Origin: an uncultured Acidobacteriota bacterium | GTDB lineage: Bacteria > Acidobacteriota > Vicinamibacteria > Vicinamibacterales > UBA2999 | Length of the DNA stretch: 64,000 bases | Assembly: GCA_963723005.1 (NCBI GenBank) | Contig: CAVRPA010000006.1 | Coordinates: 10,580 to 74,579, forward strand | Reading direction: 5' to 3' | Shown here: in pieces, positions 1-64,000 of the stretch | How the letters are laid out: each line of letters begins with the position of its first letter | How positions within the stretch are numbered: the stretch's first letter is position 1 | The notes under the pieces: generated by a model | Seen by the model: the letters and a program-made list of their open reading frames with translations, nothing else | Database searches by the model: none | What the model was told of the DNA's origin: nothing | Made by a program: the position numbers and the translations under genes

Positions 1-59
1 GCCGAGCTTGGGCGGGCGGGCGCCGGCTCGTGAAAGCGGCGGTGAACGGTGGTAGGACC

Positions 60-260
60 TTACTTCTTCGGCTTCAGCAGATCTTTGCCACTTCCAGGCA
101 CGTCATGGAACTCCGGGCTGTTGGCCATGGTTTCCGCGTCATCCTCGCCTCGCGGCATGCTCGACGGGTCGAGAGGACTGATCGGTGGTCCGTCCTCGCC
201 GGGCGCGTGGATCAACTGCTGTTCGTCGGTCGTGGGGCTTCGTTTCTCATCCTTTTCCAT
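60..260 (-). CDS. small acidic hypothetical protein (66 aa)
   Basis: Lies within ORF 60..293(-). The ATG at 260 has GGAGG 5 nt upstream. The product starts MEKDEKRSPTTDEQQ. No recognisable domain. Confidence 0.35.
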   Translation of the reverse strand: MEKDEKRSPTTDEQQLIHAPGEDGPPISPLDPSSMPRGEDDAETMANSPEFHDVPGSGKDLLKPKK

Positions 261-377
261 CACCACCTCCGACGCAGTGAGAGAGCAAGCCACATGCCTG
301 CCCCGCTCGCATCCGCGCGACGGTGTGTGGTATTCCTGACGTGATCAACACACTCAAATCTCGTCAGAGGCCACACC

Positions 378-1388
378 ATGACCACGAATGCCGCCAAAGC
401 GGTCGCTCATCGCTTCGCTGCGGTCGCATCGCTCCTCACGTTCGCCCTTTTCCCCGGCTGCGCCGGGACCACCAAGACCGCGCCGCCAGAGGCGCCGTCG
501 GCCCCAGCCGCACCGGCCGCTGAAGCGCAGAAGCCAGCTCCGCAGGGTGCCGCGACACCGCCAGCGGCTCCGGCGGCCGCGGCAAAACCAGCAGCCGCGA
601 TCAAGCCGCTCTTCGCCACCTCGCCTGATGGCACCAAGATCGCGTATGAGAAGACCGGAACCGGCCCGGCGCTGATGCTGGTGCACGGTGGCGGGCAATC
701 GCGCCGCTCGTGGAACGATATCGGCTACGTCGATCGCCTCAGCAAGTCCTTCAGCGTGATCACCGTGGACACGCGTGGCAATGGCAACAGCGATCGGCCG
801 ACCACGGCCGCGGACTATGCGCTGGACAAGATGCTGGCGGACCTGCTGGCCGTGGCGGATGCCGCATCGGCGCCGCGGTTCCACCTCATGGCCTTCGGCC
901 ACGGCGCCAGCATCAGCCGCCACCTGGCGGCGCGATCCGATCGCGTGATCTCGGCGGTGCTGGTTGGCGCGGACATGGGCCCGACGCTGACAGGCCCGGT
1001 GAAGGAGGCGATCGCCGGCATGCGCGCCAAATGGCAGCCGCTGCTCGACGCGCAGAAGGCAGGCACGCTGGATCTCACGAAGTTTTCGTACGGGGATCGC
1101 GAGGCCTGGAACAACGGCGTGGCCATCTCGGCCATCGCGCTCGGCGCGCTGGCGGAGTATCCGCCGCTCGAGCCGTCGGAGATCAAGGCGCCCACGCTGT
1201 GGCTGGTCGGGGCGGCCGACACGAGCGCGATGGAGAACGCCAAGGCGTATCAGGGCAAGCTGGCCGGCACGAAGGTCACCTTCAAGGAGCTGAGCGGCCT
1301 CAGCTACTCGGACAGCTTCGCGAAGGTCGAGCCGGTACTCGCCGCGGCCGAGCCGTTCCTGAAGGAGACAGCGAAGCCGACGTCGTAA
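378..1388 (+). CDS. alpha/beta-hydrolase fold lipoprotein
   Basis: 336-aa ORF. Lipobox-like signal (LTFALFPGC), then a Pro/Ala-rich linker. Hydrolase core motifs LMLVHGGGQSRRSW, VDTRGNGNSD and HLMAFGHGASI. Confidence 0.75.
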   Translation: MTTNAAKAVAHRFAAVASLLTFALFPGCAGTTKTAPPEAPSAPAAPAAEAQKPAPQGAATPPAAPAAAAKPAAAIKPLFATSPDGTKIAYEKTGTGPALMLVHGGGQSRRSWNDIGYVDRLSKSFSVITVDTRGNGNSDRPTTAADYALDKMLADLLAVADAASAPRFHLMAFGHGASISRHLAARSDRVISAVLVGADMGPTLTGPVKEAIAGMRAKWQPLLDAQKAGTLDLTKFSYGDREAWNNGVAISAIALGALAEYPPLEPSEIKAPTLWLVGAADTSAMENAKAYQGKLAGTKVTFKELSGLSYSDSFAKVEPVLAAAEPFLKETAKPTS

Positions 1389-1407
1389 CTCACCGGCGCT
1401 GGCGCGC

Positions 1408-2964
1408 ATGCTGCATACCATCTCCCCACCAAAGGGGGCCGCGATGCAGCATGGTTCTGGCGAACGCACGACGGCGTGGACGCGGGACGTCGGCGAGGCG
1501 CCCGCTCAACGGCTCGACCGCAATCTTCAAGTGGATGTGTGCGTGGTTGGCGCCGGGATTGCCGGGCTGACCACCGCCTACATGCTGACGCAACGCGGCC
1601 GTACCGTGGCCGTACTCGACGCTGGCTCCGTCGGCGGCGGCGAGACCAGCCGGACCACGGCACATCTGTCGCACGTGCTCGGCGCTCGCTACTTCGAGCT
1701 GGAACGTCTGCACGGCGTGGACGGCGCGCGACTGGCCGCGGACAGCCATACCCAGGCCATCACCGCCATCGAGACCATCGTCCGGCAGGAACAGATCGCG
1801 TGTGATTTCGAGCGCGTTCCCGGCTACCTGTTCCTCGGCTCCGGCGACGACCCGGACATCCTGGCGCGCGAGCTGGAGGCGGTGCATCGCGTCGGGCTGA
1901 CGGGTGTGAGCCGCGTTGACGAGTCCCCGCTTCCCTCCTGGAATCTCGGACCATCCCTCTGCTTTCCCGATCAGGCGCAGTTCCACCCGATGAAATACCT
2001 GAGAGGGCTGACACAGGCCATTCAGGCGCGCGGCGGACACGTCTACACGCAGACCCGTGCCGACTCCATGGAGGGTGGCGACGCCGCCTGCGTGCGCACC
2101 AGCGACGGCCGTGAGGTGCGGGCCGGCGCCATCGTGGTGGCGACCAACACGCCGGTCAACGACCGCGTCGTGATCCACACGAAACAGTCGGCGTACCGGA
2201 CCTATGCGGTCGGCTTGACCGTACCGCGCGGCACGGTGCCACACGCGCTGTACTGGGACACCGAGGACCCCTATCACTACGTGCGGATGACGCCGACGGA
2301 CGATCGCACCGACCTGCTGATCGTGGGCGGCGAGGATCACAAGACCGGGCAGGCCGACGATACCGAGCGGCGGTTTGCGTCGCTCGCCGACTGGGCGCGC
2401 AAGCGCGTGCCGATCGCCGGCGAGGTCGCGTGCAGCTGGTCGGGGCAGGTGATCGAGTCGGTGGATCACCTCGCGTTCATCGGGCGCAACCCGGGTGACG
2501 CCGCCAACGTGTTCGTGGTGACCGGCGACTCGGGCAACGGCCTGACGCACGGCACCATCGCCGGCGTGCTGCTGACGGATCTCATCATGGCGCGCGACAA
2601 CCCCTGGGCCACGCTCTACGACCCGTCGCGAATCACGCTGCGCGCGGGCCTGGAGTTCGCGCGCGAGAGCCTCAACGTCGCGGTCCAGTACGCGGACCTC
2701 GTGACGCCGGGTGAGATCGCGTCGGTGGAGGAACTGGCGCCGCACACCGGGGCGATCATGCGCCAGGGTGCGCGCAAGGTCGCGGTCTACCGCAACCCGC
2801 ACGGCGCGCTGCAGGAGTTCTCGGCGCTCTGTCCGCATCTGGGCTGCGTCGTCCACTGGAACGACGCCGAGAAGAGCTGGGACTGCCCCTGCCACGGGTC
2901 GCGATTCGAGGCGACCGGGGCCGTGATCAACGGTCCCGCGGTTACGGGGCTCCGTCCGGAGTGA
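1408..2964 (+). CDS. FAD-dependent oxidoreductase fused to a C-terminal Rieske [2Fe-2S] domain
   Basis: 518-aa ORF. Dinucleotide-binding motif VCVVGAGIAGLTTAY. C-terminal Rieske motifs CPHLGC and CPCHGS. The start could instead be the ATG at 1444. Confidence 0.85.
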   Translation: MLHTISPPKGAAMQHGSGERTTAWTRDVGEAPAQRLDRNLQVDVCVVGAGIAGLTTAYMLTQRGRTVAVLDAGSVGGGETSRTTAHLSHVLGARYFELERLHGVDGARLAADSHTQAITAIETIVRQEQIACDFERVPGYLFLGSGDDPDILARELEAVHRVGLTGVSRVDESPLPSWNLGPSLCFPDQAQFHPMKYLRGLTQAIQARGGHVYTQTRADSMEGGDAACVRTSDGREVRAGAIVVATNTPVNDRVVIHTKQSAYRTYAVGLTVPRGTVPHALYWDTEDPYHYVRMTPTDDRTDLLIVGGEDHKTGQADDTERRFASLADWARKRVPIAGEVACSWSGQVIESVDHLAFIGRNPGDAANVFVVTGDSGNGLTHGTIAGVLLTDLIMARDNPWATLYDPSRITLRAGLEFARESLNVAVQYADLVTPGEIASVEELAPHTGAIMRQGARKVAVYRNPHGALQEFSALCPHLGCVVHWNDAEKSWDCPCHGSRFEATGAVINGPAVTGLRPE

Positions 2965-3793
2965 GCGGGCCCCGCGCGGCGAAGTGAGTGGCGGCGCCGC
3001 CGGTCGGCCTGAGGAACGCCGCCCAGGCAAGGATGATGAGCGTTGGTATCGCCAGCGCCGTCGCGGTGGACAGAATGACGTCCCTGGCTACGCGCAAGTC
3101 GGCCGACACGCGCAGGACCTCGGCATCGCCGCTGGCCTCCATCGCGACCAGGGCCTGCTCGGCCAGCCGGGCCAGCATGTTCGCGCTCAGCCAGGAGGAC
3201 AGAACCAGGCCCGCCTGACAGAGGGCGCCCATCAACAGCAGTGTCGGAAACAGCGGCCTCCGCGCCGGCATCAGCAGGACCAGCGCCAGCGGGTAGGCCA
3301 TGGCGAAGACGGCCGCTACCGATACCAACGCGGGCACGAGCAACGCCAGGATGATCGGAAGCAGCACAATCCCGCCGTACGGATCGGACCTGGAGACCCC
3401 CGACCAGAAGTCGATGGCCTCCAACTGCGTTCCGATCATCTGCCACAGCGACGGCAGGTTCGAGGCGGCGAGCGCGGCAAGGAGCGCCACACCAACGAGC
3501 GATACGCCCAGGGCGGCGGGCCACGGCCACAGCGGTTCGGCCGTCTGGTGCATTGGCGCCACCGGCCATCGGCGCGCCATGACGAGCAGGACACCGGTGA
3601 AGACAAACGTGGCCGAGGCCATCGCCGCGGTGAGGCCGATCGCGCGCAGCCATGGCGGCGATTCCGGCGGAGCCGCGGCCAGCACGGCCACCGATGCCGT
3701 GGCAAACGCCAGTCCCTGCAGCAGACAGAGGACGCGCACCGCCGCGAGGAGCGTCAGCAGCAGGCGTTCGACCCCGGCATGGAGCAGGGACAT
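2942..3793 (-). CDS. polytopic membrane protein, function unknown
   Basis: ORF 2942..3853(-). Several hydrophobic segments. Start placed at the internal ATG (MSLLHAGVERLLL). No recognised family. Confidence 0.55.
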   Translation of the reverse strand: MSLLHAGVERLLLTLLAAVRVLCLLQGLAFATASVAVLAAAPPESPPWLRAIGLTAAMASATFVFTGVLLVMARRWPVAPMHQTAEPLWPWPAALGVSLVGVALLAALAASNLPSLWQMIGTQLEAIDFWSGVSRSDPYGGIVLLPIILALLVPALVSVAAVFAMAYPLALVLLMPARRPLFPTLLLMGALCQAGLVLSSWLSANMLARLAEQALVAMEASGDAEVLRVSADLRVARDVILSTATALAIPTLIILAWAAFLRPTGGAATHFAARGPLTPDGAP

Positions 3794-3844
3794 GCGACCG
3801 GGAGTATCGCACCGATGGCCGGCCGCGGATATGCTGTGCCCACC

Positions 3845-5098
3845 ATGGGCCACAACGCGTCGGCCGGTCTCGTGCGGCTGGCGGTCACCGCCGCGCTACT
3901 CTGCCTTCCCTCCGCCTCGAACGGGCAGCAGGCCGCGGCTCCGGCCGCCGACACATCGATCCGTCCGTTCACGATCAGCATCCCGGATACCGTCCTCGCC
4001 GACCTCAAGACCAGGCTGCGGAACGCACGGTTCCCGGAGCCGCTGCAGGGTGATGGATGGGCGCTCGGCACCGACATCCGTTATTTGAAAGAGCTGGTCG
4101 CCTACTGGCGAGACACCTTCGACTGGCGCGCTCAGGAACGGCGGCTGAATGGCTTCGAGCAGTTCACGACCACCATCGATGGCCTGACCGTCCACTTCAT
4201 CCATCGCAAGTCGAAGGCGCCGAACGCCTTCCCCCTGCTGATCACCCACGGCTGGCCAGGCTCGTTCGTGGAGTTCACGAAGATCATCGGGCCGCTCACC
4301 GATCCGGTCGCGCACGGTGGCCAGGCCGGCGACGCCTTCGATGTGGTCATCCCGTCCATTCCCGGGTTCACGTTTTCGTCTCCGCCACGCGAGCCAGGCT
4401 ACGACCCCGCACGCATCGCCACGATCGAGGCAAAGCTGATGGCGCGCCTCGGCTATGCACGCTACGGCGCCCAGGGAGGCGACTGGGGTTCGATCATCAG
4501 CACCCAGGTGGCGCTGCACGATCCCGCTCACGTGGCGGGACTGCACCTCAACATGTGCTTCGGAAATGCACCGGCCGGCACCGATCCCAACGAAGGGTTG
4601 ACCGACGCAGAGCGCGAGCGGGTGAAGGCGCGACAGGTCTTCCAGAGCGAGGAAACCGGCTATCAGCAGATTCAGGGCACCAAGCCGCAGACGATCGGCA
4701 TCGCCCTCAACGACTCGCCGGTCGGGCTTGCGGCGTGGATTGTCGAGAAGTTCCGGACCTGGTGCGACTGCGGCGGGAATCCGGAGACGATCTTCACGAA
4801 GGACGAGCTCCTCACCAACATCACGCTCTATTGGGCCACCCAGACCGCGGCGTCCTCGGCCCGCATTTACTACGAGAGCCGGCACCCGCTTTCGCCGCCC
4901 GCGCCCCGCCGCGTCGAGGCCCCCACGGCGTGCGCCGACTTCCCGAAGGAGATCATCTGGTCGCCCCGGCGCTGGCTCGAACCGCGCTTCAACATCACGC
5001 GGTGGACGACGATGCCGAGGGGCGGCCATTTCGCCGCGATGGAGCAGCCGCAACTGCTGGTGGACGACGTGCGCGCGTTCTTCCGCGGTCTTCGCTAG
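3845..5098 (+). CDS. epoxide hydrolase (alpha/beta fold with EH N-terminal domain), secreted
   Basis: In-frame ATG at 3845 inside the 704-aa track ORF. Signal peptide present. Motifs FTISIPDTVLADLKTRL, ITHGWPGSFVEF and the QGGDWGS nucleophile elbow. Confidence 0.85.
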   Translation: MGHNASAGLVRLAVTAALLCLPSASNGQQAAAPAADTSIRPFTISIPDTVLADLKTRLRNARFPEPLQGDGWALGTDIRYLKELVAYWRDTFDWRAQERRLNGFEQFTTTIDGLTVHFIHRKSKAPNAFPLLITHGWPGSFVEFTKIIGPLTDPVAHGGQAGDAFDVVIPSIPGFTFSSPPREPGYDPARIATIEAKLMARLGYARYGAQGGDWGSIISTQVALHDPAHVAGLHLNMCFGNAPAGTDPNEGLTDAERERVKARQVFQSEETGYQQIQGTKPQTIGIALNDSPVGLAAWIVEKFRTWCDCGGNPETIFTKDELLTNITLYWATQTAASSARIYYESRHPLSPPAPRRVEAPTACADFPKEIIWSPRRWLEPRFNITRWTTMPRGGHFAAMEQPQLLVDDVRAFFRGLR

Positions 5099-5134
5099 CA
5101 CGGCCTGTGCTATAAGCGTCCCTACCCAACACAT

Positions 5135-6820
5135 ATGTGGCAGCACAACTACGAACCTGTCGGCGGCAGTCTGGGTCTATCCGCTCCCATTGCCGCGCTC
5201 CCCATCGTCGTGCTGTTCCTGATGCTGGGACTGTGGCGGGCGCCGGCGTGGAAATCGGCGCTCAGCGGACTCGTCACCGCCTTGATCGTGGCCATCGCCG
5301 TCTACGGCATGCCCGTGCAACTGGCGGTGATCTCGACGCTCTATGGAGCGGCCTACGGGCTCTTCCCCATCGCCTGGATCGTGTTCTCGTCGATCATGCT
5401 CTACCGGCTGGCGGTGGACACCGGCCGGTTCGAGGTGATCAAGGACTCGGTCGGCAGCCTGACCGATGATCGGCGGCTGCAGGCGATGTTCATCGCCTTC
5501 TCGTTCGGCGCGTTCATCGAAGGCGCGGCGGGCTTCGGCGCGCCGGTGGCGGTGTCGGGAGCGATGCTCGCGGGCCTCGGCTTCAATCCCTTCTACGCCG
5601 CCGGCATCTGCCTGCTGGCCAACACCGCGCCGGTGGCGTTCGGGTCGATTGGCATCCCGGTCACGACGCTGGCTGCAGTCACGGGCCTGCCGGTGATGCC
5701 GCTGTCGGCGATGGTGGGCCGGCTGTGCGCGATGGTCTCGGTGATCATCCCGGGCTACCTGATCGTCGTGATGGCGGGCTGGGCGCGCGCCCGCGAAGTG
5801 CTGCCGGCGATCATCGCCTGCGGGCTGTCGTTCGCGGGCATGCAGCTGTTCGTCTCCAACACCATGGGCCCCGAGCTGACGGACATCCTCAGCTCGCTCA
5901 CCTGCATCATCGTGATGGTCGCGGTGCTCAAGCTGTGGAAGCCGGCGAGCATCATGCGGCTCGAGGGCGACAAGCCGGTGAGCACGGTGGCCATGAAGCA
6001 CACCGGCCGCGAGATCTTCATGGCCTGGAGCCCCTACCTGCTGCTGGTGGTGTTCGTGCTGGCGTGGGGCGAGCCCGCGATCAAGCTGGCCATCGACAGC
6101 TGGACCCACGGCGTGATGCCGTCGTTCCTGCCGAAAGCGCCGACCGGGCTCAATGGCCTGATGGTGCCTGGCCTCCACAACGTCATCACGCGGATCCCGC
6201 CGGTGACCCCGGCGCCGGCACCGTACGCGGCCGTGTTCACGCTCAACTGGATGAGCGCGTCGGGCACCGCGTGCTTCCTCGCGACCATCGCCGCGGCGCT
6301 GGTGCTGGGTGTGAAGCCCGGCCAGTTCGTCGGCATCTACAAAGCCACCTTCAAGCAGCTCGCGTTCGCGATGGCGACCATCGCCTCGATGCTCGGCCTC
6401 GCCTACCTGATGAACTACTCGGGCATGACCTCGACGCTGGGCCTGGCGCTCGCCACTACCGGCGTCGCGTTCCCGTTCTTCAGCGCGGTGGTCGGATGGC
6501 TGGGCGTGTTCCTGACCGGCAGCGACACCTCCGCGAACGCCCTGTTCGGCAACCTGCAGGTGGTGACGGCCACGGCACTCAACCTGAACCCGGTGCTGAC
6601 CGCCTCGGTGAACTCGGCCGCCGGCGTGATGGGCAAGATGATCTCGGTGCAGAGCATCGCGGTGGCCGTGGCGGCGACGGGCATGAGCCGGGAGGACGAG
6701 AGCCGCTTGTTCCGGTTCACCATCAAGCACAGCGTGCTGCTGATGATGGCAATGGGCGTGATTTCGATGCTGTTTGCCTACGTCTTCCCGGAATACGTTC
6801 CCGTGGTACCGCCGAAGTGA
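5135..6820 (+). CDS. lctP: L-lactate permease family transporter
   Basis: 561-aa polytopic ORF. The N-terminus (MWQHNYEPVGGSLGLSA) and overall pattern match the LctP/LldP family as I recognise it. Confidence 0.85.
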   Translation: MWQHNYEPVGGSLGLSAPIAALPIVVLFLMLGLWRAPAWKSALSGLVTALIVAIAVYGMPVQLAVISTLYGAAYGLFPIAWIVFSSIMLYRLAVDTGRFEVIKDSVGSLTDDRRLQAMFIAFSFGAFIEGAAGFGAPVAVSGAMLAGLGFNPFYAAGICLLANTAPVAFGSIGIPVTTLAAVTGLPVMPLSAMVGRLCAMVSVIIPGYLIVVMAGWARAREVLPAIIACGLSFAGMQLFVSNTMGPELTDILSSLTCIIVMVAVLKLWKPASIMRLEGDKPVSTVAMKHTGREIFMAWSPYLLLVVFVLAWGEPAIKLAIDSWTHGVMPSFLPKAPTGLNGLMVPGLHNVITRIPPVTPAPAPYAAVFTLNWMSASGTACFLATIAAALVLGVKPGQFVGIYKATFKQLAFAMATIASMLGLAYLMNYSGMTSTLGLALATTGVAFPFFSAVVGWLGVFLTGSDTSANALFGNLQVVTATALNLNPVLTASVNSAAGVMGKMISVQSIAVAVAATGMSREDESRLFRFTIKHSVLLMMAMGVISMLFAYVFPEYVPVVPPK

Positions 6821-6856
6821 GCAACGCGACTTAAAGGATGAGCTTAGAGGTCGGGC

Positions 6857-6883
6857 TGCCGCGGCGCCTCGGCGTGTATTTTT
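6857..6883 (+). terminator. possible weak intrinsic terminator after the lactate permease gene
   Basis: Short GC hairpin (gccg..cggc) followed by tgtattttt, about 40 nt after the stop codon. The stem is only about 4-5 bp. Confidence 0.2.
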
Positions 6884-7049
6884 GACATAGTCGCCGAGAA
6901 GAATTTTCCTTGTGAGCGCCGATCGTGTTTGCTACTCTCAGCTCCAGTACAACTCAACTATTACCAAGCGAAAAGGTGTGCGGTCGATTTCGGCCGTGCG
7001 CAAAGCTGAAACCCTCGCGATCACTTGCGGGATGATTTAGCTGCCGAAC

Positions 7050-8045
7050 TTGGGAAGAAGATGGGGCCGTTGTTCCGTCTTCTCGTCCTCGTTTGGTAGC
7101 GGATTCGGAGCCTTTGCTGTGTCCGTCCGCCGCGCCCTCCTCTACGTTGGCCTCACCATCTCACTCGCCTCGCTGGCCTTCAGCTTCGGCAGCTGGACGA
7201 CCCAGCGCGCGATGGCGCAGCAGCTCGCCCACAACGACGCGCGGCTGAGCGCGCTCAGCGACAACCTGGCGCGCAGCATCCTGAAGATGCGCGAGGTGCA
7301 GACCCGCGCGGAGAAGGCGTCCGCCGAGATCCCCCCGGTCGTCTCGACCACGGGGCCTTCGCAGAGCGTGATGGTGGAGGAGATCAAGAAGCAGCTGCAG
7401 AGCGAGATGGGGCTGATGCCGGTCCGGCTGCTGCGCGAGCGGCGCGCGAGCTTCGTCGAACTGAACGCCGTGGACAACTTCGGCAAGTCCGGATACGGCA
7501 CCGCCGGCTACATCGGCAACGGCTACTTCGTCACGGTGAAGCACGCGGTCGTCGCCCTTGATGCCGACGTCGAAGGGCGTGAACGCCGCATCACCTCGAT
7601 CAAGATCCGCTACAAGGGCAAGGACATCCCGGCGCGCCTCATCGACGCCGGTGATGCCACCGTCGAAGTGCACTCGGGCGACTGGGCGCTGATCAAGGTC
7701 AAGGAGACACTCGACCTGCCGGCGCTGCGCATCGACACCGCCTACCCCTACGACTTCGCCGAGCCGATCTTCCGGCTGGGCAACGACTACTCGAAGGGCA
7801 TCATCCTCAGCACCGGCTACATCGGGCAGCACACGGCCAACGGCCTGGTGACGTGCCTCACCGACGGCCATCCCGGCGTGTCGGGGGGCGGCGTGCTGAA
7901 CCAGGCCGGCGATCTGGTCGGCATCCCGATTGGCCGGATGGAGGGCGACTATCGCTTCTCGTTCATCCTGCCGCTGCGCGCCGAGATGTTCCGCAAGGTG
8001 CCGCATGCGGCCTCCATCGCGAACGCGCAGGACACGGTCAACTAG
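7050..8045 (+). CDS. membrane-anchored trypsin-like (S1/S1C-type) serine protease
   Basis: TTG start per the track. N-terminal TM segment, then a coiled-coil-like stretch. Candidate catalytic triad H (FVTVKHAV), D (GDWALIKV), S (GHPGVSGGGV). Confidence 0.65.
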   Translation: MGRRWGRCSVFSSSFGSGFGAFAVSVRRALLYVGLTISLASLAFSFGSWTTQRAMAQQLAHNDARLSALSDNLARSILKMREVQTRAEKASAEIPPVVSTTGPSQSVMVEEIKKQLQSEMGLMPVRLLRERRASFVELNAVDNFGKSGYGTAGYIGNGYFVTVKHAVVALDADVEGRERRITSIKIRYKGKDIPARLIDAGDATVEVHSGDWALIKVKETLDLPALRIDTAYPYDFAEPIFRLGNDYSKGIILSTGYIGQHTANGLVTCLTDGHPGVSGGGVLNQAGDLVGIPIGRMEGDYRFSFILPLRAEMFRKVPHAASIANAQDTVN

Positions 8046-8050
8046 GACAT

Positions 8051-8113
8051 CGAACCCTGGAACCCTGCAACCCTAGAACCCTAGAACCTACGAACCTAGA
8101 GCCCTAGGACCCC
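8051..8113. repeat. tandem about 8-nt repeat array (RGAACCCT-like, about 8 units)
   Basis: Sequence cgaaccct ggaaccct gcaaccct agaaccct agaacct acgaacct agagccct aggacccc. Lies between convergent stops at 8045 and 8123. Confidence 0.9.
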
Positions 8114-8122
8114 TCCGCCCGT

Positions 8123-10849
8123 TCAGAACTTCTCGGGCACCCGCTTGTACGCGTAGTTGGGATCCTTGTAGCCACCGGCCTCCTGCCGTTTCGGCAGCTT
8201 CACCTTTTCGCGCGGCGTCTTTTCGTACGGGATCTGCCCGAGCAGGTGCGAGATGATGTTCAGCCGCGCCCGCTGCTTGTCGTTCGAATCCACGACGTAC
8301 CACGGGGCGAAGCCGGTGTCGGTGGCGGTGAACATGTCGTCGCGAGCCCGCGAGTAGTCGTACCAGCGGCTGTAGGACTTCAGATCCATCGGCGACAGCT
8401 TCCAGATCTTCCGCCCGTCGTCGATGCGGGCCTCGAGACGGCGGGTCTGCTCCTTCTCGCTCACCTCGAGCCAGTACTTGAGCAGGATCACTCCGGAGTC
8501 CACCATCACCTTCTCCCACAGCGGGACCATGTTCAGGAACTTCTTGACCACCTCCTCCGAGGAGAAGCCCATCACGCGCTCCACGCCGGCGCGGTTGTAC
8601 CAGCTGCGGTCGAAGATCACGATCTCGCCGGCCGCTGGCAGGTGCGGCAGATAGCGCTGCACGTACATCTGGCTCTTCTCGCGGTCGGTGGGTGCCGGCA
8701 GCGCGATGGTCCGGAAGACGCGCGGGCTGACGCGCTCGGTGATGGCTTTGATCGTTCCGCCCTTGCCGGCGCCGTCGCGGCCCTCGAAGATGACGCAGAC
8801 CTTGAGACCCTTGTACTTGACCCATTCCTGCAGCTTGACGAGTTCGGCGTGCAGCTTGGCCAGCTCCTTCGCATAGGCCTTGCCGGTTAGCTTCTCCTTT
8901 GACGGCGCGGCCTTCTCAGGCGGGTCGCTCGCCGCAGTCGCGGCCGGAGCTCCAGCGGCCAGCGCGGCGTCGCCGTCCTTCTTCTTGTTCTTCTTGTTCT
9001 TCTTCTTATCGCCCGTCTTCTTGTTCTTGCCCTTCGCGTCCTGCAGGGCGATTTCCGGCGTGTCCGCAGCCTGTTGGCCGCCGTTGGCGCTGGCCTTGTC
9101 CTTCTTGTTCTTCTTGGCGGCTTGGTCTTTTTTCATGATGCAGTCCTCTGACTCGGAAGGAGTGCTGAATGGAACAGGACGCGCGGCGTACTGCCGATCG
9201 TACTCGCGAACGGCCGCGTCAAGGTTCGCGAACATGCGTGGCTGACCGAGCCGTTCGCCAAGCGGCGAGCGGCGCACGACGGCCAGGGTTTCGGGATTGA
9301 GCCCGGCCAGCCACAGGGTGGTGCCCTCGGCCGCCAGCCTCTCGTCAATCCCCGCGAGCGTTTGCAGCGCGGTGTACTCGATGTCGAAGATCGCACGGCC
9401 GTCGATGACCAGTACCTGCGGGCGCGACAGATCGATGAGAGCCCGAACCTTGTCGGCCACCCGCTCCGCATTGGCGAAGAAGAGCCGGCCTTCGGTGCGC
9501 AGGATCAGCAGGCCCGGCCACGTCTCATCATCGGGGTGCTCCGGCGTGAGGGGGCGGAACACGGTCGTGCCCCGCTTGCGTCCGAGCGGATACACCGCGG
9601 GGTTGTAGGCCTGCTGGGCCAGCGACAGCAGCGAGACGATCACGGCCACCATGATGCCCCTGAGCGTCCCGAGCAAGACGACCCCAGCAAAGGCCGTGAG
9701 CGCCCAGAGGAACTCGGTGCGCCGCACCCGGCTGATGGCGGCGAACTCGGCCGGCTTGATCAGCTCGATGGAGTAGACGATGACGACGGCGGCGAGCGCC
9801 GCCTGGGGCATGAGCGCGATCACCGGCCCGAGCAGGAGAAGCGTCGCCAGGGCCATCGTGGCGGTGATGAGCGCCGACACTTGACTGCGCGCGCCGGCCA
9901 GGCGATTGACGGCGGTCTGCGACGTGCCGCCGCCGGCCGGCATCGCCCCGAGCAGGCCACCCACGACGTTGGCCGCGCCGAGGGCCAGCAGTTCCTGATT
10001 CGGGTCCGGCCGCGGCTCGGACGAGGCGCCGAAGGCGCGCGCCGCGGCAATCGTCTCGGTAAAACTCATCAGCGCAATGCCGGCGGCCGCCGGCCACATC
10101 TGGTTCGCCAGATCGAAATGCGGCAGCATCAGCGTCGGTAGCCCTCCGGCCACCTGGCCGGCCGTGGCGACGCCCATCGCCTGCAGGCCCAGCACCGCGG
10201 ACGCGGCGATCGCCATCGCGATCGCGACCAGCGGCGCGGGCGCTTTCGGCGCGAAGTGCTCGAGCCCCACCAGCAGCACCAGCAACGCGGCGCCGAGGAG
10301 GAGCGTCGGGATTGAGGTCTCGGGGAGTTGCTGGGCGAGGGCGATCAGGTCACGGAAGAAGCCGGCTTTCTCGAAATGAACGCCCAGCAGCTTCGGAAGC
10401 TGGTCAACGACAATGACCAGCCCGATGCCCGACTTGAAACCGGTGAGGACCGGATCCGAGATGAAGTTCGCGATGAAGCCGAGTCGGAGCAACGAGCCGA
10501 GCGTCAGTAGAGCGCCCACCAGCACCGACAGCGTGGCCGCCGCGACGATCAGGGTCGCGGGGTCTCCGCCCGGCGCCGAACGCGCAAGCTGCGAGGCCGT
10601 CAGAATGGCAATGGTGGTGGTCGTGCTGACGCTCAGGGGACGCGACGTTCCGAGCAGGGCGTAAACGGCCATCGGCACGATGGCGGTGTAGAGGCCGATG
10701 TGCAGCGGTAGCCCGGCGATGGTGGCAAACGCCATTGCCTTCGGTACGACTACAGCCGCCGTCGTGAGGCCGGCCGTGAAATCCGGCCGGAACCAGGAGC
10801 GGGGATAGAGTCGCAGCCAGTCGACGCTCGGAAAAAGTTTCACCGACAC
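8123..10849 (-). CDS. SulP-family anion permease with STAS domain, fused in frame to a PPK2 polyphosphate kinase
   Basis: Uninterrupted 908-aa ORF. SulP N-terminus (GLTTAAVVVPKAMAFATIAGLP). STAS segment (LILRTEGRLFFANAERV). Lys-rich linker. PPK2 core (VIFEGRDGAGKGG, FDRSWYNRAGVERV). Confidence 0.8.
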   Translation of the reverse strand: MSVKLFPSVDWLRLYPRSWFRPDFTAGLTTAAVVVPKAMAFATIAGLPLHIGLYTAIVPMAVYALLGTSRPLSVSTTTTIAILTASQLARSAPGGDPATLIVAAATLSVLVGALLTLGSLLRLGFIANFISDPVLTGFKSGIGLVIVVDQLPKLLGVHFEKAGFFRDLIALAQQLPETSIPTLLLGAALLVLLVGLEHFAPKAPAPLVAIAMAIAASAVLGLQAMGVATAGQVAGGLPTLMLPHFDLANQMWPAAAGIALMSFTETIAAARAFGASSEPRPDPNQELLALGAANVVGGLLGAMPAGGGTSQTAVNRLAGARSQVSALITATMALATLLLLGPVIALMPQAALAAVVIVYSIELIKPAEFAAISRVRRTEFLWALTAFAGVVLLGTLRGIMVAVIVSLLSLAQQAYNPAVYPLGRKRGTTVFRPLTPEHPDDETWPGLLILRTEGRLFFANAERVADKVRALIDLSRPQVLVIDGRAIFDIEYTALQTLAGIDERLAAEGTTLWLAGLNPETLAVVRRSPLGERLGQPRMFANLDAAVREYDRQYAARPVPFSTPSESEDCIMKKDQAAKKNKKDKASANGGQQAADTPEIALQDAKGKNKKTGDKKKNKKNKKKDGDAALAAGAPAATAASDPPEKAAPSKEKLTGKAYAKELAKLHAELVKLQEWVKYKGLKVCVIFEGRDGAGKGGTIKAITERVSPRVFRTIALPAPTDREKSQMYVQRYLPHLPAAGEIVIFDRSWYNRAGVERVMGFSSEEVVKKFLNMVPLWEKVMVDSGVILLKYWLEVSEKEQTRRLEARIDDGRKIWKLSPMDLKSYSRWYDYSRARDDMFTATDTGFAPWYVVDSNDKQRARLNIISHLLGQIPYEKTPREKVKLPKRQEAGGYKDPNYAYKRVPEKF

Positions 10850-10984
10850 AGCTGTGCGCGCGCGCCGGGGACCCGACGGCGGACGCCAAGCATAGCGCCG
10901 GGCCCGAACACAGTCCAGCTTGAGCGCGACGTGTCGGTGCTCACAGCGTTCGTCCCCGCAAAGTGACAGCGATCGCCCGCCGTA

Positions 10985-11010
10985 TACACATTCCTATATC
11001 GGAATGTGTA
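10985..11010. promoter_or_regulatory. perfect 10-6-10 inverted repeat, candidate ArsR-family operator
   Basis: TACACATTCC-TATATC-GGAATGTGTA. Sits directly upstream of a TTGACA box and 60 nt upstream of the ArsR-type gene. Confidence 0.5.
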
Positions 11011-11019
11011 TCCTTCGGG

Positions 11020-11049
11020 TTGACAGCACTTGCCGTTGTCTTGTATTTA
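11020..11049 (+). promoter_or_regulatory. sigma70-like promoter candidate for the arsR-like operon
   Basis: TTGACA at 11020-11025, an 18-nt spacer, then TATTTA at 11044-11049. The ATG is at 11071. Confidence 0.4.
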
Positions 11050-11070
11050 ACGTGTAGGTTAATTAACTCA

Positions 11071-11430
11071 ATGGTTCAGCATCAATCCGCTCACCTCAAC
11101 GCGACGTTTGCGGCCCTGGCCGATCCCACCCGCCGCGCAATCCTCGCGCGGCTCGCCTCCGGTCAATGCTCGGTCACCGAACTGGCCGAGCCGTTCGACA
11201 TGAGCATGCCGGCCGTGTCGAAGCACCTGAAAGTGCTGGAGCGCGCCGGGCTCATCGCCAGGAGCCGCGAGGCGCAGTGGCGCCACTGTCAACTGGACGC
11301 AGCCCCGCTCCGCGAGGTGTCCGAGTGGGTGGAGCAGTATCGCGATCTGTGGGAAGCGCGCCTGGATCGCCTCGATGCCTACCTGATGGAACTTCAGAAG
11401 AAAGGAAAGCCCCGTGCCCGAAAGAAGTAG
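11071..11430 (+). CDS. ArsR/SmtB-family transcriptional regulator
   Basis: Winged-helix motifs FAALADPTRRAILARL and CSVTELAEPFDMSMPAVSKHLKVLERAGL. Start set at the ATG at 11071, within track ORF 10963..11430. Confidence 0.85.
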   Translation: MVQHQSAHLNATFAALADPTRRAILARLASGQCSVTELAEPFDMSMPAVSKHLKVLERAGLIARSREAQWRHCQLDAAPLREVSEWVEQYRDLWEARLDRLDAYLMELQKKGKPRARKK

Positions 11431-12355
11431 CACGGCCCTCGCGGCCGACGTCGTGCTCACCCGCACGTTCCACGCTCCACGGGCGCTCGTCTGGCAGGTG
11501 TGGACCGACCCGGATCACCTGGCAAAGTGGTGGGGGCCGCACACCTTCAGCAATCCGCTGGTCGAGATCGATCTGCGGCCCGGCGGCGCGCTGCGCGTGG
11601 ACATGCAGGGACCGGACGGCGTCAACGCCATGACCGGCCAGGTGCGCGAGGTCGTTGCGCCGGAGCGCTTCGTCTTCACGAGCATGCTCGAATCCGACGG
11701 TCACACTTACGTGGAGGTCCTGAACACCGTGACGCTCACCGAGCAGCATGGCGTGACCACGGTGACGCTGGTGGCGCACGTGCTGCAGGCGGCGCCGGAA
11801 GCCTTCGAGGACCTCGGCGGCATGCACGAAGGCTGGCGCCAGAGCTTCGAGCGCCTCGAAGACCAGGTCGCCACGTCGGCCTCGGAGTACGAGATGGTCG
11901 TCTCGCGGCTGCTGAACGCCCCGCGCGAAATGGTGTTCGACGTCTGGACCGATCCCCGACATCTCGGCGAGTGGTGGGGGCCGGTCGGTTTCACGACGAC
12001 CACCCAGCACATGGACCTGCGGCCCGGCGGCGAGTGGATTCACGTGATGCACGGGCCAGACGGCATCGACTATCCCAACCACACGGTGTTCATCGAGGTG
12101 AACCGTCCCTCGCGGCTCGTCTATACCAACCGCGGCGGCGACGCCGTCACCGATCCCGCGAGCTTCGAGGCCACCATCACATTCGACGAACAGGACGGCC
12201 GCACTCGTGTCACCATGCGCGCGCGGTTTGCGTCCGCCGCCGAGAAGGCAAGGATCATGCGCGAGTACGGCGCCTACGAAGGCGCGCATCAGATGTTCGA
12301 CCGCCTTGCGCAGCACCTGGCCGGCCGCACCGACAACCCGCTAAACGTGGAGTAG
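11414..12355 (+). CDS. tandem SRPBCC / AHSA1-like domain protein
   Basis: 313 aa with two repeats of the same domain signature (LVWQVWTDPDHLAKWWGP and MVFDVWTDPRHLGEWWGP). Overlaps the arsR-like stop, a pairing typical for this family. Confidence 0.8.
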   Translation: MPERSSTALAADVVLTRTFHAPRALVWQVWTDPDHLAKWWGPHTFSNPLVEIDLRPGGALRVDMQGPDGVNAMTGQVREVVAPERFVFTSMLESDGHTYVEVLNTVTLTEQHGVTTVTLVAHVLQAAPEAFEDLGGMHEGWRQSFERLEDQVATSASEYEMVVSRLLNAPREMVFDVWTDPRHLGEWWGPVGFTTTTQHMDLRPGGEWIHVMHGPDGIDYPNHTVFIEVNRPSRLVYTNRGGDAVTDPASFEATITFDEQDGRTRVTMRARFASAAEKARIMREYGAYEGAHQMFDRLAQHLAGRTDNPLNVE

Positions 12356-12359
12356 GACG

Positions 12360-14807
12360 ATGGGATTCCTTACCGATCTCCGGTTCGCTGCTCGGTCGCT
12401 CTCCCGGGTGAAAGGGCTCACCATCACGGTGATCCTCACCCTGGCGCTCGGCATCGGCGCCAACGCCGCGATCTTCACCGTGGTCCAGGGCGTGCTGTTG
12501 AAGCCGCTCGTCAACCGCGACGAGGAGCGCCTGGTCTACATCCGCCAGAGCGCCCCCGGCATCGGCGTGGAGAACGCCGCGTTCTCGGTGCCGGAGCTGA
12601 AGGACCTGCGCGCCGGCGTCACCACGCTCACCGCGTTCGGCGACTTCTCGGCCCTCGAGTTCACGATGGTCGGGCTGGGCGAACCTCGCGTGGTTCGATC
12701 CGGCGTGGTCGGTGGCTCGTACTTCGAGGTGATGGGGCTGCGCCCGGTGCTCGGGCGGCTGATCGACGCCACCGACGATGGGCCGGGTGCCGCGGGCGCC
12801 GTGGTGCTGACGCATCGCTTCTGGACGACGGCCCTCGGCAGCGATCCGGCGGTTCTCGGCAAGACGGTGCGGCTTGGCGAGCGGTCGGCCACGATCATCG
12901 GCGTGCTGCAACCGTCGGTGCCCTACCCGTCGGAGACGGAGATCATGGCCAACGTCGTCACCAGCCCGCATCACCTGGACGCGACGATGGTGGATGGCCG
13001 CGTGCATCGCATGACCGAGCTCTTCGGCCGGCTGGCGCCGGGCGCCGATGTGGACGCAGCCCGGGCCGAGTTACGGGCCGTGCACCGGGCGGCGGTCCAG
13101 TCACACCCCGAAGCCTATCCGAAAGACGCGGACTTCCGTATCGACGCGGTACGGCTTCGCGATCAGATCACGTCCTCGGCGCGCACCGTGCTGCTGGTAC
13201 TGCTGGCCGCCGCGGCGCTGGTCTTCGTCATCGCCTGCTCCAACGTGGCGAACCTGATCCTGGCGCGGTCGGTCCGCCGCGAAGGCGAGCTGGCGATTCG
13301 CGCGGCGCTCGGCGCCGGCGCCGGCGCGCTCCGTCGCACGCTGCTGGCCGAGAGCCTGCTCCTCTGCGGAGCTGGCGCCATCCTCGGCGTGCTGATCGCG
13401 CGGCCGATGGTCGCCGTGCTGTCGCGCTACGCGTCGCGCTTCTCGGTGCGGGCGCTGGATCTGACGGTGGACAGCAGCCTGCTGTGGGTGGGCACCGGGC
13501 TCGCGCTGGTCGCGGCGGTGCTGCTGGCGTTCGTGCCACGGCTGCCGTCATCGGACTCGACCAACGGCTTCGGCCTCAATACCGGCAGCGTGCGCGTCAC
13601 TTCCGGGACCAATCGCCGGCTGCGCCTGTTCGCGGTGACGCAGATCGCCGCCTCGTTCGTGCTGCTGGCCGGTGCCGGCATGTTGATGACCACACTCCTC
13701 CGGCTGCAGGCCGCGGAGACCGGTTTCAACCTGCGGCAGGTGCTGGTCGTGAACGTGCCGGTGTCGTTCGATCGGCCGAAGGCGGAGACCTCGGCGTTCT
13801 ATCGCGAGGTGATCCGGCGGGTCTCCGAGCTGCCCGGGGTGGAACGCGCCGTCGTCGGCACGCAGGTGCCGTGGCGCGACGCGGGCGCGTTTGGCCCTGG
13901 CTTCCAGTTCACCACGGAGGGTTACAGCAAGGCGAACGGCGAGGAGGATCCGCGCGGCCGCTTCCGCGCCATCTCGCCCGGGTTCTTTGGCGCGCTCGGC
14001 GTGCCGATCATCGCGGGCCGCGATTTCAACGAGGGCGATCGCGCCGACACCGAGTCGGTGGTGATCGTCAGCCAGAGCGTGGCGCGTCGCATGTTCAACT
14101 CGGGCGAAGCGCTGAACCGCCACGTGTCGTGGACGGATCCGGTGATGGCCTTCGTCGGCATCCACACCAAACCCCGCCGCATCATCGGCGTGGCCGCCGA
14201 CGTGGACGACGAGAACGTGGTGCCGGGACCGGCGATGACGGTGTATCACCCGATGGACCAGGAGTTCGGCGGCGGCCGCCTGTTCGTGCACACGAAGGCC
14301 GACCCCTACACGCTGGTTCCGCCGATCACCAAGCTGATCCGGGATCTCGCGCCAGACCAGCCGGTCGAACGGGCCGCGACCCTCGAAGATGTCCGGGCCG
14401 AAGTGCTGGCGCCCAACCGACTCAACGCGCTGGTGTTCGGCGGCTTTGCCGGCGTCGCGCTGATGATCTCGATCGTCGGCGTGGCCGGCGTGCTGGCGTT
14501 CTCGGTGAGCGCGCGGATGCGTGAGTTCGGCGTGCGGCTGGCGATCGGCTCCGAGCCTCGCCACCTGCTGGCGCGGGTGCTCCGCGAAGGTGCCGTGATT
14601 GCGGGCATCGGCGTCAGCCTTGGCGTGGTCGGCGGGTTCGTCCTCGCGCGGCTCGCGGGCGGCTACCTGTCCGAAGTGACGCTGCCTGGCGCCGTCCCGC
14701 TGCTCGGCGCCGCCGCGGTGCTGGTGGCCGCCGCGGTGCTGGCCTCGCTGGTGCCGGCCTCGCGCGCGGCCAGGGTGGATGTGATGCAGGCGCTGCGCAC
14801 CGACTAG
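12360..14807 (+). CDS. ADOP-type duplicated MacB/FtsX-like ABC transporter permease
   Basis: Intact 815-aa ORF. N-terminus MGFLTDLRFAARSL. Two MacB periplasmic-domain plus FtsX 4-TM modules. Confidence 0.85.
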   Translation: MGFLTDLRFAARSLSRVKGLTITVILTLALGIGANAAIFTVVQGVLLKPLVNRDEERLVYIRQSAPGIGVENAAFSVPELKDLRAGVTTLTAFGDFSALEFTMVGLGEPRVVRSGVVGGSYFEVMGLRPVLGRLIDATDDGPGAAGAVVLTHRFWTTALGSDPAVLGKTVRLGERSATIIGVLQPSVPYPSETEIMANVVTSPHHLDATMVDGRVHRMTELFGRLAPGADVDAARAELRAVHRAAVQSHPEAYPKDADFRIDAVRLRDQITSSARTVLLVLLAAAALVFVIACSNVANLILARSVRREGELAIRAALGAGAGALRRTLLAESLLLCGAGAILGVLIARPMVAVLSRYASRFSVRALDLTVDSSLLWVGTGLALVAAVLLAFVPRLPSSDSTNGFGLNTGSVRVTSGTNRRLRLFAVTQIAASFVLLAGAGMLMTTLLRLQAAETGFNLRQVLVVNVPVSFDRPKAETSAFYREVIRRVSELPGVERAVVGTQVPWRDAGAFGPGFQFTTEGYSKANGEEDPRGRFRAISPGFFGALGVPIIAGRDFNEGDRADTESVVIVSQSVARRMFNSGEALNRHVSWTDPVMAFVGIHTKPRRIIGVAADVDDENVVPGPAMTVYHPMDQEFGGGRLFVHTKADPYTLVPPITKLIRDLAPDQPVERAATLEDVRAEVLAPNRLNALVFGGFAGVALMISIVGVAGVLAFSVSARMREFGVRLAIGSEPRHLLARVLREGAVIAGIGVSLGVVGGFVLARLAGGYLSEVTLPGAVPLLGAAAVLVAAAVLASLVPASRAARVDVMQALRTD

Positions 14808-15262
14808 CGTCGGGCCGACCGGCTCGCCATCCACGCAATCGGCAGCCCGACGCCGAAGGCGTGAATGGCGAGCCCGTTGAGCAATGCCGACGGCGCCGCG
14901 GGAAGCCCACCGCGGAATCCCGCCAGCGGCAGCACCACCAGGTTCATGACGAAATACAACGCCACGCCGAATGCCGGACCGGCGATCCACGGGTGGCGGA
15001 TGGCGGCGGACAGCTGGCGCGCAATCAGGAAGTAGGCCGTGGCCGCCGACAGCGCGATGAAGAAGTGCAGCGCAAGGCCAAGCGCCGCCGCCGGCACACC
15101 TCCCTGGAACGCGCCGTTCCCCAGCACCCCGCTCGCGATGAACTGCAGCACTCGCGTCGGGGTGCCGCCGTTCAGGCGCGTGATGATGAACGCGTCGAGA
15201 ATGTCCAGCAGCCCCGCGAGCAGTCCGCCAACGATCACCGTGTCGAACAGCTTTGGACGCAC
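14804..15262 (-). CDS. small 4-TM membrane protein, function unknown
   Basis: 152-aa hydrophobic ORF. Its stop overlaps the ADOP stop in a CTAG palindrome. Confidence 0.55.
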   Translation of the reverse strand: MRPKLFDTVIVGGLLAGLLDILDAFIITRLNGGTPTRVLQFIASGVLGNGAFQGGVPAAALGLALHFFIALSAATAYFLIARQLSAAIRHPWIAGPAFGVALYFVMNLVVLPLAGFRGGLPAAPSALLNGLAIHAFGVGLPIAWMASRSARR

Positions 15263-15271
15263 CGGGGGATT

Positions 15272-16105
15272 CTACCCGTCTGCCGGCGCCGCAGCCTTCA
15301 CGAGCCTGGCGCCGTTCTCATCGACCGGCCGGCGGACACCTTCAACAGGCTCGTCGCACCACCGTCACCAGGACCTCCGCCACTGGCCACGGCGCTTCGT
15401 TGGCGACGGCCCAGATGGTCACGCGTCCCGTGGACGAGGTCTTGCCTTTCGTCCACGGCGTTGCCGGCGCGAACTCCGGGTAGATGAAGAGGTTCTCTTC
15501 GGCAGCGGCTTCGCCGAGCGGCGTGAACGTGAATCGCGGCACGATGTACAGCAGGCTGCGATCGAGCCGGTTCACCCGTGGATCTCGAACTGGGCGCCGC
15601 GGCGGGCGACGTCCATGCTCATCGCGACCAGGGTGTGCCACGACACGGACCCCGCGCTGTTGAGATGCCGGCGGCGCACCTCGATGCCGTAGGGATGAAG
15701 CGGAGGCTCGGGCGCCACGCCCGCCCGTCGCCGCCGCTGACGCCGCTGCACGGTGATGAGCGCCACCGGCACGCGTTCGGGCCGCTTGACGCCGGGCGTG
15801 CGTCGCAGCACGTCGAACCGCATGACCAGCGCATCGCCTTCCAGTCGAGGAAGGCCGAAGTGCAGCTGCCGATCCGTCAGCCGCGCCGGTTGCTTGAACT
15901 CGAGATCGATGCTGCTGACGCCCTGCAGTAGCGAGCGCTTGGCCAGGTAGTGCCACAGGGTCTCGATGACCACTCCGCGCTGACGCTGCCGGCGGAGTTG
16001 AGCATGCTGGAGTCGATGATCCTGTGCCGGGTGTCGAGCACGGCCGTGATGGCCTCGCCGGCCACCCGACGCCCGCCTGACTTCCGCTGCCCGCAATGGT
16101 TTCAT
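15272..16105 (-). pseudogene. decayed paralog of the 20996..21844 tandem hotdog-like gene
   Basis: Roughly 93-95% nucleotide identity to 20996-21844 by eye. Four indels relative to that copy: three 1-nt deletions and one 2-nt deletion. The product is split over three frames. Confidence 0.8.
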
Positions 16106-16211
16106 CCTGTACTCCTGTGACCAACAAAGGTACGTCATCGCGGGTCAGCCAAGCACCGGAGCGCAACCAGCCGGCTCTGCCGGTCAGGGTCGACTTATAA
16201 TCCCGCCGTCC

Positions 16212-18834
16212 ATGGCTCTGGCGCCCGGCACCCGTCTAGACAGCTACGAAATTCTGTCCCTGATCGGCGCGGGCGGGATGGGTGAGGTGTACCGCGCCCG
16301 CGACACGCGGCTGGAGCGCGACGTCGCCGTCAAGGTGCTACCGGTCGGCGTCGCCGCCGACCCCGACCGCCTGAAGCGCTTCGAGCAGGAAGCGCGCGCC
16401 ACCGCCGCTCTCAATCACCCTAACATCCTGCACGGTCTTCGACATCGGCAGCGTCGACGGCGTCGCCCTACGTCGTCTCCGAGCTGCTGGAGGGTGAGAC
16501 GCTGCGCGGCGCGCTCGAGCGGGGCGCGCTGCCGCCGCGCAAGGCCATCGAGCTGCGGCGTCGCAGCTGGCGCGACGGTCTCGCCGCCGCGCACGAGCAG
16601 CGGCATCGTGCACCGCGACCTGAAGCCCGACAACATCTTCATCACCGCGCGAAGGGCGCGCTGAAGATCCTGGACTTCGGCCTCGCGCGAAGCTGCAGCG
16701 ACGCGACGCCGCCGGCGATCGGACGATGACCACGTCGACCGTCAGCCGCGGCACGACGCCGGGCATGGTGCTCGGCACGATGGGCTACATGTCGCCGGAG
16801 CAGCTGCGCGGGGACGCCGTCGATCATCGGTCCGACATCTTCAGCGTTCGGCGCGGTGCTCTACGAAATGATCGCCGGCAAGCGCGCGTTCCACGGGCGA
16901 CACCGCGCCGATACCATCAGCGCCATCCTCAGCGGCGAGCCGCCCGAGCTGGAGGGCGCCGCCCGCAACATCCCGCCGATCCTCGACCGCCTGGTGCGGC
17001 GCTGCCTCGAGAAGTCGCCTGAGGAACGCTACCAGTCGGCGCGCGATCTCGCATTCAATCTCGAGTCGTTGTCGGCGATCTCGTCGGGCGAACCGAGCGC
17101 CGCGGGCGAGCGTGCGGCTGCGCCGTCACTCCTCCGGTGGTGATCGGGCGGTCGCGAGCGGCGTTGCTCGCGGCAGCCGCGTTGCTCGCCGGCCTGCTGG
17201 CGGGCGCTGCCTCGGCGTCGTGGACCGGCTCGGGCCGCGACCCGGCCGACCCCTCTGACGGCGTACCGCCAGCTGACGTTCCGGCGCGGGCTGATCACCA
17301 GCGCGCGCTTTTCACCAGACGGGCAGAGCGTCATCTATGAAGCGGGATGGGAGGGACGCCCCGCAACCCTGTATACGGCGCGAGTGGACAGCGTTGGCGA
17401 GCAGCCGCTGGCCACGGAGGGCGTCATCGAGGACGTCTCCAGCAGTGGCGAGATGGCCTTGCTGATCGGGGTTGAGCGGATTATCTCCTTCATGACGCAG
17501 GGGACGCTCGCCCGAATGCCACTCTCTGGCGGCGCCCCGCGCGCCATCCTTCAGCGTGTCAGCAGCGCCAGTTGGGGTCCCAACGGCCAGCAGCTCGCCG
17601 TGACGCGGATGTCACTCACCCGCCGCTGGAGCCTCGAGTTCCCGGTGGGCACGGTCCTGTATGAAACGAACGACTGGATTGAGAAGCCACGGGTATCGCC
17701 GGACGGGAGCCGTGTAGCCTTTCTCGAACACCCTGGCGGCGGCGGTGACAACCGCGGGCACGTCTCCATCGTCACGGCGACGGGTGAGAAGTCCGATGTG
17801 TCAGGTGAATACGCGGCGCTGGCGGGTCTCGCGTGGCACCCCAACGGGGAACTCTGGTTCAGCGCCAGTCGCAGCGGCGCGTTGATGCAGCTGTTCGCGG
17901 TCCGCCCCGGAGGCGAGGTGCGGCAGGTCGCGGCTCTCCCCGCATCAGTGGTGTTCCAGGACCTGCGGGCCGATGGCGCCGTGCTGCTGGAGGCTCAGGC
18001 CCGTAAGGCCCGGATGCTGGTAAAAGTTCCCGGCGAGGCGGACGAGCGTGACATCAGCTGGTTCGACTATCCGCTCCTGAGAGACATGTCGGCCGACGGC
18101 AAGTACATCCTGTTCGATGAGGAAGGGGAGGGCGGTGGCGCAAGCTACAGCGTCTTCATGCGGCCGATCGATGGCGGGCCGGCGGTGCGCCTGGGCGAAG
18201 GCTATGCCGGATCCTTCGCACCCGACATGCAACACGTGCTGACGTGGACGCCAGGCCTCGGCCGCTCCACGGTGGTGCCGATCGGGCCTGGGGAACCGCG
18301 AGTCGTGGCTGCCCTCCCGGACGGCTTCACGCCCATGGGCGCGGGGCGCTGGTGGCCGGACAGCCGGCGGGTGCTCATCCTTGGGCGCCCTCCGGAGGGG
18401 ATTCCGCGCACGTTCGTGTACGACCCGAGTTCCAATCAGACGACGCCGCTCACTCCTGAGGGTGTGTTCGGCACGCTGATCTCGCCAGACGGGACCCGGC
18501 TGGTGGTGACCGACAAGGGCGGGCGCCATCTGTTCACGATCGACAGTGGCAGGATGGCGGACATCAAGGGATTGCTGCCGGACGACCAGGTGGTGCGGTG
18601 GTCCGGTGATGGACGCGCGCTCTTCGTCTCGCGCGCGCTGTCCGCGCGTCAACGGGACCTGGCGCGCCTCGATCTCACCAGCGGACGGCGTGAGCCGATC
18701 GCAACCTTCGGGCCCGGCGGATGGCGCGGGTGTGAGCCTCGTTTCGACTCCTGTGGTGTCGGCCGACGGAAAGACATATGCGTATCATTATCAGCGTCCT
18801 CTCGGATCTCTTCTTCGCCACCGGCCTGAAATAA
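16212..18834 (+). pseudogene. Ser/Thr protein kinase - TM - TolB-like beta-propeller gene, heavily frameshifted
   Basis: Kinase motifs are scattered over all three frames ([39 protein letters not shown]). A TM segment follows, then a 1.4-kb propeller ORF. I trace at least 10 frame changes. Confidence 0.8.
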
Positions 18835-18855
18835 CGCGACGTTCTGGAGGCACTC

Positions 18856-20882
18856 ATGACGCGCTCCGTGTTGCGAACACCCGCGACCCTGTTCGCCGCT
18901 TCGCTGTGCTGGATGACCGTGGCACTGTCCGGCCAATCGGGCATCCGCGGCGGCGAGTGGACAACCTATGGCGGCGACCTTGGCAACACCAGGTACGCTC
19001 CGCTCGATCAGATCACCGCCGCCAACTTCAGCTCGCTCGAGGTCGCGTGGCGCTTCAAGGTGGACAGCCTCGGCCCCAGGCCGGAGTTCAACCTCCAATC
19101 GACGCCGCTCATGGTGAAGGGGGTGCTGTACTCAACGGGCGGCACGAGGCGAGCCGTGGTCGCGCTCGACGCCGCCACCGGCGAGCAGTTGTGGATGCAC
19201 AGCGAGCACGAGGGGCGCGCGTGGGGCGGCCGCCCCGCGGCAGTTCTCCGGACGTGGGCTCGCGTATTGGACTGACGGCACCGAAGAGCGCATCCTCTAC
19301 GTCACACCCGGGTACCGGCTCGTCGCACTCGACGCAAAGACCGGGATGCGCGTCCCTGGATTCGGGAACGCCGGCATCGTCGATCTCAAGGAGGGGCTCG
19401 ATCAGATCGTGGACCCGATGTCGGGCGAGATCGGCTTGCACGCGGCTCCAGTGGTCGCCAGGAATGTGGTCATCGTCGGCGCGGCCGGGCGTTCCGGCGG
19501 CGTGCCCACCGGGCGTACGAACGTCAAGGGATTCGTCCGCGGCTTCGACGTCCGCACCGGAAAGCGGCTCTGGATCTTCCACACGATTCCCGAGCCCGGG
19601 GAGTTCGGCAACAACACCTGGGAGAAAGACTCCTGGTCGTACACCGGCAACACCGGCGTGTGGGCGCAGATCAGCGTCGACGAGGAGCTCGGGCTCGTGT
19701 ACCTCCCGGTCGAAGTGCCCACCGGCGACTACTTCGGCGGGCCGCGCCCCGGCAGCAACCTGTTCAGCGAATCGCTCGTCGCCGTCGATCTGCAGACCGG
19801 CCAACGCCGGTGGCACTACCAGCTGGTCCATCACGGCATCTGGGACATGGACATTCCGTGCGCGCCGATTCTGGTGGACATCACCGTCGACGGGCGGCCG
19901 ATCAAGGCCGTTGCGCAGCCGACCAAGCAGGCGTTCCTCTACGTCCTCAACCGCGTCACTGGCGAGCCGGTCTGGCCGATCCTCGAGCAACCCGTGGAGA
20001 AGGGGACGGTCCCGGGCGAGTGGTACTCGCCCACCCAGCCGATTCCGACCAGGCCCCCTGCCTACGATCGCCAGGGCTTCACGATGGACGACCTCATCGA
20101 CTTCACGCCCGAGCTGCGCGCCGAGGCCGCGCAGATGGTGTCGAAGTACAAGTTGGGGCCTGTTTTCACGCCACCTGTGGTGAGCCGCATAGACGGGCCG
20201 CTGGCGACGCTCGCCATGGCAACGGCCGGAGGCGGGACCAATTGGCCCGGGGGCTCGTTCGACCCGGAGACGCAAACGTTGTACGTGTCGTCGAACCGGA
20301 ACGTCAGCCAACTCGGTCTGGTGCCCCCTCGGCCAGAGACGAAGAACGACTTGCCATATGTTCAGGGCAATGCGGCCAGCGGCGCGCGCACCACGGGCGG
20401 GTCGGGTTCAGCCGGTCCGGCGGGAGAGGGCGGCAGCGCCCCGCTCACCGTCCGCGGGCTGCCCATCGTGAAGCCACCCTACGGGCAGATCAGCGCCATC
20501 GACCTGAAGCGTGGCGAGATCGTGTGGCAGGTCGCGCACGGCGAGACGCCCGACATTATCCGGAACCACCCGGCGCTCGCGGGTGTGACCATCCCGCGCA
20601 CGGGACGGCTTGGGACGGTAGGCACGCTGGTCACCAGGACGGTCGTCATCGCGGGCGAGTCGGGCTTCGGACCCACACCTTCAGGCGCACGCGGCGCGAT
20701 GCTTCGAGCCTACGACAAGGGCACCGGAGCTGGAGGTCGGCGCCGTGTACATGCCCGCCCCGCAAACCGGGTCGCCGATGACGTACATGTTGAACGGGCG
20801 TCAGCACATCGTCGTCGCCGTGGGCGGCGCCGGCTACAGCGGTGAACTGATCGCGTTCCGATTGCCTGCCGGCGGGGCCTGA
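18856..20882 (+). pseudogene. PQQ-dependent dehydrogenase (beta-propeller quinoprotein), two frameshifts
   Basis: Signal peptide. Motif GEWTTYGGDLGNTRYAPLDQI..LEVAW. Frame breaks near 19237 and 20725. The C-terminus (MPAPQTGSPMTYMLNGRQHIVVAVGG) is readable in the third frame. Confidence 0.75.
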
Positions 20883-20995
20883 CCCTCGCGGCTGCCCCAA
20901 TCCGAAGACTGAACATACGCGTGAGGAAGAAGTGATTCACACGTCGGCACGAAGAATCGGGCGCGCGAGAGTGTCCGGGTTATACGGCCGTTGGC

Positions 20996-21844
20996 TTACG
21001 CGTCCTCAGCCACCAAAGCAGGGACCGCCTTGGCCACGGTTCCACCGTTCTCATCCACGGGCCGGCGCACGCCGTCAACCAGGCTGGTGCGCACCACCGT
21101 CACCAGGACCTCCGCCACTGGCCACGGCGCTTCGTTGGCGACGGCCCAGATGGTCACGCGTCCCGTGGACGACGTCTTGCCTTTCGTCCACGGCGTGGCC
21201 GGCGCGAACTCCGGGTAGATGAAGAGGTTCTCTTCGGCGGCGGCTTCGCCCAGCGGCGTGAACGTGAATCGCGGAACGATGTACAGAAGGCTGCGATCGA
21301 GCCGGTTGACCCGTGGGTCATCGAACTGGGCGCCGCGGCGGGCGACATCCATGCTCATCGCGACCAGGGTGTGCCACGACACGGAACCCGCGCTGTTGAG
21401 ATGCCGGCGGCGCACCTCGATACCGTAAGGATGAAGGGGCGGCTCGGGTGCCACGCCCGCCCGCCGCCGCCGCTGGCGCCGATGCACGGTGATGAGCGCC
21501 ACCGGCACGCGGTCGGGCCGCTTGACGCCGGGCGTGCGTCGCAGCACGTCGAACCGCATGACCAGCGCATCGGCTTCCAGTCGAGGGAGGCCGAAGTGCA
21601 GCTGTCGATCTGTCAGCCGCGCCGGTTGCTTGAACTCGAGATCGATGCTGGTAACGCCCTGCAGCAGCGACCGCTTGGCCAGGTAGTGCCACAGCGTCTC
21701 GATGTACCACTCCGCGCTGACGCTGCCGGCGGAGTTGAGCATGCCGGGGTCGATGATCCTGTGCCTGGTGTCGAGCACCGCCGTGATGGCCTCGCCGGCC
21801 ACACCGACCGCCCGCCTGACTTCCGCTGCCCGCAGTGGTTTCAT
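20996..21844 (-). CDS. hypothetical protein, possibly a tandem hotdog-fold (acyl thioesterase-like) protein
   Basis: Intact 282-aa ORF. Two internal repeats each carry LNSAGSVS in a hotdog-like context. The functional call is tentative. Confidence 0.6.
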   Translation of the reverse strand: MKPLRAAEVRRAVGVAGEAITAVLDTRHRIIDPGMLNSAGSVSAEWYIETLWHYLAKRSLLQGVTSIDLEFKQPARLTDRQLHFGLPRLEADALVMRFDVLRRTPGVKRPDRVPVALITVHRRQRRRRAGVAPEPPLHPYGIEVRRRHLNSAGSVSWHTLVAMSMDVARRGAQFDDPRVNRLDRSLLYIVPRFTFTPLGEAAAEENLFIYPEFAPATPWTKGKTSSTGRVTIWAVANEAPWPVAEVLVTVVRTSLVDGVRRPVDENGGTVAKAVPALVAEDA

Positions 21845-22035
21845 CTACGTCCCGAGACCGAGAACCGCCGAACCGTTGACCTGCAATTTCACGATACTCC
21901 GGGCGTTGGGCGCGGCCAAGCTTCGAGTGCAAACCGCCCCTGCGATCTCGCCGAAGCATGCGGTTTGACGCGGTCACTCGCGGCTACGGACGAGCTCTGG
22001 CGCTGATGGCCGCGAGTATGATGTTGCCGCCCGCA

Positions 22036-24100
22036 ATGGTCGGACGAACTATCTCCCACTACCGGATCGTTGCTCAGCTTGGCGCTGGCGGGATGGGAGT
22101 GGTGTATCGCGGCGAAGACACCCGGCTGGGCCGGGAGGTCGCGGTCAAGTTCGTCGTCCGAGGACGCCGCGCACGACGAGCAGGCGGTGCAGCGGCTGCG
22201 GTCCGAGGCGCGGGCCGCTTCGGCCCTGAACCACGCCAACATCTGCACCATCTACGACGTCGGCGAGGACGATGGCCACTTCTTCATCGTGATGGAGCTG
22301 ATGAAGGGCCAGACGCTGCGCGAGCGCCTGGCAGACGGGCCGCTCAAGGTCGATCAGCTCGTCGACGTCGGGATCGAGATCTCCGACGCCCTGCAGGCCA
22401 CGCACAGCGACGGCATCATCCATCGCGACATCAAGCCGGGCAACATCTTCCTGACCGAACGCGGCCACGTGAAGATCCTCGACTTCGGCCTCGCGAAGCT
22501 CACGCCGCACTTCTCGGGATCGGGCACGACGCACGAGATCGTTGACCACACCGGCGCCGGCGTGACGATCGGCACCGTCTCGTACATGTCGCCGGAGCAG
22601 GCGGCCGGCGAGCAGCTGGACGGCCGGACCGACTTGTTCTCGCTCGGCGTGGTCCTCTACGAGTGCGCGACCGGCCGGCATCCCTTCCCGGGCAAGACCT
22701 CGGCGGTGATCCTCGCCGCCATCCTCAACCGCTCGCCTGTCGCGCCGATCACCATCAATCCGGAGCTGCCGCTCCGCCTGCAGGAGATCATCAACAACTG
22801 CCTCGAGAAGGATCGCGAGCTGCGCTATCAGTCGGCGGCCGATCTGCGGGCGGATCTCAAGCGGCTGCGGCGCGACCTCGAGTCGGGACACTCGTGGCCG
22901 GTTGACTCGACGACGTCGGTCCGGCACTCGCACACCGGCGAGGCTCCCACGCCGAGCCGGGCGATGAGCACCGCGGGCAGTGGTCCTGCCACGGCCGCCG
23001 TCACGGCATCGCCAGCAAGACGCGCCGGCATGGCCATCGCCATCGTCGCCGTGCTTGCCGCTGGCGCCTACGGCGTGTGGCGCGGCATGGCGCCGGCCAC
23101 CCCTGCGACCGAGGCACCGGTCACCACCCTGTCGGATGCGGCGATCGACAGCCGCCTGTCGCTGGCACGTTCCAGCCTGAACGGACGGAACTACCGCGCG
23201 GCGATGTCGTACGCCACCTCGGTCCTCGCGGTCGATGCCGGCCACGCCGAAGCGACGCGGATTCGCGACGAAGCGCGGGAACAGCTCGCGCGCTTCGACG
23301 AAGCCGTGGGCAGGGCACGAGAGGAGTTGGCGGCCGGCGAGGTCCAGAGCGCGGCCCGCAGCCTCGAAGCGGCTCGCGCCATCGACCCCGCCTCGCCCGC
23401 TGTCGTCGAGCTGTCGTCGCGATTGTCGGAGGTCGCACGCGAGCGCGACGCCGCCGCGCGTGGCACCTCGGCGCGCCAGCTCCCCGCGCCGCCGCCCGCG
23501 CCGACGGATTCACGGCCGCAGCGGCCACCGGCCCGCGAGCCGGCCCCGGTAGCAACGGCCGCCGCTCCTGCTCCGCCCCAGGATCGACGCCCCGTTTCCT
23601 GCGACGGCGCTGCCGCCACCGCCCGCGCCGGCACCGGCGGCCACCGCCCGCACCCTCGCTGCCCGTGCCGGAGCCAACGGTCACCACCCCGCCTGCGGAA
23701 CCGCAGCCGAACCCGCCATCGCCGCCCGTCGCCGCGCGACCTCCGGAGCCAGCGGCGGCAACGCCCTCACGCGACGAAGCCGACGAGACGGCGATTCGCC
23801 GCGTCGTGGCGACGTATGGACGCGCCATCGAGACCAAGGACCTGGCGCTCTTCCGATCGGTCAAGCCGAACATGTCCGCCAACGAGGAGCGCAGGCTCCA
23901 GCAGGGGTTCCGGGCGGTGAACTCGCAGCGCGTGAACCTGACCATCGCCTCGATCGATCGCCGCGGCGAGACCGCGTCGGTCGTGGTGCAGCGGCGTGAC
24001 GTGCTCGAGGTGTCCGGCCGCACGCAGACGGCCGAAAGCCAGGCAGGTCCTGTCGCTCGCCCGGGCGGGTGACGGGTGGGTGATCGTGGAGATCCGATAG
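22036..24100 (+). pseudogene. Ser/Thr protein kinase with TM segment, TPR/coiled-coil-like region, Pro-rich linker and NTF2/SnoaL-like C-terminal domain; at least 3 frameshifts
   Basis: [13 protein letters not shown] is in one frame; [21 protein letters not shown] and SYMSPEQ are in another. Breaks near 22150, within 23570-23760, and near 24045. Confidence 0.75.
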
Positions 24101-24118
24101 TCGGCGGCATCCCCTGAG

Positions 24119-25456
24119 GTGAAGCGTATGGTCGGACGATTGATTCTCGCCGTGCTGTGCCTTGTTGCTGGCGACCCGGACCGCCGAAGCGCAGGATCCC
24201 TACAACCTGACGGCGCCGGTCCCCAACCTGGCGACGATCTTCACCGACCTCTTCGGCCCGCGCGGCCTGATCGTGGACAGCCTGGCGACGCTGCCCGGGG
24301 AGCAGGCCCACACGCGCGCACTTCGTCAGCGACTTTCAGTTCAACTTCGGCCAGTTCAGCACCGCGCTCGTCAGCCAGCTGGTGAGCGTGCCGCTGCCGT
24401 CACCGGGCGGCGGCTTCACCTACGAGTTCGATCCGTCGCTCGGTGTGTTCCAGCGCACGACGCAGAGCTTCGGCCCGATCCTGACGGATCGCGCCGAGAC
24501 GATTGGGTCCGGGCGGGTGTCGATGGGGTTCGCGCTGCAGCGGTTCACGTTCGACTCGGTGGAGGGCATCGACCTCCAGCGGCGTGCCCGCGGTCTTCAC
24601 GCACGACAACGCGCAACTGCTCGGCGGGCGTGAGGACGTGGTCACGACGAGCAACGCGATCAAGGCGGACGTCAACCAGTCCACGGTGTTCGTCACGTTT
24701 GGCGTCACCGACCACTTCGACCTGTCGGTGGCGGTGCCGATTGTCGAGACCGATCTCGAGATCGTCTCCTCCGCGCGCATCCAGCGGCTCGGCACCACCA
24801 ACGAGCTCACGCACTTCTTCCGTCAGTCGGATGGCAGCGTCGGTGTCGATCGGCTGTTCACCGCGGTCGGCAGCGCCAGCGGGCTGGGCGACCTCATGGT
24901 GAGGATGAAAGCCACGGCGTTCAGGCGCGGCAGCAGCGCGGTCGCCCTGGGCCTGGACGTGCGGCTGCCCACCGGTGACGAGATGAACCTGCTGGGCAGC
25001 GGCGCGCCGGGGCTGCAGCCGTTCGGAATCTGGTCGGCGACCTTTCAGCGTGTGTCCCCGCACGTGAACGCGGGCTATCGCTGGAACGGATCGAGCGTGC
25101 TGGCGGGGAACCCGGCGACCGGCGAGTCGGGTAACTTTCCCGATCAGGCGAGCTACGGCGTTGGCGCGGACGTCAGCCTCAACTCGCGCCTGACGGTGGC
25201 GTTCGATGTCATCGGCCGTTATCTGATCGACGCCGAGCGGCTGCGGCTCGAGGACTTCCACGGCCTCGACGGCAGTTCCACCTTCCCCAACATCGTCTTC
25301 GAGAAAGACTCCTACAACGCGCTCAGCGCCGCGATCGGCCTGAAGGGCAATGTCTTCGGGCGCCTGCTGCTGGACGTCAACCTGCTCTTCAAACTGGACG
25401 AGAACGGGCTGCGCGACAAGGTCACGCCGCTCATCGGCCTCGAGTACAGCTTCTAA
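24119..25456 (+). pseudogene. outer-membrane beta-barrel protein (phenol/MetA-pathway-like transporter type), 3 frameshifts
   Basis: Signal peptide MKRMVGRLILAVLC. Alternating beta-strand pattern. C-terminal GLEYSF. Frame breaks near 24160, 24310 and 24590. Confidence 0.65.
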
Positions 25457-25465
25457 GCGCGTGCC

Positions 25466-26365
25466 ATGACGACCCACGACAGCCATTGCCACTTCTTCTC
25501 CACCCGCTTCTTCGAAGCGCTGGGCCGCGAGAAGTTCGGCGCGACGCCAGCCGTCACGGCCGAGACCGTCGCCGAAGGGCTCGGCTGGGAGGCGCCGGGC
25601 GAGCCGCTGGCGCTGGCCGCCCGCTGGGTCGCCGAGCTCGATCGCGCGCATGTGTCGCGCGCCGCGCTCATCGCCAGCATCCCCGGCGACGAGGACTCCG
25701 TGGCCGTCGCGGTGGCGGCGCATCCGGATCGATTCGTTGGCTTCTTCGTCGTGAACCCCGTGGCCCAGGACGGCCTGGATCACGCGCAACGGGCCTTCGC
25801 GCAGCTCGGAATGCGGGCCGCCTGCCTGTTCCCGGCCCTGCATCGCTACCACCTGGACGATGAGCGCGTGCGACGGCTGTTCGATCTCGCCGGCCGTCAT
25901 CGCGCCGTCATCTTCGCGCATTGCGGGCTGCTTTCCATCGAAGCACGGGTCCGCATGGGCCTGCCCACCTCGCTCGACCTCCGGTGTGGCGATCCGCTGG
26001 CGCTGGCTTCGGTGGCGTGCGGCTATCCGAACGTGCCGGTGATCATCCCGCACTTCGGCGGCGGCTTCTTCCGCGAGGCGCTGATGGCCGCCGAGGCATG
26101 CCCGTCGATCCACTTCGACACCTCCAGCTCGAACGGCTGGATCAAGTTCGTGCCCGACCTGACGCTGGCCGACGTGTTCCGCCGCGCGCTGGTCGTGGCT
26201 GGCCCGGACCGGCTGATCTTCGGCTCCGATTCGTCGTTCTTCCCGCGCGGCTGGCGCAAGGTGATTCACGGTGCGCAGCGAGCCATCCTGGAGGAACTGG
26301 GCACCGAGCGGGAGGCGTGTCAGAAGATCTTCAGCGGTAATTTCGAGCGGCTGTTCGGCGCCTGA
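25466..26365 (+). CDS. amidohydrolase-2 (ACMSD-like) family metal-dependent hydrolase
   Basis: Intact 299-aa ORF. The N-terminal DSHCHFF metal motif is typical of TIM-barrel amidohydrolases. Confidence 0.7.
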   Translation: MTTHDSHCHFFSTRFFEALGREKFGATPAVTAETVAEGLGWEAPGEPLALAARWVAELDRAHVSRAALIASIPGDEDSVAVAVAAHPDRFVGFFVVNPVAQDGLDHAQRAFAQLGMRAACLFPALHRYHLDDERVRRLFDLAGRHRAVIFAHCGLLSIEARVRMGLPTSLDLRCGDPLALASVACGYPNVPVIIPHFGGGFFREALMAAEACPSIHFDTSSSNGWIKFVPDLTLADVFRRALVVAGPDRLIFGSDSSFFPRGWRKVIHGAQRAILEELGTEREACQKIFSGNFERLFGA

Positions 26366-26399
26366 AGCCAGTCGGGTTAAGTGCTAAGGTCATCTGGTC

Positions 26400-27497
26400 A
26401 TGTCCGTGGACCAGCCCGACCCGTCGCCCGAGCGCGAGCAAACCGACGAGAGCCTCCGGGACGAACGCGAGAAGAGTGACCGCGCGCTGGCCGAGGGCCG
26501 GAACACGGTGACCGACAGCGCCGACGAGGTGCTCCGCCGGGCGCGCGAGGAAGCGGATGCCGTGCTGCTCGAGGCGCGCGACAAGGCGGATCTCCGAGTG
26601 CAGGAGGGCGAGCCGCCGCTGGCACCGAGCGTCGCCGTGGCGCGGGAACGGGTCGCCGAAGATGCCGTGCTCCAGCAAGAGCGAGCGGCAGCGGACACCG
26701 CCCTGGAGTTCGAGCGCGCGCAGGCCGCTCGCGTGCTGGCCCAGCTGCTGCCTTCGAACGTGAGCAGACCGATCAGTTTCTTCTCATCGAGCGCGTGCGG
26801 TCGGACGATGCGCTCGCCAGTCGCGACGACTTTCTCGGCCTGGTCAGCCACGACCTGCGGGACTTGCTGGCTGCCATCGTGATGAGCGCGGCGGTCGTCG
26901 AGAAGACCGCGGCCGGCGGCGCCGAGGGTGCTCGCATCCTCACCGAGACCACGCGCATCCAACGCAACGCGGCGCGGATGAACCGGCTGATTGGGGATTT
27001 GCTGGATGTGGCGAGCATCGATGCCGGCCGCCTGGCAATCCGACCCGCAGCGAGGCGACCTTGGGACCGTGCTCGCCGAGGCGGTTGACGCCTTCACGGC
27101 GGCGGCCACGGCCAAGGGCGTCAGACTGACGCTGGTGACCGCTGATGAACCGCTGCTGGCGGATTTCGACCATGCTCGCCTTTTTCAGGTGCTGGGAAAC
27201 CTGATCATGAACTCCATCAAGTTTTGCGCCACGGGCGGCAGCATCTCCGTGCAGGTGGAGCGCGACGGTGAATCGTGGCGCTGCTCGGTGACCGACACCG
27301 GGATTGGCATCCCGGCCGATCAGCTCGAGATCGTCTTCGAGCGGTACTCGCAGGTCGGCAGAACCCGATCGGGCCTGGGACTCGGGCTGTATATCTCGAA
27401 GTGCATCGTCGAAGCGCACGGAGGGCGGATCTGGGCCGAGAGCACCCTCGGTGCGGGCAGCTGCGTGAGCTTCAGCCTGCCTCGGGCAGTAGCCTGA
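26400..27497 (+). pseudogene. cytoplasmic sensor histidine kinase, 2 frameshifts
   Basis: H-box FLGLVSHDLRDLL. N, G1 and G2 boxes (LGNLIMNSIKF, DTGIGI, GLGLGLYI). Three frames are used, with breaks near 26752 and 27040. Confidence 0.75.
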
Positions 27498-27503
27498 GGG
27501 CGC

Positions 27504-29243
27504 GTGAATCAACACTACAATGCGCGCGTGAAGCCCGTGACCCTTCTTCGCAGCGCCGCTCTCACCGTTGCCGTTGCCCTCACCGCGGCCGCAGCGGCCG
27601 GCGCGAGGCAGCCCGCACCCGCCTACGATCTCCTGATCCGTAACGGCCGCGTCTTCGACGGCAGCGGCAATCCGTGGTTCCCGGCCGACGTCGCGGTGAA
27701 GGACGGGCGCATCGTCTCCGTGGGACGGCTGGGCGATGCCACGGCGAAGACGACCATCGACGCCACCGGCAAGTACGTGACACCTGGCTTCATCGACATT
27801 CACTCTCACGCCGACGATGGCTCGAGCCCGGACGGCGGGTTGCGGGATCCGAATCGCGCCCGCCGGGCGGCGCCCAACCTGGTGTCGCAAGGCATCACCA
27901 CCGTGGTCGTGAACCAGGACGGCCGGTCGCCGTGGCCGATCAGCGAGCAGCGCACGCTGCTGGAGAAGCAGGGGATCGGCGTGAACGCGATGATGCTGGT
28001 AGGACACGGCACCATCCGCCGGCAGGTGATGAAGGACGACGTAAAGCGCCCATCTACAGCGCAGGAGCAGGCGGCGATGCGCGTCCTGTTGCGCCAGGGC
28101 CTGCAGGAAGGCGCGGTTGGTCTTTCGGCCGGCCTCGAGTACGAGCCTGGCCGCTGGAGCACGACCGACGAAGTGGTGGAGCTCGCGCGCGAGTTGCCGC
28201 CGGTCCAGGGCATCTACATCTCGCACGAGCGCAGCGAAGGCAGCGATCCGCTGTGGTACGTGCCGAGCCAGGATGGTCCGGGCCCGCCCACGCTGCTCGA
28301 CGCCGTGCGCGAGACCATCGAGATTGGCGAGAAGACCGGCGCCCGCGTGGTGGCCTCGCACCTGAAGGCCAAGGGCGAGCACTACTGGGGATCGAGCGCC
28401 GCGGCGGTGGGCCTCATTCAACGCGCCCGCGATCGCGGCGTGGACGTGTGGTCGGATCAGTATCCCTACCCCACCAGCGGCACCGACGGATCCACCGTGC
28501 TGATTCCGGCGTGGGCCATCCGCGCGCCCGGCGCCTCCGGCGCGCCAGCCTCGAGCAGCCGCGCGCAGATGCTGAAACGCGTGCTGGGCGACGCCTCCAC
28601 CGCGAAGCAGGTCCGCGCCGACATCGGGCACGAGATTCGCCGCCGCGGCGGCGCCGGCAACATCGTCGTCTACGACTATTCGGACAAGAGCGTCTACGGC
28701 AAGACGCTGAAGGAGATCGCGGCGACATGGAAGGTGGAGCCCGTCGAGGCCGCGATCCGCATCCAGATGGAAGGCCTGGATCGCAATGGCGGCGCCCGCA
28801 TGCGCGGCTTCTCGATGGCGGAGTGGGACATGGAGCACATCGCGAAGCAGCCGTGGGTGGCGACGTCCACCGACGGTGGCATCGCGCTCCCGGAGGATGG
28901 GCCGACGACCCACGCGCGCTTCTATGGCAGCTTCGTCCGTAAGATCAGCCACTACGCGATCGAGCGCGGCGCCATCTCAATCGAGTCGGCGATTCGCGCG
29001 AACACCTCGTTGCCGGCCCGGATCATGGGCCTGACCGATCGCGGCGCGATCCGCGAAGGCATGGCCGCAGACCTCGTGGTGTTCGACATCAACACCATCC
29101 GCGACAAGGCGACGTTCTTCGAGCCGCACCAGCATTCCGAGGGCATCGAGCACGTGTTCGTGAACGGCGTTGCCCGCGTGACCGACGGGAAGATCATCGA
29201 CGCGCTGCCGGGACGAGTGTTGACGAGGACCGCGCGCCCGTAG
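27504..29243 (+). CDS. D-aminoacylase-type (N-acyl-D-amino-acid deacylase family) amidohydrolase, secreted
   Basis: Intact 579-aa ORF. Signal peptide. Motifs YDLLIRNGRVFDGSGNP and GFIDIHSHAD. Confidence 0.8.
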   Translation: MNQHYNARVKPVTLLRSAALTVAVALTAAAAAGARQPAPAYDLLIRNGRVFDGSGNPWFPADVAVKDGRIVSVGRLGDATAKTTIDATGKYVTPGFIDIHSHADDGSSPDGGLRDPNRARRAAPNLVSQGITTVVVNQDGRSPWPISEQRTLLEKQGIGVNAMMLVGHGTIRRQVMKDDVKRPSTAQEQAAMRVLLRQGLQEGAVGLSAGLEYEPGRWSTTDEVVELARELPPVQGIYISHERSEGSDPLWYVPSQDGPGPPTLLDAVRETIEIGEKTGARVVASHLKAKGEHYWGSSAAAVGLIQRARDRGVDVWSDQYPYPTSGTDGSTVLIPAWAIRAPGASGAPASSSRAQMLKRVLGDASTAKQVRADIGHEIRRRGGAGNIVVYDYSDKSVYGKTLKEIAATWKVEPVEAAIRIQMEGLDRNGGARMRGFSMAEWDMEHIAKQPWVATSTDGGIALPEDGPTTHARFYGSFVRKISHYAIERGAISIESAIRANTSLPARIMGLTDRGAIREGMAADLVVFDINTIRDKATFFEPHQHSEGIEHVFVNGVARVTDGKIIDALPGRVLTRTARP

Positions 29244-29306
29244 CACCTGCTGTTCAATCGCGCAGGACCTGCAGCCGTGGGCGCGGCGTTCTGAATCGGG
29301 CCGCGG

Positions 29307-30341
29307 CTACTGGAACAGCGACTTGCGCAACATCGCGTGGACGCCCTTGGTGACGTCCACCGTCTGGCTGACGCGCAGGTCTACGGCCGCCGAGCACAGC
29401 ACGTAGGCATCGTCGCGCGACAGGCCTTTCTCGGCGACCAGGTACTCGATCATCTCGCGGGTGGCGATCCGGGCGGCTTCGTCCAGATCCGGATCCAGCC
29501 CCACCGTGATCACGTGCGTCGCGGTCTCGATGCGCGCGTAGCGCATCGGCTTCTTCTTGTGCAGCACAATCTCGAGCGTCGTCGCCAGCGACGTTTCGAT
29601 CGCGGTGCCCGACACCTCGCCGTCACCCTGGGCGGCGTGGCCGTCGCCAATCGACAGCAAAGCGCCGGTCACGTGTACCGGCAGGTATATCGTGCTGCCG
29701 GCGCCCAGTTCCTTGATATCGAGATTGCCGACGTGCGGTCCTGGCGGGCCGCTCGAGACCCGGCCGGAGAGGGCGGGCGGTGCCACGCCGATGGATCCGA
29801 AGAAGGGCGCCAGCGGCACGGTCACGCCCGGCGCGAAGCGAGCGGTCTTTCCCGACGGGTCGAAGCGCACCAGCTTGAGGTACGCGTAAGGGAACTCGGC
29901 CGGCAGCGTGCCGCCACCGGGCAGGAACCCGATCACGCCGTAGGGGTGCAGGAAGTCGATGGCGCCAATCCGCACCTCGAGGGAATCTCCGGGCTCGGCG
30001 CCAGTCACGAAGATCGGTCCCGTCAGGGGATGTGCGCCAGGCCCCCGCGACGTGATCGCGGCTTCCACTGCCTTGAGCGAGCCGGGAATCTCGCCGTCCG
30101 GCACGCCGGCCAGCCGCAGTCGTTCCACCCCGCGAGCGGCCATGGTCTCCACCCGGACTCGCGCGCCGGAGACGATAGTCAGCACCGGCTTGACGCTGGC
30201 GTCGTAATAACCCCAGTGCACGTTCGACGGGAGCAGTTTCAACTCGTGCATCTGCTGCGCCTGCACGCCCAGGCCGGCCGCGGCCGCGCACAGACCAAGA
30301 CCGCCGAGCGCGACGGACGCAAGACGAGAGGAGCGGCGCAT
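29307..30341 (-). CDS. acetamidase/formamidase-family amidase, secreted
   Basis: Start set at the ATG at 30341 (MRRSSRLASVALGGLGL signal). Motifs GNLDIKELGAGSTIYLPV and SIGDGHAAQGDGEV. Confidence 0.8.
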   Translation of the reverse strand: MRRSSRLASVALGGLGLCAAAAGLGVQAQQMHELKLLPSNVHWGYYDASVKPVLTIVSGARVRVETMAARGVERLRLAGVPDGEIPGSLKAVEAAITSRGPGAHPLTGPIFVTGAEPGDSLEVRIGAIDFLHPYGVIGFLPGGGTLPAEFPYAYLKLVRFDPSGKTARFAPGVTVPLAPFFGSIGVAPPALSGRVSSGPPGPHVGNLDIKELGAGSTIYLPVHVTGALLSIGDGHAAQGDGEVSGTAIETSLATTLEIVLHKKKPMRYARIETATHVITVGLDPDLDEAARIATREMIEYLVAEKGLSRDDAYVLCSAAVDLRVSQTVDVTKGVHAMLRKSLFQ

Positions 30342-30453
30342 ATTGGCGGAGTATACGGGAATCCCGGGCACCGACGACCGCGCGGGTCTGGTCGCGGCGA
30401 GCGTGCGGTGGCGATCTGTCAGACGTGCAAGGGATCGGATAGAGTGCTCCCCC

Positions 30454-32726
30454 ATGCGCGTGCCTGCCACCCTGTTCGTCGCCGCCTGCTGTGCGCTCGC
30501 CGCGTGCGCACGCCCTGCCGAACCGGCCGCGCCACCGTCGTTCGAGCAACTGGCCAGGACGTCGCTGGCACGCATCGAGGGACGCCTCGCGGTTCCCGGA
30601 CTGAAGGCCGAGGTCGAAGTCCTGCGTGACGAGTGGGGCGTGCCGCACATCTACGCACAGGACACGGACGACCTGTTCTTCGCCCAGGGGTTCGTCGTCG
30701 CCCAGGATCGGCTGTGGCAGATGGAAATCTGGCGGCGCACCGGCGAAGGCCGGGTCGCCGAGCTGGTCGGGCCGGCCGGCATCCCGCACGATCGGCTCAT
30801 CAGGCTGTTCAAGTACCGAGGACCCTACGACGATGCGGAGTGGAGCAGCTACCATCCCGAGGGCAAGCGCATCTTCACCGCCTACGCCGCCGGCGTCAAC
30901 GCGCTGATCGCGTCGGTTGGGGACCACCTCCCTGTCGAGTTCACGCTGACGGGCACGCGGCCGGAGCCGTGGACGCCAGAGCAGTTGCTGCAGCGTGCAC
31001 GCGTCAGCGACTCGCTCGGCGATGCCCGCGCGGAACTGACGCTGGCGAAGAGCGTGGCCATGCTTGGCCTGCAGGAGGCGGATCGGCGCGCTCGCACGGT
31101 GCCGGCCGACAACCTGGCGATACCGGACGGAGTCGAACGTCTCGCTCGTCACCGACGCGGTCATCCAGGCGCTCGATGGCGACATGTACGGAACGCTGCC
31201 GTCGCCCGAGATTCTGCCGCAGTATCGCGACCTGTCGGGCGCCGTGGCTTCGATGGACCTGGGCGTACCGGAAGATCTCGCCGGGCAGCAACAACTGGGC
31301 GATCAGCCGCACGCTGACCGGAACCGGCACCGCCATCATGGTGGACGATCCTCATCGTCAGGTCACCAACCCGGCGCACCGCTACCTGCTGCACCTGAAC
31401 GCCCCGGGCTGGAGCGTGGCGGGCGCCACCGAGGCTCCCCTCGCAGGCGTCATCCGTGGCCACAACGGCCGCGTCGCCTGGGGTCGCACCGCCACCGAAA
31501 CGGATCAGGCCGACGTGTACGTCGAGACGGTCAATCCCGCCAATCCGAACGAGGTGATGTTCAACGGAACGTGGGAGCCGCTCCGTGTGGTCACCGAGGA
31601 GATTTCCGTCAAAGGTGGGCCGTCGCAGAAGGTGACGCTGAAGTTCAGCCGCCACGGGCCGATCTTCCACGAGGATCGCGAGCACCACCTCTCCTACGCC
31701 CTCCGGTCGCAACTGCACGAACGGGGCACGGCAGAGTACCTCGGCGGCCTGCGACTGGACCAGGCCACCTCGGCCCGCGATTGCCTGGATGCGGCGAATT
31801 ACATGCCGATGCCTCCGACCAATCTGGTCTGTGCCGACGCCGATGGCAACATCGCCTTCCGCATCGCCGTCTTCGCTCCGACGCGGAACGGATGGACCGG
31901 GCGACTACCCGTCCCGGGCACCGGGAGGTACGAGTGGGGACCGAAGCGGACGGACCTGCCCTCCGAGTACAACCCCGAGCGCGGCTACATCGCCACGGCC
32001 AATAACAACACGCATCCCCCGCAGTTCGCGCCGCCGTACGCCTACTACCCCGCCGACCGCCGCTATCGACGGCACGAACGCATCGTCCAGATGATTACGA
32101 GCGCGAAGTCGTTCACGATTGACGACATGACGCGCATGCTGCGCGATTCGCTCAACTCGGAAGCCGTTGAAGACCAGCCGCGCTTCCGCGGCTGGAGCAG
32201 TGAAGATCCTGCCGTGGAGCGGGCGCGGGCGATGGTGGACGGCTGGGATGGGGTGATGGATCGCGCCAGCGGCGCCGCGGCCATCTACATGTCGTGGCAG
32301 CGGGTGGCGGATCTCCAGGCCGCCCGAAAGGGCTCGCGTGACGCCGTCGTCACTGGGCTACGGCGCGCGATCGAGGAGATGACGAAGACGCAGGGTGAGA
32401 ACTGGGCCGAGTGGCGATGGGGCCGGATGAACCGTAGCGAGTACCCGCATGCGGTGTTGAGTGCCTTTGACCTGCCGCCCATCGAGCGGCAGGGCGGCGC
32501 GGGCACCGTCAACGCGATCGGATCGGTCTACCGGCTCGTGACCAATTTCAAGGAGCCCGACCAGTCGCTGGTGACCATCGGCCCTGGGAATTCAGGTCAG
32601 CCCGGCAGCCCGTTCTACGACAACCTGCACGCTCTGTGGGGGCGGAACGAATTCTTTCCGCTGCTCTTCACCCGGCCCGCGGTGGAAGCACAGACACGCC
32701 ACCGGCTGACGCTGACGCCGCGTTAG
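30454..32726 (+). pseudogene. penicillin/cephalosporin-acylase family Ntn-hydrolase lipoprotein, 2 frameshifts
   Basis: Lipobox LFVAACCALAAC. Alpha-subunit motif RDEWGVPHIYA. Beta-subunit nucleophile GSNNWAIS. Breaks near 31130 and 31280. Confidence 0.8.
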
Positions 32727-32761
32727 GCCTCCAGCGGCTGACGCCGCCCCGTGCGGAATCG

Positions 32762-35035
32762 CTAGGACAGCTTCTGCCGCGACAGCGGCAGTTCGCGCAC
32801 GCGCTTGCCAGTGGCGGCGAAGATCGCGTTGCCGAACGCGGCCAGCACCGGCGGCACACCGGGCTCGCCAACGCCGCCCGGCGCGGCATCGCTGTCGATC
32901 GTGTGGACATCAACCTGGTAGGGCGCATCGTTCATGCGCGCCACCGGATAGTCGTTGAAGTTTCCCTGGACAACGCGGCCGGCCGCGGCCGTCACCTCGC
33001 CGGTGCGGGCCATTCCCACCGCCATCACCGCCGCACCCTCGAACTGCGAGCGGACACGGTCCGGGTTGACGATGACGCCGGCGTCCACCACCTGGTGCAC
33101 GCGCGTCACGCGCGCCTGGCCCTTGCCGTCCACCTCCACTTCGACCACCGATGCCACGTAGGTGTTGAAGCTGCGGTGCGCGGCCAGGCCCATGCCCCAA
33201 CCATTGCCGGCCTTCCGCTTGCCCCAGCCGGCCTTCTCCGCGGCCACTTCGAGCACCTTGCGGAGCCGGCGCGTGTCGCACGGGAACTTGTCGTAAGGCG
33301 CGCCGTAGTTCTCGTAGGCCAGACCCAGTGCCTTGAAGTCGATGACCTTCCCCGGCCCAAGTAGATCGAGCTGGAACTCCAGCGGATCGCGGCCGGCGGC
33401 GTGCGCCATCTCGTCGGCGAACGACTGTGCGGCGAACGCGTGATAGTTGTTCGCCACGGCGCGGAACCAGCCGATACGGACGTGCGCCTCGGCGGGCCCG
33501 TTCTCCATCCGGAGATTCGGCACGTCGTAGGGCAGGTCCACCAGGCCGAGCTCGAGCTCCTGGCTCATCGCATGCTGCGCGTTGGCGTCGAACATCGCCG
33601 CAATCGGCGGAAACACCGAGCGCTGGAGCCACGCCGTCGGCCGCCCGCGGCCGTCAACGGCGGCCTTCTGGTACACCGCGGCGGTGGTGTGGTAGTAGTC
33701 GAACTTGATGTCGTCCTCGCGCGTCCAGACCACTTTCACCGGCTTGCCGAGCTGCTTCGACAGGATCGCGGCTTCCGCGCAGTAGTCCGGCTTCGACTTG
33801 CGGCCGAATCCGCCGCCGAGCAGCGTGACGTGGCACGTCACGGCCTTCTTGTCGATGCCGAGCGCTTCGGCCACCGTTTCCTGAACGGCCTGCGGGTTCT
33901 GCGTCGGCGCCCACACCTCGACCTTGCCGTCGCGGAACTCGGCCACGGCTGTGGGCGGTTCCATCGACGCATGCGCGGCCAGCGGCGTGTAGTACATCGC
34001 CTCGAGGACCTTGCCGCCCTTCGCGAATTCGGCATCGACGTTGCCGACGTTGTGCGCGACCTTGGCGGCCTGGCGCGCGGTCGCCATCATCTGGGCCTTG
34101 AAGGCGTCGGAGGTGAAGCTCGCGTGCGGGCCATCCTGCCACTGCACTTTCAGGCCCTTGCGGCCCTTGAGCGCCGCCCAGGTGTTGTCGGCGATCACGG
34201 CCACGCCGCCAAGCGGCTTGAACATGTAGGGCGGCTTGAAGGTGTCGAGCCGCACCGTCTGCGTGACACCACGGACCGCGCGCGCCGCAGTGTCGTCCAC
34301 CGACGCAATCGTTCCGCCCATCACCGGAGGATGCTCGATGGAGGCGTACACCATGCCGTCGCGGAACACGTCGTGGCCGAACTGCGCCTTGCCGGTGACG
34401 ATGTCGCTGGCGTCGTAGATTGTCGTGTCCTTGCCGATGAAGCGGAACGCGCTCTTCGGCTTCAGCGTCAGGTCCGCCGGCTTGGGCACCGGCAGCTTCG
34501 CGGCCGCCGCAGCCAGGGCGCCGTACCCGATCGTGCGGCCGCTGCCGGAGTGGACCACTTCGTGGTTCTTCGCCGTGCACTCGCCCGCCGGCACGTTCCA
34601 CTGCGCCGCCGCCGCGCTCACCAGCATGGTGCGGGCCGTCGCGCCGGCGACGCGGAACGTGTCGTAGAAGTCGCGGATCGACCGGGATCCGTCGGTGTTC
34701 TGATCGCCGTAGCGCGGATCGCCGATGCCCTGTTCGATCGTCACGCGGCTCCAGTCGGCCTCCAGCTCGTCCGCCGCCACCAGCGGCAGCGACGTGCGGA
34801 TGCCGGTGCCCATCTCGGAACGGTGCGTCACGATGATCACGCGCCCATCCGGCTGGATGCCGATGAACAGGCTGGGGCTGAAGGTGGCGGACTCGGCGGC
34901 GGCACGGAACGGCACCACCTGAACGGCCTCGGCGACGAGCGCGTCAGGCACGTAGCGCGCGGCGATGACAAACGCGCCACCCGCCGCGAGGCTCTCGAGG
35001 AAACGGCGCCGGCCGGGATTCTCGATGGCGCTCAT
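32762..35035 (-). CDS. molybdopterin-binding large subunit of an aldehyde oxidase/xanthine dehydrogenase-family (IorB-like) oxidoreductase
   Basis: 757 aa from the ATG at 35035. Tat-like signal [20 protein letters not shown]. The ATGA overlap with the small-subunit stop suggests translational coupling. Confidence 0.85.
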
Positions 35036-35487
35036 GCCAGCTCCTTCGACGCCTGCTTGATCGCGGCGCGGATCCGCTGATAGGTGCCGCAGCGGCAGAT
35101 GTTGCCGGACATGGCGCGATCGATATCCTGGTCGGTGGGTTTGGGCACCTGCTTCAGCAGCTGCGCCGCCTGCATGATCTGCCCCGCCTGGCAGTATCCG
35201 CACTGCGAGACGTCGAGTGCCACCCACGCTTTCTGCAGCGGATGGCTTCCGTCGGCGCTGAGGCCTTCGATGGTGGTCACGCGCTTGCCCGCGACCGTCT
35301 GCATGCGCGTCTGGCAGGAGCGGACCGCGCGTCCGTCTACGTGCACGGTGCAGGCGCCGCAGAGCCCGGCGCCACAGCCGAAGCGGGTGCCCGTGAGCCG
35401 CGCTTCGTCGCGCAGATACCAGAGCAGAGGCATATCCGGATCGCCGTCGAACGACCGGTTCGTTCCATTGACCGTGAAGGTGACCAT
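35032..35487 (-). CDS. [2Fe-2S]-binding small subunit (IorA-like) of the same oxidoreductase
   Basis: 151 aa. Cys clusters [11 protein letters not shown] and CGYCQAG...CRCGTY. Confidence 0.9.
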
Positions 35488-35506
35488 TGTGTCAATTATG
35501 TGTCAA
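35488..35506. promoter_or_regulatory. 8-bp direct repeat TGTGTCAA x2 (11-bp period) in a divergent intergenic region
   Basis: Copies at 35488-35495 and 35499-35506, abutting the iorA-like ATG. A GATAAT box at 35513-35518 faces the CoA-ligase gene. Confidence 0.4.
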
Positions 35507-35546
35507 AGGGACGATAATCCCGGTGCTCGACGACCGGGAGGTCTCA

Positions 35547-37088
35547 ATGCCGTTCCGCAGTCCCTGCCCCGACGTGACGATTCCGGACGTTCCACTCACG
35601 ACATTCGTGCTGGCGAACGCCGGCGCGCACCGCGACCGGCCGGCCCTGGTGGACGCTAGTTCGGGGCGCACGATCACCTTCGGCGAACTTATCGACCGCG
35701 TCCGCCGTCTGGCCGCCGGTCTCTCTCGTCGCGGCATCGGCAAAGGCGACGTGGTCGCGATCTTTGCGCCGAACCTCCCTGACTATGCCGTGGTCTTCCA
35801 CGCCGTAGCGCGACTCGGCGCCGTGATCACCCCGGCCAACCCCACCTACACCGTCGAGGAGCTGAGGTTCCAGCTGCAGGACGCCGGGGCGCGATTGCTG
35901 ATCACGACCGAGGCGCTCCTCGGCAAGGCGCGTGACGCCGCTTCGGCCGCCACGCAGACCATCGGGATTGTCACGCTTGACCGCGTCGAGGGCGTCGAGG
36001 CGCTCGAGGACATCGAGGTGGACGAAGAGCCTCCCCCGGTATCCATCGACACCGCCAATGACGTGGTGGTGCTGCCGTACTCGTCAGGCACCACCGGCCT
36101 GCCCAAGGGCGTGATGCTGACGCATCGCAACCTGCTCGCCAATCTCGTGCAGATCGACGCCGTCGAAGACCAGAACCTGCGCGCGCTTGTCGGGGTGCTG
36201 CCGTTCTTCCACATCTACGGCATGGTCGTCGTGATGAATTTCGGGCTGCGCCGGGGCGCGACCTGCGTCACGCTGCCGCGTTTCGACCTGGAGCTGTTCC
36301 TGCGTGTGCTCCAGGACTGGCCGATCACGCTGGCGCACATCGTGCCACCCATCGCCGTGGCGCTGGCCAAGCACCCGGTGGTGGACAACTACGACCTGTC
36401 CGGCGTGCGTTGGCTGTTCTCGGGCGCCGCGCCGCTGGGGCCGCAACTGACCGAGGCGGTGGAGACTCGATTGAACGTGCGGGTGCGCCAGGGATACGGC
36501 ATGACCGAAGCCAGCCCCGCCACTCACTACACCGTCCCCGGCGCCGACCGTCCGGGCAAGATCGGTCCCCTCATGCCCTGCACCGAGGGCCGCATCGTCG
36601 ATCCGGAGACCGGCGCGGATCTGCCCGCCGGGCTGCCAGGCGAGGTCTGGGTGCGCGGTCCGCAGGTGATGAAGGGGTATCTCAACAACCCCGAGGCCAC
36701 GGCCCGCACCGTGGACCCCGAAGGCTGGCTGCGCACCGGCGACATCGGCATCGTGGACGAGGATGGCTACCTGGAGATCGTCGACCGGCTGAAGGAGCTG
36801 ATCAAGGTGAATGGCTTCCAGGTGGCGCCGGCCGAGCTCGAGGCGCTGCTGCTGAAGCATCCGTGCATCGCCGACGCCGCCGTGATTCCGGTCCGGGACG
36901 AAGCCGCGGGCGAGGTGCCCAAGGCCGTCGTGGTGCTTCGCGCGCCGCTCAGCGCCGAGGACGTGATGACGTTCGTCGAAGGGCAGGTCGCCCACTACAA
37001 GCGCGTCCGCCACGTCGCCTTCGTGGACTGCATTCCGAAATCACCCTCGGGAAAGATTCTCCGAAGGGTATCTGGTGCAAAAGGATAG
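35547..37088 (+). CDS. AMP-dependent acyl/aryl-CoA ligase (4-coumarate-CoA-ligase-like)
   Basis: The ATG at 35547 has GGGAGG upstream. Motifs LPYSSGTTGLPKGVMLTHRNL, GYGMTE and TGDIGIVDEDGYLEIVDRLKELIK. Confidence 0.85.
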   Translation: MPFRSPCPDVTIPDVPLTTFVLANAGAHRDRPALVDASSGRTITFGELIDRVRRLAAGLSRRGIGKGDVVAIFAPNLPDYAVVFHAVARLGAVITPANPTYTVEELRFQLQDAGARLLITTEALLGKARDAASAATQTIGIVTLDRVEGVEALEDIEVDEEPPPVSIDTANDVVVLPYSSGTTGLPKGVMLTHRNLLANLVQIDAVEDQNLRALVGVLPFFHIYGMVVVMNFGLRRGATCVTLPRFDLELFLRVLQDWPITLAHIVPPIAVALAKHPVVDNYDLSGVRWLFSGAAPLGPQLTEAVETRLNVRVRQGYGMTEASPATHYTVPGADRPGKIGPLMPCTEGRIVDPETGADLPAGLPGEVWVRGPQVMKGYLNNPEATARTVDPEGWLRTGDIGIVDEDGYLEIVDRLKELIKVNGFQVAPAELEALLLKHPCIADAAVIPVRDEAAGEVPKAVVVLRAPLSAEDVMTFVEGQVAHYKRVRHVAFVDCIPKSPSGKILRRVSGAKG

Positions 37089-37110
37089 GGAGGAAGAGAG
37101 CACATCTGGT

Positions 37111-37197
37111 GATCTGGCGAGGTCGTGATCTCGAGATCTGGATCTGCCGATCTACCGATCTCCAGATCTCTGATCCCTGATCCCTGATTCCTGAACC
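37111..37197. repeat. tandem 7-8-nt GATCYNN repeat array with nine GATC sites
   Basis: gatctgg...gatctcga gatctg gatctgcc gatctacc gatctcca gatctct gatccct gatccct gattcct gaaccc. Lies between and partly inside convergent gene ends. Confidence 0.9.
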
Positions 37198-38306
37198 CAT
37201 CGCTGCAAGACCAGGACGTAAATCGCCGCGTAGAGGCCGATGACGACCAGGCCGATCCATTCGATCCGAAGCGGCGTGAACTGAAAAGCCAGCACCAGGC
37301 CGCACATCAGCAGCCAGTGGGCGGCGACATAGGGTGCGGTGCCCATGCGACGGGCGGTCATCCCGAGGTTGTCGGAGTAGAGGCGAATCAGCGAGTCGAG
37401 CGAGTTGACGACGAAGACCACGCCCACCACCACCATCGCCGCCGCCAGCACCGGCGGCACGCGGACCTGCTGCCGGAAGTAGAAGTAGAGCACCGAGAAC
37501 CAGGCCGCCAGCGGGATGGAGGGGATCACGAGCAGCCCCGCCGCGAGCTGCCACGTGCGCATGCCGCCCACGAAGCGCGACACGAACTGCCCGATCATGA
37601 TGCTCCACGAGAACCACCAGAACAGATAGAACGCGTGATAGTCGGACATCGGCAGCACGAAGTGCGGCAGCCGCCGGAAGTACGGTCCGATGTCGGCGGC
37701 GCTGTAGGCGAGCCCTCGTGCGCCCATGCCCGACGCCAGCCACATCGCCACCACCAGCGCGCCGAACAGCCACATCGACGACACGCTGAGGACGCGGATA
37801 TAGCGGATGTGCGTGCTGGTCAGCACCGACAGCAACACGGTCGCGCCGACAATGCCATAGCGCGAGCCGTCATCGATGGACGGCACGTAGAACGGCAGGT
37901 TCCGCAGCAGCAGATGCGCGGTGAACGCGCAGGTCCCGACGATGATGATGTTGTTCACGACCTTCACTGCCGGGATCTCGAACAGCCGCAAGCGCGGCTC
38001 GACCGTCAGGAAGTAGAACGTCGTCAGGAAGTAGAAGCCCCAGACCAGGAATCCCCAGAATCCGAACGCGATGGCCAGCGGGTTCGCAAAGGCGTACTCG
38101 GGCTCGCGCGCGTAAAGGGGAAACTCCGTCAGCGGCAGCATGATGAGCCCGACGTCCAGGCCCGATGTGAACAGCAGGGTCATGAACCCGAGCAGCGACA
38201 GCGGCAGCGGGCCCTCGACGCGCCGTCCTCCCCACCGCACGATGATCACCGCTGAAGTCAGCAGCGTGACGATGATGGCGGCAGAGAGCACGGTCTGCGC
38301 GGTCAC
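37152..38306 (-). CDS. BCCT-like transporter-related membrane protein (short, 384 aa)
   Basis: Motifs TSGLDVGLIM and FWWFSWSIMIGQFVSRFVGG resemble BCCT signatures. The last roughly 12 codons are encoded by the GATC repeat array. Confidence 0.55.
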   Translation of the reverse strand: MTAQTVLSAAIIVTLLTSAVIIVRWGGRRVEGPLPLSLLGFMTLLFTSGLDVGLIMLPLTEFPLYAREPEYAFANPLAIAFGFWGFLVWGFYFLTTFYFLTVEPRLRLFEIPAVKVVNNIIIVGTCAFTAHLLLRNLPFYVPSIDDGSRYGIVGATVLLSVLTSTHIRYIRVLSVSSMWLFGALVVAMWLASGMGARGLAYSAADIGPYFRRLPHFVLPMSDYHAFYLFWWFSWSIMIGQFVSRFVGGMRTWQLAAGLLVIPSIPLAAWFSVLYFYFRQQVRVPPVLAAAMVVVGVVFVVNSLDSLIRLYSDNLGMTARRMGTAPYVAAHWLLMCGLVLAFQFTPLRIEWIGLVVIGLYAAIYVLVLQRWVQESGIRDQRSGDR

Positions 38307-38334
38307 TGCCGCGGAGTATACGACGCGTGTTCGC

Positions 38335-41184
38335 CTATGTCGTGGGTGAGGGAGTGGCGAGCGAGACGCGCTTGGGCCACTCGAAGGGGCCGGGATCGGC
38401 GTAGTGATCGTGGCCGGCCTCGACCTGGCCGTCCGGCGACGCCGCCAGGAGGCCCTTCGGTCCCAGCGGCAGCTTGAGAATCAGCATCGCTTCCGCGGCC
38501 TCCACCGTGAGCGGCCGGGAGAACAGGAAACCCTGGGCGTGGGTGCAGCCGAGACGCTCCAGCTCGATGGCCTGCGCGTCGCTCTCGATCCCCTCGGCCA
38601 CGACGCTGGTGTTGAGCGTCCGCGCCAGCGCGAGGATGCTCTCGACAATCGGGCGATCCGAGCGCAGCAGGCTGTTGACGAACGACCGATCGATCTTGAG
38701 CGCGTCCACCGGCAGCTTGTGCAGGTGGCTGAGCGACGAGTAGCCGGTGCCGAAGTCGTCGAGATAGATCTTCACGCCGAAATCGCGCAGCTCGCGGAGC
38801 ATGCCGGCCGCGATCTTCGGGTTCTCCATCAACGCCGTCTCGGTGATCTCGAGGCGGAGGTCGCAGGGTTTCAGTCCGGCGTCGTGCACGGCCTGCTCGA
38901 CGACGGCGAGGAAGTTGTGCTGCAGGAGCTGCCGGCTCGACACGTTGACCGTGATGTAGTCCAGGCCCTCGGGGAACCGCCGCTGCCAGTCGGCAAAGGT
39001 ACGGCACGCCTGGCGCAGCACCCAGGTGCCGAGCGGCTCGATCAGGCCGACTTCCTCGGCCAGCGGGATGAATTGATCGGGCGGAACCGGTACGCCATTG
39101 CGCCTCCAGCGGATCAGCGACTCGAAGCCGACGCACATGCCCGAGGCGAGCAGCACGATCGGCTGATAGTGCACCTCGAAGTCGTTGTTGAGGACGGCGT
39201 GGCGGAGATCGTTTTCCAGCCCCAGGCGGTCGCGCACGCGCGCGTGCATGTCGGCGTCGAACAGCTCATGACGGGCCTTGCCGCGCGTCTTCGCGTGATA
39301 CATCGCGGTGTCGGCGTCACGCATGATCTCGTCGGGGCTGGCGTACTGCGGCAGGCCGATCGCGATGCCGATGCTGGCGGTGGTGTAGACCTCGCGCGCG
39401 CCGATCCGGAAGGGCGCGCTCAACGACTCCTGGATGCGGAAGGCCACGGCGTTGGCCTGCTGCTCGTCGGTCAGGCTGGTGAGCAGAATGGCGAACTCGT
39501 CACCGCCCAGCCGGGCGAGGAGGTCGGTGGGGCGCAGGCAGGTCTCGAGGCGGCGCGAGGCAGCGCTCAGCAGCTGGTCGCCGACGAGATGCCCGAGGCT
39601 GTCGTTGACGACTTTGAACCGGTCGAGATCCAGATAGAGCACTGCGAACAGTCCGCCGCCAAGCCGCGACTTGGATTCCACCAGCCGGCGGCCCAGCTGC
39701 TCCGCAAAGACCGTGCGATTGGCCAGGCCGGTCAGCGGATCGAGGAAGCCGGCGCTGCGAATCCGGTCCTGCGCGCTGGTGCGCTCGGTGAACGATCCGG
39801 CGATGCGTCCCGTGCGCCGAGTCGAGCCGCGCTCGGCAACGCCGCGGCACACAAAGGCGCGATAACCGCCGTCTTCGTGCCGGAGCCGGTGCTCATGCTG
39901 CAGGCGATCGGTGTGACCGTTGAGGTGCGCGTCGAGCGCGTCCCTCAGCGACGCGGCGTCATCCGGGTGGACACGCGACAGCCACTCCTCCGGGCGGCCC
40001 GGGCCCGACTGCGCCGGCAGGCCGACCATTTCCCGCCAGCGGCCGGAGAAGAAGCACTCCTGCTGCCGCAGATCCCATTCCCACAGTCCGTCGTTGGCGG
40101 CTTCGGCGGCCAGCGCCAGGCGCGCCTCGCTTCGACGCACCGCACCGTCCTCGCGCAGGCGTTCGGTGAGATCGTGCCAGATGAGGGTGGCGCCCCCATC
40201 CACGGGCATCACGCGCACCTCGAGGATGCGGGGAGTCGCGGCGAATGGCAGTACCACCCGCGCCACGGTCCGCGGATGGCGGTGGATCAGCACTTCGTCC
40301 ACGATCTGCGGGAGGTGGGTCCGGCCAAGTGCGGGCACGGCGACCGTGAGCGACTGCCCGAGCGCGCGCTCCGGCGGACATCCGACCAGCCGGGTCATCT
40401 CCTCGCTCCAGACCGTGACCGAGCCGCTGCCGTTGACCACGACCATGCCCTGCACCAGCGCGTCGGCGACCTCGCGGCGACGATGATCCTCGTGATGGCG
40501 ATTCAGGTAGCTGTCGTAGGCGCGATAGGTGAGGTAGAGCGGCACCGCCACCACCGGCAGCAGCACCCATTGCCCATGCGCGATGGCCTCGGCCAGGGCC
40601 ACCGCCAGGGCCGCGCCCACGGCATGGGGCCCGCAGCTGGCGAGGATGTGCGGCGCCCACTCCGGATCGATGGGGCGCCTCATGACGAGCGGCGCCACGA
40701 CCTTGGCCGTCGTACCGCGGCCGACGCAGTAGGCGATCACCGCGGCGGCAATCGGCAGCGCCTGCCACGGCCACACGAAATGGCCGATCGTCCCGCCGAG
40801 AATCAGGTGAACGGCGCCGGCGAACTGAATCGCCACGAGGGCCGCGGCGGTGCTGGTTGCGACGCGCACGAGGCGGCGCGGCTGACCGCCGAGCGCCAGG
40901 CAATCGGCGGCCTCACCGGCCGCCGCGATGACCATTGCCGCCGGCATCCCAAGCAGCATCAGCGCCGCCATCACAATCACGAACGAGGGGCGCATCGCGT
41001 CCGGGCCATCCTGCTGCGACGGACGCGCGGTGTAGGTGGCGACGGCGATAACGGCGAGCAGGAGTGCCGGGAACTCGAGCGTCCGGTCGGCCAGGGGCCA
41101 GCCCGTCACGCCAACCAGCACACCCGTCCCCACAAGGGCGGCGGCAATGATGGCGACTGACGTCCGAGAGATCGCTGTCGACAC
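38335..41184 (-). CDS. membrane sensor with PAS - PAS - GGDEF - EAL domains (c-di-GMP turnover)
   Basis: Intact 949-aa ORF with a GTG start. N-terminal multi-TM region. Motifs RLGGDEFAIL, GFESLIRW (EAL-motif variant) and DDFGTGYSSL. Confidence 0.85.
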   Translation of the reverse strand: MSTAISRTSVAIIAAALVGTGVLVGVTGWPLADRTLEFPALLLAVIAVATYTARPSQQDGPDAMRPSFVIVMAALMLLGMPAAMVIAAAGEAADCLALGGQPRRLVRVATSTAAALVAIQFAGAVHLILGGTIGHFVWPWQALPIAAAVIAYCVGRGTTAKVVAPLVMRRPIDPEWAPHILASCGPHAVGAALAVALAEAIAHGQWVLLPVVAVPLYLTYRAYDSYLNRHHEDHRRREVADALVQGMVVVNGSGSVTVWSEEMTRLVGCPPERALGQSLTVAVPALGRTHLPQIVDEVLIHRHPRTVARVVLPFAATPRILEVRVMPVDGGATLIWHDLTERLREDGAVRRSEARLALAAEAANDGLWEWDLRQQECFFSGRWREMVGLPAQSGPGRPEEWLSRVHPDDAASLRDALDAHLNGHTDRLQHEHRLRHEDGGYRAFVCRGVAERGSTRRTGRIAGSFTERTSAQDRIRSAGFLDPLTGLANRTVFAEQLGRRLVESKSRLGGGLFAVLYLDLDRFKVVNDSLGHLVGDQLLSAASRRLETCLRPTDLLARLGGDEFAILLTSLTDEQQANAVAFRIQESLSAPFRIGAREVYTTASIGIAIGLPQYASPDEIMRDADTAMYHAKTRGKARHELFDADMHARVRDRLGLENDLRHAVLNNDFEVHYQPIVLLASGMCVGFESLIRWRRNGVPVPPDQFIPLAEEVGLIEPLGTWVLRQACRTFADWQRRFPEGLDYITVNVSSRQLLQHNFLAVVEQAVHDAGLKPCDLRLEITETALMENPKIAAGMLRELRDFGVKIYLDDFGTGYSSLSHLHKLPVDALKIDRSFVNSLLRSDRPIVESILALARTLNTSVVAEGIESDAQAIELERLGCTHAQGFLFSRPLTVEAAEAMLILKLPLGPKGLLAASPDGQVEAGHDHYADPGPFEWPKRVSLATPSPTT

Positions 41185-41350
41185 GGAAACTATGTCTACA
41201 GCAATGCAAGGACCAGTTTTGTGTTTCGAGCTAAGCCTATGAAAATAAGCAGCTTAGGTCGTTAGCGTCGAGAACAGGCACGTTTGTACTGTTCAGGTAT
41301 GGCACACGCCCCAGCGGTTTTCGTATCCCTTTCGCGTCCGGGGGTCTGCC

Positions 41351-43270
41351 CTACGCAAGGCCGCGACTGACCAGAATTTCCTGCACGGCTCGATGCGCCT
41401 CGTCGAAGGCCTGGTTGGTGAAGGCCGCCGCGCCCGCGTCGGAATTCGCGATGGTCATGCGCCCGAAGCGCTGCCGGCCAATGACGTGCGGGCGCTGCTC
41501 GGGCGGAACGTCAGGATCGCCCAGCGTGTCGTACGTGTAGGAGTAGCCGTCCGGCCACCGGTTTGCCGCAATCCCAACGATGTCGGCCGCCGGGTCGAAG
41601 CCGGTGCCCGCGAGCATGCGCGCGAACTGACGCCGGATGGCGAGCTCGAAGTCCTCGAACTTCATCGAGCGCAGCTCCTGCTGGCCGATGCGGTTCTGCT
41701 CCTTGCGGGGCAGCCCGGGGCTGTTCGGATTGCGCACCATGTGCACGACGATGGGCTCGTCCGGTGTGGTGATGCCGCGATAGCCGCCGACCGTGGTGCC
41801 GGGATCGAGGCTTACGCTCGGGTGGTACATCCCGGGCGAGCTGATGCTGGCCACGCCGAGCTGCTTGAACGCCGTCCAGCGGCGGACCAGCACGTTGGTG
41901 TACAGCATCGGCACCTTCACCGAGTAGGCGAGTGCCTGCCGCTGCGTCTCGGGCAGCTCCGGCACGAGCCTGGGGATCATCGCGTTGTAGCAGGCCAGGA
42001 TCACGTTGCGCCCGCGCACCTGGTGCATGCGGCCGTCTCGCAGGTAGGCCACCTTCACCGCGCCGGCCGTGTCCATCGGACCGTCGTGAGCGACGCGTGC
42101 GACCGTGCTGTTCAAGCGGATCCGAACCGACGCCCCGTCATCGTCCAGCCTGCCGTAGTCCACCACCTGCTTGCCGATGGTGTGCATGTCGTGCGTCCCG
42201 GGAATGGCCTTTGGCACCAGGCGCGACACGAGCAACCGGGCCATGGAGGCATTGCCGTCCGGGAAGTGGAACGTGTAGCTCCCCTGCCGGAACTGCTCCT
42301 CCTTCGGCAGCCCCAGCCCGTCGAAGCCGACGGACCCACGGCGCGCCGCTTCGAGCGCCGGCGTCGTGTCCACGCGCTTGTTGTTGCGGCCGCCCTGCCC
42401 GAGGAAGTACGGCAGCGCGTCCGGGCTCATCTTCGCGTGCTTCAGCAGGAACTCCTGGTAGCTGATCTTCGCGAGCGTGGCCACTTTGTGCTCGACGGAC
42501 ATCCCTGCCATGTAGTCCGGGTTGTCGCCATGCAGCCGGATCAGGTCCTTGCGCGCGGCCTCCGAGAGCGGCGCCTTGCCGAAGAACTGATCCCACGGCA
42601 GCCGGCCCGTGCCCACCACCAGGCGGTCCTCGCCGAAATGCTCCTTGTCGAAGAAAGTGCTGGGACCGAGGTGGTAGGTGTCGAACAACTCGCGGCTGGT
42701 CATCTCCGCGTTCTTCGTCACGTCAATGCCGAGATCCTCCACCAGCCGCTTCGACATATAGCTGTAGGGATACGGCGTCGCGATGCTCATCGTCCCGCCG
42801 AAGCTGAGGAAAGTTCGGCCGTTGTAGACGAACTCGTTGCGCTTCGCGTGTCCGCCGAAGTCGTCGTGGTTGTCGAGAATCAGCACGCGCTGGGTGGCGC
42901 CGAGCGCCCGCTGCCAGAAGTACGCGGCCGCGAGCCCGGACAACCCGCCGCCGACGATCACCAGGTCGTAGGTTTCCCTGGTGTCAACGTCAATGCCGGG
43001 GAACTGTGCGAACGTGCCCGAGTCGATGGCGCCGAACGCTTCGACCGCTGACGCGTGCTGCCCGCGCAGCCCCAGACGGCGCGGTGGGTAGGCATCGGGC
43101 GTCGGTGACTGGGTGCTCTGGGCACCGGAAGCAGCCGACGCCGGCCGCGCATGCAGCGCACTCGACAGGGCACCGACACCGACCGCGACGCCGTTCAGAA
43201 AATCACGCCGATCGATGCGGCGGTCCATCCCGAGATCGCGGTACTCGCTGCGTTCGCTGGGGTCTGGCAC
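41351..43270 (-). CDS. Tat-exported FAD/NAD(P)-binding oxidoreductase (amine-oxidase / spermidine-dehydrogenase-like; function tentative)
   Basis: 639 aa. GTG at 43270 with GGAGG 5 nt upstream. Tat motif DRRDFLNGVAVGVGAL. Dinucleotide-binding motif YDLVIVGGGLSGLAAAY. Confidence 0.75.
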   Translation of the reverse strand: MPDPSERSEYRDLGMDRRIDRRDFLNGVAVGVGALSSALHARPASAASGAQSTQSPTPDAYPPRRLGLRGQHASAVEAFGAIDSGTFAQFPGIDVDTRETYDLVIVGGGLSGLAAAYFWQRALGATQRVLILDNHDDFGGHAKRNEFVYNGRTFLSFGGTMSIATPYPYSYMSKRLVEDLGIDVTKNAEMTSRELFDTYHLGPSTFFDKEHFGEDRLVVGTGRLPWDQFFGKAPLSEAARKDLIRLHGDNPDYMAGMSVEHKVATLAKISYQEFLLKHAKMSPDALPYFLGQGGRNNKRVDTTPALEAARRGSVGFDGLGLPKEEQFRQGSYTFHFPDGNASMARLLVSRLVPKAIPGTHDMHTIGKQVVDYGRLDDDGASVRIRLNSTVARVAHDGPMDTAGAVKVAYLRDGRMHQVRGRNVILACYNAMIPRLVPELPETQRQALAYSVKVPMLYTNVLVRRWTAFKQLGVASISSPGMYHPSVSLDPGTTVGGYRGITTPDEPIVVHMVRNPNSPGLPRKEQNRIGQQELRSMKFEDFELAIRRQFARMLAGTGFDPAADIVGIAANRWPDGYSYTYDTLGDPDVPPEQRPHVIGRQRFGRMTIANSDAGAAAFTNQAFDEAHRAVQEILVSRGLA

Positions 43271-43347
43271 GATCGCCTCCGTTTTGCTTCACTTCTTGCG
43301 TACGTGGCAGGAACTGCTTCGTTTTCGGCCCGATCGTGCCAGACCCC
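43259..43347 (-). promoter_or_regulatory. 89-nt hairpin leader, copy A (17-bp stem, 55-nt loop) sequestering the GTG start
   Basis: On the minus strand: GGGGTCTGGCACGATCG-N55-CGATCGTGCCAGACCCC. The 3' arm holds the start codon at 43270. GGAGG forms the last 5 nt of the loop. Confidence 0.6.
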
Positions 43348-43377
43348 GCGGCGGCCCGCGGTGGCCCCGGGCAACGG

Positions 43378-45213
43378 CTAGCGTTTCAATTCACGGGCGA
43401 CGGCCCTCAACGTGGCTCTGACCTTGTTGACCTCGCGCTGCAGTCCCACCTTGGCGAACGGCTTCATCTCCGCCGGCGCCTGCGGCAGGCTCGCCGCGGG
43501 TTCCAGCCGCGGCAGCGTCCCGAACTTCAGCGCCGGGTCGTGATCGAAGCGCTCGCCCTTGGCGTAGTTCAGCGGGACCAGCAGCCGCGCGATACGGCGC
43601 AGAGCCGCGTTGGTGCCGCGCCGCAGTTCGTGATCGCCAGGCGCCTTGGCCACGCGAGCGTCGATCGCGACGCGCCACGCGCCGATATCGGCTGCCAGGC
43701 GCGCGAGGTCGTGGATCACCGGGCCGAGGTCGATCTCGCCCGCGGCCGCCTCCTGGTACTTCGCCACCGCCGCGTGCATCTCCTCCACCGCCGCGGCGTA
43801 GTCGAACGGGTGCAGCGGCGCGTTGACGATCCGCACGATCGTCGTCAGGTAGACCATGAGGTCGCGCCGGAGGATCTCGAGATCCGCCACCGGCATCAGA
43901 TCGTCCACCGTGTGCCACGCGATGTTGCCGCCGCAGCCGCCGACGGCGTAGTAGCCGCGGCGCTGTCGTTCCTCGCCCGGGATGTTCGACAGCAGCATGT
44001 AGAGGCCGGTCGGCCCGATCTGGTTGAACGAGTAATCGCCGGCGCGGAGCGGGCGCACGCGAGTCGAGGGCAGGCCGAGCGCGTCCTGGATCGACGAACG
44101 GCAGACCGCGTCGGCCTCGGCCATCCACATCACTTCTTCGTACGCCGTGGCATCGGCACAGCCGGGTGAGTCGATATCGAGCTGCGCGATGCAGTGCTCG
44201 TCGAGCTCGTCGGCGAACGTGTCGGCGTACCACGTCGAACCGGCGTAACGGCCCGTGGAATGGCCGGGCCACCACGCGATCCGCACGGTTCGTTTCAATT
44301 GGCCGCGCAGCCCCCACAGCACGCGCGCCAGTTCAAGCAGCGCCGCGTCGCCGGTGGCGTTGTCGCCGATGCCTTCGTACCAGGAATCGTAATGGCCGTG
44401 CACCAGCAGGAACTCGTCCGCATCGTCCTGCCCGCGAATTTCCGCTACCGGCAGCAGGCAGCGCATCCAGCCCTCCCGCAGCCAGGTCTTGACCGAGGCC
44501 CGCACCGCGCCGCGCTGCACGTCGGCGATCAGCGCCTCGCCGTCCGCATGATTGATGCAGACGACCGGCACCGCGGGTTTGCGTCCCAGCGATTCGGCGG
44601 TTGGCGCGCCCCAAATCGAGGTGCAGATGCCTTCGTGCACGTTCTTCCCGGGGTGGATGAAGATCTGCGCGATGGCGCCGCGTCGCTCGAACGCGCCGAC
44701 CGAGGCCGGCATCGAGAATCCCTCGGTGAGCACGATGCGTCCACGCACCGGGTCGTCCGCGCCTCCGCCGCGAGCAGCGTCTGGAAGATCGAACAACGAG
44801 GACGTGCCGCCTGCATACTTCGAGGGCACGTAGCAGATCTCTCCTTCGACAGCGGCGTCGCCGGTGGAGCGGCCCATGGCCGGCGGCCGCGCGTGCAAGG
44901 TCCGCGTCGATAAGGTCGCACCGGCCGCGGTTCCCAAGCCGGAAGCGCCCCCCGCGCCGGCGATCGAGATGCTCAACTCGGCGCGCACCGGATTGCTGAT
45001 GTACAGCTCTGGAGTGTGCAGCGTCACCGGCACGCCAAGAGCCTTCAGCCGATCGACGATGTAGCGGCCGGCGACTTCTTCGTCCGGCGTGCCCGATTCG
45101 CGGACGAGCGTCACGAACTTCTCCAGCAGCGCCTGCGACTCGTCGAGGCGGATCGCCTCTCGTGCCGTCGCCTCGAGCGCCTCGTCCTTGAACACGTTGA
45201 TCACAGTGGACAT
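43378..45213 (-). CDS. M28-family zinc aminopeptidase-like protein
   Basis: Intact 611-aa ORF. Metal-site context HGHYDSWYEGIGDNATGDAALLELARVL. Confidence 0.7.
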   Translation of the reverse strand: MSTVINVFKDEALEATAREAIRLDESQALLEKFVTLVRESGTPDEEVAGRYIVDRLKALGVPVTLHTPELYISNPVRAELSISIAGAGGASGLGTAAGATLSTRTLHARPPAMGRSTGDAAVEGEICYVPSKYAGGTSSLFDLPDAARGGGADDPVRGRIVLTEGFSMPASVGAFERRGAIAQIFIHPGKNVHEGICTSIWGAPTAESLGRKPAVPVVCINHADGEALIADVQRGAVRASVKTWLREGWMRCLLPVAEIRGQDDADEFLLVHGHYDSWYEGIGDNATGDAALLELARVLWGLRGQLKRTVRIAWWPGHSTGRYAGSTWYADTFADELDEHCIAQLDIDSPGCADATAYEEVMWMAEADAVCRSSIQDALGLPSTRVRPLRAGDYSFNQIGPTGLYMLLSNIPGEERQRRGYYAVGGCGGNIAWHTVDDLMPVADLEILRRDLMVYLTTIVRIVNAPLHPFDYAAAVEEMHAAVAKYQEAAAGEIDLGPVIHDLARLAADIGAWRVAIDARVAKAPGDHELRRGTNAALRRIARLLVPLNYAKGERFDHDPALKFGTLPRLEPAASLPQAPAEMKPFAKVGLQREVNKVRATLRAVARELKR

Positions 45214-45230
45214 CGACGTTCCCCGCCCCT

Positions 45231-45327
45231 TCGAACCGCAGAACCCTTAGAACCGAGAACCCTGAGAACCCTAGAACCCCTCGAACCTTGGAACCTTAGA
45301 ACCTTAGAACCTAGAACCTAGAACCCC
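45231..45327. repeat. tandem 7-9-nt repeat array (GAACCYTA-like, about 12 units)
   Basis: gaaccgca gaaccctta gaaccgagaaccct gagaaccct agaacccctc gaacctt ggaacctta gaacctta gaaccta gaaccta gaacccc. Same unit family as the array at 8051-8113. Confidence 0.9.
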
Positions 45328-45332
45328 GTCCC

Positions 45333-46772
45333 CTACCGCGCCTCGTCGAAGAATATCGCGAGGTTGGCCGCCGGCGTGGGCGGCGTCAGCCGGCTGACGA
45401 CGATGAACGTGAGCGCGCTCGCCACCACCCCGACTTCCACCGAGTCGATACCGTGGGAGGCGAAGCTGTGTTGCAGCGTGAACGTCCAGGTGAGGCAGGC
45501 GATGAACCCGACCACCATGCTCCAGATGGCGCCCTCTTTGGTGCCGCGCCGCCAGTTCAGCCCCAGCACCACGGGCACGAAGAAGAAGCTGGCGATGAAC
45601 TTCGACTGCTCGATCACGATCGCCTGCACGTCGCCCAGTTTCAGCGTGGCGACCCAGAACGGGATGATGCCCAGCACGACGATGGAGAGGCGGTTCACCC
45701 AGACCAGCCGGCGCTCGGTGGCCGCCGGGTTGACGAGCCGCTTGTAGAGATCGTGCGCGAAGGCGCCGCCGGTGACGAGCAGGATCGAGTTGACGGTGGA
45801 CATGATCGCCGACAGCATCGCGATCAGGAACAGCGAGCCGAGGAGCGGCGGCATCACGGTGGAGGCCATGATGCTCGAGGCCTGATCGGGAAACGGCAGG
45901 TACGGGAACACGCCGCGCATGCCGATGCCGAGCGTGGTGACGCACGAACCGATGATCACCTGCAGCAGCATCGAGATGCCGATCGCGTAGCGCACCGTCG
46001 CCACGTCGCGCATCGAGTAGTAACGCGTCATCTCGTAGGGCGCGGCGGCGATGCCGAAGCCGAACGACAAGCCGAACGCGAGCAGTTCCTTCCACGAGAA
46101 CCACCAGCCGGTGGTACGCGGTTCAATCGACCCGACGTACTCGCCGAGCGCCGTGAACCCGCCGACGTGCACCAGCACCACCGGGACGGCGCAGACGAGC
46201 GCCAGCACCATGATCAGCGTCTGGATGAACTCGATGTACGAGCTCGCCCGCACCCCGCCCAGCACGGTGTAGAAGCCGGTGCTGGCCAGCAGCGCGGCCA
46301 TCGCCACCATGGGCGCCACGCCGAACACCGCGGACGCGATCTCGCCGATGGCCTGGAACTGCGCGGTGAGGAGTATCGAATAGGTGACGATGATGAGAGC
46401 GGCGGCCAGCGTCCGGGCGCCCTCGCTGGCGAAGCGGGTGCCGACGTAGTCCGCCACGGTCAGGGCGCCGAAACGCCGCAGCTTTGGCGCCACGAACAGC
46501 GCGGAGGTGGCCCAGCCGGCCCAGACACCGAACCAGATCCAGGTCCAGCTCACGCCGGTCAGATAGAGCCGGCCGAGCGTGCCGACGAAGGTGCCGGCGC
46601 TGATCTGCGTCGCCGCGAGGACGGCGCCGCCGACCCACGGGCCGATGGTCCGGCCGGCGACCAGGAACTCCACCTCGGAGGTCGCGCGGCGGTAGCCCCA
46701 GAGCGACACGCCGAAGACCACGCCGAAGTAGGCGAGCGTGACCCAGAGCAGGACGCCGGAGTCAGCGACCAT
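45333..46772 (-). CDS. sodium:solute symporter (SSS) family transporter
   Basis: 479 aa from the ATG at 46772 (MVADSGVLLWVTLAYFG). This is the C-terminal part of the 677-aa track ORF, whose upstream extension is non-protein-like. Confidence 0.85.
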   Translation of the reverse strand: MVADSGVLLWVTLAYFGVVFGVSLWGYRRATSEVEFLVAGRTIGPWVGGAVLAATQISAGTFVGTLGRLYLTGVSWTWIWFGVWAGWATSALFVAPKLRRFGALTVADYVGTRFASEGARTLAAALIIVTYSILLTAQFQAIGEIASAVFGVAPMVAMAALLASTGFYTVLGGVRASSYIEFIQTLIMVLALVCAVPVVLVHVGGFTALGEYVGSIEPRTTGWWFSWKELLAFGLSFGFGIAAAPYEMTRYYSMRDVATVRYAIGISMLLQVIIGSCVTTLGIGMRGVFPYLPFPDQASSIMASTVMPPLLGSLFLIAMLSAIMSTVNSILLVTGGAFAHDLYKRLVNPAATERRLVWVNRLSIVVLGIIPFWVATLKLGDVQAIVIEQSKFIASFFFVPVVLGLNWRRGTKEGAIWSMVVGFIACLTWTFTLQHSFASHGIDSVEVGVVASALTFIVVSRLTPPTPAANLAIFFDEAR

Positions 46773-46893
46773 CGGGACCTCTCTGCTGGTCGCGCAGTGC
46801 CGCGCGCCACGCCCACAGGAAGTAGATCGCGAGCCATCCGGCGGCGGCGACGAAGAACCCGTAGAAGCTCCACCCGAAGCCGGGGTCAGGCAC
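46762..46893 (-). CDS. 43-aa single-TM protein, putative small subunit of the SSS transporter (DUF3311-like)
   Basis: Not in the ORF track. GTG at 46893 with GGAGG 5 nt upstream. Product MPDPGFGWSFYGFFVAAAGWLAIYFLWAWRAALRDQQRGPDGR. Its stop lies 8 nt inside the SSS gene (11-nt overlap). Confidence 0.6.
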   Translation of the reverse strand: MPDPGFGWSFYGFFVAAAGWLAIYFLWAWRAALRDQQRGPDGR

Positions 46894-46970
46894 GATCGCC
46901 TCCGTTTTGCTTCATTTCTTGCGCACGTGGCAGGGACTGCATCGTTTTCGGCCCTATCGTGCCTGACCCC
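46882..46970 (-). promoter_or_regulatory. 89-nt hairpin leader, copy B
   Basis: 82 of 89 positions are identical to copy A. The arms are GGGGTCAGGCACGATAG and CGATCGTGCCTGACCCC. One U:A to A:U compensatory swap is present. Confidence 0.6.
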
Positions 46971-47586
46971 GACGACCCCGACGGCCCCGGGCCCAGGCGG
47001 CGGAGGCCAGGACCAGCGTCCCGATCGCCACGACGTCCATGGCAAAGGCGATATTGAACGGCGCCGGCTCACCGGGCATCGCGTACGGCACGCGCACGAA
47101 CGCCGGCAGGTGACCCAGCATGGCCGACCCCTCCTGGCCCACCCACGCCAGCCCGGGCATGGTGCCGGCCGCCGTAGCGCCGGCGGGAATCCGGACGCGA
47201 AGCGCGACTGCCTGCGATCGACCGTCCGCCGGCACGGTCGGGATCCACAGCGGGCATCGCCCCGCGCTCGAGCCCGGCTGCTCGACGGCATAGCGCAGCG
47301 TGTAGGCCGCGCCCTCCGGCCGCACCACGAGCGCGCGCGTCCGCCCGACTGCCCGAGCCTCGCCAATCGGCGCGGCTCCGCGGATCTCGCTCAGCTCGAT
47401 GCGAGCGCCATCCACCACCTCCACGCGGTGCTCCACCTGGGCGACGCCTTCCACGTTCACGGTCAGGGTGACGACACACGCGGTGGGCGACTGGAACTCA
47501 ACCAGCACCTCCGCCCCGTGCAGCACCGGCGCGGCGACGGCCGGCAACGCAGACGTCAGCGCCGCGAGCAGGAAGACGACAAACAC
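46954..47586 (-). CDS. exported hypothetical protein with C-terminal TM anchor
   Basis: 210-aa ORF. Signal-like N-terminus and a C-terminal hydrophobic segment plus an Arg-rich tail. Its stop codon lies inside the 5' arm of leader copy B. Confidence 0.5.
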   Translation of the reverse strand: MFVVFLLAALTSALPAVAAPVLHGAEVLVEFQSPTACVVTLTVNVEGVAQVEHRVEVVDGARIELSEIRGAAPIGEARAVGRTRALVVRPEGAAYTLRYAVEQPGSSAGRCPLWIPTVPADGRSQAVALRVRIPAGATAAGTMPGLAWVGQEGSAMLGHLPAFVRVPYAMPGEPAPFNIAFAMDVVAIGTLVLASAAWARGRRGRRGQAR

Positions 47587-47683
47587 GCCGCGGCTGCAGC
47601 GCCATGGCGTCAGGCCAGGTCGAACGTCAGCTCACCCGGCTCGAGCCCGAAGCAGTCGGAGATGTCGCTGATCGTCCGGCGCG

Positions 47684-47712
47684 TGTGCATGGCGACGAAT
47701 GATACCTATAAT
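47684..47712 (+). promoter_or_regulatory. candidate promoter (perfect TATAAT) that could give a leaderless mRNA
   Basis: TATAAT at 47707-47712, with an ATG at 47720 located 7 nt after it. The -35 region (TGTGCA) is weak. Confidence 0.3.
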
Positions 47713-48694
47713 GCCCGCCATGAGAGGCCTCCTTCTGGCGCTGACGCTCGTGTCCTGGGTCGCCGCAACCCATCCCGTGGCCACGCAGTCGAAATACCAG
47801 GGCGCCGACGGGCGCGTGCGCGTGGCGCTATCGCGGCAACCGCTCTCGCCCACCGGCCCCTCGAAGGGTCCCGCGACGATGGCGGAGGGCGGCATTCAGG
47901 GGATCCTGAAGGAGATGGGCGCGACGGTCCGCGTCGAGGAAGCGCGCCTGACGCGCGAAGAAGAGACGGAGTACGGCGGCTGGAAGAAGCTGGGCATGTC
48001 CCTGGGCCACTTCGCCGATATCGTCTCGAAGAACGAGCGCGACGGATATCTGACGGTGGGACTGCTGGCCACCTGTCCGTCGATGCCGGGCCTGGTGGCG
48101 GGCCTGCAGCGATCGGGGCCGACGCCCGAGGCGATCAGGATCGGGATGCTGTGGCTCGACGCCCATCCCGATCTCAACACGCCTGAAACGACGCGCAGCG
48201 GCTCGCTCGGCGGCATGCCTGTCGCTGTGGCGACCGGACGGGCGCTCCAGGGCATGCGGCTGGATGCCAAGCTCGATCCGCCGCTACCGGACCGTCACGT
48301 GGTCATGGGTGGCGTGCGACTCACCGACCCGCTCGAGCAGCACCTCGTTGACACGTCGATGATCGAACAGCTCAGCGTGGATGACCTGCGCAACATGACG
48401 CCGGCGGTCTGGGCCGCACTCGATCGCCTGAACCGGACCACCGACAAGATCTACGTGCACATCGACATGGACGTGCTCGATCCGCGAGAGGTGATGGCGC
48501 ACGGCAACAAGGTGCCGGGCGGTCCCTCGAGCGAGGAACTCGCGCGCCTCTTCGAGCAGATCTTCACCCGCTACCCCAAAGCCTCCGCCATAGGATTTGC
48601 CACCATCCCGCCCACCGACGAGGGCGGACTGTCGATTGCGGCGCTGAACCGCATGATTGCCGCCGCGGTGCGCGGCGTGCAGGCGCGCAAGTGA
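47699..48694 (+). CDS. arginase/agmatinase/ureohydrolase-family protein with signal peptide
   Basis: 331-aa ORF. Motifs WLDAHPDLNTP and YVHIDMDVLDP. The true start may be the ATG at 47720 (MRGLLLALTLVSW). Confidence 0.7.
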   Translation: MIPIMPAMRGLLLALTLVSWVAATHPVATQSKYQGADGRVRVALSRQPLSPTGPSKGPATMAEGGIQGILKEMGATVRVEEARLTREEETEYGGWKKLGMSLGHFADIVSKNERDGYLTVGLLATCPSMPGLVAGLQRSGPTPEAIRIGMLWLDAHPDLNTPETTRSGSLGGMPVAVATGRALQGMRLDAKLDPPLPDRHVVMGGVRLTDPLEQHLVDTSMIEQLSVDDLRNMTPAVWAALDRLNRTTDKIYVHIDMDVLDPREVMAHGNKVPGGPSSEELARLFEQIFTRYPKASAIGFATIPPTDEGGLSIAALNRMIAAAVRGVQARK

Positions 48695-48730
48695 CGATGC
48701 GCTGACAGCAGGCCGGCCAACGCGCGGTGA

Positions 48731-49099
48731 TCAGGACGGCCCGAAGCTCCGAATCGCCTCTGCCTCCGACTCGAAGACCTCGAACACGGTGAACAGCCGG
48801 GCGATCTGCAGCAGCTCTTCGGCCTTCACCGTCGGATGCAACAGCTTCAGGGCGCCGCCCTTGCGCAACGCCGTCATGTACTTGCACACGAGCATGCCGA
48901 TGCCGGCGCTGTCGAGCCGCGTGACGCGCCGCAGGTCGAGCACAATCCGGTTGTGACCCTCGGCCACGAGCCGGTCAACGCAATCGCGCAGCGGAATCTC
49001 CCCTTCCTCGAGGACCAGACGGCCATCGAGCTCGAGGATGGTGACGTCATCCTCGACCCGGCGTTCAGTGATACTGATCGAAGCCACCTGACACCTCAC
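48731..49099 (-). CDS. STAS-domain anti-sigma-factor antagonist (SpoIIAA/RsbV-like)
   Basis: 122 aa. The pattern VTILELDGRLV..LDLRRVTRLDSAGIGML includes a candidate phosphorylatable Ser in LDSAG. Confidence 0.8.
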   Translation of the reverse strand: MRCQVASISITERRVEDDVTILELDGRLVLEEGEIPLRDCVDRLVAEGHNRIVLDLRRVTRLDSAGIGMLVCKYMTALRKGGALKLLHPTVKAEELLQIARLFTVFEVFESEAEAIRSFGPS

Positions 49100-49100
49100 C

Positions 49101-49949
49101 TCAATCGAGGTACTTGATGAACACCACTTCGTTTCGAGCCTCGTTGTAGATCAGCTCGTCCACCAGCGACTGCGTCATCATCAGCCCGAGGCCGCCGGGC
49201 CTCAGGCCCTGCTCCTCGCGGATGATCGCATGCTCGAGCGGAGAATCGACAGGATTGGCAATCGCGGCATGCTGCAGCTTGTCGATGTCGAAGCCGTCCC
49301 CCGGGTCGGCGATGCGGAACAGCAGCAGGCGCTTCGCGCGCAGGCACGAGATCCGGACCTTCCGGTCGGGATCGAGCTTGCCGCCCCACTCGATGGCGTT
49401 GTTCAGCAGCTCGCGGAACGCCTGCGCGACCGCCTCCTGGGCGGGTTCGGGCAGATTGGTTTCAAGCTGCAGCACGAACGACTGGATACGGTCGACCATC
49501 GCCAGCGTGCACGGCGCCACCAGCTCCACCCACTCCGGCCTCGCCGAGATCACTTCGATCGACATCTCCGCCGAGGCGGCCGCCTCGTCGATCACTTCGA
49601 CAATGGTGGCCGGGGCAAAGGGCTTGCGGAGGTAGCGGTGGGCCTGCCCGCGCACGGCCGAGAGCAAGGGGGCCGAGGTGTCGTCCGCCGTCATCATGAT
49701 CACGATCGGCGGCGCTGCCGCTCGTCGCGCGTGCGCCAGGATGTCGAGGCCGCTCGCGCTTGGCAGGTTGATGTCGAGCAGCACGATATCGAAGCCGCCC
49801 GCGTCCAGGTGCGCGAGCGCTTCAGGCCCATCGCCGGCCTGCTCGACGACGTGGCCGACGCCGATCAGCAGGGCGGACAGGACATGACGAAGTGCGCGAT
49901 CGTCATCGACGATCAGGATGCGCCGCCGGGAGCGAGTCGTCGCGGCCAT
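49101..49949 (-). CDS. response-regulator receiver fused to RsbW/SpoIIAB-like Ser kinase (HATPase_c_2)
   Basis: ATG at 49949 with AGGAGG upstream. REC motifs ILIVDDD and DIVLLDINLP. C-terminal motifs ELLNNAIEWGG and IADPGDGFD. The rest of the 875-aa track ORF is a shadow ORF. Confidence 0.8.
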   Translation of the reverse strand: MAATTRSRRRILIVDDDRALRHVLSALLIGVGHVVEQAGDGPEALAHLDAGGFDIVLLDINLPSASGLDILAHARRAAAPPIVIMMTADDTSAPLLSAVRGQAHRYLRKPFAPATIVEVIDEAAASAEMSIEVISARPEWVELVAPCTLAMVDRIQSFVLQLETNLPEPAQEAVAQAFRELLNNAIEWGGKLDPDRKVRISCLRAKRLLLFRIADPGDGFDIDKLQHAAIANPVDSPLEHAIIREEQGLRPGGLGLMMTQSLVDELIYNEARNEVVFIKYLD

Positions 49950-50021
49950 CGTCAAGCCCTCCTGATGTGAAGAAGCCCGGGTAGTGTAATACTGGCGACC
50001 GTCGATAGGTGAGGTGAACGC

Positions 50022-52983
50022 ATGGACGAGACGGTTCCGCGGGACGGTGCCGACGCCCTCGCCGACGCGGGCCCCTACCAGGGGATTCTCTACCAAACCG
50101 CCCGCGTCCTGGCGGAGGCGCCTACGCTCGCCGAAGCGGCGCCCCGTATGCTCGAGGCGGTGTGCCTGGCGCTCGGCTGGCAATACGGCGCCCTCTGGGA
50201 AGTCGACCACTCGCGCGATGTCCTGCAGTTCGTCGGGTTGTGGCAACCACCGTCCGCGCCGTTTGGCGAGTTCGCCGCCGTCTCCAGGAAATCGACCTTC
50301 AAGCCGGGAATCGGACTGCCAGGCCGGGTCTGGTCGTCCGGCGAACCCCTGTGGATCCCCGACGTCACCTGCGACTCGAACTTCCCGCGCGCCGCATCGG
50401 CCGAACAGTGCGGCCTGCATGCCGCGTTCGGCCTGCCGATCCGGAAGGGCCCGAAGGTCATGGGCGTGCTCGAGTTCTTCAACCGCGACATCCTCCAGCC
50501 CACGCCCGAACTGCTGGCGATGATCACGACCGTCGGCCGCCAGATCGGGCTGTTCATCGAGCGCAAGTGGGCGACCGAGGAGCTCGACCGCTTCTTCAGC
50601 CTGTCCCTCGACCTGTTCTGCGTCGCCACCTTCGACGGCTACTTCGTGCGGGTCAATCCCGCGTGGCACCGCGTGCTGGGCTTCGAGGACGCGGAGCTCT
50701 GCGCGGCGCCATTCATGGACTTCGTCCATCCCGACGATCGCGCCGCCACCGTCACGGTGCTTTCGGCACTGACGACCGGCGGGCACGTGATCGACTTCGA
50801 GAACCGGTATCGCGCGCGAGACGGCTCGTACAAGTGGCTGCAGTGGACCGCGGCTCCGTTTCCGACGCAGGGCCTCGTCTACGCCGCCGCCCGCGACGTC
50901 ACCGACCGCAAGAGCGCCGAGGCGGCGCTGCGAGTCTATGCCGACGAGATGGAGCGCGCCAAGATCGAGCAGGAGCAGAACGCCGAACGCCTCGCGCAGC
51001 TGGTCAAGGAGCTCGACGTGGCGAGGCAGATCGCGGTGCGGGCCGCCGGGGCCAAGGGCGAGTTCCTCGCCAACATGAGCCACGAGATCCGCACCCCGAT
51101 GAACGCGATCATGGGCATGACGGACCTCGCGCTCCGCACCCGCCTCACCCCGCAGCAGCGTGACTACATTCGAACGGCCCGGGAGGCGGCCGATGCGCTG
51201 CTGACGATTCTCGACGACATCCTCGACGTCTCGAAGATGGACGCCGGGCGCCTCACGCTCGATCGCGCGTCGTTCGATGTCCGAAACACCGTGGAAGACG
51301 GCGTCCGGCTGCTGGCGCCGCGGGCGGCCGAGAAGCACCTCGAGCTCGCCTGCCGCATCGCCCCGGACGTGCCCGACATGGTGGTCGGCGACTCGGGACG
51401 CCTGCGCCAGGTGATCCTCAACCTGGTCGGCAACGCGGTGAAGTTCACCGAAACCGGCGAAGTGATGCTCGACGTCGCCGTCGAACAGGTGACCGCCAAC
51501 GAAGTGGTTCTGCGGTTCCGCGTCACCGACACCGGCATCGGCATCGCGGAAGACAAGCTGTGGACGATCTTTGGCCCGTTCGTGCAGGCCGACGCATCGA
51601 CCACCCGGCGTTACGGTGGCACCGGCCTCGGGCTGACCATCTCCGCGCAGCTGGTGGAGCTGATGGGCGGGCGGATCTGGATCGAGAGCGAGGTGGGGAA
51701 AGGCAGCCGGTTCCACTTCCTCGCCCACTTCGGCCTCGCCCCGGTTTCAACTGAGCCGCTGGTGCCGCAGGCTGGCACCCTTCCGTATCTCCGCGTGCTG
51801 ATCGTTGACGACAACGCCACCAACCGCCTGATCCTCACCGAGATCCTGGCTGGCTGGAAGTTGCGGGCGACGGCCGTGGACAGCGCGATGGCGGCGCTGT
51901 CCGCGCTTGCCGCGGCGGCCGAGCATCGCGATCCGTTCGACCTGGTTCTGACCGATGCGATGATGCCCGACGTTGACGGCTTCACGCTGGCCAGGGAGAT
52001 CGCCGAGGACGAGCGGCTCGCGGCAACCAAAGTGATCCTTCTCACCTCCGCGGGGCTCGGTCGCTCACCGGCATCGGCAACCGCGGCGCGCTTCGACGCG
52101 CAGTTGTCCAAGCCCGTCAAGCAGTCCAACCTGATGGATGCCATCGTGACGCTGTTCGGGGTCCCCGGCTCCGACGCAGCCTCCGCGGACGGCGAACCCG
52201 GCCGCCGACGTCGGCCCCGGGCGCGCGCGCTCCGCGTGCTGGTTGCCGAGGACAACCTGACCAATCAGAAGCTGCTCCTCGCCCTGCTGAATCAGGGCGG
52301 CCATCGCGTCACGGTGGTCGGCAACGGCCGCGACGCCGTCGCGACGAGCGGCACGCAGCGGTTCGATCTGATCCTGATGGACGTCCAGATGCCGCAGATG
52401 GGCGGCCTGGAGGCGGCGTCCACGATCCGCGCGCGCGAACGCGACACCGGCGGGCACGTGCCGATCATCGCGTTGACCGCCCACGCGATGTCCGGCGATC
52501 GCGAGCGGTGTCTGGCCGCGGGCATGGATGCCTACGTCTCGAAACCGCTTCGGCCGGAGGAGCTCTTCTCGGCCATCGATCGGTTGCGGAAGCAGCGTCA
52601 GTCAGGGGCGGCGCCGGCCGCCGTCCCCGAGTCGCACCAGGGCCCGGCGGTGGACCGGGAGGCACTGCTCACGGCGTTTGGCGGACAGGCCACGCTGCTC
52701 AACGACTCCGCGGGCGTGTTCCTCACCGACGTGCCGCAGATGCTCGACCGGCTGACGAGCCGCGACGCAGGCCGGCGACCTGAACGAGATTGCCGCAGCG
52801 GCGCATGCCCTCAAGGGCGCCGCCGGACTCTTCTCACAGGGCGAGGCGTACACCAGTGCGCAACAGCTGGAAGTGAAGGCCAGCGCCGGAGAGCGGGAGG
52901 CCATCGACGGCGCGTGCGCCGAGGTCGAACAGGCGATGGCGATCCTGGTCGAAGAGCTGCGGTCGATGATCCAACAGACTTGA
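50022..52983 (+). pseudogene. hybrid histidine kinase GAF-PAS-HisKA-HATPase-REC-REC-Hpt, one frameshift before the Hpt domain
   Basis: Motifs [22 protein letters not shown], two REC domains (VLIVDDN and VLVAEDN), and Hpt [12 protein letters not shown]. The Hpt is readable only after a shift near 52755, with a stop at 52981-52983. Confidence 0.8.
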
Positions 52984-52990
52984 GCGGTCG

Positions 52991-53614
52991 CTACTGTCCG
53001 CCGCCTTTCGACGGCTTCGACAGATAGGCCTTCGACGCCGCCTCGTCCCTCAGCGGCGTCACCTTGTCGGGATCGATCCGCACCATCAGGTAGTCGATAT
53101 GGTCGTCGATCTTCGTGAACTGGTGCCCCGTTCCCGCCGGGATCACCACCACGTCACCGGCCTTGAGGTTGAAGGTCGCGCCGTTGCGGACCTCCGATCC
53201 GTTGTTGCCCGGTCCGTTGAACTCGCGCACCGTCTGCAGGGTGGCGGGCCGGCGCTGCCGGTTGGTGATGTCTGGCCCGACGACGAGCGTCGCCGAGCCG
53301 TCGATGATGTGGTACACCTCGCTGACCTGATCGTGCTCGGCCACCGAGTTCGGCAGCGGCCCATCGAGCTTGCCGCGGTGCACCATGCCGATGCCGACAT
53401 GAGCCTTGCCGATTTCGACGTCGCGCACCTGCTGGTCGGTGAGCTTCTCGGCGACCGCCTTGTTCGTGTACGCCTGCAGCTCGCTCGCCGCGATGTAGTA
53501 GCCAGGACACATCGCACAGGTTGGCTGTGGGTCCGTGGGATTGATCTTCGACTGCGCCACCAGCGCGGCGACGCTGCAGGCCACACCGACAAGTCCGATC
53601 ACGATGCTCTTCAC
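52991..53614 (-). CDS. secreted cupin-domain protein
   Basis: 207 aa. Signal peptide. Cupin motifs [18 protein letters not shown] and [14 protein letters not shown]. Confidence 0.7.
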
Positions 53615-53758
53615 GCTGAACCTCCCCCGCGCCCGAAGGCGCCCTGCAGCCCATGCCGTGACTTTGGGTGACCGGCGTGAGCGGGCGGACTATAACAGAG
53701 TTGGCCACCGGCCCATCTCGTCGGCGTGCTATCTTCGCGTTCCGCCAGGGGGCATCGC

Positions 53759-55823
53759 ATGAAGCCAGAGATCGCACTCTCGCGCGGCGCGACCATCGCC
53801 GCGACCGGATTGCTCATCGTCCTGCTGGGGCTGCCGCTGGCTCCGCACGCCACCGATGCCCAGCGGCAGGACGCGCCCGCCGGGGAGTGGCGCTACATCG
53901 GCGGCGACGTCGCCCACACGCGGTACTCGCCCCTCGATCAGATCGACGCCACGAACTTCTCGAAACTCGAGGTGGCCTGGACCTGGCGGGGCGACAACTT
54001 CGGCCCTGCCGTGGACGTCCTCTTCCGGTCAACGCCGCTCTACGTGGACGGCCTGCTCTACACCGTCGCCGGCGAGCGGCGTGCGGTCGTGGCCATCGAT
54101 CCCGGCACCGGAGAGACCATCTGGACCTACCGCGAGCCACACACGACGCGCTTCGCGCGCGGCATGCGCAACAACTACGGCAAGGGCGTCGCCTTCGCCG
54201 AGGTCGGCGGGCGGAAGGTGATCTTCTACACCTCGCCGGCGTTCTTCCTGCATGCGCTCGACGCGAAGTCGGGGCAGCACCTGGACGACTGGGGCACGAC
54301 GGTGGCGCTGCCGGGCTTCCCGCGCTCAGGAGTCGTCGACATGCTGCCAGAACTGGTCAAGGACTGGGAGCCCTGGCTCACGTCCGGCTACAAGTACGAT
54401 CCCGATCACGGCATCCCTCGGGATCTCGGCAACCTGTCCACCTCGTCGCCACCCATCGTCGTCAACGGCGTGATCGTGGTCGGCAACGTGCACGAGCAGG
54501 GCTACTACCAGACGCGCATCGAGAACATCCCGGGCGACATCCTCGCCTTCGACGCGAAGACCGGCCAGCCGATGTGGAAGTTCCACGTCATCCCGAGGCC
54601 TGGCGAGTTCGGACACGACACCTGGAAGACCGACGCGTGGAAGCGCACCGGCGACGTGTCGTCGTGGGCGCCGATGTCGGCGGATCCCGAGCGCGGACTC
54701 GTCTACATCCCGACCAACCCGCCGACCATCGACTTCTTCGGCGGCTTCCGCCCTGGCGACAACCTGTTCGGGACCAGCCTGCTCGCGCTCGACGTGAAGA
54801 CCGGCAGGCGCGCGTGGCACTTCCAGATGGTGCATCACGACATCTGGAACTTCGACAATCCCAACGCCCCGGTCCTGATGGACGTCACCATCGACGGGCG
54901 ACGCACGCCGATCGTCGTCGAGACGACGAAGCAGGGCTTCGCGTACACCTTCAATCGTGAAACCGGCGCGCCGATCTGGCCGATCGAGGAGCGCCCGGTC
55001 GCCGCCTCGGATCTGCCGGGTGAACTCCTGTCGCCGACGCAGCCGTTCCCGACCAGGCCCCGGCCGCTGGAGATCCAGGAACTCACCGAGGACGCGCTCA
55101 TCGACTTCACGCCCGACCTGCGGAAGCAGGCGCTGGAGATCGTGAAGAGCTACAAGATCGGGCCGCTCTTCAATCCACCGATCCAGGTGGGCCATCCCTC
55201 CGGGCTTCGCTCGTTCGTCAGCTGTCCCGCGGGCGCCAGCAACATCAACGGTCCTACCGTCGCGGATCCCGAGGCGGGCGTCCTGTTCGTGACCACGCAG
55301 CGGTTGTGCCGGTCGGAGAACATGGTGCCGGGCGAGAAGATGGACGAGCCCGAGGATCCCAAGACCACGGGCCGCACGCGTCGCCCGCTGGGTGGTCGCG
55401 AACCGCGGCGATCTGCGAGGGCCAGAGGGCCTGCCGATCTGGAGGCCGCCGTACAGCCGCATCATCGCCATCGACATGAGCACCGGAAATTTTCTCTGGG
55501 AGATTCCCAACGGCGACACGCCGGAGCACATCCGGAACCACCCGGCCCTGCGCGGGCTGAACGTGCCCCCCACGGGGCAGATGGGACACGCCGTGATGAT
55601 GCCGACGAAGACGCTGTTGGTCACTGCGCCTGGCGGCGATCCCGTGCTGTACGCCGTGGACAAGAAGACCGGTCAGCGCGTCGGTACCGTCAAGCTGCCT
55701 GCACCAGGTCAATACGGCATGATGGGCTACCTGCACCAGGGCAGGCAGCACATCGTCGTCCAGGTCGGGAGCCCGACGCATCCCGGATCGCTCGTGGCGC
55801 TGCGGTTGCGCGACCGGTCGTAG
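53759..55823 (+). pseudogene. PQQ-dependent dehydrogenase paralog, one frameshift
   Basis: Signal peptide. Motif [26 protein letters not shown]. Break near 55375. The C-terminal 143 aa are in another frame. Confidence 0.8.
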
Positions 55824-55857
55824 GTCTCGACGCGGACTTCGTGCCGCCTCGGACCGC

Positions 55858-58381
55858 TCACTCCGACCGGATCGCCGCCATCGGCTCGATCGACGTCGCG
55901 CGCCGCGCTGCGGGGAGGCCCGCCAGTAACGCGACGGTAACGGCAAGCATCGATGCGCCGGCATAAATCACCGGCTCCATGACGCCGAGCGGTTCGGGGC
56001 CAACGGTGAGCGGCGTGCCCATCACGTCCTGCATGGTGCGAATCAGGACCGCCGCCAGGAGCAACCCTCCCGCGACGCCGGGAATCACGAGCTTGACGGT
56101 GTCCGAGAGCATCAGGCCGAACACGCGCCGGCGCGTCGATCCCAGCGCCATCCGTACGGCGAATTCGCGCGTGCGCGTTGCGACCATGAACCCCACGACG
56201 CCGAGGATGCCGAGCGCCGCGAGGACCAGCACCAGCCCGCCCGCAACGCCTACAGCGGTACCCTCGGCAACCAGATCCGCTTTGCTCTTCTCATCGAGCT
56301 CCGATCCGGTGACGATGCCCGGGAAAGCCACCCCTGGCAGCGGCTCGACGCCGAGCCCGCGGAGCGCCGTTTCGAGCGCCGACTTCAATCTCGGTTCGTC
56401 GCCCGGCTCGCCGCGCACGATCAGGTACACCGCCGGGGCGACGTTCTCCGCTGCCCTGGAGACGTCCGGCAGCGGGAGCAGGAGCTGAAGTCGCGTGGTG
56501 GTCAGCTGCGACGAGGCGAAGTCCCCGGTCACGCCGATCACGGTGAATTCCTGGTCACGGCCATCCTCGAGTGAGGCCGTCACGCGCTGCCCAATCGCGT
56601 CGGCGTCTGGGAACAGCTGTCGTGCGAGCGGATCGGAAATGACGGCGACCGCCGCACCCATCAGTCGGTCGTCAGCGGTAATCGTTCGACCGCGCAGCAG
56701 CCGTGCGCCGATCGTCTCGAGGAAGCCTTCGCCGACGCGCGTGACGTGCGCAGTGGCGAACGCCGCTTTGTCGGCGCTCGCGACGCGAAATTCCCGGTAG
56801 TCGAAATCAATGGGCATCCCGTCGGCGATCGCCACCGAGCGCACGCCGACCGCCTGCCTGAGACCGTCGACCGCCGACCGGATGGACCCGGAGTCCTGCT
56901 GCCTGTGCCGACGCGGGGACGCGCGCGCCAGCCAACCCATCGAGCGTCAACCCGTAATCGGCAGTCCGCACGCGATCGATCATCACGCCGCTGATCACGA
57001 GAAACGGCACGGCGATCCCGATCTGCACCATCGCCGCGATGCGATGCGCGCGAATCCTCTGGGTTCCGCCGCGGCCGGCATCGGCCTGCAGCGCCGGCAG
57101 CAGGCTGGGACGGCTGAAGCGAATGGCCGGCAGCAATCCGAAGAGCACACTGACCACGAGGCAGAGCCCCGCCGCAGTCAGGGCGCCGGTCGCATCGAAG
57201 TCGACCTCCGGCGGAACCGGGACGCCCATCCACCATCCGATCAGGGCGGGAATGCCAAACAGCACGACCGCACTGAGCGTGCCGGCTGCGCACGCCAGCG
57301 CGATCGCTTCGAAGAACAGATGCTGCACGAGCGTCCGCCGGTCCGCGCCCAGCGCGGCGCGAATCGACAGCTCGTGCGCTCGCGTGGCGCCGCGGACGAG
57401 CATCATCCCGGAGATATTGACGCAGACGATCAGCAGCACCGCTCCCGCCAGGCTGAGGAGGACGCTGAACACGCGCAACGAGTCCGGACGGCCAGCGGCG
57501 CCCAGCGACGCGTACGGCTCCACCGTGGCCGCCTTGAACTGGTTCGTCTCGGGATATCGGCTCGCCAACGTCGACACGGCCGACGACACCAGCCCGTTTG
57601 CCTGCGTGAGGGTCGCGCCTGGATGCAGCCGGCCGTGAATGCGCACCCATTCGGCGGTTCTGTCGTTTCGAAGATTCGGCTCCTGCCTCAGGCGCGGATG
57701 CCGTTCCAGCGGAACCATCAGCAGCGAAGGGGGCGATTGAACGAAATGGAAGTGGCCGCGAAAGTCCTCCGGCGTGATCCCGACGACGGTATGCGGCACG
57801 CCGTCGACCATCACGGATTTCCCGATGATGTCGGGATCGGCGGCGACCCGGCTCGTCCAGAAGTCATGGCTCAGGATGACGCGCGGCTCGGCCGACGGGG
57901 AGTCATCGAGCGCGGCGTCGAAACCGGGTCCACGCGCGAGCGACACGCCGACGGTACGGAAGTAGTTGGGCGACACGTACAAGGTCGCGACACGAGGGGG
58001 CGCCTTCTGGTCCGTCGTCGGCTCGCCAAATTCGCTGGATTCGAGGCTCCAGCCCGTGATGTCCATGCCGACGTCCGCGTCGCGCAGTGCCTGATAATCC
58101 GGGTAGGACCATCGTTCCAGCGCCCACACGCCGGCTTTTTCTCGCAGCGGACCCTCTGGAAGGACCAGCACCTCCACCAGCCCGTCGGTGTTGATGCCGC
58201 GCGCCGGAGCGGTAAGGGTGCGGCCCAACGTGGCAAGCGCCACGACCGCGCCCATGCCGATGCCGAGCGAGATGACGCAGACCAGCGTGAAGGCGCGCTC
58301 CTTGGCGAGCGTGCGCATGGCATGCACCAGATCGCGTCTGAGTGACTGAAGCGTATTCATGGAGAAAGAGTTCGCTTCCAT
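55858..58381 (-). pseudogene. second ADOP-type duplicated MacB/FtsX-like permease, one frameshift
   Basis: The N-terminal half (56807..58381) and C-terminal half (55858..56940) lie in different frames, with the break near 56900. The start may be at 58360. Confidence 0.8.
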
Positions 58382-58492
58382 GCGGTCGTGTAGCTTCGAC
58401 GGGCCGTAATTCTACAAAGTTCCATGGCGAGGTGCGCACAACTGGCGCCGAGCGCCGCCCGGCTGCGGGCACCGGGTGAGTACGGGATGATG

Positions 58493-58548
58493 GGCAAGGC
58501 AAAAGGCAAAAGGAAAGGCAGAAGGCAGAAGGCAGAAGGCAGAAAGGG
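58493..58548. repeat. purine-rich heptamer array, (GGCAGAA)x4 plus degenerate GGCAAAA units
   Basis: Four perfect GGCAGAA units at 58517-58544. Lies in the divergent intergenic region and ends 8 nt before the ATG at 58556. Confidence 0.9.
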
Positions 58549-58555
58549 AGTTGAG

Positions 58556-59782
58556 ATGAGATCCCGCACCGTTGCCACCATCGTCTGCGTCGCCGTCGTC
58601 GGGGGGCTGGGCCTCGCGCAAACCTGGCTCGAACGGTCCCTGGCGGCCCAGAGCCGACCCGGCGTGGAAGCGCCACGCTTCGAAGTCGATCCTTTATGGC
58701 CAAAGCCGCTCCCCAATCACTGGGTGCTCGGCAACGCCGTGGGCGTGTGGGTCGACGAGCGGGATCACGTGTGGATCGTCCACCGCGGCTCAGACACCCT
58801 GAACAACAACGAGAAGGGCCTGGAGCTGAAGTCCGCGGAGTTCTGTTGTGCGGGCGCACCGCCGGTGCTCGAGTTCGACGCCGACGGCAACCTGCTCCAG
58901 CATTGGGGTGGTCCCGGCAGCGGCTACGACTGGCCCGATTCGAATCACGGCATCTTCGTCGATCACCTGGGCAACGTCTGGATCGGCGGCAACGGCGCGG
59001 GCGACTCGCACATCGTCAAGTTCACGCGTGACGGCAAGTTTCTCGCGCAGTTCGGCAAGCCGAACGCGCGCATGAGCGGCAAGAGCGCTCAGGGGCAGCC
59101 CACGTTCGCGCGAGGCAGCTCCGATCCCGAGAGCTTCGGCCGGGTGGCCAAGGTGTTCGTCGAGCCGAAGGCCAACGAAGCGTTCATCGCCGACGGCTAC
59201 TTCAACCGTCGCGTCGCGGTGCTCGACGCGACAACGGGGAAGATGAAGCGATTCTGGGGCGCCTACGGCAAGCCGCCCGACGACTCGGTCAACCTGGGAC
59301 CGTACAATCCCAGCGCCCCGCCCGCGCAGCAGTTCCAGAATCCCGTGCACTGCGCGGACGTGTCGAACGACGGGTTCGTTTACGTCTGCGACCGGCTGAA
59401 CGATCGCCTGCAGGTGTTCCGTCAGGACGGCACGTTCGTGAAGGAAGTGTTCCTGGCGAAGAACACGAAGCTGTCGGGCTCGGTGTGGGACGTCGCGTTC
59501 TCTCGTGACCCGCAGCAGCGCCACCTCTTCGTCGCCGACGGCATCAACGATCGCATCTACATTCTTCAACGCGACACGCTGGAGCTGCTCACGAGCTTCG
59601 GCGATGGCGGACGCCAGCCCGGTCAGTTCTACGGCGTGCACAGCATCGCCATCGACTCGAAGGGGAACCTCTACACAACCGAGACGTGGGAGGGCAAGCG
59701 CCTGCAGAAGTTCGTCAACAAGGGCCTCGCGCCAGTGACGACGATGCACCAGGGCACGGTGTGGCCGCGATCAGGCCGCTGA
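58556..59782 (+). CDS. secreted NHL-repeat six-bladed beta-propeller protein (peptidyl-hydroxyglycine-lyase-like fold)
   Basis: ATG at 58556, preceded by AGGGAG. Signal peptide. NHL-like blades (NHGIFVDHLGNVWIGG, FVYVCDRLNDRLQVF, LFVADGINDRIYIL, AIDSKGNLYTTE). Confidence 0.75.
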   Translation: MRSRTVATIVCVAVVGGLGLAQTWLERSLAAQSRPGVEAPRFEVDPLWPKPLPNHWVLGNAVGVWVDERDHVWIVHRGSDTLNNNEKGLELKSAEFCCAGAPPVLEFDADGNLLQHWGGPGSGYDWPDSNHGIFVDHLGNVWIGGNGAGDSHIVKFTRDGKFLAQFGKPNARMSGKSAQGQPTFARGSSDPESFGRVAKVFVEPKANEAFIADGYFNRRVAVLDATTGKMKRFWGAYGKPPDDSVNLGPYNPSAPPAQQFQNPVHCADVSNDGFVYVCDRLNDRLQVFRQDGTFVKEVFLAKNTKLSGSVWDVAFSRDPQQRHLFVADGINDRIYILQRDTLELLTSFGDGGRQPGQFYGVHSIAIDSKGNLYTTETWEGKRLQKFVNKGLAPVTTMHQGTVWPRSGR

Positions 59783-61099
59783 CCGGGTACGGAGGCTGCG
59801 CGTGCCCAGATAAACGATCGACGCCGCGCCGATGAACACCGCAAATCCCAGCCACTCGTCGGCGGTGAGCCCGGTGAGCAGCCACAGGATCACGCCGCAC
59901 GCGAGCCACGGGATCACGCCGGCCAGCGGCGCTCTGAAATGCGCGTGCCGGTGCCGCCGCCCTCGATGCCCATCTGCCTGAGCCGCCACGCCGCGAGCGC
60001 GCAGCCCAGATAGAGGGCGAGCACCGACGCGTTGGCGAGAATGGCCAGCTTCTCGAAGGTACCGGTGATGGCCAGGACCAGGGTGAGCGCCGACTGCGCA
60101 AGGATGGCGGCATGCGGCGAACGGTAGACGGGGTGAACCGCGGCCAGGGCTCGCGGAAGGAAGCCGTCCCGCGCCAGCGCGAAGATCATGCGCGGCATCG
60201 ACAGCGTCATGCCGCCGAGATAGCCGAAGATCGAGATCGAGGCGCCGGTCAGCAGCAACGACGCGGCCGATCCGCCGAGCGAAGCCGCGGCAACATCGGC
60301 CAGCGGCGATACCGTGGCCTGCGCCAGGGCGTCGCCCAGCACGCCCTGCGACACCACCTGCAGCGCGATGTACAGGACCGTCACTCCCACCATGGCCAGC
60401 GCGACGGCGCGAGGCACGGTGCGCGCCGCGTCGCGCACCTCGCCGCTCGGCACCAGCGCCACCTCGATGCCGGCGAACGCGAAGATCAACAGCAGCGACA
60501 TGCGGGCCACGTCGCCGGCCGCCGGCAGCGCCGCCACCTTCAGGTTGCCGGGATCGATGTAGAACGCGCCGCCAATCGCCACCACGAGCAGCGGCAGCAG
60601 CTTGGCAACCGTGGCGACGGTGTTGAGACGGACGCCAAGGGTGACGCCGCGCAGGTTGATCAGCGACCAGAACCCGAACACCACGACGAGGATGGCCGCC
60701 TCCATGCACCGGACCGGACAGCCGCGGCACGAGCTGGCCGATGCTCGACGCCAGCACCGTCGAGATCGCAGCCCCGGCGAACGTCCCCGCGCTCCACAGC
60801 AGCACGCCCGACAGAAATCCGGCGTAGGACCCGAACGCCGTGCCGACGTAGGCGTACGGCCCTCCCGTGAGCGAGACACGGCTGCCCGCGTCGGCAATGC
60901 ACAGCACGATGAGGCCCATCGCGACGGCGCACACCAGATAGGCGAGCGGCGCGGCGGGGCCGAGCGAACCCGCGACGAGGGCGGGCAAACGGAAGATGCC
61001 GCCGCCGATGGTGATGTTGATGATTCCCGCGGCCAGCCCCAGCGTGCCGATGGCACGGATCAGCGATTCGCCCGGCGGCCCTGCCTGCGATCGGGTCAT
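59771..61099 (-). pseudogene. APC-superfamily amino-acid permease, two frameshifts
   Basis: The N-terminal 130 aa and C-terminal 45 aa are in one frame and the central roughly 255 aa in another. Breaks near 60705 and 59940. Confidence 0.75.
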
Positions 61100-61159
61100 G
61101 CCGCGTAGCCTATCCCAGGCTGCTCAATCGCCGGCGCCAGACCTGCTATCGTCTTCCTC

Positions 61160-61780
61160 ATGACCCTCTGGGACATTTCCCCGATCGTGTCGTCCAACAC
61201 GCCAGCGTTCCCAGGCGACACGCTGTACTCGCAGCAGTGGACCGCGCAGATCGGGCCCGGCTGCCCGGTGAACCTGAGCGCCATCACCATGTCGCCGCAC
61301 CTCGGCGCGCATGCGGACGCACCGCTGCACTACGGTCACGGCGAACGCACCATCGGCGAAGTGCCGCTGGAGCCGTTCCTCGGTCCCTGCCGGGTGATTC
61401 ATGCGCTCGACTGCGGACCGCTCGTCCGACCCGAACACCTGGCGCACGCATCGTCGGGCCTGCCGCCACGGGTGCTGGTGCGCACCGCGCTGAAGGCACC
61501 GACGACGTGGTCCGGCGAGTTCTCGGCATTCGCGCCCGAGACCATCGCATGGCTCGCGGATCGCGGCGTTCGTCTGGTAGGGATCGACGCGCAGTCGGTG
61601 GATCCGGCCGACAGCAAGACGCTGGACAGCCACCAGCAACTGCTGGCCCACGACATGCGCGTGCTGGAGAACCTGGTGCTGGACGCGGTGGCGCCCGGCG
61701 ATTACGAACTGATTGCACTCCCGCTCAAGCTGGCTGGCGCCGACGCCTCGCCGGTCCGAGCGGTGCTGAGATCGCTGTGA
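61160..61780 (+). CDS. kynB: kynurenine formamidase (cyclase-family)
   Basis: Intact 206-aa ORF. Motifs [24 protein letters not shown] and the C-terminal ASPVRAVL pattern. Confidence 0.8.
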
Positions 61781-61782
61781 CG

Positions 61783-63086
61783 ATGACGAGAGATCGCTGC
61801 GTCGCGCTCGATACCGCGGATCCGCTGTCGCCGCTGCGCGCGCAGTTTGCGCTTGCCGGCGTGGATGCCGAGGGCCTCATCTACCTGGACGGGAACTCGC
61901 TGGGCGTCCTGCCGGCCTCGGTGTCCGACCGCATCAGGACGGTGATCGAAGACGAATGGGGCGTGGGCCTGGTAAGAAGCTGGAACACCGCCGGCTGGAT
62001 CACGGCGTCGCAGCGGATTGGCGACAAGATCGCGGGGCTGGTTGGGGCCGGCCCCGGCGAAGTGATCGTGGCCGACTCCACGTCGGCGAATCTCTACAAG
62101 GTGCTGAGTGCCGCGATCGCCGTGGTCAACGCCTCGGCGCCAGGCGTGCTCAGCGCCGGCGCATCGTCTCGGAGCGCACCAACTTCCCCACCGACCTCTA
62201 CATCGCCGATACCCAGGCGCGCGCGCACGGGCTGGAACTGGTGCTGGTGGATGCCGAGGATCTGCCGGCGTACCTCGACGACCGGCTCGCCGTCCTCATG
62301 CTGACCCACGTCAACTATCGAACGGGCCGCATGCACCGGATGGCCGAGGTCACGCGCGCCGCCCACGCCGCCGGCGCCGTGGTGGTCTGGGACCTCGCCC
62401 ACTCGGCCGGCGCTGTGCCGGTCGACCTTTATGGAGGCGTGGCCGCAAGCGACGCGGCGGACTTCGCCGTCGGTTGCGGCTACAAGTACTTGAACGGCGG
62501 ACCGGGCGCTCCCGCCTTCGTGTGGGCCCACCCGCGGCACACCGAGTGGATGGATCGACACGACTGGCGCCAGCCGCTGTCGGGTTGGCTCGGTCACGCC
62601 GCGCCCTTCGCGTTCACGTCGGACTACCGGCCTGCCTCCGGCATCGCCCGATTCGTGTGCGGTACACCGCCGATGTTGTCGCTGGCCTCGCTGGAGTGCG
62701 GCGTCGATACGGTGCTGGCGGCTGAAGGCTACGGCGGCCTCGACGCGCTTCGGCGCAAGTCGATCGCGCTCACCGACCTCTTCATCGAGCTGGTCGAGTT
62801 CCGCTGCGCCGGACAGGATCTGACGCTCGTCACGCCGCGCGACGGCGCCGAGCGCGGCAGCCAGGTGTCGTTCGCGCACGAGACCGGGGGCTACGCCATG
62901 ATGCAGGCGCTCATCGCCCGCGGTGTCATCGGCGACTTCCGCGCGCCCGACATCCTCCGGTTCGGGTTCACGCCGCTCTACACCCGATTCGTAGACGTCT
63001 GGGATGCGGTGGATCGTTTCCAGCAGGCGCTCGAGAGCGGCGAGTGGCGCGATCCGCGGTTCGCGGTGCGAGCGGCGGTGACCTGA
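61783..63086 (+). pseudogene. kynU: kynureninase, one frameshift
   Basis: N-terminus [12 protein letters not shown]. Central and C-terminal motifs [11 protein letters not shown] and [20 protein letters not shown] (PLP-Lys region). Break near 62160. Confidence 0.8.
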
Positions 63087-63089
63087 TCA

Positions 63090-63153
<64 letters not shown>

Positions 63154-63171
63154 AACCCGACCTCGCGAAGC

Positions 63172-64000
63172 GTGAAGTATCCTGAGCCCCGATTGTTGAC
63201 CGCCCACCCGCTCGATCTCGCCGTCGTCGTTCTGTATGCGATGGCGATGCTCGCCTTCGGGCTGTATTTCTACTTCCGGGTCGAGCGCTATTCCGATTAC
63301 TACGACGGCGGCCGCACGTGGGGTGTGTGGATTGTCGGCTGCGCCGTAGCCGCGACCAACATCGGCGCGGGGAACACCATGGGCTCGGTCGCCATGGCCT
63401 ATCGCGACGGCTACTCGGCGGCGTGGTACGTCACGCTGCAGGCGCTGGCTTTCATCCCCTTCGCGTACGTCGCCGTCCACAAGATCCATCCGCTCAAAGA
63501 GACGACGCTCGCGGAGTACCTGGAGTCGCGGTATCAACCGTGGTTGCGGCCGATCTCCGCGGTGGCGCTGGCCCTGGCGACGTTTGCGATCCTGCCCGCG
63601 CAGATTGTTGGCGGCGCTTCGGTCCTGACGGCCCTCATCGGCCTGGACTACACCACCGCGTTCCTCGTCGTCGGCGTGACGCTGATTCTCTATTCCGCGC
63701 TCGGCGGGATGCCGTCGGTGACCTATGGCGACGTCTACCAGTGGGTGCTGATGCTCGGCGGATTCCTGATCGGCGTCCCGATACTGATCAGCGCCGCGGG
63801 CGGCCTGCCGCACGTCATGGCCGGAGTGCCGGCAACCCACGCGTCGTGGTGGAACGGCGCGACCGGCAACTGGAACCCGCCGACCATTGCGGCGTGGCTG
63901 ATCACCGTGGTGATGGCGCGCTTCGGCAGCCAGGAGTGGTACCAGCGGATCCGCGCGTCGAAATCGGTCGAGGCATCGCGGCGGGGATTCATCCTCGGCG
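63172..64000 (+). CDS. sodium:solute symporter family transporter, 3'-truncated by the window edge
   Basis: Open frame running to the window end, not listed in the track. Hydrophobic SSS-like sequence (GGRTWGVWIVGCAVAATNIGAGNTMG...TLAEYLESRY...LGGMPSVTYGDVYQ). The start is uncertain: GTG at 63172, or TTG at 63193 or 63196. Confidence 0.7.
   Translation, partial: MKYPEPRLLTAHPLDLAVVVLYAMAMLAFGLYFYFRVERYSDYYDGGRTWGVWIVGCAVAATNIGAGNTMGSVAMAYRDGYSAAWYVTLQALAFIPFAYVAVHKIHPLKETTLAEYLESRYQPWLRPISAVALALATFAILPAQIVGGASVLTALIGLDYTTAFLVVGVTLILYSALGGMPSVTYGDVYQWVLMLGGFLIGVPILISAAGGLPHVMAGVPATHASWWNGATGNWNPPTIAAWLITVVMARFGSQEWYQRIRASKSVEASRRGFILG

Follow-up and report, generated by a model that had tools for sequence, protein, structure and literature searches.

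Permeases of the SulP/SLC26 type with a C-terminal STAS domain include AtSULTR4;1 (7LHV), prestin, the rice phosphate transporter SPDT (9U9F), DauA of E. coli, and cyanobacterial BicA. Genuine fusion proteins are known for SulP, such as the SulP-carbonic anhydrase fusions. Single-domain polyphosphate kinases 2 (PPK2) of class I include FtPPK2 from Francisella tularensis (5LL0, 4YEG), SMc02148 from Sinorhizobium meliloti (3CZQ), and PA0141 from P. aeruginosa, and the signature of this class is an Asn residue following the Walker B motif (N153 in SmPPK2; PMC8776046). Two papers place basic PPK2s and AlgP at polyphosphate granules (PMC9239181; PMC12077175). For Accumulibacter, both gene types are merely named among horizontally acquired, highly transcribed genes (PMC11361876). 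The literature searched on PPK2/polyphosphate kinase with SulP, sulfate permease, or STAS domain yielded no account of SulP and PPK2 as a fusion or as a gene pair.

The analyzed window is a stretch of 64,000 nucleotides. An apparent SulP-STAS-PPK2 ORF was found at 8123..10849 on its minus strand. This ORF starts with GTG and encodes 908 aa without internal stops; the calculated mass of the product is 97.9 kDa. The order of the encoded parts is SulP permease, STAS domain, a Lys-rich stretch of 84 aa, and class I PPK2. A preliminary description of the locus had reported the uninterrupted 908-codon ORF, leaving its strand unstated, as well as the SulP and STAS domains, the single-domain PPK2, and the two PPK2 motifs. 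All of these elements were found again here. The reading that we favor, at better than even confidence, is an assembly artefact, in which an extra C at position 9140 is a consensus indel error merging two separate genes.

The gene for the SulP-family anion permease occupies 9143..10849 (minus strand) and contains 569 codons up to ...SESED, ending at the residue that is last in the orthologs. The Sulfate_transp domain (Pfam: PF00916; nt 9701-10792, minus strand; residues 20-383; E 7.6e-88) is nearly full-length, covering profile positions 1-377 of 380. The C-terminal STAS domain (PF01740; nt 9212-9532, minus strand; residues 440-546; E 2e-12) scores 47.2 bits vs. a cut-off of 22.6. Among the NCBIfam models, TIGR00815 (sulP) gives 370.7 bits, slightly below its cut-off of 380.45, and the DauA and BicA equivalog scores are far under their cut-offs. 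Comparison with AtSULTR4;1 gives 239.6 bits. The permease is 95% identical to protein P0001 and 88% identical to P0002, both of which are stand-alone proteins of 567 aa that end with ...SASED and a stop codon.

The ppk2 gene, encoding a single-domain class I polyphosphate kinase 2, occupies 8123..9136 (minus strand; 337 aa plus stop), with the PPK2 domain (PF03976) at nt 8216-8884 of the same strand (ORF residues 656-878, E 3.5e-91). The TIGR03707 (polyphosphate kinase 2) equivalog model gives 342 bits vs. a cut-off of 301.8, a score from which polyphosphate-dependent phosphorylation of NDP is predicted for this protein. Both GRDGAGKGG (Walker A) and FDRSWYNRAG (Walker B region) are present, and GRDGAGKGG and FDRSW align with FtPPK2. 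The closest solved relatives are the class I enzymes FtPPK2 (5LL0/4YEG) and SmPPK2 (3CZQ), with FDRSWYNRAGVERVMGF identical. The match to FtPPK2 scores 258 bits over residues 76-311, and the FDRSWYNRAG segment is the same in both proteins, including the class-specific Asn.

The low-complexity Lys-rich stretch at 8885..9136 (minus strand; ORF residues 572-655) contains 22 Lys and no Arg among its 84 aa and has a pI of 9.9. It lies outside the fold shared with solved PPK2 structures, the homology beginning only at PPK2 residue 76. Separate PPK2s of related bacteria open with similar basic tails at the start codon, for example MKKDQAAKKNEKDK, VKKKKKKNEK, MKAKKK, and MNRKKK. In the preliminary description this stretch had been taken for a linker. 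The Lys-rich stretch itself is real, but it starts exactly at the start codon of the relatives' PPK2s and is the N-terminal tail of PPK2, not a dedicated linker. Such a tail may tether PPK2 to polyphosphate.

The difference between the window and its relatives was located by pairwise and three-way DNA alignments. At 9140..9142 (minus strand), the window has a TGC codon where the orthologs have a TGA stop. Compared with locus L001, from a conspecific MAG, the C at 9140 is one extra base, and it lies inside this stop; as a result, the SulP stop is destroyed and SulP is shifted into the PPK2 frame. The window reads GAGGAC TGC ATC ATG (GAGGACTGCATCATG) and L001 reads GAGGAC TGA TC ATG (GAGGACTGATCATG), exactly one base different. 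Positions 9134-9142 of the minus strand are TGCATCATG, and the stop-intact form of the junction is TGATCATG. In L001, SulP (567 aa) and PPK2 (343 aa) are separate genes; compared with the window, this SulP is 95% identical in amino acids, the DNA is 93-97% identical, and the gene order is identical. The ...SED-TGA stop is also present in L002, an independent short-read scaffold that is 88% identical, with the junction GAGGAC TGA TCATC ATG (GAGGACTGATCATCATG). PPK2 is called as its own gene in L001 (343 aa), L002 (332 aa), and L003 (316 aa). A stop codon in orthologous loci had been named in the preliminary description itself as evidence against a fusion, and this is what these loci revealed: two genes. 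A frame continuing across the junction was found neither in L001, L002, and L003 nor in any of the 31 loci where a same-strand PPK2 follows downstream; in all 31, SulP has its own stop.

In several of these loci, the two genes are closely spaced. The distance from the SulP stop to the PPK2 ATG is 2 nt in L001 and 5 nt in L002, and ATGA, GTGA, or TAATG overlaps were found in L009, L010, L012, L024, L028, L029, L050, L055, and L057. In the complete genome of Luteitalea pratensis, the genes are 37 nt apart. A Shine-Dalgarno-like GAGGA was read from the window sequence at 9144..9148 (minus strand), within the last SulP codons and 7 nt ahead of the internal ATG at 9136-9134; the GAGGA before this ATG had been pointed out in the preliminary description. 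This motif is kept in L001 and L002, standing 6-9 nt ahead of the ATG across the three loci, and close start/stop spacing with a Shine-Dalgarno site inside the upstream gene is found in the relatives.

The natural state of the locus would then be one operon of two ordinary genes, a SulP/SLC26-type permease with a cytoplasmic STAS domain and, immediately downstream, a class I PPK2 (polyphosphate:NDP phosphotransferase) that has a Shine-Dalgarno site and an ATG of its own and a polybasic tail at the N-terminus. The permease TGA would lie 2-5 nt ahead of the ppk2 start or overlap it. A single extra C placed into this TGA in the assembly would remove the stop and bring SulP into the ppk2 frame, giving the apparent 908-aa fusion. 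Because the stop lies 2-5 nt before the ppk2 start or overlaps it, SulP and PPK2 are probably translationally coupled, yet made as separate proteins. That an indel might have merged two coupled genes was already considered in the preliminary description. The merger by an indel agrees with our results, but the indel was placed there in the last roughly 20 SulP codons and was found here in the stop codon itself. The ATGA proposed there for a shifted frame does exist in the window, where the alternative frame is open from 9471 to 9133 and ends in the TGA of ATGA. As a stop/start arrangement, it is not that of the nearest relatives, in which TGA stands 2-5 nt upstream of ATG, but it was found in somewhat more distant ones, such as L050. 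An ATGA overlap hidden by a frameshift in the last SulP codons was rejected for this lineage, the window SulP being collinear with P0001 and P0002 up to ...SED, with the sole difference inside the stop codon. Programmed frameshifting or read-through was also dropped: the window needs no frameshift, and the relatives simply have a stop.

Frame breaks elsewhere in the assembly, also mentioned in the preliminary description, were confirmed by continuity of Pfam profiles. At least four other genes in the window are broken: a PQQ dehydrogenase (profile 1-87|91-569), a penicillin amidase (1-158|168-675), a second PQQ dehydrogenase (1-461|476-595), and a split MacB/FtsX gene. Breaks in the window lie near 19217, 31072-31158, 55376-55392, and 56810-56946. 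The first PQQ gene is broken at the site of a one-base insertion relative to L001 that is not in a homopolymer. Of the 29 substitutions in this gene between the window and L001, 24 are at third codon positions, before and after the break alike, which argues that the gene is under purifying selection and that an assembly error is the best reading of its break. Since purifying selection on this broken gene is clear, the window assembly probably carries indel errors. In several related MFD MAGs, SulP is broken into 2-5 pieces. Within 9.7 kb, L001 itself has three insertions that are private to it and shift the frame, each duplicating an adjacent base; it comes from a Nanopore-only MAG catalogue assembled with Flye and one Medaka round (PMC12313526). 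The Abhydrolase/DAO-Rieske junction of the window lies beyond the reach of L001.

The main competitor takes the extra C as a true mutation, private to the strain, a tentative reading that we consider possible though clearly less probable than an assembly error. The stop would have been lost through a one-base insertion or, starting from an L002-like TGATCATCATG, through deletion of 2 nt, and a SulP-STAS-tail-PPK2 protein of 98 kDa would be made. Such a fusion would be very recent and confined to the strain level, not a conserved architecture, and free PPK2 may still arise from the retained internal Shine-Dalgarno site and ATG. One-base intergenic indels are common between these strains, so a real mutation at the junction is plausible, and the spacer is naturally variable in length, L001 and L002 differing by 3 nt (one ATC unit). 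Homopolymers are the commonest site of long-read indel errors, and the inserted C at 9140 sits outside any homopolymer. In the approximately 9.7 kb that the window shares with L001 and L002, no window-private difference other than the junction indel changes a frame within coding DNA. A fusion could also be tolerated, since SulP and PPK2, paired in 42 of 55 loci, have a functional link, and it would be topologically feasible, both STAS and PPK2 being cytoplasmic and the tail serving as a flexible linker. Against a private mutation, the fusion is unique among the 31 downstream-pair loci and no fused protein was found in the top matches of two very large searches. Moreover, the Shine-Dalgarno site, ATG, and spacing are unchanged and therefore give no sign of adaptation to a fused state, and at least four more genes on the contig are broken, one or more of these breaks being in a gene under purifying selection. 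We thus infer that the extra base is erroneous and not a mutation private to the strain.

An evolved, conserved multidomain protein, with a SulP/STAS permease covalently joined to PPK2 by a dedicated polyphosphate-binding Lys-rich linker, would agree with the continuous 908-codon ORF, the complete domains, and the functional link indicated by the conserved adjacency of both genes, but it is very improbable given the stop between SulP and PPK2 in every ortholog examined, the single base that separates the window from the nearest one, the occurrence of the Lys-rich stretch as the N-terminal tail of free-standing PPK2s, and the lack of a fused homolog among the best matches from collections of 5.8e9 and 1.84e9 proteins. 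No protein spanning both SulP and PPK2 was found among the best 120 matches of the 5.8-billion-protein search, and none among the best 150 (at least 282 bits) of an exhaustive phmmer search of 1.84 billion representatives. The long matches that were checked have domains other than PPK2 or no extra domain. Scanning of JGI metagenome contigs by pattern for the junction gave nothing in one scan and, in another, six chance matches without SulP or PPK2. The unusual evolved architecture put forward in the preliminary description is thus at odds with two-gene orthologs and with both sets of best matches; judging from these comparisons, the 908-aa SulP-STAS-PPK2 is not an evolved fusion.

As a fusion protein, the ORF carries little weight, being a single-base event and most likely an assembly error, and it serves as a warning that domain architectures from long-read-only MAGs need comparison with relatives. 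The part that may matter is the underlying pair, a SulP/STAS clade together with a class I PPK2 whose tail is polybasic. The two genes are paired in 42 of 55 loci, belonging to Acidobacteriota, Methylomirabilota/Rokubacteria, Burkholderiales, Gammaproteobacteria, and Gemmatimonadota, and this adjacency occurs in three different gene arrangements. No further conserved neighbors (ppx, pit, phoU, etc.) were found around the pair, the next most common family occurring in 8 of 54 loci. Because the adjacency is near-constant over arrangements and phyla, with no other conserved neighbor, genomic context is strong evidence that polyphosphate metabolism is functionally linked to an anion transporter of unassigned substrate. 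No paper describing this two-gene module was found in the literature searched on both genes. Should the extra C be real and the strain make the 98-kDa protein, this would be a natural "Rosetta-stone" fusion, showing that PPK2 acts in physical association with the STAS domain of the permease, and it would mark the conserved module as a transport metabolon; we regard this as an improbable outcome. In that case, the permease might be a phosphate importer of the SulP type that feeds or draws on polyphosphate, as hinted at by a SulP-STAS-PhoU_div fusion among the relatives and by SPDT, a phosphate transporter of the SulP family.

In comparison with known cases, the locus resembles the spurious fusions and splits that arise from indels in long-read-only assemblies, showing a one-base difference from a conspecific and other broken genes on the same contig, but it differs from typical indel errors of this kind in that the insertion lies outside any homopolymer. 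The genuine fusions SulP-STAS-PhoU_div (P0221) and FHA-SulP-STAS (P0212, P0237) indicate that SulP can gain extra cytoplasmic domains tied to substrate fate or regulation; these recur in database representatives, whereas SulP-PPK2 occurs in no representative among the best 120 or best 150 matches. The tail is similar to Lys-rich polyphosphate-associated proteins such as AlgP of P. aeruginosa in being a very basic, Lys-rich, low-complexity segment. In contrast to AlgP, it forms a short N-terminal extension on an enzyme and lacks KPAA repeats, and its polyphosphate binding is conjectural. The window PPK2 shares with FtPPK2, SMc02148, and PA0141 a single PPK2 domain with GRDGAGKGG and FDRSWYN, including the class I Asn, but it has a Lys-rich low-complexity N-terminal tail of 75-85 aa that is absent from the solved structures, and, unlike the named class I PPK2s, it is encoded directly 3' of a SulP permease. 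That permease has the Sulfate_transp and STAS domains and the size (~570 aa) of the SulP/SLC26 transporters listed above. Unlike these named transporters, its substrate is not assignable by family scores, and it belongs to a clade with PPK2 as the only conserved neighbor.

On the minus strand, a GTG-initiated open reading frame of 908 codons occupies 8123..10849 and is free of internal stops; the calculated mass of its product is 97.9 kDa. Three Pfam domains were found in this product: Sulfate_transp (residues 20-383), STAS (residues 440-546), and PPK2 (residues 656-878). The NCBIfam model TIGR03707 (polyphosphate kinase 2) scored 342 bits, above its cut-off of 301.8, and TIGR00815 (sulP) scored 370.7 bits, slightly below its cut-off of 380.45. 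Residues 572-655 (nt 9136-8885), which lie between the STAS and PPK2 domains, form a Lys-rich stretch: its 84 residues include 22 Lys and no Arg, and its pI is 9.9. A GAGGA (9148-9144) stands upstream of an internal ATG (9136-9134), at a spacing of 7 nt. All the sequence features listed in the preliminary description, namely the 908-codon open frame, the SulP/STAS and PPK2 domains, the Lys-rich stretch, and the GAGGA with its ATG, are therefore present.

Stand-alone SulP proteins of about 556-588 aa account for all the top database matches to the 908-aa protein; none of the matches listed is fused. The closest protein, P0001 (567 aa, 95% identity to the window SulP, C-terminal end ...PVPFSTPSASED), is encoded at L001, a locus from a conspecific MAG whose genes follow the order found in the window: MacB/FtsX, AHSA1, ArsR-type HTH, SulP, PPK2, trypsin-like protease, and lactate permease. 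At L001, SulP (567 aa) and PPK2 (343 aa) are separate genes with a gap of 2 nt. The gap is 5 nt in L002, a scaffold with short-read-style naming and an 88% identical ortholog (SulP 567 aa, PPK2 332 aa), and 37 nt in the complete genome of Luteitalea pratensis. The junction reads GAGGAC TGA TC ATG AAAAAAGAC in L001, GAGGAC TGA TCATC ATG in L002, and GAGGAC TGC ATC ATG AAAAAAGAC in the window. In DNA alignments, the window differs from L001 by one extra C at 9140, within the TGA, and its junction corresponds to a 2-nt deletion relative to L002. The SulP stop is lost because the extra C sits inside it, and both genes fall into one frame because ppk2 is read at an offset of 2 from SulP in L001. 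The earlier caveat that two coupled genes had been merged by an indel was essentially right; the indel, which it placed in the last roughly 20 SulP codons, is in fact inside the stop codon.

Genomes of GTDB species representatives were scanned with the SulP part, returning 52 loci; together with the earlier loci, 55 distinct loci were obtained, and the position of PPK2 was set by tblastn. PPK2 is adjacent to SulP in 42 of these loci, belonging to Acidobacteriota, Rokubacteria/Methylomirabilis, Burkholderiales, Gammaproteobacteria, and Gemmatimonadota. It is located downstream on the same strand in 31 loci, immediately upstream on the same strand in 6, and convergently in 5, and is missing from the fetched SulP flanks in 13. 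All 31 loci with PPK2 downstream have a SulP stop of their own; in several of them it overlaps the PPK2 start, as ATGA (L010, L012, L028, L029, L050, and L055), GTGA (L009), or TAATG (L024 and L057). When 1.84 billion representative proteins were searched exhaustively with phmmer, none of the best 150 matches, all scoring at least 282 bits, spanned both halves. The long matches checked contained other domains (PhoU_div, FHA), two PPK2 domains, or nothing recognisable. As judged from the sequences sampled, SulP-STAS-PPK2 does not exist as a natural architecture, and its proposed status as an unusual evolved fusion is not supported.

The Lys-rich stretch was also read differently. In the relatives, the PPK2 start codon leads straight into a tail that is basic, rich in Lys, of low complexity, and variable in length, for example MKKDQAAKKNEKDK..., VKKKKKKNEKADKVKK..., MKAKKKNAKR..., MNRKKKGNGG..., and, in L. 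pratensis, MKKAKDDKG...KKRDKTKKGKKGKKGKR. Since, in addition, similarity to solved class I PPK2 structures starts only at PPK2 residue 76, the supposed linker is the N-terminal tail of PPK2 and did not evolve to connect two domains. By analogy, this tail may keep PPK2 on polyphosphate: polyP granules are the site of basic PPK2s and of the Lys-rich AlgP (PMC9239181), and interactions of lysine with polyP are described in another study (PMC12077175).

The extra C is probably an assembly artefact. At least four other genes in the window are frame-broken, as seen from Pfam profile continuity across frames: a PQQ dehydrogenase (18835-19272 and 19118-20842, plus strand; profile 1-87 and 91-569), a penicillin amidase (30211-31314 and 30630-32723, plus; 1-158 and 168-675), a second PQQ dehydrogenase (53696-55963 and 55293-55820, plus; 1-461 and 476-595), and a MacB_PCD/FtsX double-module permease divided between two ORFs (56810-58411 and 55861-56946, minus). 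A fragment of a Ser/Thr kinase (16050-16661) was noted along with these. In the first PQQ gene, the frame breaks where the window carries one extra base relative to L001, a G at 19217 that is not part of a homopolymer. Codon position 3 holds 24 of the 29 substitutions between the two copies (83%), on both sides of the break; the gene is thus functional and under purifying selection, and its break is best read as an assembly error. The L001 copy is also broken, elsewhere, by three one-base indels within 210 nt, which look like assembly errors too.

L001 (MFD00392.bin.2.132, a GTDB species representative) is likewise error-prone, which was also counted toward assembly error. Its catalogue is Nanopore-only, with assembly by Flye and a single round of Medaka polishing (PMC12313526), and SulP is broken into 2-5 pieces at many MFD loci. 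L001 has three private frameshifting one-base insertions in 9.7 kb (8692, 9419, and 11108), each copying a neighbouring base. They shorten or change PPK2 (at its C-terminus), the trypsin-like protease (224 aa vs. 308-331 aa), and the lactate permease (380 aa vs. 561 aa).

Against these observations, a real private mutation of the strain is possible but less likely. The extra C lies outside any homopolymer and is the sole coding frame-changing difference private to the window in the ~9.7 kb that it shares with L001 and L002. Additionally, spacer length is indel-variable in nature, intergenic one-base indels are frequent between these strains, and a fusion by way of a flexible tail on the cytoplasmic STAS domain might be tolerated. 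Whether artefact, as we favour, or mutation, the extra C amounts to a change of one base at the level of the strain, not to an evolved design.

Several other differences from the relatives were observed. One-base deletions private to the window are located in intergenic DNA, 5' of sulP (10850-10962; at 10939, 10924, and 10878) and in the gap that separates the lactate permease gene from the protease gene (6940-7030; at 7024 and 6990), at sites where L001 and L002 are equal in length; these could be real divergence or locally poor consensus. An alpha/beta-hydrolase ORF (345-1388, plus) and a DAO+Rieske ORF (1363-2964, plus) overlap by 26 nt in different frames, and the L001 ortholog (12822-13704) is called as a single 861-aa Abhydrolase-DAO-Rieske protein, a mirror image of the SulP-PPK2 junction. 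A segment of ~3.5 kb (15288-18795) is missing from L001, where its flanks are 34 nt apart. Within it lie the Ser/Thr kinase fragment (16050-16661), which matches only positions 1-62 of the Pkinase profile, and, behind an in-frame stop, a PD40/WD40-repeat ORF (17144-18826). The segment could represent either the decayed remains of a kinase-propeller gene or an insertion specific to the strain. An 8-nt unit (consensus GAACCCTA; 12 window matches vs. 0.5 expected by chance) is tandemly repeated in intergenic arrays at 8052-8112 (about 7.8 copies) and 45233-45311; L001 and L002 lack the array downstream of ppk2, an insertion of 59 nt.

The fusion itself is of low interest; a modest lead worth following up is the conserved pairing of SulP with PPK2. 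PPK2 is the only recurrent neighbour of this SulP clade across the 55 loci, and the fact that it recurs in several phyla and in three arrangements speaks for a two-gene functional module; no description of the pair was found in the literature. FtPPK2 and SmPPK2 share with the window PPK2 the Walker A, the Walker B, and the class-signature Asn of FDRSWYN. By the signature Asn criterion (PMC8776046), the window PPK2 is assigned to class I, for which the predicted activity should be the interconversion of polyP and NDP with NTP. FHA-SulP-STAS proteins (P0212 and P0237) were also seen. Phosphate may be involved in the module, and some SulP transporters may be tied to phosphate handling. These are hints and no proof, given by P0221 (776 aa), a SulP-STAS-PhoU_div (DUF47) fusion with 37% identity to the window SulP, and by the rice phosphate transporter SPDT, a SulP family member among the solved relatives.

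Follow-up and report, generated by a model that had tools for sequence, protein, structure and literature searches.

The block at 15272-27497 of the window, which is the whole 64,000-nt stretch of DNA analysed here, is very probably a patch of consensus errors that were left uncorrected in a long-read soil metagenome contig, beneath which the genes are intact and under purifying selection. The indels are largely private to single assemblies, intact alleles of the broken genes occur elsewhere, and the spectrum of indels is unlike that of natural mutation. The first-pass annotation had left two explanations for the block, a decaying, dispensable region or a stretch of poor consensus quality; the latter is strongly supported by the private indels, the intact alleles, the signature of purifying selection and the unnatural spectrum. 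The window lies on a Vicinamibacterales-like acidobacterial contig of 166,370 nt. Six assemblies of the locus were compared in this work, namely the window and its siblings L001, L081, L083, L084 and L085, which are 91-99% identical at the nucleotide level.

Extent and density of the frame breaks

We counted about 31 small coding indels in 15272-27497, together with three intergenic ones (16167, 16189 and 22008). This corresponds to a density of about 2.8 per kb, compared with about 0.14 per kb in the remaining window. Six of the eight genes in the block are frame-broken, and the other two, copy B of a paralog pair and an amidohydrolase gene, are intact. The 12-kb frame-broken run described in the first-pass annotation was therefore borne out, with breaks at the coordinates given there and far denser than in the flanks. 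Its tally of seven broken genes out of nine was right about the breakage but not about the numbers, and its own list names six. The minimum of about 24 frame changes that it gave for 11.8 kb is in agreement with the 31 coding events found here, as are its minima for copy A (five here, at least four there), for STK1 (15 here, at least ten there) and for STK2 (four here, three there). For the PQQ dehydrogenase (two), the outer-membrane protein (three) and the histidine kinase (two), the earlier counts and ours are identical.

The flanks had been described as unbroken. They are indeed much cleaner than the block, but they do contain some breaks. One window-private out-of-frame indel, at 10926, was found in 5.9-15.3 kb. 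Outside the block on the other side, the penicillin acylase ORF (30400-32723, plus strand) has two breaks, at 31134 and 31275, both due to indels private to the window, and the gene is unbroken in the sibling L084, where it encodes a 756-aa Penicil_amidase protein. Further breaks lie at about 52760, 55350, 56900, 60715 and 62150. Frameshifts suspected at 35.04, 38.3 and 46.8 kb were rejected, as these sites are ordinary gene boundaries.

The broken genes and their intact counterparts

Copy A (15272-16105, minus strand) encodes a hypothetical protein of about 280 aa and is broken by five small deletions at 15346, 15355, 15584, 15969 and 16068 (the last of 2 nt), as determined by alignment to copy B and to the sibling L081. 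Its counterpart in L081 is an intact 265-aa ORF. Copy B (20999-21844, minus strand), which is about 94% identical to copy A at the nucleotide level, encodes an intact hypothetical protein of 282 aa. The copy B protein is present exactly in a public collection, and its cluster has JGI members with lengths of 275-287 aa. The paralog pair had been labelled "hotdog-like"; this label found no support from Pfam, in which no family matched at E≤0.01.

STK1 (16212-18829, plus strand) encodes a Ser/Thr protein kinase followed by a TM segment and a TolB-like beta-propeller, and carries 15 indels. Eleven of these are insertion events, adding 14 nt in total, that fall within about 420 nt of the kinase domain (16430-16846, plus strand), which is the densest error patch; the others are at 17126, 17250, 18716 and 18796. 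None of the insertions in the patch is in a homopolymer, and the majority are a G added after a C. The intact form of STK1 is represented by the 869-aa protein P0123 of L081, which shares a 90%-identity cluster with the 481-aa fragment from the window and matches Pfam Pkinase over positions 1-253 of 263. The JGI contig L086 shows out-of-frame indels relative to the window only at 18710/16, 18796 and 18842. A search of metagenome contigs with the propeller piece found no relative.

The PQQ-dependent dehydrogenase gene (18856-20879, plus strand) contains window-private 1-nt insertions at 19216 and 20730, with frame changes at both positions in tblastn comparisons with about 40 reference loci. 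In the majority consensus of the six-way alignment the gene is a single 681-aa ORF, and the repaired protein matches Pfam PQQ over positions 1-595 of 595 (E=2.9e-186). Private indels also occur in this gene in L001 and L083 (four each) and in L081 and L085 (two each); L084 has none and encodes an unbroken protein of 674 aa. The JGI contig L082 carries a PQQ dehydrogenase that is at least 90% identical, but it was of little use as a comparator, being non-syntenic and only 84% identical at the nucleotide level.

STK2 (about 22018-24100, plus strand) comprises a kinase, a TM segment, a helical region, a Pro-rich linker and a SnoaL-like C-terminal domain, and is interrupted at four sites, 22156, 23581, about 23640 and 24042, by +1 events; uninterrupted, it is predicted to span about 690 aa. 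The JGI protein P0193 is a single ORF that spans 99% of the 330 C-terminal residues of STK2, and the JGI contig L087 lacks precisely the STK2 indels of the window. The next gene (about 24119-25453, plus strand) encodes a putative outer-membrane beta-barrel protein and has insertions at 24167, 24314 and 24583. Its majority consensus is a 436-aa ORF with a GC3 of 0.94, for which no Pfam match was found. Once the G at 24167 is taken out, the signal peptide is regained, as in L084 and the JGI contig L087.

The gene for an Amidohydro_2 metal-dependent hydrolase of 299 aa (25466-26365, plus strand) is intact in the window and split in four sibling long-read contigs. All six JGI members of its cluster are 299 aa long, compared with 106-184 aa for the members from sibling long contigs. 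The histidine kinase gene (26400-27497, plus strand; HisKA H-box and HATPase_c) is broken by a deletion at about 26750 and an insertion at about 27041, both located from a three-frame reading and from deviation from the consensus. Its last piece matches Pfam HATPase_c over positions 2-109 of 111.

Private and shared indels in the sibling assemblies

Each of the five siblings has its own, differing set of 1-nt indels, often in genes that the window has intact. Six-way and five-way alignments revealed 183 private out-of-frame indels across all assemblies, at differing sites. In 22.0-27.9 kb, there are three such indels in the window (in addition to about five shared ones), 17 in L001, 14 in L083, 30 in L084 and 21 in L085. 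L081 has 15 in 11.0-13.8 kb, where every other assembly has none, and L085 has 18 in 27.9-36.3 kb, where L084 has none and the window has three. The genes for an ABC permease, the amidohydrolase and a Mo-oxidoreductase subunit, all intact in the window, are split in L081, L083, L084 or L085. The JGI contigs L086 (92% identical) and L087 (89% identical), which we assumed to be short-read assemblies, differ out of frame from the window only at its frameshift sites. In the 90% protein clusters, JGI members are full length and those contributed by the long "contig_N" assemblies are fragmentary.

The locus is accessory and variable among the sibling assemblies. Neither L001 nor L084 has copy A or STK1, STK1 is also missing in L083 and L085, and only L083, L084 and L085 have an M20 peptidase gene. 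The structural-variant breakpoints lie at 15296, 16159-16400, 18630-18790 and 20950-21980. One 6-kb stretch shows noise in each of the five assemblies spanning it, which calls for a locus-specific cause.

A minority of the out-of-frame indels, 18 events in 22.0-27.9 kb, are shared. The 1-nt insertions common to several assemblies are at 22999, 23581, 24042 and 24167. Those at 24042 and 24167 are present in the window, L001, L083 and L085, and that at 23581 is present in the window, L084 and L085. The sharing sets {window, L084, L085}, {window, L001, L083, L085} and {L083, L084, L085} cannot fit one tree, and L084 is the closest relative of the window yet lacks two of the shared insertions. The uninterrupted state is found in L084, in the JGI contig L087 and in the 114,658-nt sibling that encodes P0194. 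Because the insertions at 22999, 24042 and 24167 recur in three or four assemblies, the majority-rule consensus is wrong at these sites and was corrected by protein plausibility and the JGI contigs.

Indel spectrum and selection

The indel spectrum was based on 188 polarised indels, of which 87% are 1 nt long and 97% are not a multiple of 3; insertions outnumber deletions by 143:45. The homopolymer check suggested in the first-pass annotation gave a negative result: 24 of the 127 1-nt insertions (19%) extend a run of the same base, compared with 50% expected by chance, and five of the 127 fall in runs of at least three bases, so that the errors do not belong to the classic homopolymer type. 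A CpG is created by 50% of the 1-nt insertions, compared with 23% expected, and after strand normalisation the inserted G is preceded by C in 64 of 93 cases. No motif beyond this preceding C was found in the 7 nt on either side of the insertions, and a methylation-motif explanation was rejected on this basis.

After repair, both genes compared with L081 have no in-frame stops and dN/dS values that are not near 1 (0.29 for STK1 and 0.15 for copy A), although dN/dS is a pairwise average and is blind to very recent inactivation.

Discussion

For the window contig, Nanopore sequencing with Flye assembly and Medaka polishing is the most likely origin, as judged from the sibling "contig_N" ENA assemblies; Nanopore sequencing is documented for L001. 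The latter is MFD00392.bin.2.132, a MAG of the Microflora Danica long-read catalogue. That catalogue was built by assembling Nanopore reads with Flye --meta --nano-hq, followed by a single Medaka round, and its authors discuss Nanopore-associated errors (PMC12313526). Basecalling or polishing may have added or dropped single bases, typically inserting a G after a C, and would have left errors near raw-read density in some stretches and hardly any in neighbouring ones. We suspect that the clustering arises from low strain-specific read depth, or from mixed-strain or paralog read pile-ups, at a locus whose structure varies between co-occurring strains.

Several properties of the block resemble the consensus errors of Nanopore-only MAGs, in which single-base indels split ORFs and differ between assemblies of the same population. 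As in such MAGs, the errors are missing from the contigs assumed to be short-read, and the relative L001 belongs to a catalogue of this kind (PMC12313526); an R10.4 evaluation of Nanopore assemblies offers a further comparison for indel errors (PMC9262707). However, the indels here are non-homopolymeric and insertion-biased with a C-to-CG signature, they form sharp blocks of 3-10 per kb beside error-free stretches of several kb, and more than one sample shows noise at this same locus. The structural variants between co-occurring strains and the 94%-identical paralog pair are also reminiscent of strain-collapse and paralog mis-mapping artefacts, where a single-haplotype polisher performs poorly on mixed read pile-ups, as may have happened at this locus. 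Some observations speak against an artefact. The textbook Nanopore error mode is homopolymer-linked, and the indels here are not; the shared insertions at 22999, 23581, 24042 and 24167 could be real polymorphisms; and the 6-kb stretch with noise in five assemblies calls for a locus-specific cause.

Genuine decay of the region, in which the strain would have inactivated six neighbouring accessory genes by frameshift as in dispensable islands or genome reduction, is very unlikely. An accessory locus with several frameshifts in adjacent genes does recall the pseudogene-rich regions of Mycobacterium leprae or of recently host-restricted symbionts, and the roughly 20-fold concentration of breaks relative to the remaining window, the differing presence of copy A, STK1 and the M20 peptidase among the siblings and the few indels common to several assemblies would be consistent with it. 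However, each sibling assembly has different and equally dense private 1-nt indels, also in genes that are intact here, and the JGI contigs lack exactly the indels of the window. Nonsense codons and larger deletions are absent, and the bias is towards insertions; Mira, Ochman and Moran are said to have described in 2001 a deletion bias in bacterial pseudogenes. The dN/dS of 0.15-0.29 is low, and 11 insertions in 420 nt together with modest substitution divergence are quantitatively implausible for decay. Most lesions are private and the shared ones are mutually incompatible in their distribution, so that inheritance of the breaks among close relatives along a tree is not seen, and intact alleles are 91-99% identical. 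The decaying, dispensable region considered in the first-pass annotation is thus unsupported. Programmed frameshifting, or phase variation through slippage-prone tracts, would account for many +1/-1 events and nothing more, and it is effectively refuted by the context analysis: few insertions adjoin an identical base or lie in runs, they share no motif past the preceding C, and the sites differ in each assembly. Fifteen events in one gene are also incompatible with recoding, and we regard this explanation as vanishingly improbable.

A combination, in which most indels are artefacts and the recurrent ones at 24042, 24167 and 23581 are real frameshift polymorphisms in the STK2 and outer-membrane-protein genes, appears unlikely. 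It would explain why an identical insertion occurs at an identical site in assemblies from different ENA analyses, and both states do exist, since L084, the P0194 source and the JGI contig L087 are uninterrupted. The sharing patterns, however, fit no single tree and are at odds with the position of L084, and the downstream peptide QVLSLARAGDGWVIVEIR, although out of frame, retains perfect conservation in the window. Because the bases inserted at the shared sites match the general error signature, a recurrent context-specific error is the simpler explanation. We likewise consider it doubtful that the locus is a strain-level recombination hot spot in soil Vicinamibacterales, at which a cassette of the 280-aa protein and a Ser/Thr kinase is duplicated, moved or lost and the insertions at 23581, 24042 and 24167 are true segregating loss-of-function alleles of STK2 and the outer-membrane protein.

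Because the breaks are almost certainly consensus errors, the genes are to be annotated as intact once the sequence has been polished, and the six broken genes of the block warrant neither a pseudogene label nor annotation as separate fragments. Before polishing, neither this contig nor the sibling MAGs can be relied on for gene calls, domain architectures or pseudogene counts. In these high-GC long-read soil MAGs, the errors form sharp, insertion-biased blocks, typically with a G added behind a C. Because they are non-homopolymeric and different samples sometimes share an error site, some of them will escape homopolymer-aware filters and majority voting among MAGs. Elsewhere in the window, at least seven other genes bear the same type of error.

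Frame breaks in the block and its flanks

The GC content of the window is 68%, at which stop-free stretches are frequent in all frames, and coding frames were therefore set by three approaches: third-position GC, a Viterbi path through the GC3 periodicity, and homology. Within 15272-27497, the coding signal shifts frame repeatedly inside evident single genes. Copy A (15272-16105, minus strand), one of two paralogous genes for a protein of about 280 aa, carries five frame-disrupting indels (15346, 15355, 15584, 15969 and 16068). The Ser/Thr kinase-propeller gene STK1 (16212-18829) carries 15, comprising 11 insertions in 16430-16846 and indels at 17126, 17250, 18716 and 18796. Two are located in the PQQ dehydrogenase gene (18856-20879; 19216 and 20730), four in the second Ser/Thr kinase gene, STK2 (about 22018-24100; 22156, 23581, about 23640 and 24042), three in an outer-membrane protein gene (about 24119-25453; 24167, 24314 and 24583), and two in a histidine kinase gene (26400-27497; about 26750 and about 27041). 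Copy B (20999-21844, minus strand) and an amidohydrolase gene (25466-26365) are unbroken. These 31 coding indel events, together with three intergenic ones, confirm the frame-broken block described in the first-pass annotation and slightly exceed its minimum of about 24 frame changes. Its per-gene minima equal our counts for the PQQ dehydrogenase (2), outer-membrane protein (3) and histidine kinase (2), but rise from at least 4 to 5 for copy A, from at least 10 to 15 for STK1 and from 3 to 4 for STK2; the seven broken genes out of nine became six out of eight upon recounting.

The flanks, in which the first-pass annotation saw no break at 0-15.2 and 32.7-52.7 kb, are about 20-fold cleaner than the block, but further frame breaks were found outside it. 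The penicillin acylase gene has frameshifts at 31134 and 31275, and single frameshifts occur in a 1004-aa hybrid histidine kinase (about 52760, at the HPt end), a second PQQ dehydrogenase (53696-55963; about 55350), an FtsX/MacB-type permease (about 56900, splitting the gene into ORFs of 534 and 362 aa), an amino-acid permease (about 60715) and a kynureninase (about 62150).

Comparison with sibling assemblies

A search of species-representative genomes using a piece of the PQQ dehydrogenase revealed matches in Acidobacteriota, chiefly Vicinamibacterales and Bryobacterales. The top match, contig_12912 of MAG MFD00392.bin.2.132 (L001), is syntenic with the window at 91-97% nucleotide identity. 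The predicted protein fragments of the window are present in a public protein collection (166,370-nt NCBI/ENA contig), and clusters at 90% identity around these fragments yielded four further assemblies, L081, L083, L084 and L085 (ENA analyses ERZ25039494, ERZ25039531, ERZ25039536 and ERZ25039547), which have Flye-style 'contig_N' names and 94-99% nucleotide identity with the window. The Microflora Danica long-read MAGs were obtained from Nanopore reads with Guppy super-accurate basecalling, assembled with Flye (--meta, --nano-hq) followed by one Medaka round, and checked by their authors for Nanopore-associated errors (PMC12313526). The window's own contig probably also comes from a long-read platform.

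Up to six assemblies were aligned, and each indel was assigned to the deviating assembly. In every aligned assembly, private out-of-frame indels were found grouped in patches. At 11.0-13.8 kb, L081 has 15 and the window, L001 and L083 have none (L084 and L085 not covered); at 13.9-15.3 kb, L081 has one, L083 two and the other four none. In the PQQ gene (18.8-20.9 kb), L001 and L083 have four each, the window, L081 and L085 two each, and L084 none. The 22.0-27.9 kb region is noisy in all five covering assemblies, with three private indels in the window (plus about five shared), 17 in L001, 14 in L083, 30 in L084 and 21 in L085 (L081 not covered). At 27.9-36.3 kb, the window has three, L084 none and L085 18 (L001 not aligned; L081 and L083 not covered). 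L084 shows this best: 30 private indels within 5.9 kb adjoin 8.4 kb with none. Because every assembly has its own patches, dense blocks beside clean sequence are a recurrent trait of the assemblies, not of the organism's biology.

STK1 and copy A, broken in the window, are intact in L081 (869 and 265 aa), as are the PQQ dehydrogenase and penicillin acylase in L084 (674 and 756 aa). Conversely, three proteins that are whole in the window (an ABC permease, the amidohydrolase and a Mo-oxidoreductase subunit) are fragmented in at least one of L081, L083, L084 and L085. The majority consensus gave ORFs of 681 aa for the PQQ dehydrogenase and 436 aa for the outer-membrane protein, and the repaired PQQ protein matched its Pfam model over the full length (1-595 of 595, E=2.9e-186). 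A 65%-identical STK-propeller homolog, P0076 (ENA, 80,969-nt contig), runs out of frame for about 100 residues and then regains the frame; the public protein collection therefore contains similar errors from other, unrelated long contigs.

Probable consensus error versus genomic decay

The first-pass annotation proposed either genomic decay or poor consensus quality. The private indels of each assembly, the intact sibling alleles and the indel spectrum argue against decay, and the block is very probably uncorrected long-read consensus error. Repaired STK1 and copy A contain no in-frame stops, and their dN/dS values against L081 are 0.29 and 0.15; the value for an intact membrane protein next to them is 0.03. 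Among 188 polarised indels pooled from all assemblies, 87% are 1-nt events, 97% are not a multiple of three, and insertions outnumber deletions by 143 to 45. Lengthening of a same-base run, expected by chance for 50% of the 1-nt insertions, is seen for just 19%; the homopolymer context suggested for checking is avoided by 1-nt insertions at all aligned loci. A CpG is created in 50% (23% expected), and 64 of 93 inserted Gs stand, after strand normalisation, directly after a C, with no wider motif visible around them beyond this preceding C. The signature is seen, for example, in window 16430-16846 and in the L084 equivalent of window 22309-27578. Natural small bacterial indels are deletion-biased and arise mainly by slippage in runs, and the observed spectrum is the opposite. 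Evolutionary decay cannot reasonably explain 11 non-templated insertions in 420 nt of an otherwise well-conserved kinase domain. The spectrum also differs from the classic Nanopore mode of homopolymer deletion, as insertions prevail about 3:1, homopolymers are avoided and G is inserted after C.

Identical 1-nt insertions at 22999, 23581, 24042 and 24167 are shared by three or four of the assemblies, across separate ENA analyses. Their distributions are incompatible with a single tree. We read them as errors that recur in a specific sequence context, with a small probability that some are real segregating alleles. Those at 24042 and 24167 are absent from L084 and from the JGI contig L087. Because the insertions recur, the majority consensus is wrong at these sites, which were mended with JGI data. 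The JGI contigs L086 and L087, assumed to be short-read assemblies, cover parts of the block. L086 (92% identity, 17491-19027) shows out-of-frame indel differences only at 18710/16, 18796 and 18842. L087 (89% identity, 22452-24313) differs solely at 23580, 23642, 24039/42 and 24167, besides one in-frame 6-nt change, and these differences coincide precisely with the window's frameshift sites. In the amidohydrolase cluster, all six JGI copies have 299 aa, whereas the copies from long 'contig_N' assemblies have 106-184 aa. The block is no feature of the biology and serves instead as a caution in the annotation of this contig and of comparable MAGs.

Structural variation at the locus

The locus is structurally polymorphic among sibling populations of 91-99% identity. 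L001 and L084 lack copy A together with STK1 (15296-18783), and L083 and L085 lack STK1 alone. An M20/M28 peptidase gene of about 1.4 kb, absent from the window, separates the PQQ gene from STK2 (window 20949-21980) in L083, L084 and L085, and L001 is without the segment that holds an acetamidase and the penicillin acylase (29226-32732). This polymorphism, together with the paralog pair formed by copies A and B, may underlie the clustering of errors: strain-specific segments would receive reads from that strain alone, reads of other strains or of the paralog may be misplaced close to breakpoints, and a single-haplotype polisher would then work badly on such pile-ups. The window is worst affected in copy A and over the initial 650 nt of STK1, two patches that both sit exactly at structural breakpoints.

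Copies A and B have about 94% nucleotide identity, and each forms a divergent pair with a Ser/Thr kinase gene. Their protein matched no Pfam family, 'hotdog-like' being the first-pass label only. The single copy in L001 is nearer to copy A (95.5%) than to copy B (93.8%). Divergence from L001 rises from 2-8% to 12-20% across the histidine kinase and D-aminoacylase genes (window 26400-29200), and this mosaic suggests recombination between lineages.

Follow-up and report, generated by a model that had tools for sequence, protein, structure and literature searches.

An 89-nt palindromic module at three junctions of an acidobacterial gene cluster is predicted to hide start codons

Introduction

In an uncultured soil acidobacterium, the gene for an spdH-like flavoprotein begins inside the stem of a long and perfect RNA hairpin. 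What kind of element is this hairpin, and how could a ribosome reach the start codon? The original prediction, made from the letters of a 64-kb window (the whole stretch of DNA that was analysed), was that the hairpin is a structured 5' leader of this one gene, with the architecture of a riboswitch expression platform, an RNA thermometer, or an operator that is opened by a protein or an sRNA. We found that the hairpin belongs to an 89-nt palindromic module, here called E, of which three copies lie between the genes of one cluster. The flagged copy is E1 and the others are E2 and E3. The reading that we prefer, with a probability of about one half, is that E is a lineage-specific, palindrome-delimited junction module that forms a start-hiding hairpin in a polycistronic mRNA; that the hairpin is opened by ribosomes at E2; and that E1 and E3 are duplicates, with E1 being opened in some other way.

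Results

The start codon lies in a very stable stem

The minus-strand sequence of E1 is exactly as first described. The two arms (Table 1) are 100% complementary over 17 bp and are 55 nt apart, the GGAGG (43280-43276) abuts the stem, and the GTG (43270-43268) is inside the 3' arm. A 121-nt minus-strand E1 RNA has a predicted folding energy of -58.4 kcal/mol (z = -5.1), and none of 200 shuffled sequences folded as well. The 17-bp duplex alone is worth -36.3 kcal/mol, and with its flanks the helix reaches well beyond 17 bp. On the plus strand, folding is equally strong (z = -4.8), as expected of any DNA palindrome. The expectation that the stem makes the start codon inaccessible was borne out by the folding calculations: the probability that the GTG is unpaired is 0.00, while for the Shine-Dalgarno sequence, which is in the loop, it is about 0.6. 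Sequestration of the start codon in a stable structure was found for all copies of E.

Three copies with precise ends

The original account of the stem was exact, but it described a single element and missed both a second full copy (E2) and the remnant of a third (E3). The three copies are in direct orientation in one minus-strand cluster, all within 6 kb, and the order of the cluster is ORF210, E2, a small peptide, an SSS symporter, an M28 peptidase, E1, spdH, and E3.

Table 1. Features of the cluster, in coordinates of the window
Feature	Position	Strand	Remarks
E1, flagged 89-nt palindromic module	43259..43347	-	At the junction of the M28 peptidase and spdH-like genes
E1 5' arm, GGGGTCTGGCACGATCG	43331..43347	-	Begins 30 nt past the M28 stop codon (43380-43378)
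E1 3' arm, CGATCGTGCCAGACCCC	43259..43275	-	Includes the GTG start (43270-43268) of the spdH-like gene, followed by its codons 2-4 (P-D-P)
E1 Shine-Dalgarno, GGAGG	43276..43280	-	Final 5 nt of the loop, abutting the 3' arm
E2, second full copy	46882..46970	-	91% identical to E1, same orientation, 3.6 kb upstream; lies after ORF210 and before the 43-aa peptide/SSS symporter genes
E2 GGAGG	46903-46899	-	
E2 GTG	46893-46891	-	
E3 remnant, GGCAGACCCC	41341..41350	-	10 nt, tail of the 3' arm, directly after the spdH TAG (41353-41351)
ORF210	46954..47586	-	Signal peptide and C-terminal anchor, no Pfam family; cistron upstream of E2
ORF210 TAG stop	46954..46956	-	Final triplet of the E2 5' arm (GATAG)
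43-aa hydrophobic peptide ORF (MPDPGFGWSFYGFF...)	46762..46893	-	Start and first 4 codons from the E2 3' arm
Sodium:solute symporter gene	45333..46772	-	First 11 nt, with the ATG, overlap the peptide ORF's end
M28-family peptidase gene	43378..45213	-	Cistron upstream of E1
spdH-like Tat-signal flavoprotein gene	41351..43270	-	JGI label of homologs, spermidine dehydrogenase; start codon from E1

Relatives were reached via homolog searches. E1 has orthologs at the same junction in L005, L009, L011, and CAVPRP (L007/L008). E2 has orthologs in L006, L008, and L011 and a diverged one in L013. At the site of the window's remnant, L005, L007, and L011 have a full E3, and because the 10-nt piece of the 3' arm is present, we rejected the idea that the window is an "empty site" for E3. 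The ends of the module are sharp. Paralogous copies are 87-95% identical inside the 89 nt and about 35% identical in the 6-nt flanks, and identity falls exactly at the ends of the 17-bp terminal inverted repeats that bound the unit.

E is restricted to one narrow lineage of Vicinamibacterales, in which a few uncultured soil members carry it. An exact 23-mer from E was found at three loci among the contigs of species-representative genomes, and in two carrier MAGs it occurs at this locus only. A search of metagenomes with a degenerate pattern gave one real match; another match, L010, was due to chance and lies within a coding sequence. With three exact genome matches and one real metagenome match, E is not a high-copy, dispersed repeat of the REP or MITE type; dispersal of that kind had been named in the original prediction as a refutation. 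A second refutation named there was the absence of the element from relatives, and E is indeed absent at spdH beyond the narrow clade. Taken together, the outcome of these two tests is mixed. Neither the 64-kb window nor about 239 kb from relatives contained further copies, and viral, plasmid, and phage collections gave no matches; diverged additional copies in the carrier MAGs are possible. Half-copies of E are seen at the 3' end of a BCCT gene in other genera, and an unrelated palindrome occupies the same junction in L015.

The module is conserved more than synonymous sites are

As judged by sequence comparison, E is under purifying selection: orthologous copies are 92.1% identical, as compared to 77.2% at third codon positions (Fisher p = 2.6e-12). 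The stem is maintained as well. Across the copies, bases are paired in 95% of cells, and compensatory double changes (UA>CG and UA>AU) occur at two pairs of the stem; the observed values were reached by 6-7 of 500 shuffles. Maintenance is imperfect, with 0-3 mismatches per copy, and both of the covarying pairs also show mismatch states. Homogenisation of the arms could reflect quasi-palindrome template switching at replication instead of selection on the RNA.

Conservation is highest in the 3' arm (95%) and in the adjoining 25 nt of the loop, its A/G-rich 3' half (91%). The GGAGG is retained in all five E1 copies and in three of the four close E2 copies, and it is lost or degraded in all three E3 copies; E3 has kept its loop although it precedes no gene. 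Two copies are unusual. In L005, E1 has a 32-nt insertion in the loop, and in L013, the loop of E2 is about 35% diverged and lacks the GGAGG and both of the AAAACG boxes, while the arms are kept. The small GCAG-UUC-CUGC hairpin of the loop, originally described as conserved, and the two AAAACG boxes are there in E1, but without covariation, and the diverged copy of L013 has lost them. The copies group by position instead of by genome and hence have not moved recently.

The GTG codons within E appear to be used

On the upstream side of E2, ORF210 reads through the entire 5' arm (the distance from the stop codon to the arm is -17 in all copies of E2), and its pattern of conservation by codon position shows that ORF210 is a coding sequence. 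On the downstream side, the 43-aa peptide belongs to a conserved family; queries of Pfam and NCBIfam with it gave no family match. The base state of its N-terminus elsewhere is MGFGW, and N-termini of VPDP or VPGP are confined to one subclade.

At E1, the GTG at 43270 appears to be the genuine start of spdH. It is the sole in-frame start in the window upstream of a translated stretch, SE..E[YF]RDLGM, that is shared by spdH homologs and lies upstream of their next Met. Also, the reading frame of spdH orthologs is preserved through 3- and 6-nt indels just past the 3' arm of E1, and the TAT signal domain of the product scores above the NCBIfam cutoff. (No identical proteins are on record for spdH, with either candidate start, or for the M28 peptidase.) Orthologs of spdH at 87% identity or below have a plain Shine-Dalgarno sequence and ATG, and homology resumes exactly at codon 2, which shows that spdH was joined to E1 at precisely that codon.

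A different start for spdH is highly improbable. If translation began at a downstream ATG (43228, MDRRIDRRDFL), then E1 would just be an intercistronic structure for stabilisation or processing. Some gene callers do place the start of homologs there (P0004 and P0010), and the GTG is never unpaired at equilibrium. But no Shine-Dalgarno sequence precedes this ATG, the protein sequence encoded between the GTG and the ATG is conserved in 120 homologs, with its frame kept through indels, and every copy of E1 has kept the GGAGG.

E2 appears to be the ancestral copy

E2 is, by its distribution, the oldest copy. In L013, the diverged E2 ortholog is full-length and at the same junction, ORF228 reads through its 5' arm, and the peptide starts with MVPDP; L014 and L015 have no E2 ortholog. 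E1 and E3 would have arisen later by duplication and would have equipped the relocated spdH gene with a ready-made initiation region. E1 lies at the fusion point of two synteny blocks. In L006, spdH is absent and there is a single E where the gene is expected; its 5' part resembles E1 and its middle part resembles E3. This copy is a mosaic, and because of gene conversion between copies its history is ambiguous.

E is not a gene-specific riboswitch or thermometer

We do not see E1 as a leader that belongs to spdH. It closely follows another gene in a co-oriented cluster, there are direct copies at three junctions, and one of these, E3, precedes no gene. Because the repeated module supplies a ribosome binding site and a start codon to each downstream gene, E is not a gene-specific riboswitch. 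As originally proposed, E does not belong to a named Rfam family: a cmscan of positions 41000-49000 (E value <= 10) gave no match at either copy, and its matches elsewhere in the region (SNORD23, mir-6790, and Ms_IGR-4) were attributed to chance.

A loop that senses a ligand as an aptamer, or that melts, and thereby exposes the start codon is a highly improbable reading, even though the start is sequestered next to a Shine-Dalgarno sequence, as in riboswitch platforms and thermometers that occlude the initiation region with a stem, and the genes plausibly act on amines or peptides. Both versions fail, because no fold of the loop is conserved and because in silico the stem persists even at 90 °C. 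Specifically, for a ligand-binding fold in the loop, the RNAalifold covariation term is +0.44, and the pairs within the loop are invariant or broken; no helix competes for the 3' arm in the minimum free energy or centroid structures; E has no aptamer and, within the element, no alternative pairing; and the 17-bp stem is intact in the minimum free energy structure from 25 to 90 °C and is far too stable to melt. The insertion in L005, the diverged loop of L013, and the copy without a gene behind it also count against this reading.

Coupling could open E2 and would leave E1 closed

We propose that a polycistronic mRNA covers the cluster and that the arms of E pair in it, with a stem of about -36 kcal/mol that conceals the start codon. 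In each intact E, the loop ends in a Shine-Dalgarno sequence, the 3' arm contains the GTG and opening codons of the next gene (M-P-D-P), and the 5' arm is within, or just past, the end of the preceding cistron. Since the stem would hide the start, the downstream gene would be translated only if the stem opens.

For E2, the opener is most likely the ribosome that finishes ORF210, by RNA-unfolding translational coupling, for which the f1 gene VII/IX hairpin is a precedent (PMC12548453). In five of five genomes, the upstream ORF enters the 5' strand of E2 and its stop codon is within or past the 5' arm. When we masked a ribosome at the ORF210 stop in silico, the probability of an unpaired GTG rose from 0.00 to 0.34-0.47 (E2 of the window, L006, and L008); in L013, the start was freed only slightly.

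For E1 in the window, the probability stays at 0.00 with the ribosome mask. The coupling geometry fails for the E1 of the window and of CAVPRP, and it is weak in L011. The distance from the upstream stop codon to the E1 stem is 30 nt in the window and 1-20 nt in the other orthologs. In RNA-unfolding coupling, about 60 nt between stop and start is tolerated if the stop is within the hairpin, and in f1, moving the upstream stop outside of the hairpin abolished coupling, which matches the 30-nt geometry of E1 (PMC12548453). Because the stop codon is 30 nt before the stem, ribosome unfolding should not free the GTG and the start should stay occluded, so another opener must be assumed. The E1 hairpin may be a strong default block on the translation of spdH, to be relieved by another agent such as RNase III-type cleavage, a helicase, a protein, or an sRNA. 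The E1 copy may be an operator that is opened by an RNase, or by a protein or an sRNA as originally proposed.

A scan of 41000-48000 for sigma-70-type promoters found no match; because nothing was found anywhere in this interval, the scan is uninformative for this phylum. A terminator scan, also uninformative for this phylum, found none at E. Two candidates for promoters were rejected: the loop of E has no convincing hexamers for an internal promoter, and for a sigma-54 promoter, inspection showed that the arm has TGGCAC, but the -12 GC is off by one and TTGC is absent from either strand.

Discussion

Other explanations for the repeated hairpin

Could a single trans-acting factor account for all three copies? 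Under this explanation, one RNA-binding protein, sRNA, or RNase III binds or cuts E1, E2, and E3 and co-regulates genes for the catabolism of amines and peptides. We consider it unlikely. Another opener is needed at the window's E1, because a ribosome at the upstream stop cannot open it, and the same sequence precedes two functionally related cistrons. Strong conservation of the 3' arm and the adjacent half of the loop, and a helix that extends past 17 bp, would suit a binding or cleavage site; Correia elements are cut or protected by RNase III (PMC2649163). However, we have no candidate factor or complementary sRNA, the similarity between copies may just reflect recent duplication, the E2 of L013 lost its boxes and Shine-Dalgarno sequence while keeping its arms, and E3 has the same loop with no gene behind it.

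A selfish or neutral palindrome of the MITE or REP type is an unlikely explanation. It would have been copied locally, its insertions would survive only if a start codon was restored, and the overlap with the start would be incidental, with no regulatory role for the hairpin. Inverted-repeat termini that delimit the unit exactly, the several copies, the half-copies at the BCCT gene and the palindrome in L015, and the copies that flank a gene that may be present or absent (spdH is missing from L006) are all compatible with such an origin, as is the in-frame extension of ORFs at both ends, which resembles Rickettsia palindromic elements (PMC10969869). But there are only three copies, all in this one cluster; the flanks of 12 copies show no target-site duplication or direct repeat; the 34 ORFs of the window include no transposase or integrase domain; the viral, plasmid, and phage collections had no match; and the copies group by position, with conservation well above that of synonymous sites. 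(A fixed 5' target of the IS200/IS605 type was also rejected, as the flanks are inconsistent.) That E is instead an attC-like cassette boundary, a DNA-level recombination site at which spdH was inserted or could be excised, is very unlikely. Direct copies do bracket spdH, the single mosaic E of L006 takes the place of the gene, and spdH is joined exactly at the end of the palindrome, at the fusion of synteny blocks. Yet the arms have no R''/R' core sites (RYYYAAC/GTTRRRY) and no extrahelical bases, the window has no integrase, and L006 is sufficiently explained by recombination of the RecA type, given that the repeats are 89 nt long and about 90% identical.

A stronger form of our own proposal is quite unlikely: that E is a portable translation-initiation cassette that was copied to junctions with base precision, captured an spdH gene without a start codon, and can be lost by recombination between flanking copies. 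If true, the cassette would donate a Shine-Dalgarno sequence, the GTG, and three codons; translation of the captured gene would be slaved to the hairpin; and this would be a structure-defined way for operons to grow, distinct from integrons and classical MITEs.

Relation to known elements

E can be placed with two known kinds, the palindromic intergenic repeat and, as a proposed case, the coupling hairpin. Like the hairpins of f1 VII/IX, MS2 coat-lysis, and operon junctions (PMC12548453), it is a stable hairpin that sequesters a downstream start, and in every E2 ortholog the upstream ORF runs into its 5' strand. Unlike them, E is a discrete module that was copied to other junctions and itself carries the start and the first codons.

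Among the repeats, the Correia elements of Neisseria (CREE or NEMIS) are also bounded by palindromes and about 100 nt long, and they are co-transcribed with their neighbours, where the RNA hairpin of the terminal repeats alters expression of the adjacent gene via cleavage or protection by RNase III (PMC2649163, PMC5039591). Correia elements, however, number in the hundreds, are dispersed, duplicate a TA target, and contain an IHF site and promoters that point outward. The three copies of E are clustered, show no target duplication or detectable promoter, and provide a Shine-Dalgarno sequence and a start codon. By inspection, there is no sequence similarity between them. ERIC and other bacterial MITEs are small imperfect palindromes in transcribed intergenic regions of operons, as E is, and may have low copy number in some hosts (PMC10969869, PMC2229807); E differs in that it has no sequence similarity to them, its copies are not dispersed, it has no known parent IS, and both of its sides overlap the ends of coding sequences. 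Rickettsia palindromic elements (PMC10969869) share with E an in-frame palindromic repeat that adds residues to host proteins (for E, RGQAR* on ORF210 and MPDP on the peptide and SpdH), but they lie inside genes, provide no start codon or Shine-Dalgarno sequence, and have dozens of copies per genome. Finally, the attC sites of integrons (57-141 bp) are imperfect palindromes between co-oriented cassettes, with similar copies across an array and with a gene present or absent between two copies. The arms of E, in contrast, are perfectly paired (GGGGTCTGGCACGATCG/CGATCGTGCCAGACCCC), with no GTTRRRY, no R''/R' consensus, and no extrahelical bases; the window has no IntI integrase; and attC follows the ORF of its cassette and does not hold the start of the next gene.

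Implications

The finding does not open a major question. It carries a caution for annotation: a start-sequestering hairpin beside a metabolic gene is not, on its own, evidence for a riboswitch. If our preferred reading of E as a junction module with a start-hiding hairpin is true, then E would be a natural example of a palindromic repeat that is reused as a full translation-initiation region at several junctions of one operon, and its ancestral copy would resemble a textbook coupling hairpin that is unfolded by the ribosome. This would join two fields that are usually separate, selfish palindromic repeats and translational coupling. It would also offer a testable model, in spdH, for how a relocated gene acquires its expression signals.

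A stem over the start codon of the spdH-like gene

The original prediction described a hairpin over the start codon of spdH, a gene for a spdH-like Tat-signal flavoprotein, and the underlying inverted repeat (E1) is present as described. Its two 17-nt arms are 100% complementary with 55 nt between them; on the minus strand, the 3' arm contains a GTG followed by codons for P-D-P, and a GGAGG lies directly against this arm. By in silico folding, the minus-strand RNA of E1 reaches -58.4 kcal/mol (z = -5.1 versus shuffles), and the 17-nt duplex by itself reaches -36.3 kcal/mol. (The plus strand folds about equally well, which is expected because E1 is a DNA palindrome.) In the predicted ensemble, the start codon is practically never unpaired at equilibrium, while the Shine-Dalgarno sequence is about half exposed.

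Judging from its homologs, the GTG within the 3' arm is the functional start of spdH, because a stretch ahead of the next Met (SE..E[YF]RDLGM) is translated and common to 120 homologs, because no other in-frame start precedes this stretch, and because 3- and 6-nt indels directly after the arm leave the frame intact in orthologs. The product has a TAT signal domain (above the curated cutoff) and FAD/NAD-binding domains; JGI labels its homologs as spermidine dehydrogenase.

E is a repeated module

E1 is not a one-off leader: the window also contains a copy in the same orientation that is 91% identical (E2), as well as the leftover tail of another copy (E3); relatives have E3 whole at that site. 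We refer to the 89-nt module as E. On the minus strand, the order is ORF210 (a 210-aa ORF), E2, peptide, SSS (sodium:solute symporter), M28 peptidase, E1, spdH, E3 remnant, GGDEF/EAL, BCCT. The TAG stop codon of ORF210 is the final triplet of the 5' arm of E2, and the end of the peptide ORF overlaps the ATG of SSS. The 9-nt duplication at the edge of E2 copies the arm's first 6 nt and adds R-R-G to the tail of ORF210; it is not present in the related locus L008. A gene for a secreted arginase-family protein is divergent from the cluster, and together with the M28 peptidase, the symporter, and the spdH-like oxidoreductase, its annotation suggests a locus for scavenging arginine, polyamines, or peptides.

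Features of the window and of related loci (L numbers)
Feature	Position	Strand	Remark
E1 5' arm	43331-43347	-	
E1 3' arm	43259-43275	-	
E1 GGAGG	43280-43276	-	
E1 GTG	43270-43268	-	
E2	46882-46970	-	
43-aa hydrophobic peptide ORF	46762-46893	-	opened by E2's GGAGG and GTG
E3 remnant, GGCAGACCCC	41350-41341	-	immediately 3' of spdH stop codon
9-nt tandem duplication, GTCGGGGTC twice	46965-46989		5' edge of E2
Arginase-family gene	47699-48694	+	
E1 ortholog	L005 46-166		32-nt insertion
E half-copies at BCCT-like gene	L001 11089-11137; L002 13229-13273; L003 8342-8386		
22-bp-stem hairpin	L015 ~7805-7875		
Tandem repeats, 7-8 nt period	8052-8112; 37165-37198; 45227-45326; 58496-58547; 63090-63153; L002 ~7930-7990		
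~710-nt duplicated segments	15355-16065; 21090-21802		95-97% identity, 5.7 kb spacing
Ser/Thr protein kinase gene	22070-23920		adjoins ~710-nt duplication
Permease/kinase fusion ORF	8123-10849	-	

Paralogous copies of E are 87-95% identical within the 89 nt versus ~35% in the 6 nt flanking each side, so the palindrome exactly delimits the repeated unit. Orthologous copies (window versus L006 and L011) are 92.1% identical, whereas third codon positions in the genes on either side reach 77.2% (p = 2.6e-12); at the distance of L013, the values are 70.6% for E versus 56-68%. Overall, we gathered 12 non-identical copies, always at the same three junctions, from the window and the relatives L005, L006, L009, L011, and CAVPRP (L007/L008), and these cluster by position, not by genome. 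Across the copies, 95% of stem cells are paired, with 0-3 mismatches per copy. Two stem pairs show double changes (UA to CG and UA to AU), and both also show mismatch intermediates; the pairing values were equalled in 6-7 of 500 shuffles. The GGAGG is kept in every E1 copy and in most E2 copies and is missing from all E3 copies, which have no gene downstream; this loss may be one ancestral event.

Among species-representative genomes, an invariant 23-mer occurs at three loci in two MAGs. A degenerate pattern, which fits 10 of the 12 copies, had one real match in a metagenome collection, from the same organism. E was not found in viral, plasmid, and phage collections, nhmmer profiles found no further full copies in the window and ~239 kb of relatives, and we found no literature on repeats of this kind in Vicinamibacteria.

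Alternative explanations

The hairpin had been proposed to be a riboswitch, an RNA thermometer, or an operator. A riboswitch is not supported: neither E1 nor E2 matched Rfam at E <= 10 (the original prediction had recognised no named family in E1), no covariation is seen in the loop among the collected copies, and the loop accommodates a 32-nt insertion in L005. A thermometer is not supported either: it should melt, and in silico the stem is the minimum-energy structure even at 90 °C. Of the defining features of MITEs, E has only the terminal inverted repeats; its copies are not flanked by target duplications, none lies elsewhere in the window, and no transposase was found among 34 window ORFs. 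An integron attC site is likewise unlikely: E lacks the attC core sequences, and no integrase was found in the window.

In L005, a 95% relative, the GC-rich insertion lengthens the mini-hairpin of the E1 ortholog to CCTGCT…AGCAGG. In the long stem, this copy also contains a G·G mismatch, and folding predicts that its GTG is 34% unpaired.

Proposed translational coupling at E2

The cluster would be polycistronic: the sole obvious promoter region appears to be the divergent spacer of 112 nt that precedes ORF210, and where E lies, the gaps would leave no space for a further promoter. We folded each junction with the mRNA beneath the terminating ribosome masked.

Predicted probability that the GTG is unpaired
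Junction	Free	Ribosome at upstream stop
E2, window	0.00	0.39-0.44
E2, L006	0.02	0.46-0.47
E2, L008	0.00	0.34-0.44
E2, L011	0.00	0.10
E1, window	0.00	0.00
E1, CAVPRP	0.00	0.00

Because the masked ribosome partly frees the GTG of E2 in these models, E2 has the geometry of RNA-unfolding translational coupling. In f1 VII/IX, coupling persists at a spacing of +62 nt only if the stop codon stays inside the hairpin (PMC12548453). E2 matches this geometry, but E1 does not; in the model, E1 seems by default to block translation of spdH strongly, and another opener would be required.

History of the copies

The block ORF210-peptide-SSS-M28 is kept across Vicinamibacterales, with M28 as the final gene. 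L013 (SSS 89% identical in amino acids) has a full-length but diverged E2 ortholog at the same junction, with 13-bp arms that mismatch once; there, too, the upstream ORF continues through the 5' arm with the frame unchanged, and the peptide begins MVPDP. At this junction, L014 has TAG-TC-ATG without the element, and L015 has an unrelated hairpin instead. MGFGW is the base state among peptide homologs, with the VPDP/VPGP extension confined to one subclade. By these comparisons, E2 is the oldest copy, and E1 and E3 probably arose within the window's lineage. The GC-rich hairpin of L015 has its 5' arm within the last codons of the upstream ORF (ORF217) and the stop codon in its loop, which suggests either that a hairpin is functionally needed here or that the junction is a hot spot for palindrome insertion.

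In the window's lineage, the SSS block is joined to a spdH...BCCT...AMP-ligase block, whose downstream synteny is as in L001/L002. Orthologs of spdH at up to 87% identity (L001, L002, and L012) have a plain SD-ATG and other upstream neighbors, and homology with the window restarts precisely at codon 2, right behind the last base of E1. L006 has one E, lacks spdH, and retains the region downstream of E3; the simplest explanation from this arrangement would be a homologous deletion between E1 and E3. In L001-L003, from other genera, the spdH cluster ends in a BCCT-like gene whose last codons and 3' flank consist of half an E: the 5' arm, an AAAACG box, and the GCAG-TTY-CTGC mini-hairpin are there, while the 3' half is absent. 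This half-copy is translated in the same reading frame as ORF210 through the E2 arm (…G-L/Q-A-R…).

Other features

Tandem repeats with a period of 7-8 nt (GAACCCTA, GATCCCT, AGAACCCT, AAGGCAA, CCGGTAT/CCGGCTG) fill several gene junctions and seem to be a habit of the lineage. One array lies between SSS and M28 inside the E cluster, another substitutes for the tail of the BCCT gene, and AAGGCAG repeats lie upstream of spdH in L002. The ~710-nt duplication looks like a recent paralogous duplication. In a single long ORF, a sulfate-permease/STAS transporter is followed by a polyphosphate kinase 2 domain at the C-terminus, an unusual fusion.

Relation to known elements

The nearest functional analogues of E are coupling hairpins and co-transcribed palindromic repeats, among them Correia elements and ERIC; Rickettsia palindromic elements, like E, extend ORFs in frame. 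What is unusual in E is that a palindrome-delimited module supplies a complete initiation region and is reused at several junctions, at one of which a relocated gene is attached from codon 2 onward.

Follow-up and report, generated by a model that had tools for sequence, protein, structure and literature searches.

Introduction

Small palindromic inserts such as ERIC, Correia/NEMIS and the Rickettsia palindromic elements are co-transcribed with the genes that flank them and can fold in the mRNA, and sometimes they add coding sequence or expression signals, as does the element described here. REPINs are inverted doublets of REP sequences that form hairpins; compensatory changes are frequent in them, and singlets are found as remnants (PMC3116915). 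Translational coupling by RNA unfolding is documented at +52 nt (rpmI-rplT) and at +62 nt (a construct of the f1 genes VII/IX) (PMC12548453). Here, we describe an 89-nt palindromic repeat of a soil bacterium that is present twice in the window, i.e. the whole stretch of 64 kb of DNA that was analysed. The element is a real conserved structure and a variant of these known kinds, not a new sensor, and it is best described as a low-copy, REPIN-like palindromic insert between cistrons that was co-opted as gene ends. At one of its positions (copy B), it would most likely enforce translational coupling.

Results

Two copies of a palindrome between co-directional genes

The window has a G+C content of 68%, and the G+C content by codon position places every gene around the element on the minus strand. 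There, the order is hyp210, copy B, a small ORF, a sodium:solute symporter (SSS) gene, an M28 peptidase gene, copy A, an oxidoreductase gene and a GGDEF/EAL gene (Table 1); an arginase-family gene is divergent from hyp210. Both copies have a length of 89 nt, run from GGGG to CCCC and are identical at 82 of 89 positions. They lie on the same strand, 3623 nt apart, in agreement with the initial annotation, which had put the distance at ~3.6 kb. With its edges, the repeat covers 43256-43348 and 46879-46971, and copy B is read from 46970 to 46882. A and B are the sole perfect spaced inverted repeats of at least 16 bp in the 64 kb, their 25-nt core was matched twice in the window compared with 0.00 expected matches, and covariance-model scores amounted to 104.6 bits for copy B and 110.8 bits for copy A. 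The initial annotation had regarded the copies as leaders of two transcription units; instead, both are intercistronic inserts in a single co-directional gene string, a putative operon judging by gene orientation and spacing.

Table 1 Features of the element and of the surrounding genes (positions in the window)
Feature	Position	Strand	Basis
Copy B of the element	46882..46970	-	
Copy A of the element	43259..43347	-	
5' arm of copy B; the upstream 210-aa ORF ends here with codons G-Q-A-R	46955..46970	-	sequence
TAG stop of hyp210, where the 5' arm of copy B meets the loop	46954-46956	-	sequence
3' arm of copy B; the 43-aa small ORF begins here with GTG (46891-46893) and P-D-P	46882..46897	-	sequence
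GGAGG Shine-Dalgarno (SD) sequence within copy B, 5 nt upstream of GTG	46899..46903	-	read from sequence
Inner 7-bp hairpin UCCCUGC / GCAAGAA, loop CACGUGC, sense-strand C-A mismatches	46916..46936	-	fold, alignment
hyp210, 210-aa ORF; signal peptide, C-terminal TM helix, no Pfam match	46954..47586	-	ORF, Pfam
Small membrane ORF, 43 aa (MPDPGFGWSFYGFF...)	46762..46893	-	ORF
Sodium:solute symporter family gene (SSS)	45333..46772	-	PF00474, 5.9e-60
M28-family peptidase gene; stop 31 nt upstream of copy A	43378..45213	-	Pfam, ORF
TAT-signal FAD oxidoreductase gene, spermidine-dehydrogenase-like	41351..43270	-	Pfam, homologues
Remnant of copy C, GGCAGACCCC; rest deleted in the window	41341..41350	-	comparison with L007, L027, L028
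GGDEF/EAL gene	38335..41184	-	ORF, Pfam

The terminal arms comprise 16-17 bp (GGGGTCAGGCACGAT and ATCGTGCCTGACCCC in copy B, GGGGTCTGGCACGATCG and CGATCGTGCCAGACCCC in copy A) and are perfect over 17 bp in copy A. As noted before, four of the differences between the copies are interior, pair 7:83 is changed on both sides (U:A in A, A:U in B; the resulting change of CCA to CCT is synonymous) and, at position 16, the C of copy A is an A in copy B, so that a pair close to the loop is lost. This A is the A of the TAG stop of hyp210. The element consists of a unit of ~40 nt (GGGGYCWGGCACGA..GAAAACG..GCAGNNNCTGC) and its inverted partner, the inner part of which is now an A-rich tract followed by GGAGG and GTG. 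Both downstream ORFs begin with GTG-CC(A/T)-GAC-CCC, and the common start M-P-D-P of the two proteins, which had already been noticed, indeed comes from within the element. The predicted RNA folds are more stable than those of shuffled sequences (z -2.9 for B, z -4.7 for A). In them, an outer stem of 17 bp is followed by a purine-rich 17x17 internal loop, with AAAACGRAG on either side, by an inner stem of 7 bp and by a loop of 7 nt; most copies have sense-strand C-A mismatches at positions of the inner stem.

Next to the element, a 9-nt tandem unit, GGGGYCGTC, is present in 2.8 copies at 46965-46989 (minus strand), which reach into the 5' arm of copy B at its start. They lengthen the tail of hyp210 by G-R-R repeats (RGRRGRRG); L008 has two such units and L006 one. 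In the 119-nt spacer between the SSS and the M28 gene, an ~8-nt tandem repeat extends nearly throughout (45227-45326, ~11 copies; AGAACCCT on the plus strand, GGUUCUA(A) on the gene strand) and has no stable fold (z +1.1). About 25 nt upstream of the GGDEF/EAL start, CTGGTCCTTGCATTGCTG (41195-41215, minus strand) fits a sigma-54 promoter (GG-N10-GC, TGG...TTGCT); since it is kept in five genomes (window, L006, L007, L017, L018) and the remaining spacer is not, the GGDEF/EAL gene is probably a transcription unit of its own. Further away, a PQQ-dependent dehydrogenase gene (18856-20845) appears to be split into an N-terminal ORF of 139 aa and an ORF of 499 aa that covers the remaining Pfam model, possibly by a frameshift or as a pseudogene.

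Distribution in Vicinamibacterales

Loci of relatives are given as L-numbers, with the suffix A, B or C for the position of the copy. A scan of a genome collection with the 3' 20-mer found the element in Acidobacteriota MAGs only, at the A and B positions in 2 MAGs, and a metagenome scan with the 5' 20-mer gave five loci of 3 kinds. M28 peptidase homologues place the locus in the Vicinamibacterales and gave syntenic loci with protein identities of 91-77%; among the genomes, Microflora Danica Acidobacteriota MAGs and Vicinamibacterales contigs come closest. When 5.8e9 proteins were searched with six-frame peptides, copy B alone was matched, which argues against a high-copy family; this search also led to two further genomes. 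The resulting set contains 18 full copies, all on Vicinamibacterales (Acidobacteriota) contigs. There are two or three per genome, and they are found in a subclade of this order. No further copies were found by nhmmer and covariance-model (CM) searches in the 64-kb window and in ~230 kb of related loci, and viral contigs, searched with regard to a viral or plasmid origin, gave 0 matches. The copies found by the 20-mer, nhmmer/CM and peptide searches are located in this operon and at one nearby locus, and diverged members could escape these searches. All full copies are oriented alike and have the same register with respect to start codons. A count of the copies and a record of what lies downstream of them had been proposed in the initial annotation; a gene does not follow in every case, and L006A and all C copies have none behind them.

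Pairing, covariation and constraint

The arms are perfect or nearly perfect over 16-18 bp in 15 of the 18 copies. In an alignment of 11 sequences, eight of the 18 pairs of the outer helix have changes on both sides, and thus the covariation is real and goes beyond the single pair claimed at first. In the outer helix 87.9% of the cells are paired, and in the whole structure 86.5% compared with 32-40% after sliding the partner columns; 0 of 500 shuffles reached the observed values. Perfect 18-bp stems of different sequence are formed by the arms of L018B (GGGGTCAGGCACGAAAGG / CCTTTCGTGCCTGACCCC; fold z -8.2) and L021B (GGGGACTGGCACCGTGAC / GTCACGGTGCCAGTCCCC; fold z -6.4), and amino acids change while the pairing stays, from MPDP to MPVP in L021 and to MPGP in L006A and L007C. 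Copies with arm mutations that are not compensatory, named beforehand as an argument against the shared regulator, do exist: six or seven were found, with one mismatch in the first 15 arm pairs in L012B, L0078A and L027B, two in L006B and L028B, and a stem that was lost in L017B (8 of 18 pairs). The arms of L0078A, L006B, L027B and L028B are chimeric, which suggests exchange between copies. Watson-Crick covariation could, however, also arise from templated correction of a quasi-palindrome at the DNA level, and the patterns of G-U versus C-A, used as an indicator of the strand that folds, were mixed.

As neutral yardstick, we used the identity to the window at four-fold sites of the adjacent SSS gene, which saturates near 0.47. 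The identity of element B was 0.98 vs 0.89 at four-fold sites for L008, 0.94 vs 0.775 for L006, 0.84 vs 0.61 for L018 and 0.74 vs 0.71 for L017, indicating purifying selection or homogenisation, interior included, everywhere but in L017, whose copy B looks as if it evolved neutrally. Copies A and B are the same at 49 of 53 interior positions, and their duplication is older than the split of genomes with only 77.5% identical four-fold sites. In L021B the interior is strongly diverged and in L018B the SD sequence is lost; the stems stay in both.

In L018 (4275-4395), CCGCCUGGGCCC (hyp210 codons A-A-W-A), which lies outside the arms, can pair in addition with GGGUUCGGGUGG (small-ORF codons G-F-G-W). 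This pairing includes four G-U pairs, possible on the sense strand only, and extends the stem to ~32 pairs.

Insertion of copy B and a model for translational coupling

In all relatives, hyp210 precedes the small ORF and the SSS gene. The same operon is found without the element in L019 and L022-L024; in L022, L023 and L024, 2 nt separate the hyp210 stop from the small-ORF start or the two overlap (GTGA), and in L019 the distance is 6 nt. Since overlapping or 2-nt-spaced stop and start codons are seen in relatives without the element, hyp210 and the small ORF were presumably tightly coupled before the insertion. In the window and in L006, L008, L012, L017, L018, L021, L027 and L028, an element of 89-91 nt is located between the two. 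Copy B is thus an insertion between hyp210 and the small ORF that leads into the SSS transporter gene, and the ends of the element have become coding sequence: translation of the 5' arm gives G-Q/L-A-R-stop of hyp210, that of the 3' arm M-P-D/V-P of the small ORF. The hyp210 stop occupies positions 15-17 of the element in eight B variants (TAG; TGA in L021B) and positions 21-23 in L018B, just beyond the 18-bp arm. The GTG is found at positions 78-80, paired with positions 10-12, inside the 16-bp stem.

From this geometry, we propose that the arms would pair over 15-18 bp in the mRNA and bury the GTG. To finish hyp210, a ribosome would have to pass through the 5' arm up to its loop side, where the stop codon is situated; it would thus melt all of this arm and free the SD sequence and the GTG 60 nt downstream. 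Translation of the small ORF would remain dependent on that of hyp210, i.e. the genes would be translationally coupled by RNA unfolding, and the coupling would reach the transporter because the small-ORF stop overlaps the SSS ATG. That the inserted palindrome keeps translational coupling through ribosome-driven unfolding of its hairpin is given a probability of about 0.45. At copy B the neighbouring ORFs are co-directional, the start codon lies within a stable predicted structure and one strand of the stem is within reach of the upstream ribosome; the latter does not apply to copy A. In L023 (5840-5990), a palindrome of 133 nt with perfect arms of 26 bp and the GGGGCCTGTCACCG core as in the element (-92 kcal/mol, z -8.5) occupies the space that separates the SSS stop from the M28 SD sequence of the same operon, indicating that the design recurs.

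Several observations speak against this model. The geometry of copy A does not fit (see below), and the C copies and L006A have no gene behind them. The interior is conserved, though a simple coupling hairpin needs no conserved interior; L017B is without stem and the operon persists; several B copies have 1-2 arm mismatches, and the covariation can also be explained by templated correction at the DNA level. Finally, there is a 1-nt insertion near the 5' end of hyp210 in the window.

Compared with homologues (MALSRGVFVVF...), this insertion is one extra base after ATG-GCG-CTG (47586-47605, minus strand). It puts the ATG out of frame, and the remaining GTG start is without a charged signal-peptide n-region. 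The extra base is either a real frameshift or a sequencing or assembly error, and translation of hyp210 is uncertain here. As to the palindrome of L023, each arm forms a small hairpin of its own (TGTAACGG..CCGTTACA), and the arm together with its upstream flank is directly repeated ~120 nt apart with the loop flipped.

Copies A and C around a relocated oxidoreductase gene

Copy A is a paralogue of copy B and gives the oxidoreductase gene its SD sequence and start codon. Oxidoreductase homologues start with MSERSE(F/Y)RDLGMDRRIDRRDFL; the window gene has MSERSEY..., and its native M is replaced by GTG-CCA-GAC-CCC of the element. Elsewhere, the gene is found in the context S51 peptidase, oxidoreductase, second oxidoreductase. 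In L007/8, L027 and L028, it lies between direct copies A and C, with an intact C behind the oxidoreductase stop; L006 has a single copy and is without the oxidoreductase, and L017 and L018 have neither A/C copies nor the oxidoreductase. The coupling geometry of A is not conserved, because the M28 stop is 31 nt before the arm in the window and 1-10 nt before it in relatives. In the window, a terminating M28 ribosome would stop short of the stem, which would then act only as a brake on initiation at the GTG or as an RNA-stability hairpin.

In L018, which is without copies A and C, GGGGTCTGGGCC is found in the spacer between the M28 and the GGDEF genes (7860-7880). It could be a chance match or the trace of a lost copy.

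Alternative explanations

We consider it rather unlikely that the element is a selfish or neutral repeat of the REPIN/MITE kind, an inverted doublet of the ~40-nt unit. According to this explanation, it would spread and be reshuffled at the DNA level via single-stranded DNA hairpins, recombination between copies and templated correction of the palindrome, and the host would merely tolerate it since, by chance, its ends bring back the stop, SD and start codons. Indeed, half units (arm, GAAAACG, then GCAGNNNCTGC) with sharp GGGG ends are found at loci that are unrelated, and both orientations occur. L016 has one behind its M28 gene. In L025, one forms the end of an unrelated BCCT-like gene, which thereby has the tail WGLARNP*; the orthologue of this gene in the window (38306..37152) has a different end. 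In L011 and L014, one lies in reverse orientation directly upstream of the SD sequence of a RidA gene. Presence or absence of the element varies among close relatives, direct copies A and C lie on either side of the relocated gene, and the chimeric arms point to exchange between copies. L027C (15236-15327) is a near-perfect doublet of full length with ~40 nt per arm, the right half of which was rewritten as the complement of the left, i.e. as an inverted half unit, which looks like templated correction of a quasi-palindrome at the DNA level. Structurally, the architecture matches that of REPINs, with L027C as a full doublet, A and B as copies whose inversion covers the outer 16-18 nt, and L011, L016 and L025 as singlets. 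However, the copy number in the scans is low, and the tens to hundreds of dispersed copies known from REPINs were not found by the 20-mer scans, in ~300 kb searched by nhmmer/CM or by the peptide search. Besides, the element is conserved above four-fold sites, and the full copies share one orientation and start-codon register. A passive MITE with target-site duplications and a cognate transposase had been named as the outcome that would argue against a regulator. Neither was found: 17 of the 18 copies have no target-site duplication, as reported before for A and B, the single 4-nt match looks like chance, and no transposase, RAYT (Y1 transposase) or integrase is encoded among ~37 ORFs of the window. 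For a MITE derived from a DDE transposon (including a Tn3-type TIME), inverted termini are present and target-site duplications are absent.

The two genes ending in WGLAR gave no indication of homology; the tail derives from the element. A GATC-rich tandem and palindromic tract (GGGATCA / AGATC units) spans the 3' end of the BCCT-like gene of the window and the spacer to a convergent AMP-binding gene (37089-37198); L018 has a similar tract, and in L025 the half unit occupies this place.

The unit, of ~38-41 nt, also resembles the inverted repeats of Tn3/gamma-delta: like these, it starts with GGGGTCTG and has CGAAAACG mid-unit, and solo units exist. In alignments with these repeats, tested against shuffles, P was ~0.002-0.005 for two of three units and 0.28 for the L025 unit, and we regard the similarity as a weak, post-hoc lead. 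Unlike Tn3-family inverted repeats and TIMEs, the element is without a TAAG inner end and without a 5-bp duplication; just 17 nt of the unit are present at the right end of A and B, and none of the ~37 ORFs of the window encodes a transposase.

The initial annotation had favoured a shared cis-regulator. What stands of this is a conserved, constrained hairpin from which two unrelated genes obtain their SD sequence and start codon; there is no sign of a ligand or of a trans-acting factor. A riboregulator shared by both genes, whose conserved interior binds a metabolite, a protein or an sRNA, for example one linked to polyamine catabolism, and whose binding opens or closes the start-codon stem so that transporter and oxidoreductase are co-regulated, is improbable in our view. 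It would explain why the interior is conserved above the neutral expectation and remained nearly the same in A and B despite the old duplication, and it is in line with the symmetric architecture of stems and loops and with neighbours compatible with a single pathway (arginase family, SSS transporter, M28 peptidase and the spermidine-dehydrogenase-like enzyme). However, Rfam gave 0 hits at gathering score in the whole window and, at E<=10 in 43000-47300, two chance-level hits, neither of them on the element. Diverged interior and lost SD sequence next to kept stems in L021B and L018B, copies without a downstream gene, the apparently neutral decay of L017B, relatives whose operon runs without the element and the sense-strand C-A mismatches of the inner stem also argue against it. 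A relation to guanidine-II (mini-ykkC) was considered since there are three ACGR/ACGU motifs; they lie outside hairpin tetraloops, and there is no Rfam match.

The position of the oxidoreductase gene raises the question of whether the element serves as a portable "plug-in" junction, at which recombination between copies brings a foreign gene into the operon and the element then supplies the SD sequence, the start and a hairpin that sets translation. We regard this as very improbable; if true, it would be a cassette capture without an integron integrase. Very improbable, too, is the reading that the copies are substrates of site-specific or homologous recombination for gene insertion and excision that supply translation signals afterwards: the oxidoreductase gene between direct copies A and C, its absence from L006 (single copy), L017 and L018 (neither), its native locus elsewhere, which adjoins a half unit in L025, and the exact replacement of its native ATG by the element end agree with it, but no recombinase gene is nearby, integron core sites are absent, a single captured gene was observed, and the pattern of A, C and L006 equally fits one duplication followed by deletion between 89-bp direct repeats.

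Other signals were searched for in the element and rejected. A sigma-54 promoter (TGGCACG-N4-TTGCW) starting from TGGCAC in the arm did not hold, as TGGCACGATCGGGCC is without TTGC and has its GC one position nearer than required; a scan for sigma-70 promoters found 0 sigma-70-like sites. An intrinsic terminator is not present, since there is no hairpin with a U tract on the gene strand; the sole terminator-like site is a mini-hairpin of 5 pairs (3 G-C) on the antisense strand inside copy A. The element is not an integron attC site with RYYYAAC and GTTRRRY core sites either, as the arms are GGGGYCWGGCACGAT and its complement and there is no integrase in the window. The interior of L021B seemed flipped, but forward alignment scores higher (46 vs 32), and the impression of an invertible interior came from an internal palindrome.

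Discussion

If translational coupling at copy B holds true, the element shows how an insertion of 60 nt between tightly coupled genes can be tolerated: the folded insert sets the old stop opposite the new start across the stem and brings its own ribosome-binding site. Apart from this, a low-copy palindromic repeat rewrites gene ends, giving rise to new C-terminal tails and to the N-termini MPDP, MPVP and MPGP, and a relocated catabolic gene is bordered by it. A caution for genome annotation is that identical short N-termini on unrelated proteins can stem from a common inserted element. Likewise, for the search for RNA motifs, Watson-Crick covariation in a palindrome is no proof of an RNA function, as illustrated by L027C with what looks like templated correction.

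ERIC, Correia/NEMIS and the Rickettsia palindromic elements are high-copy, and Correia elements have target-site duplications, both unlike the element; moreover, none among them is known for a fixed geometry of a stop in the 5' arm and a start in the 3' arm. The REP/REPIN/BIME sequences of Pseudomonas and Enterobacteria are also inverted doublets of a short unit forming intergenic hairpins of ~90-110 nt and share common compensatory changes, singlets like decayed remnants and local clusters with the element (PMC3116915). In contrast to REPINs, which are present in tens to hundreds of copies, the element has two or three copies per genome, and no RAYT was found among the ~37 ORFs of the window; its A- and B-type copies are inverted over the outer 16-18 nt only, and its ends overlap coding sequence and give start and stop codons.

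With systems coupled by RNA unfolding (MS2 coat-lysis, f1 VII/IX, E. coli rpmI-rplT), copy B has in common that a stem buries the downstream start codon and that part of this stem lies within the upstream ORF and would, as predicted here, be opened by the upstream ribosome. Its distance of 60 nt from stop to start is within the known working range (PMC12548453). Unlike in those systems, the hairpin is a discrete, duplicated insert of 89 nt that supplies the stop, the SD sequence and the start, and this insert replaced an ancestral overlapping stop and start.
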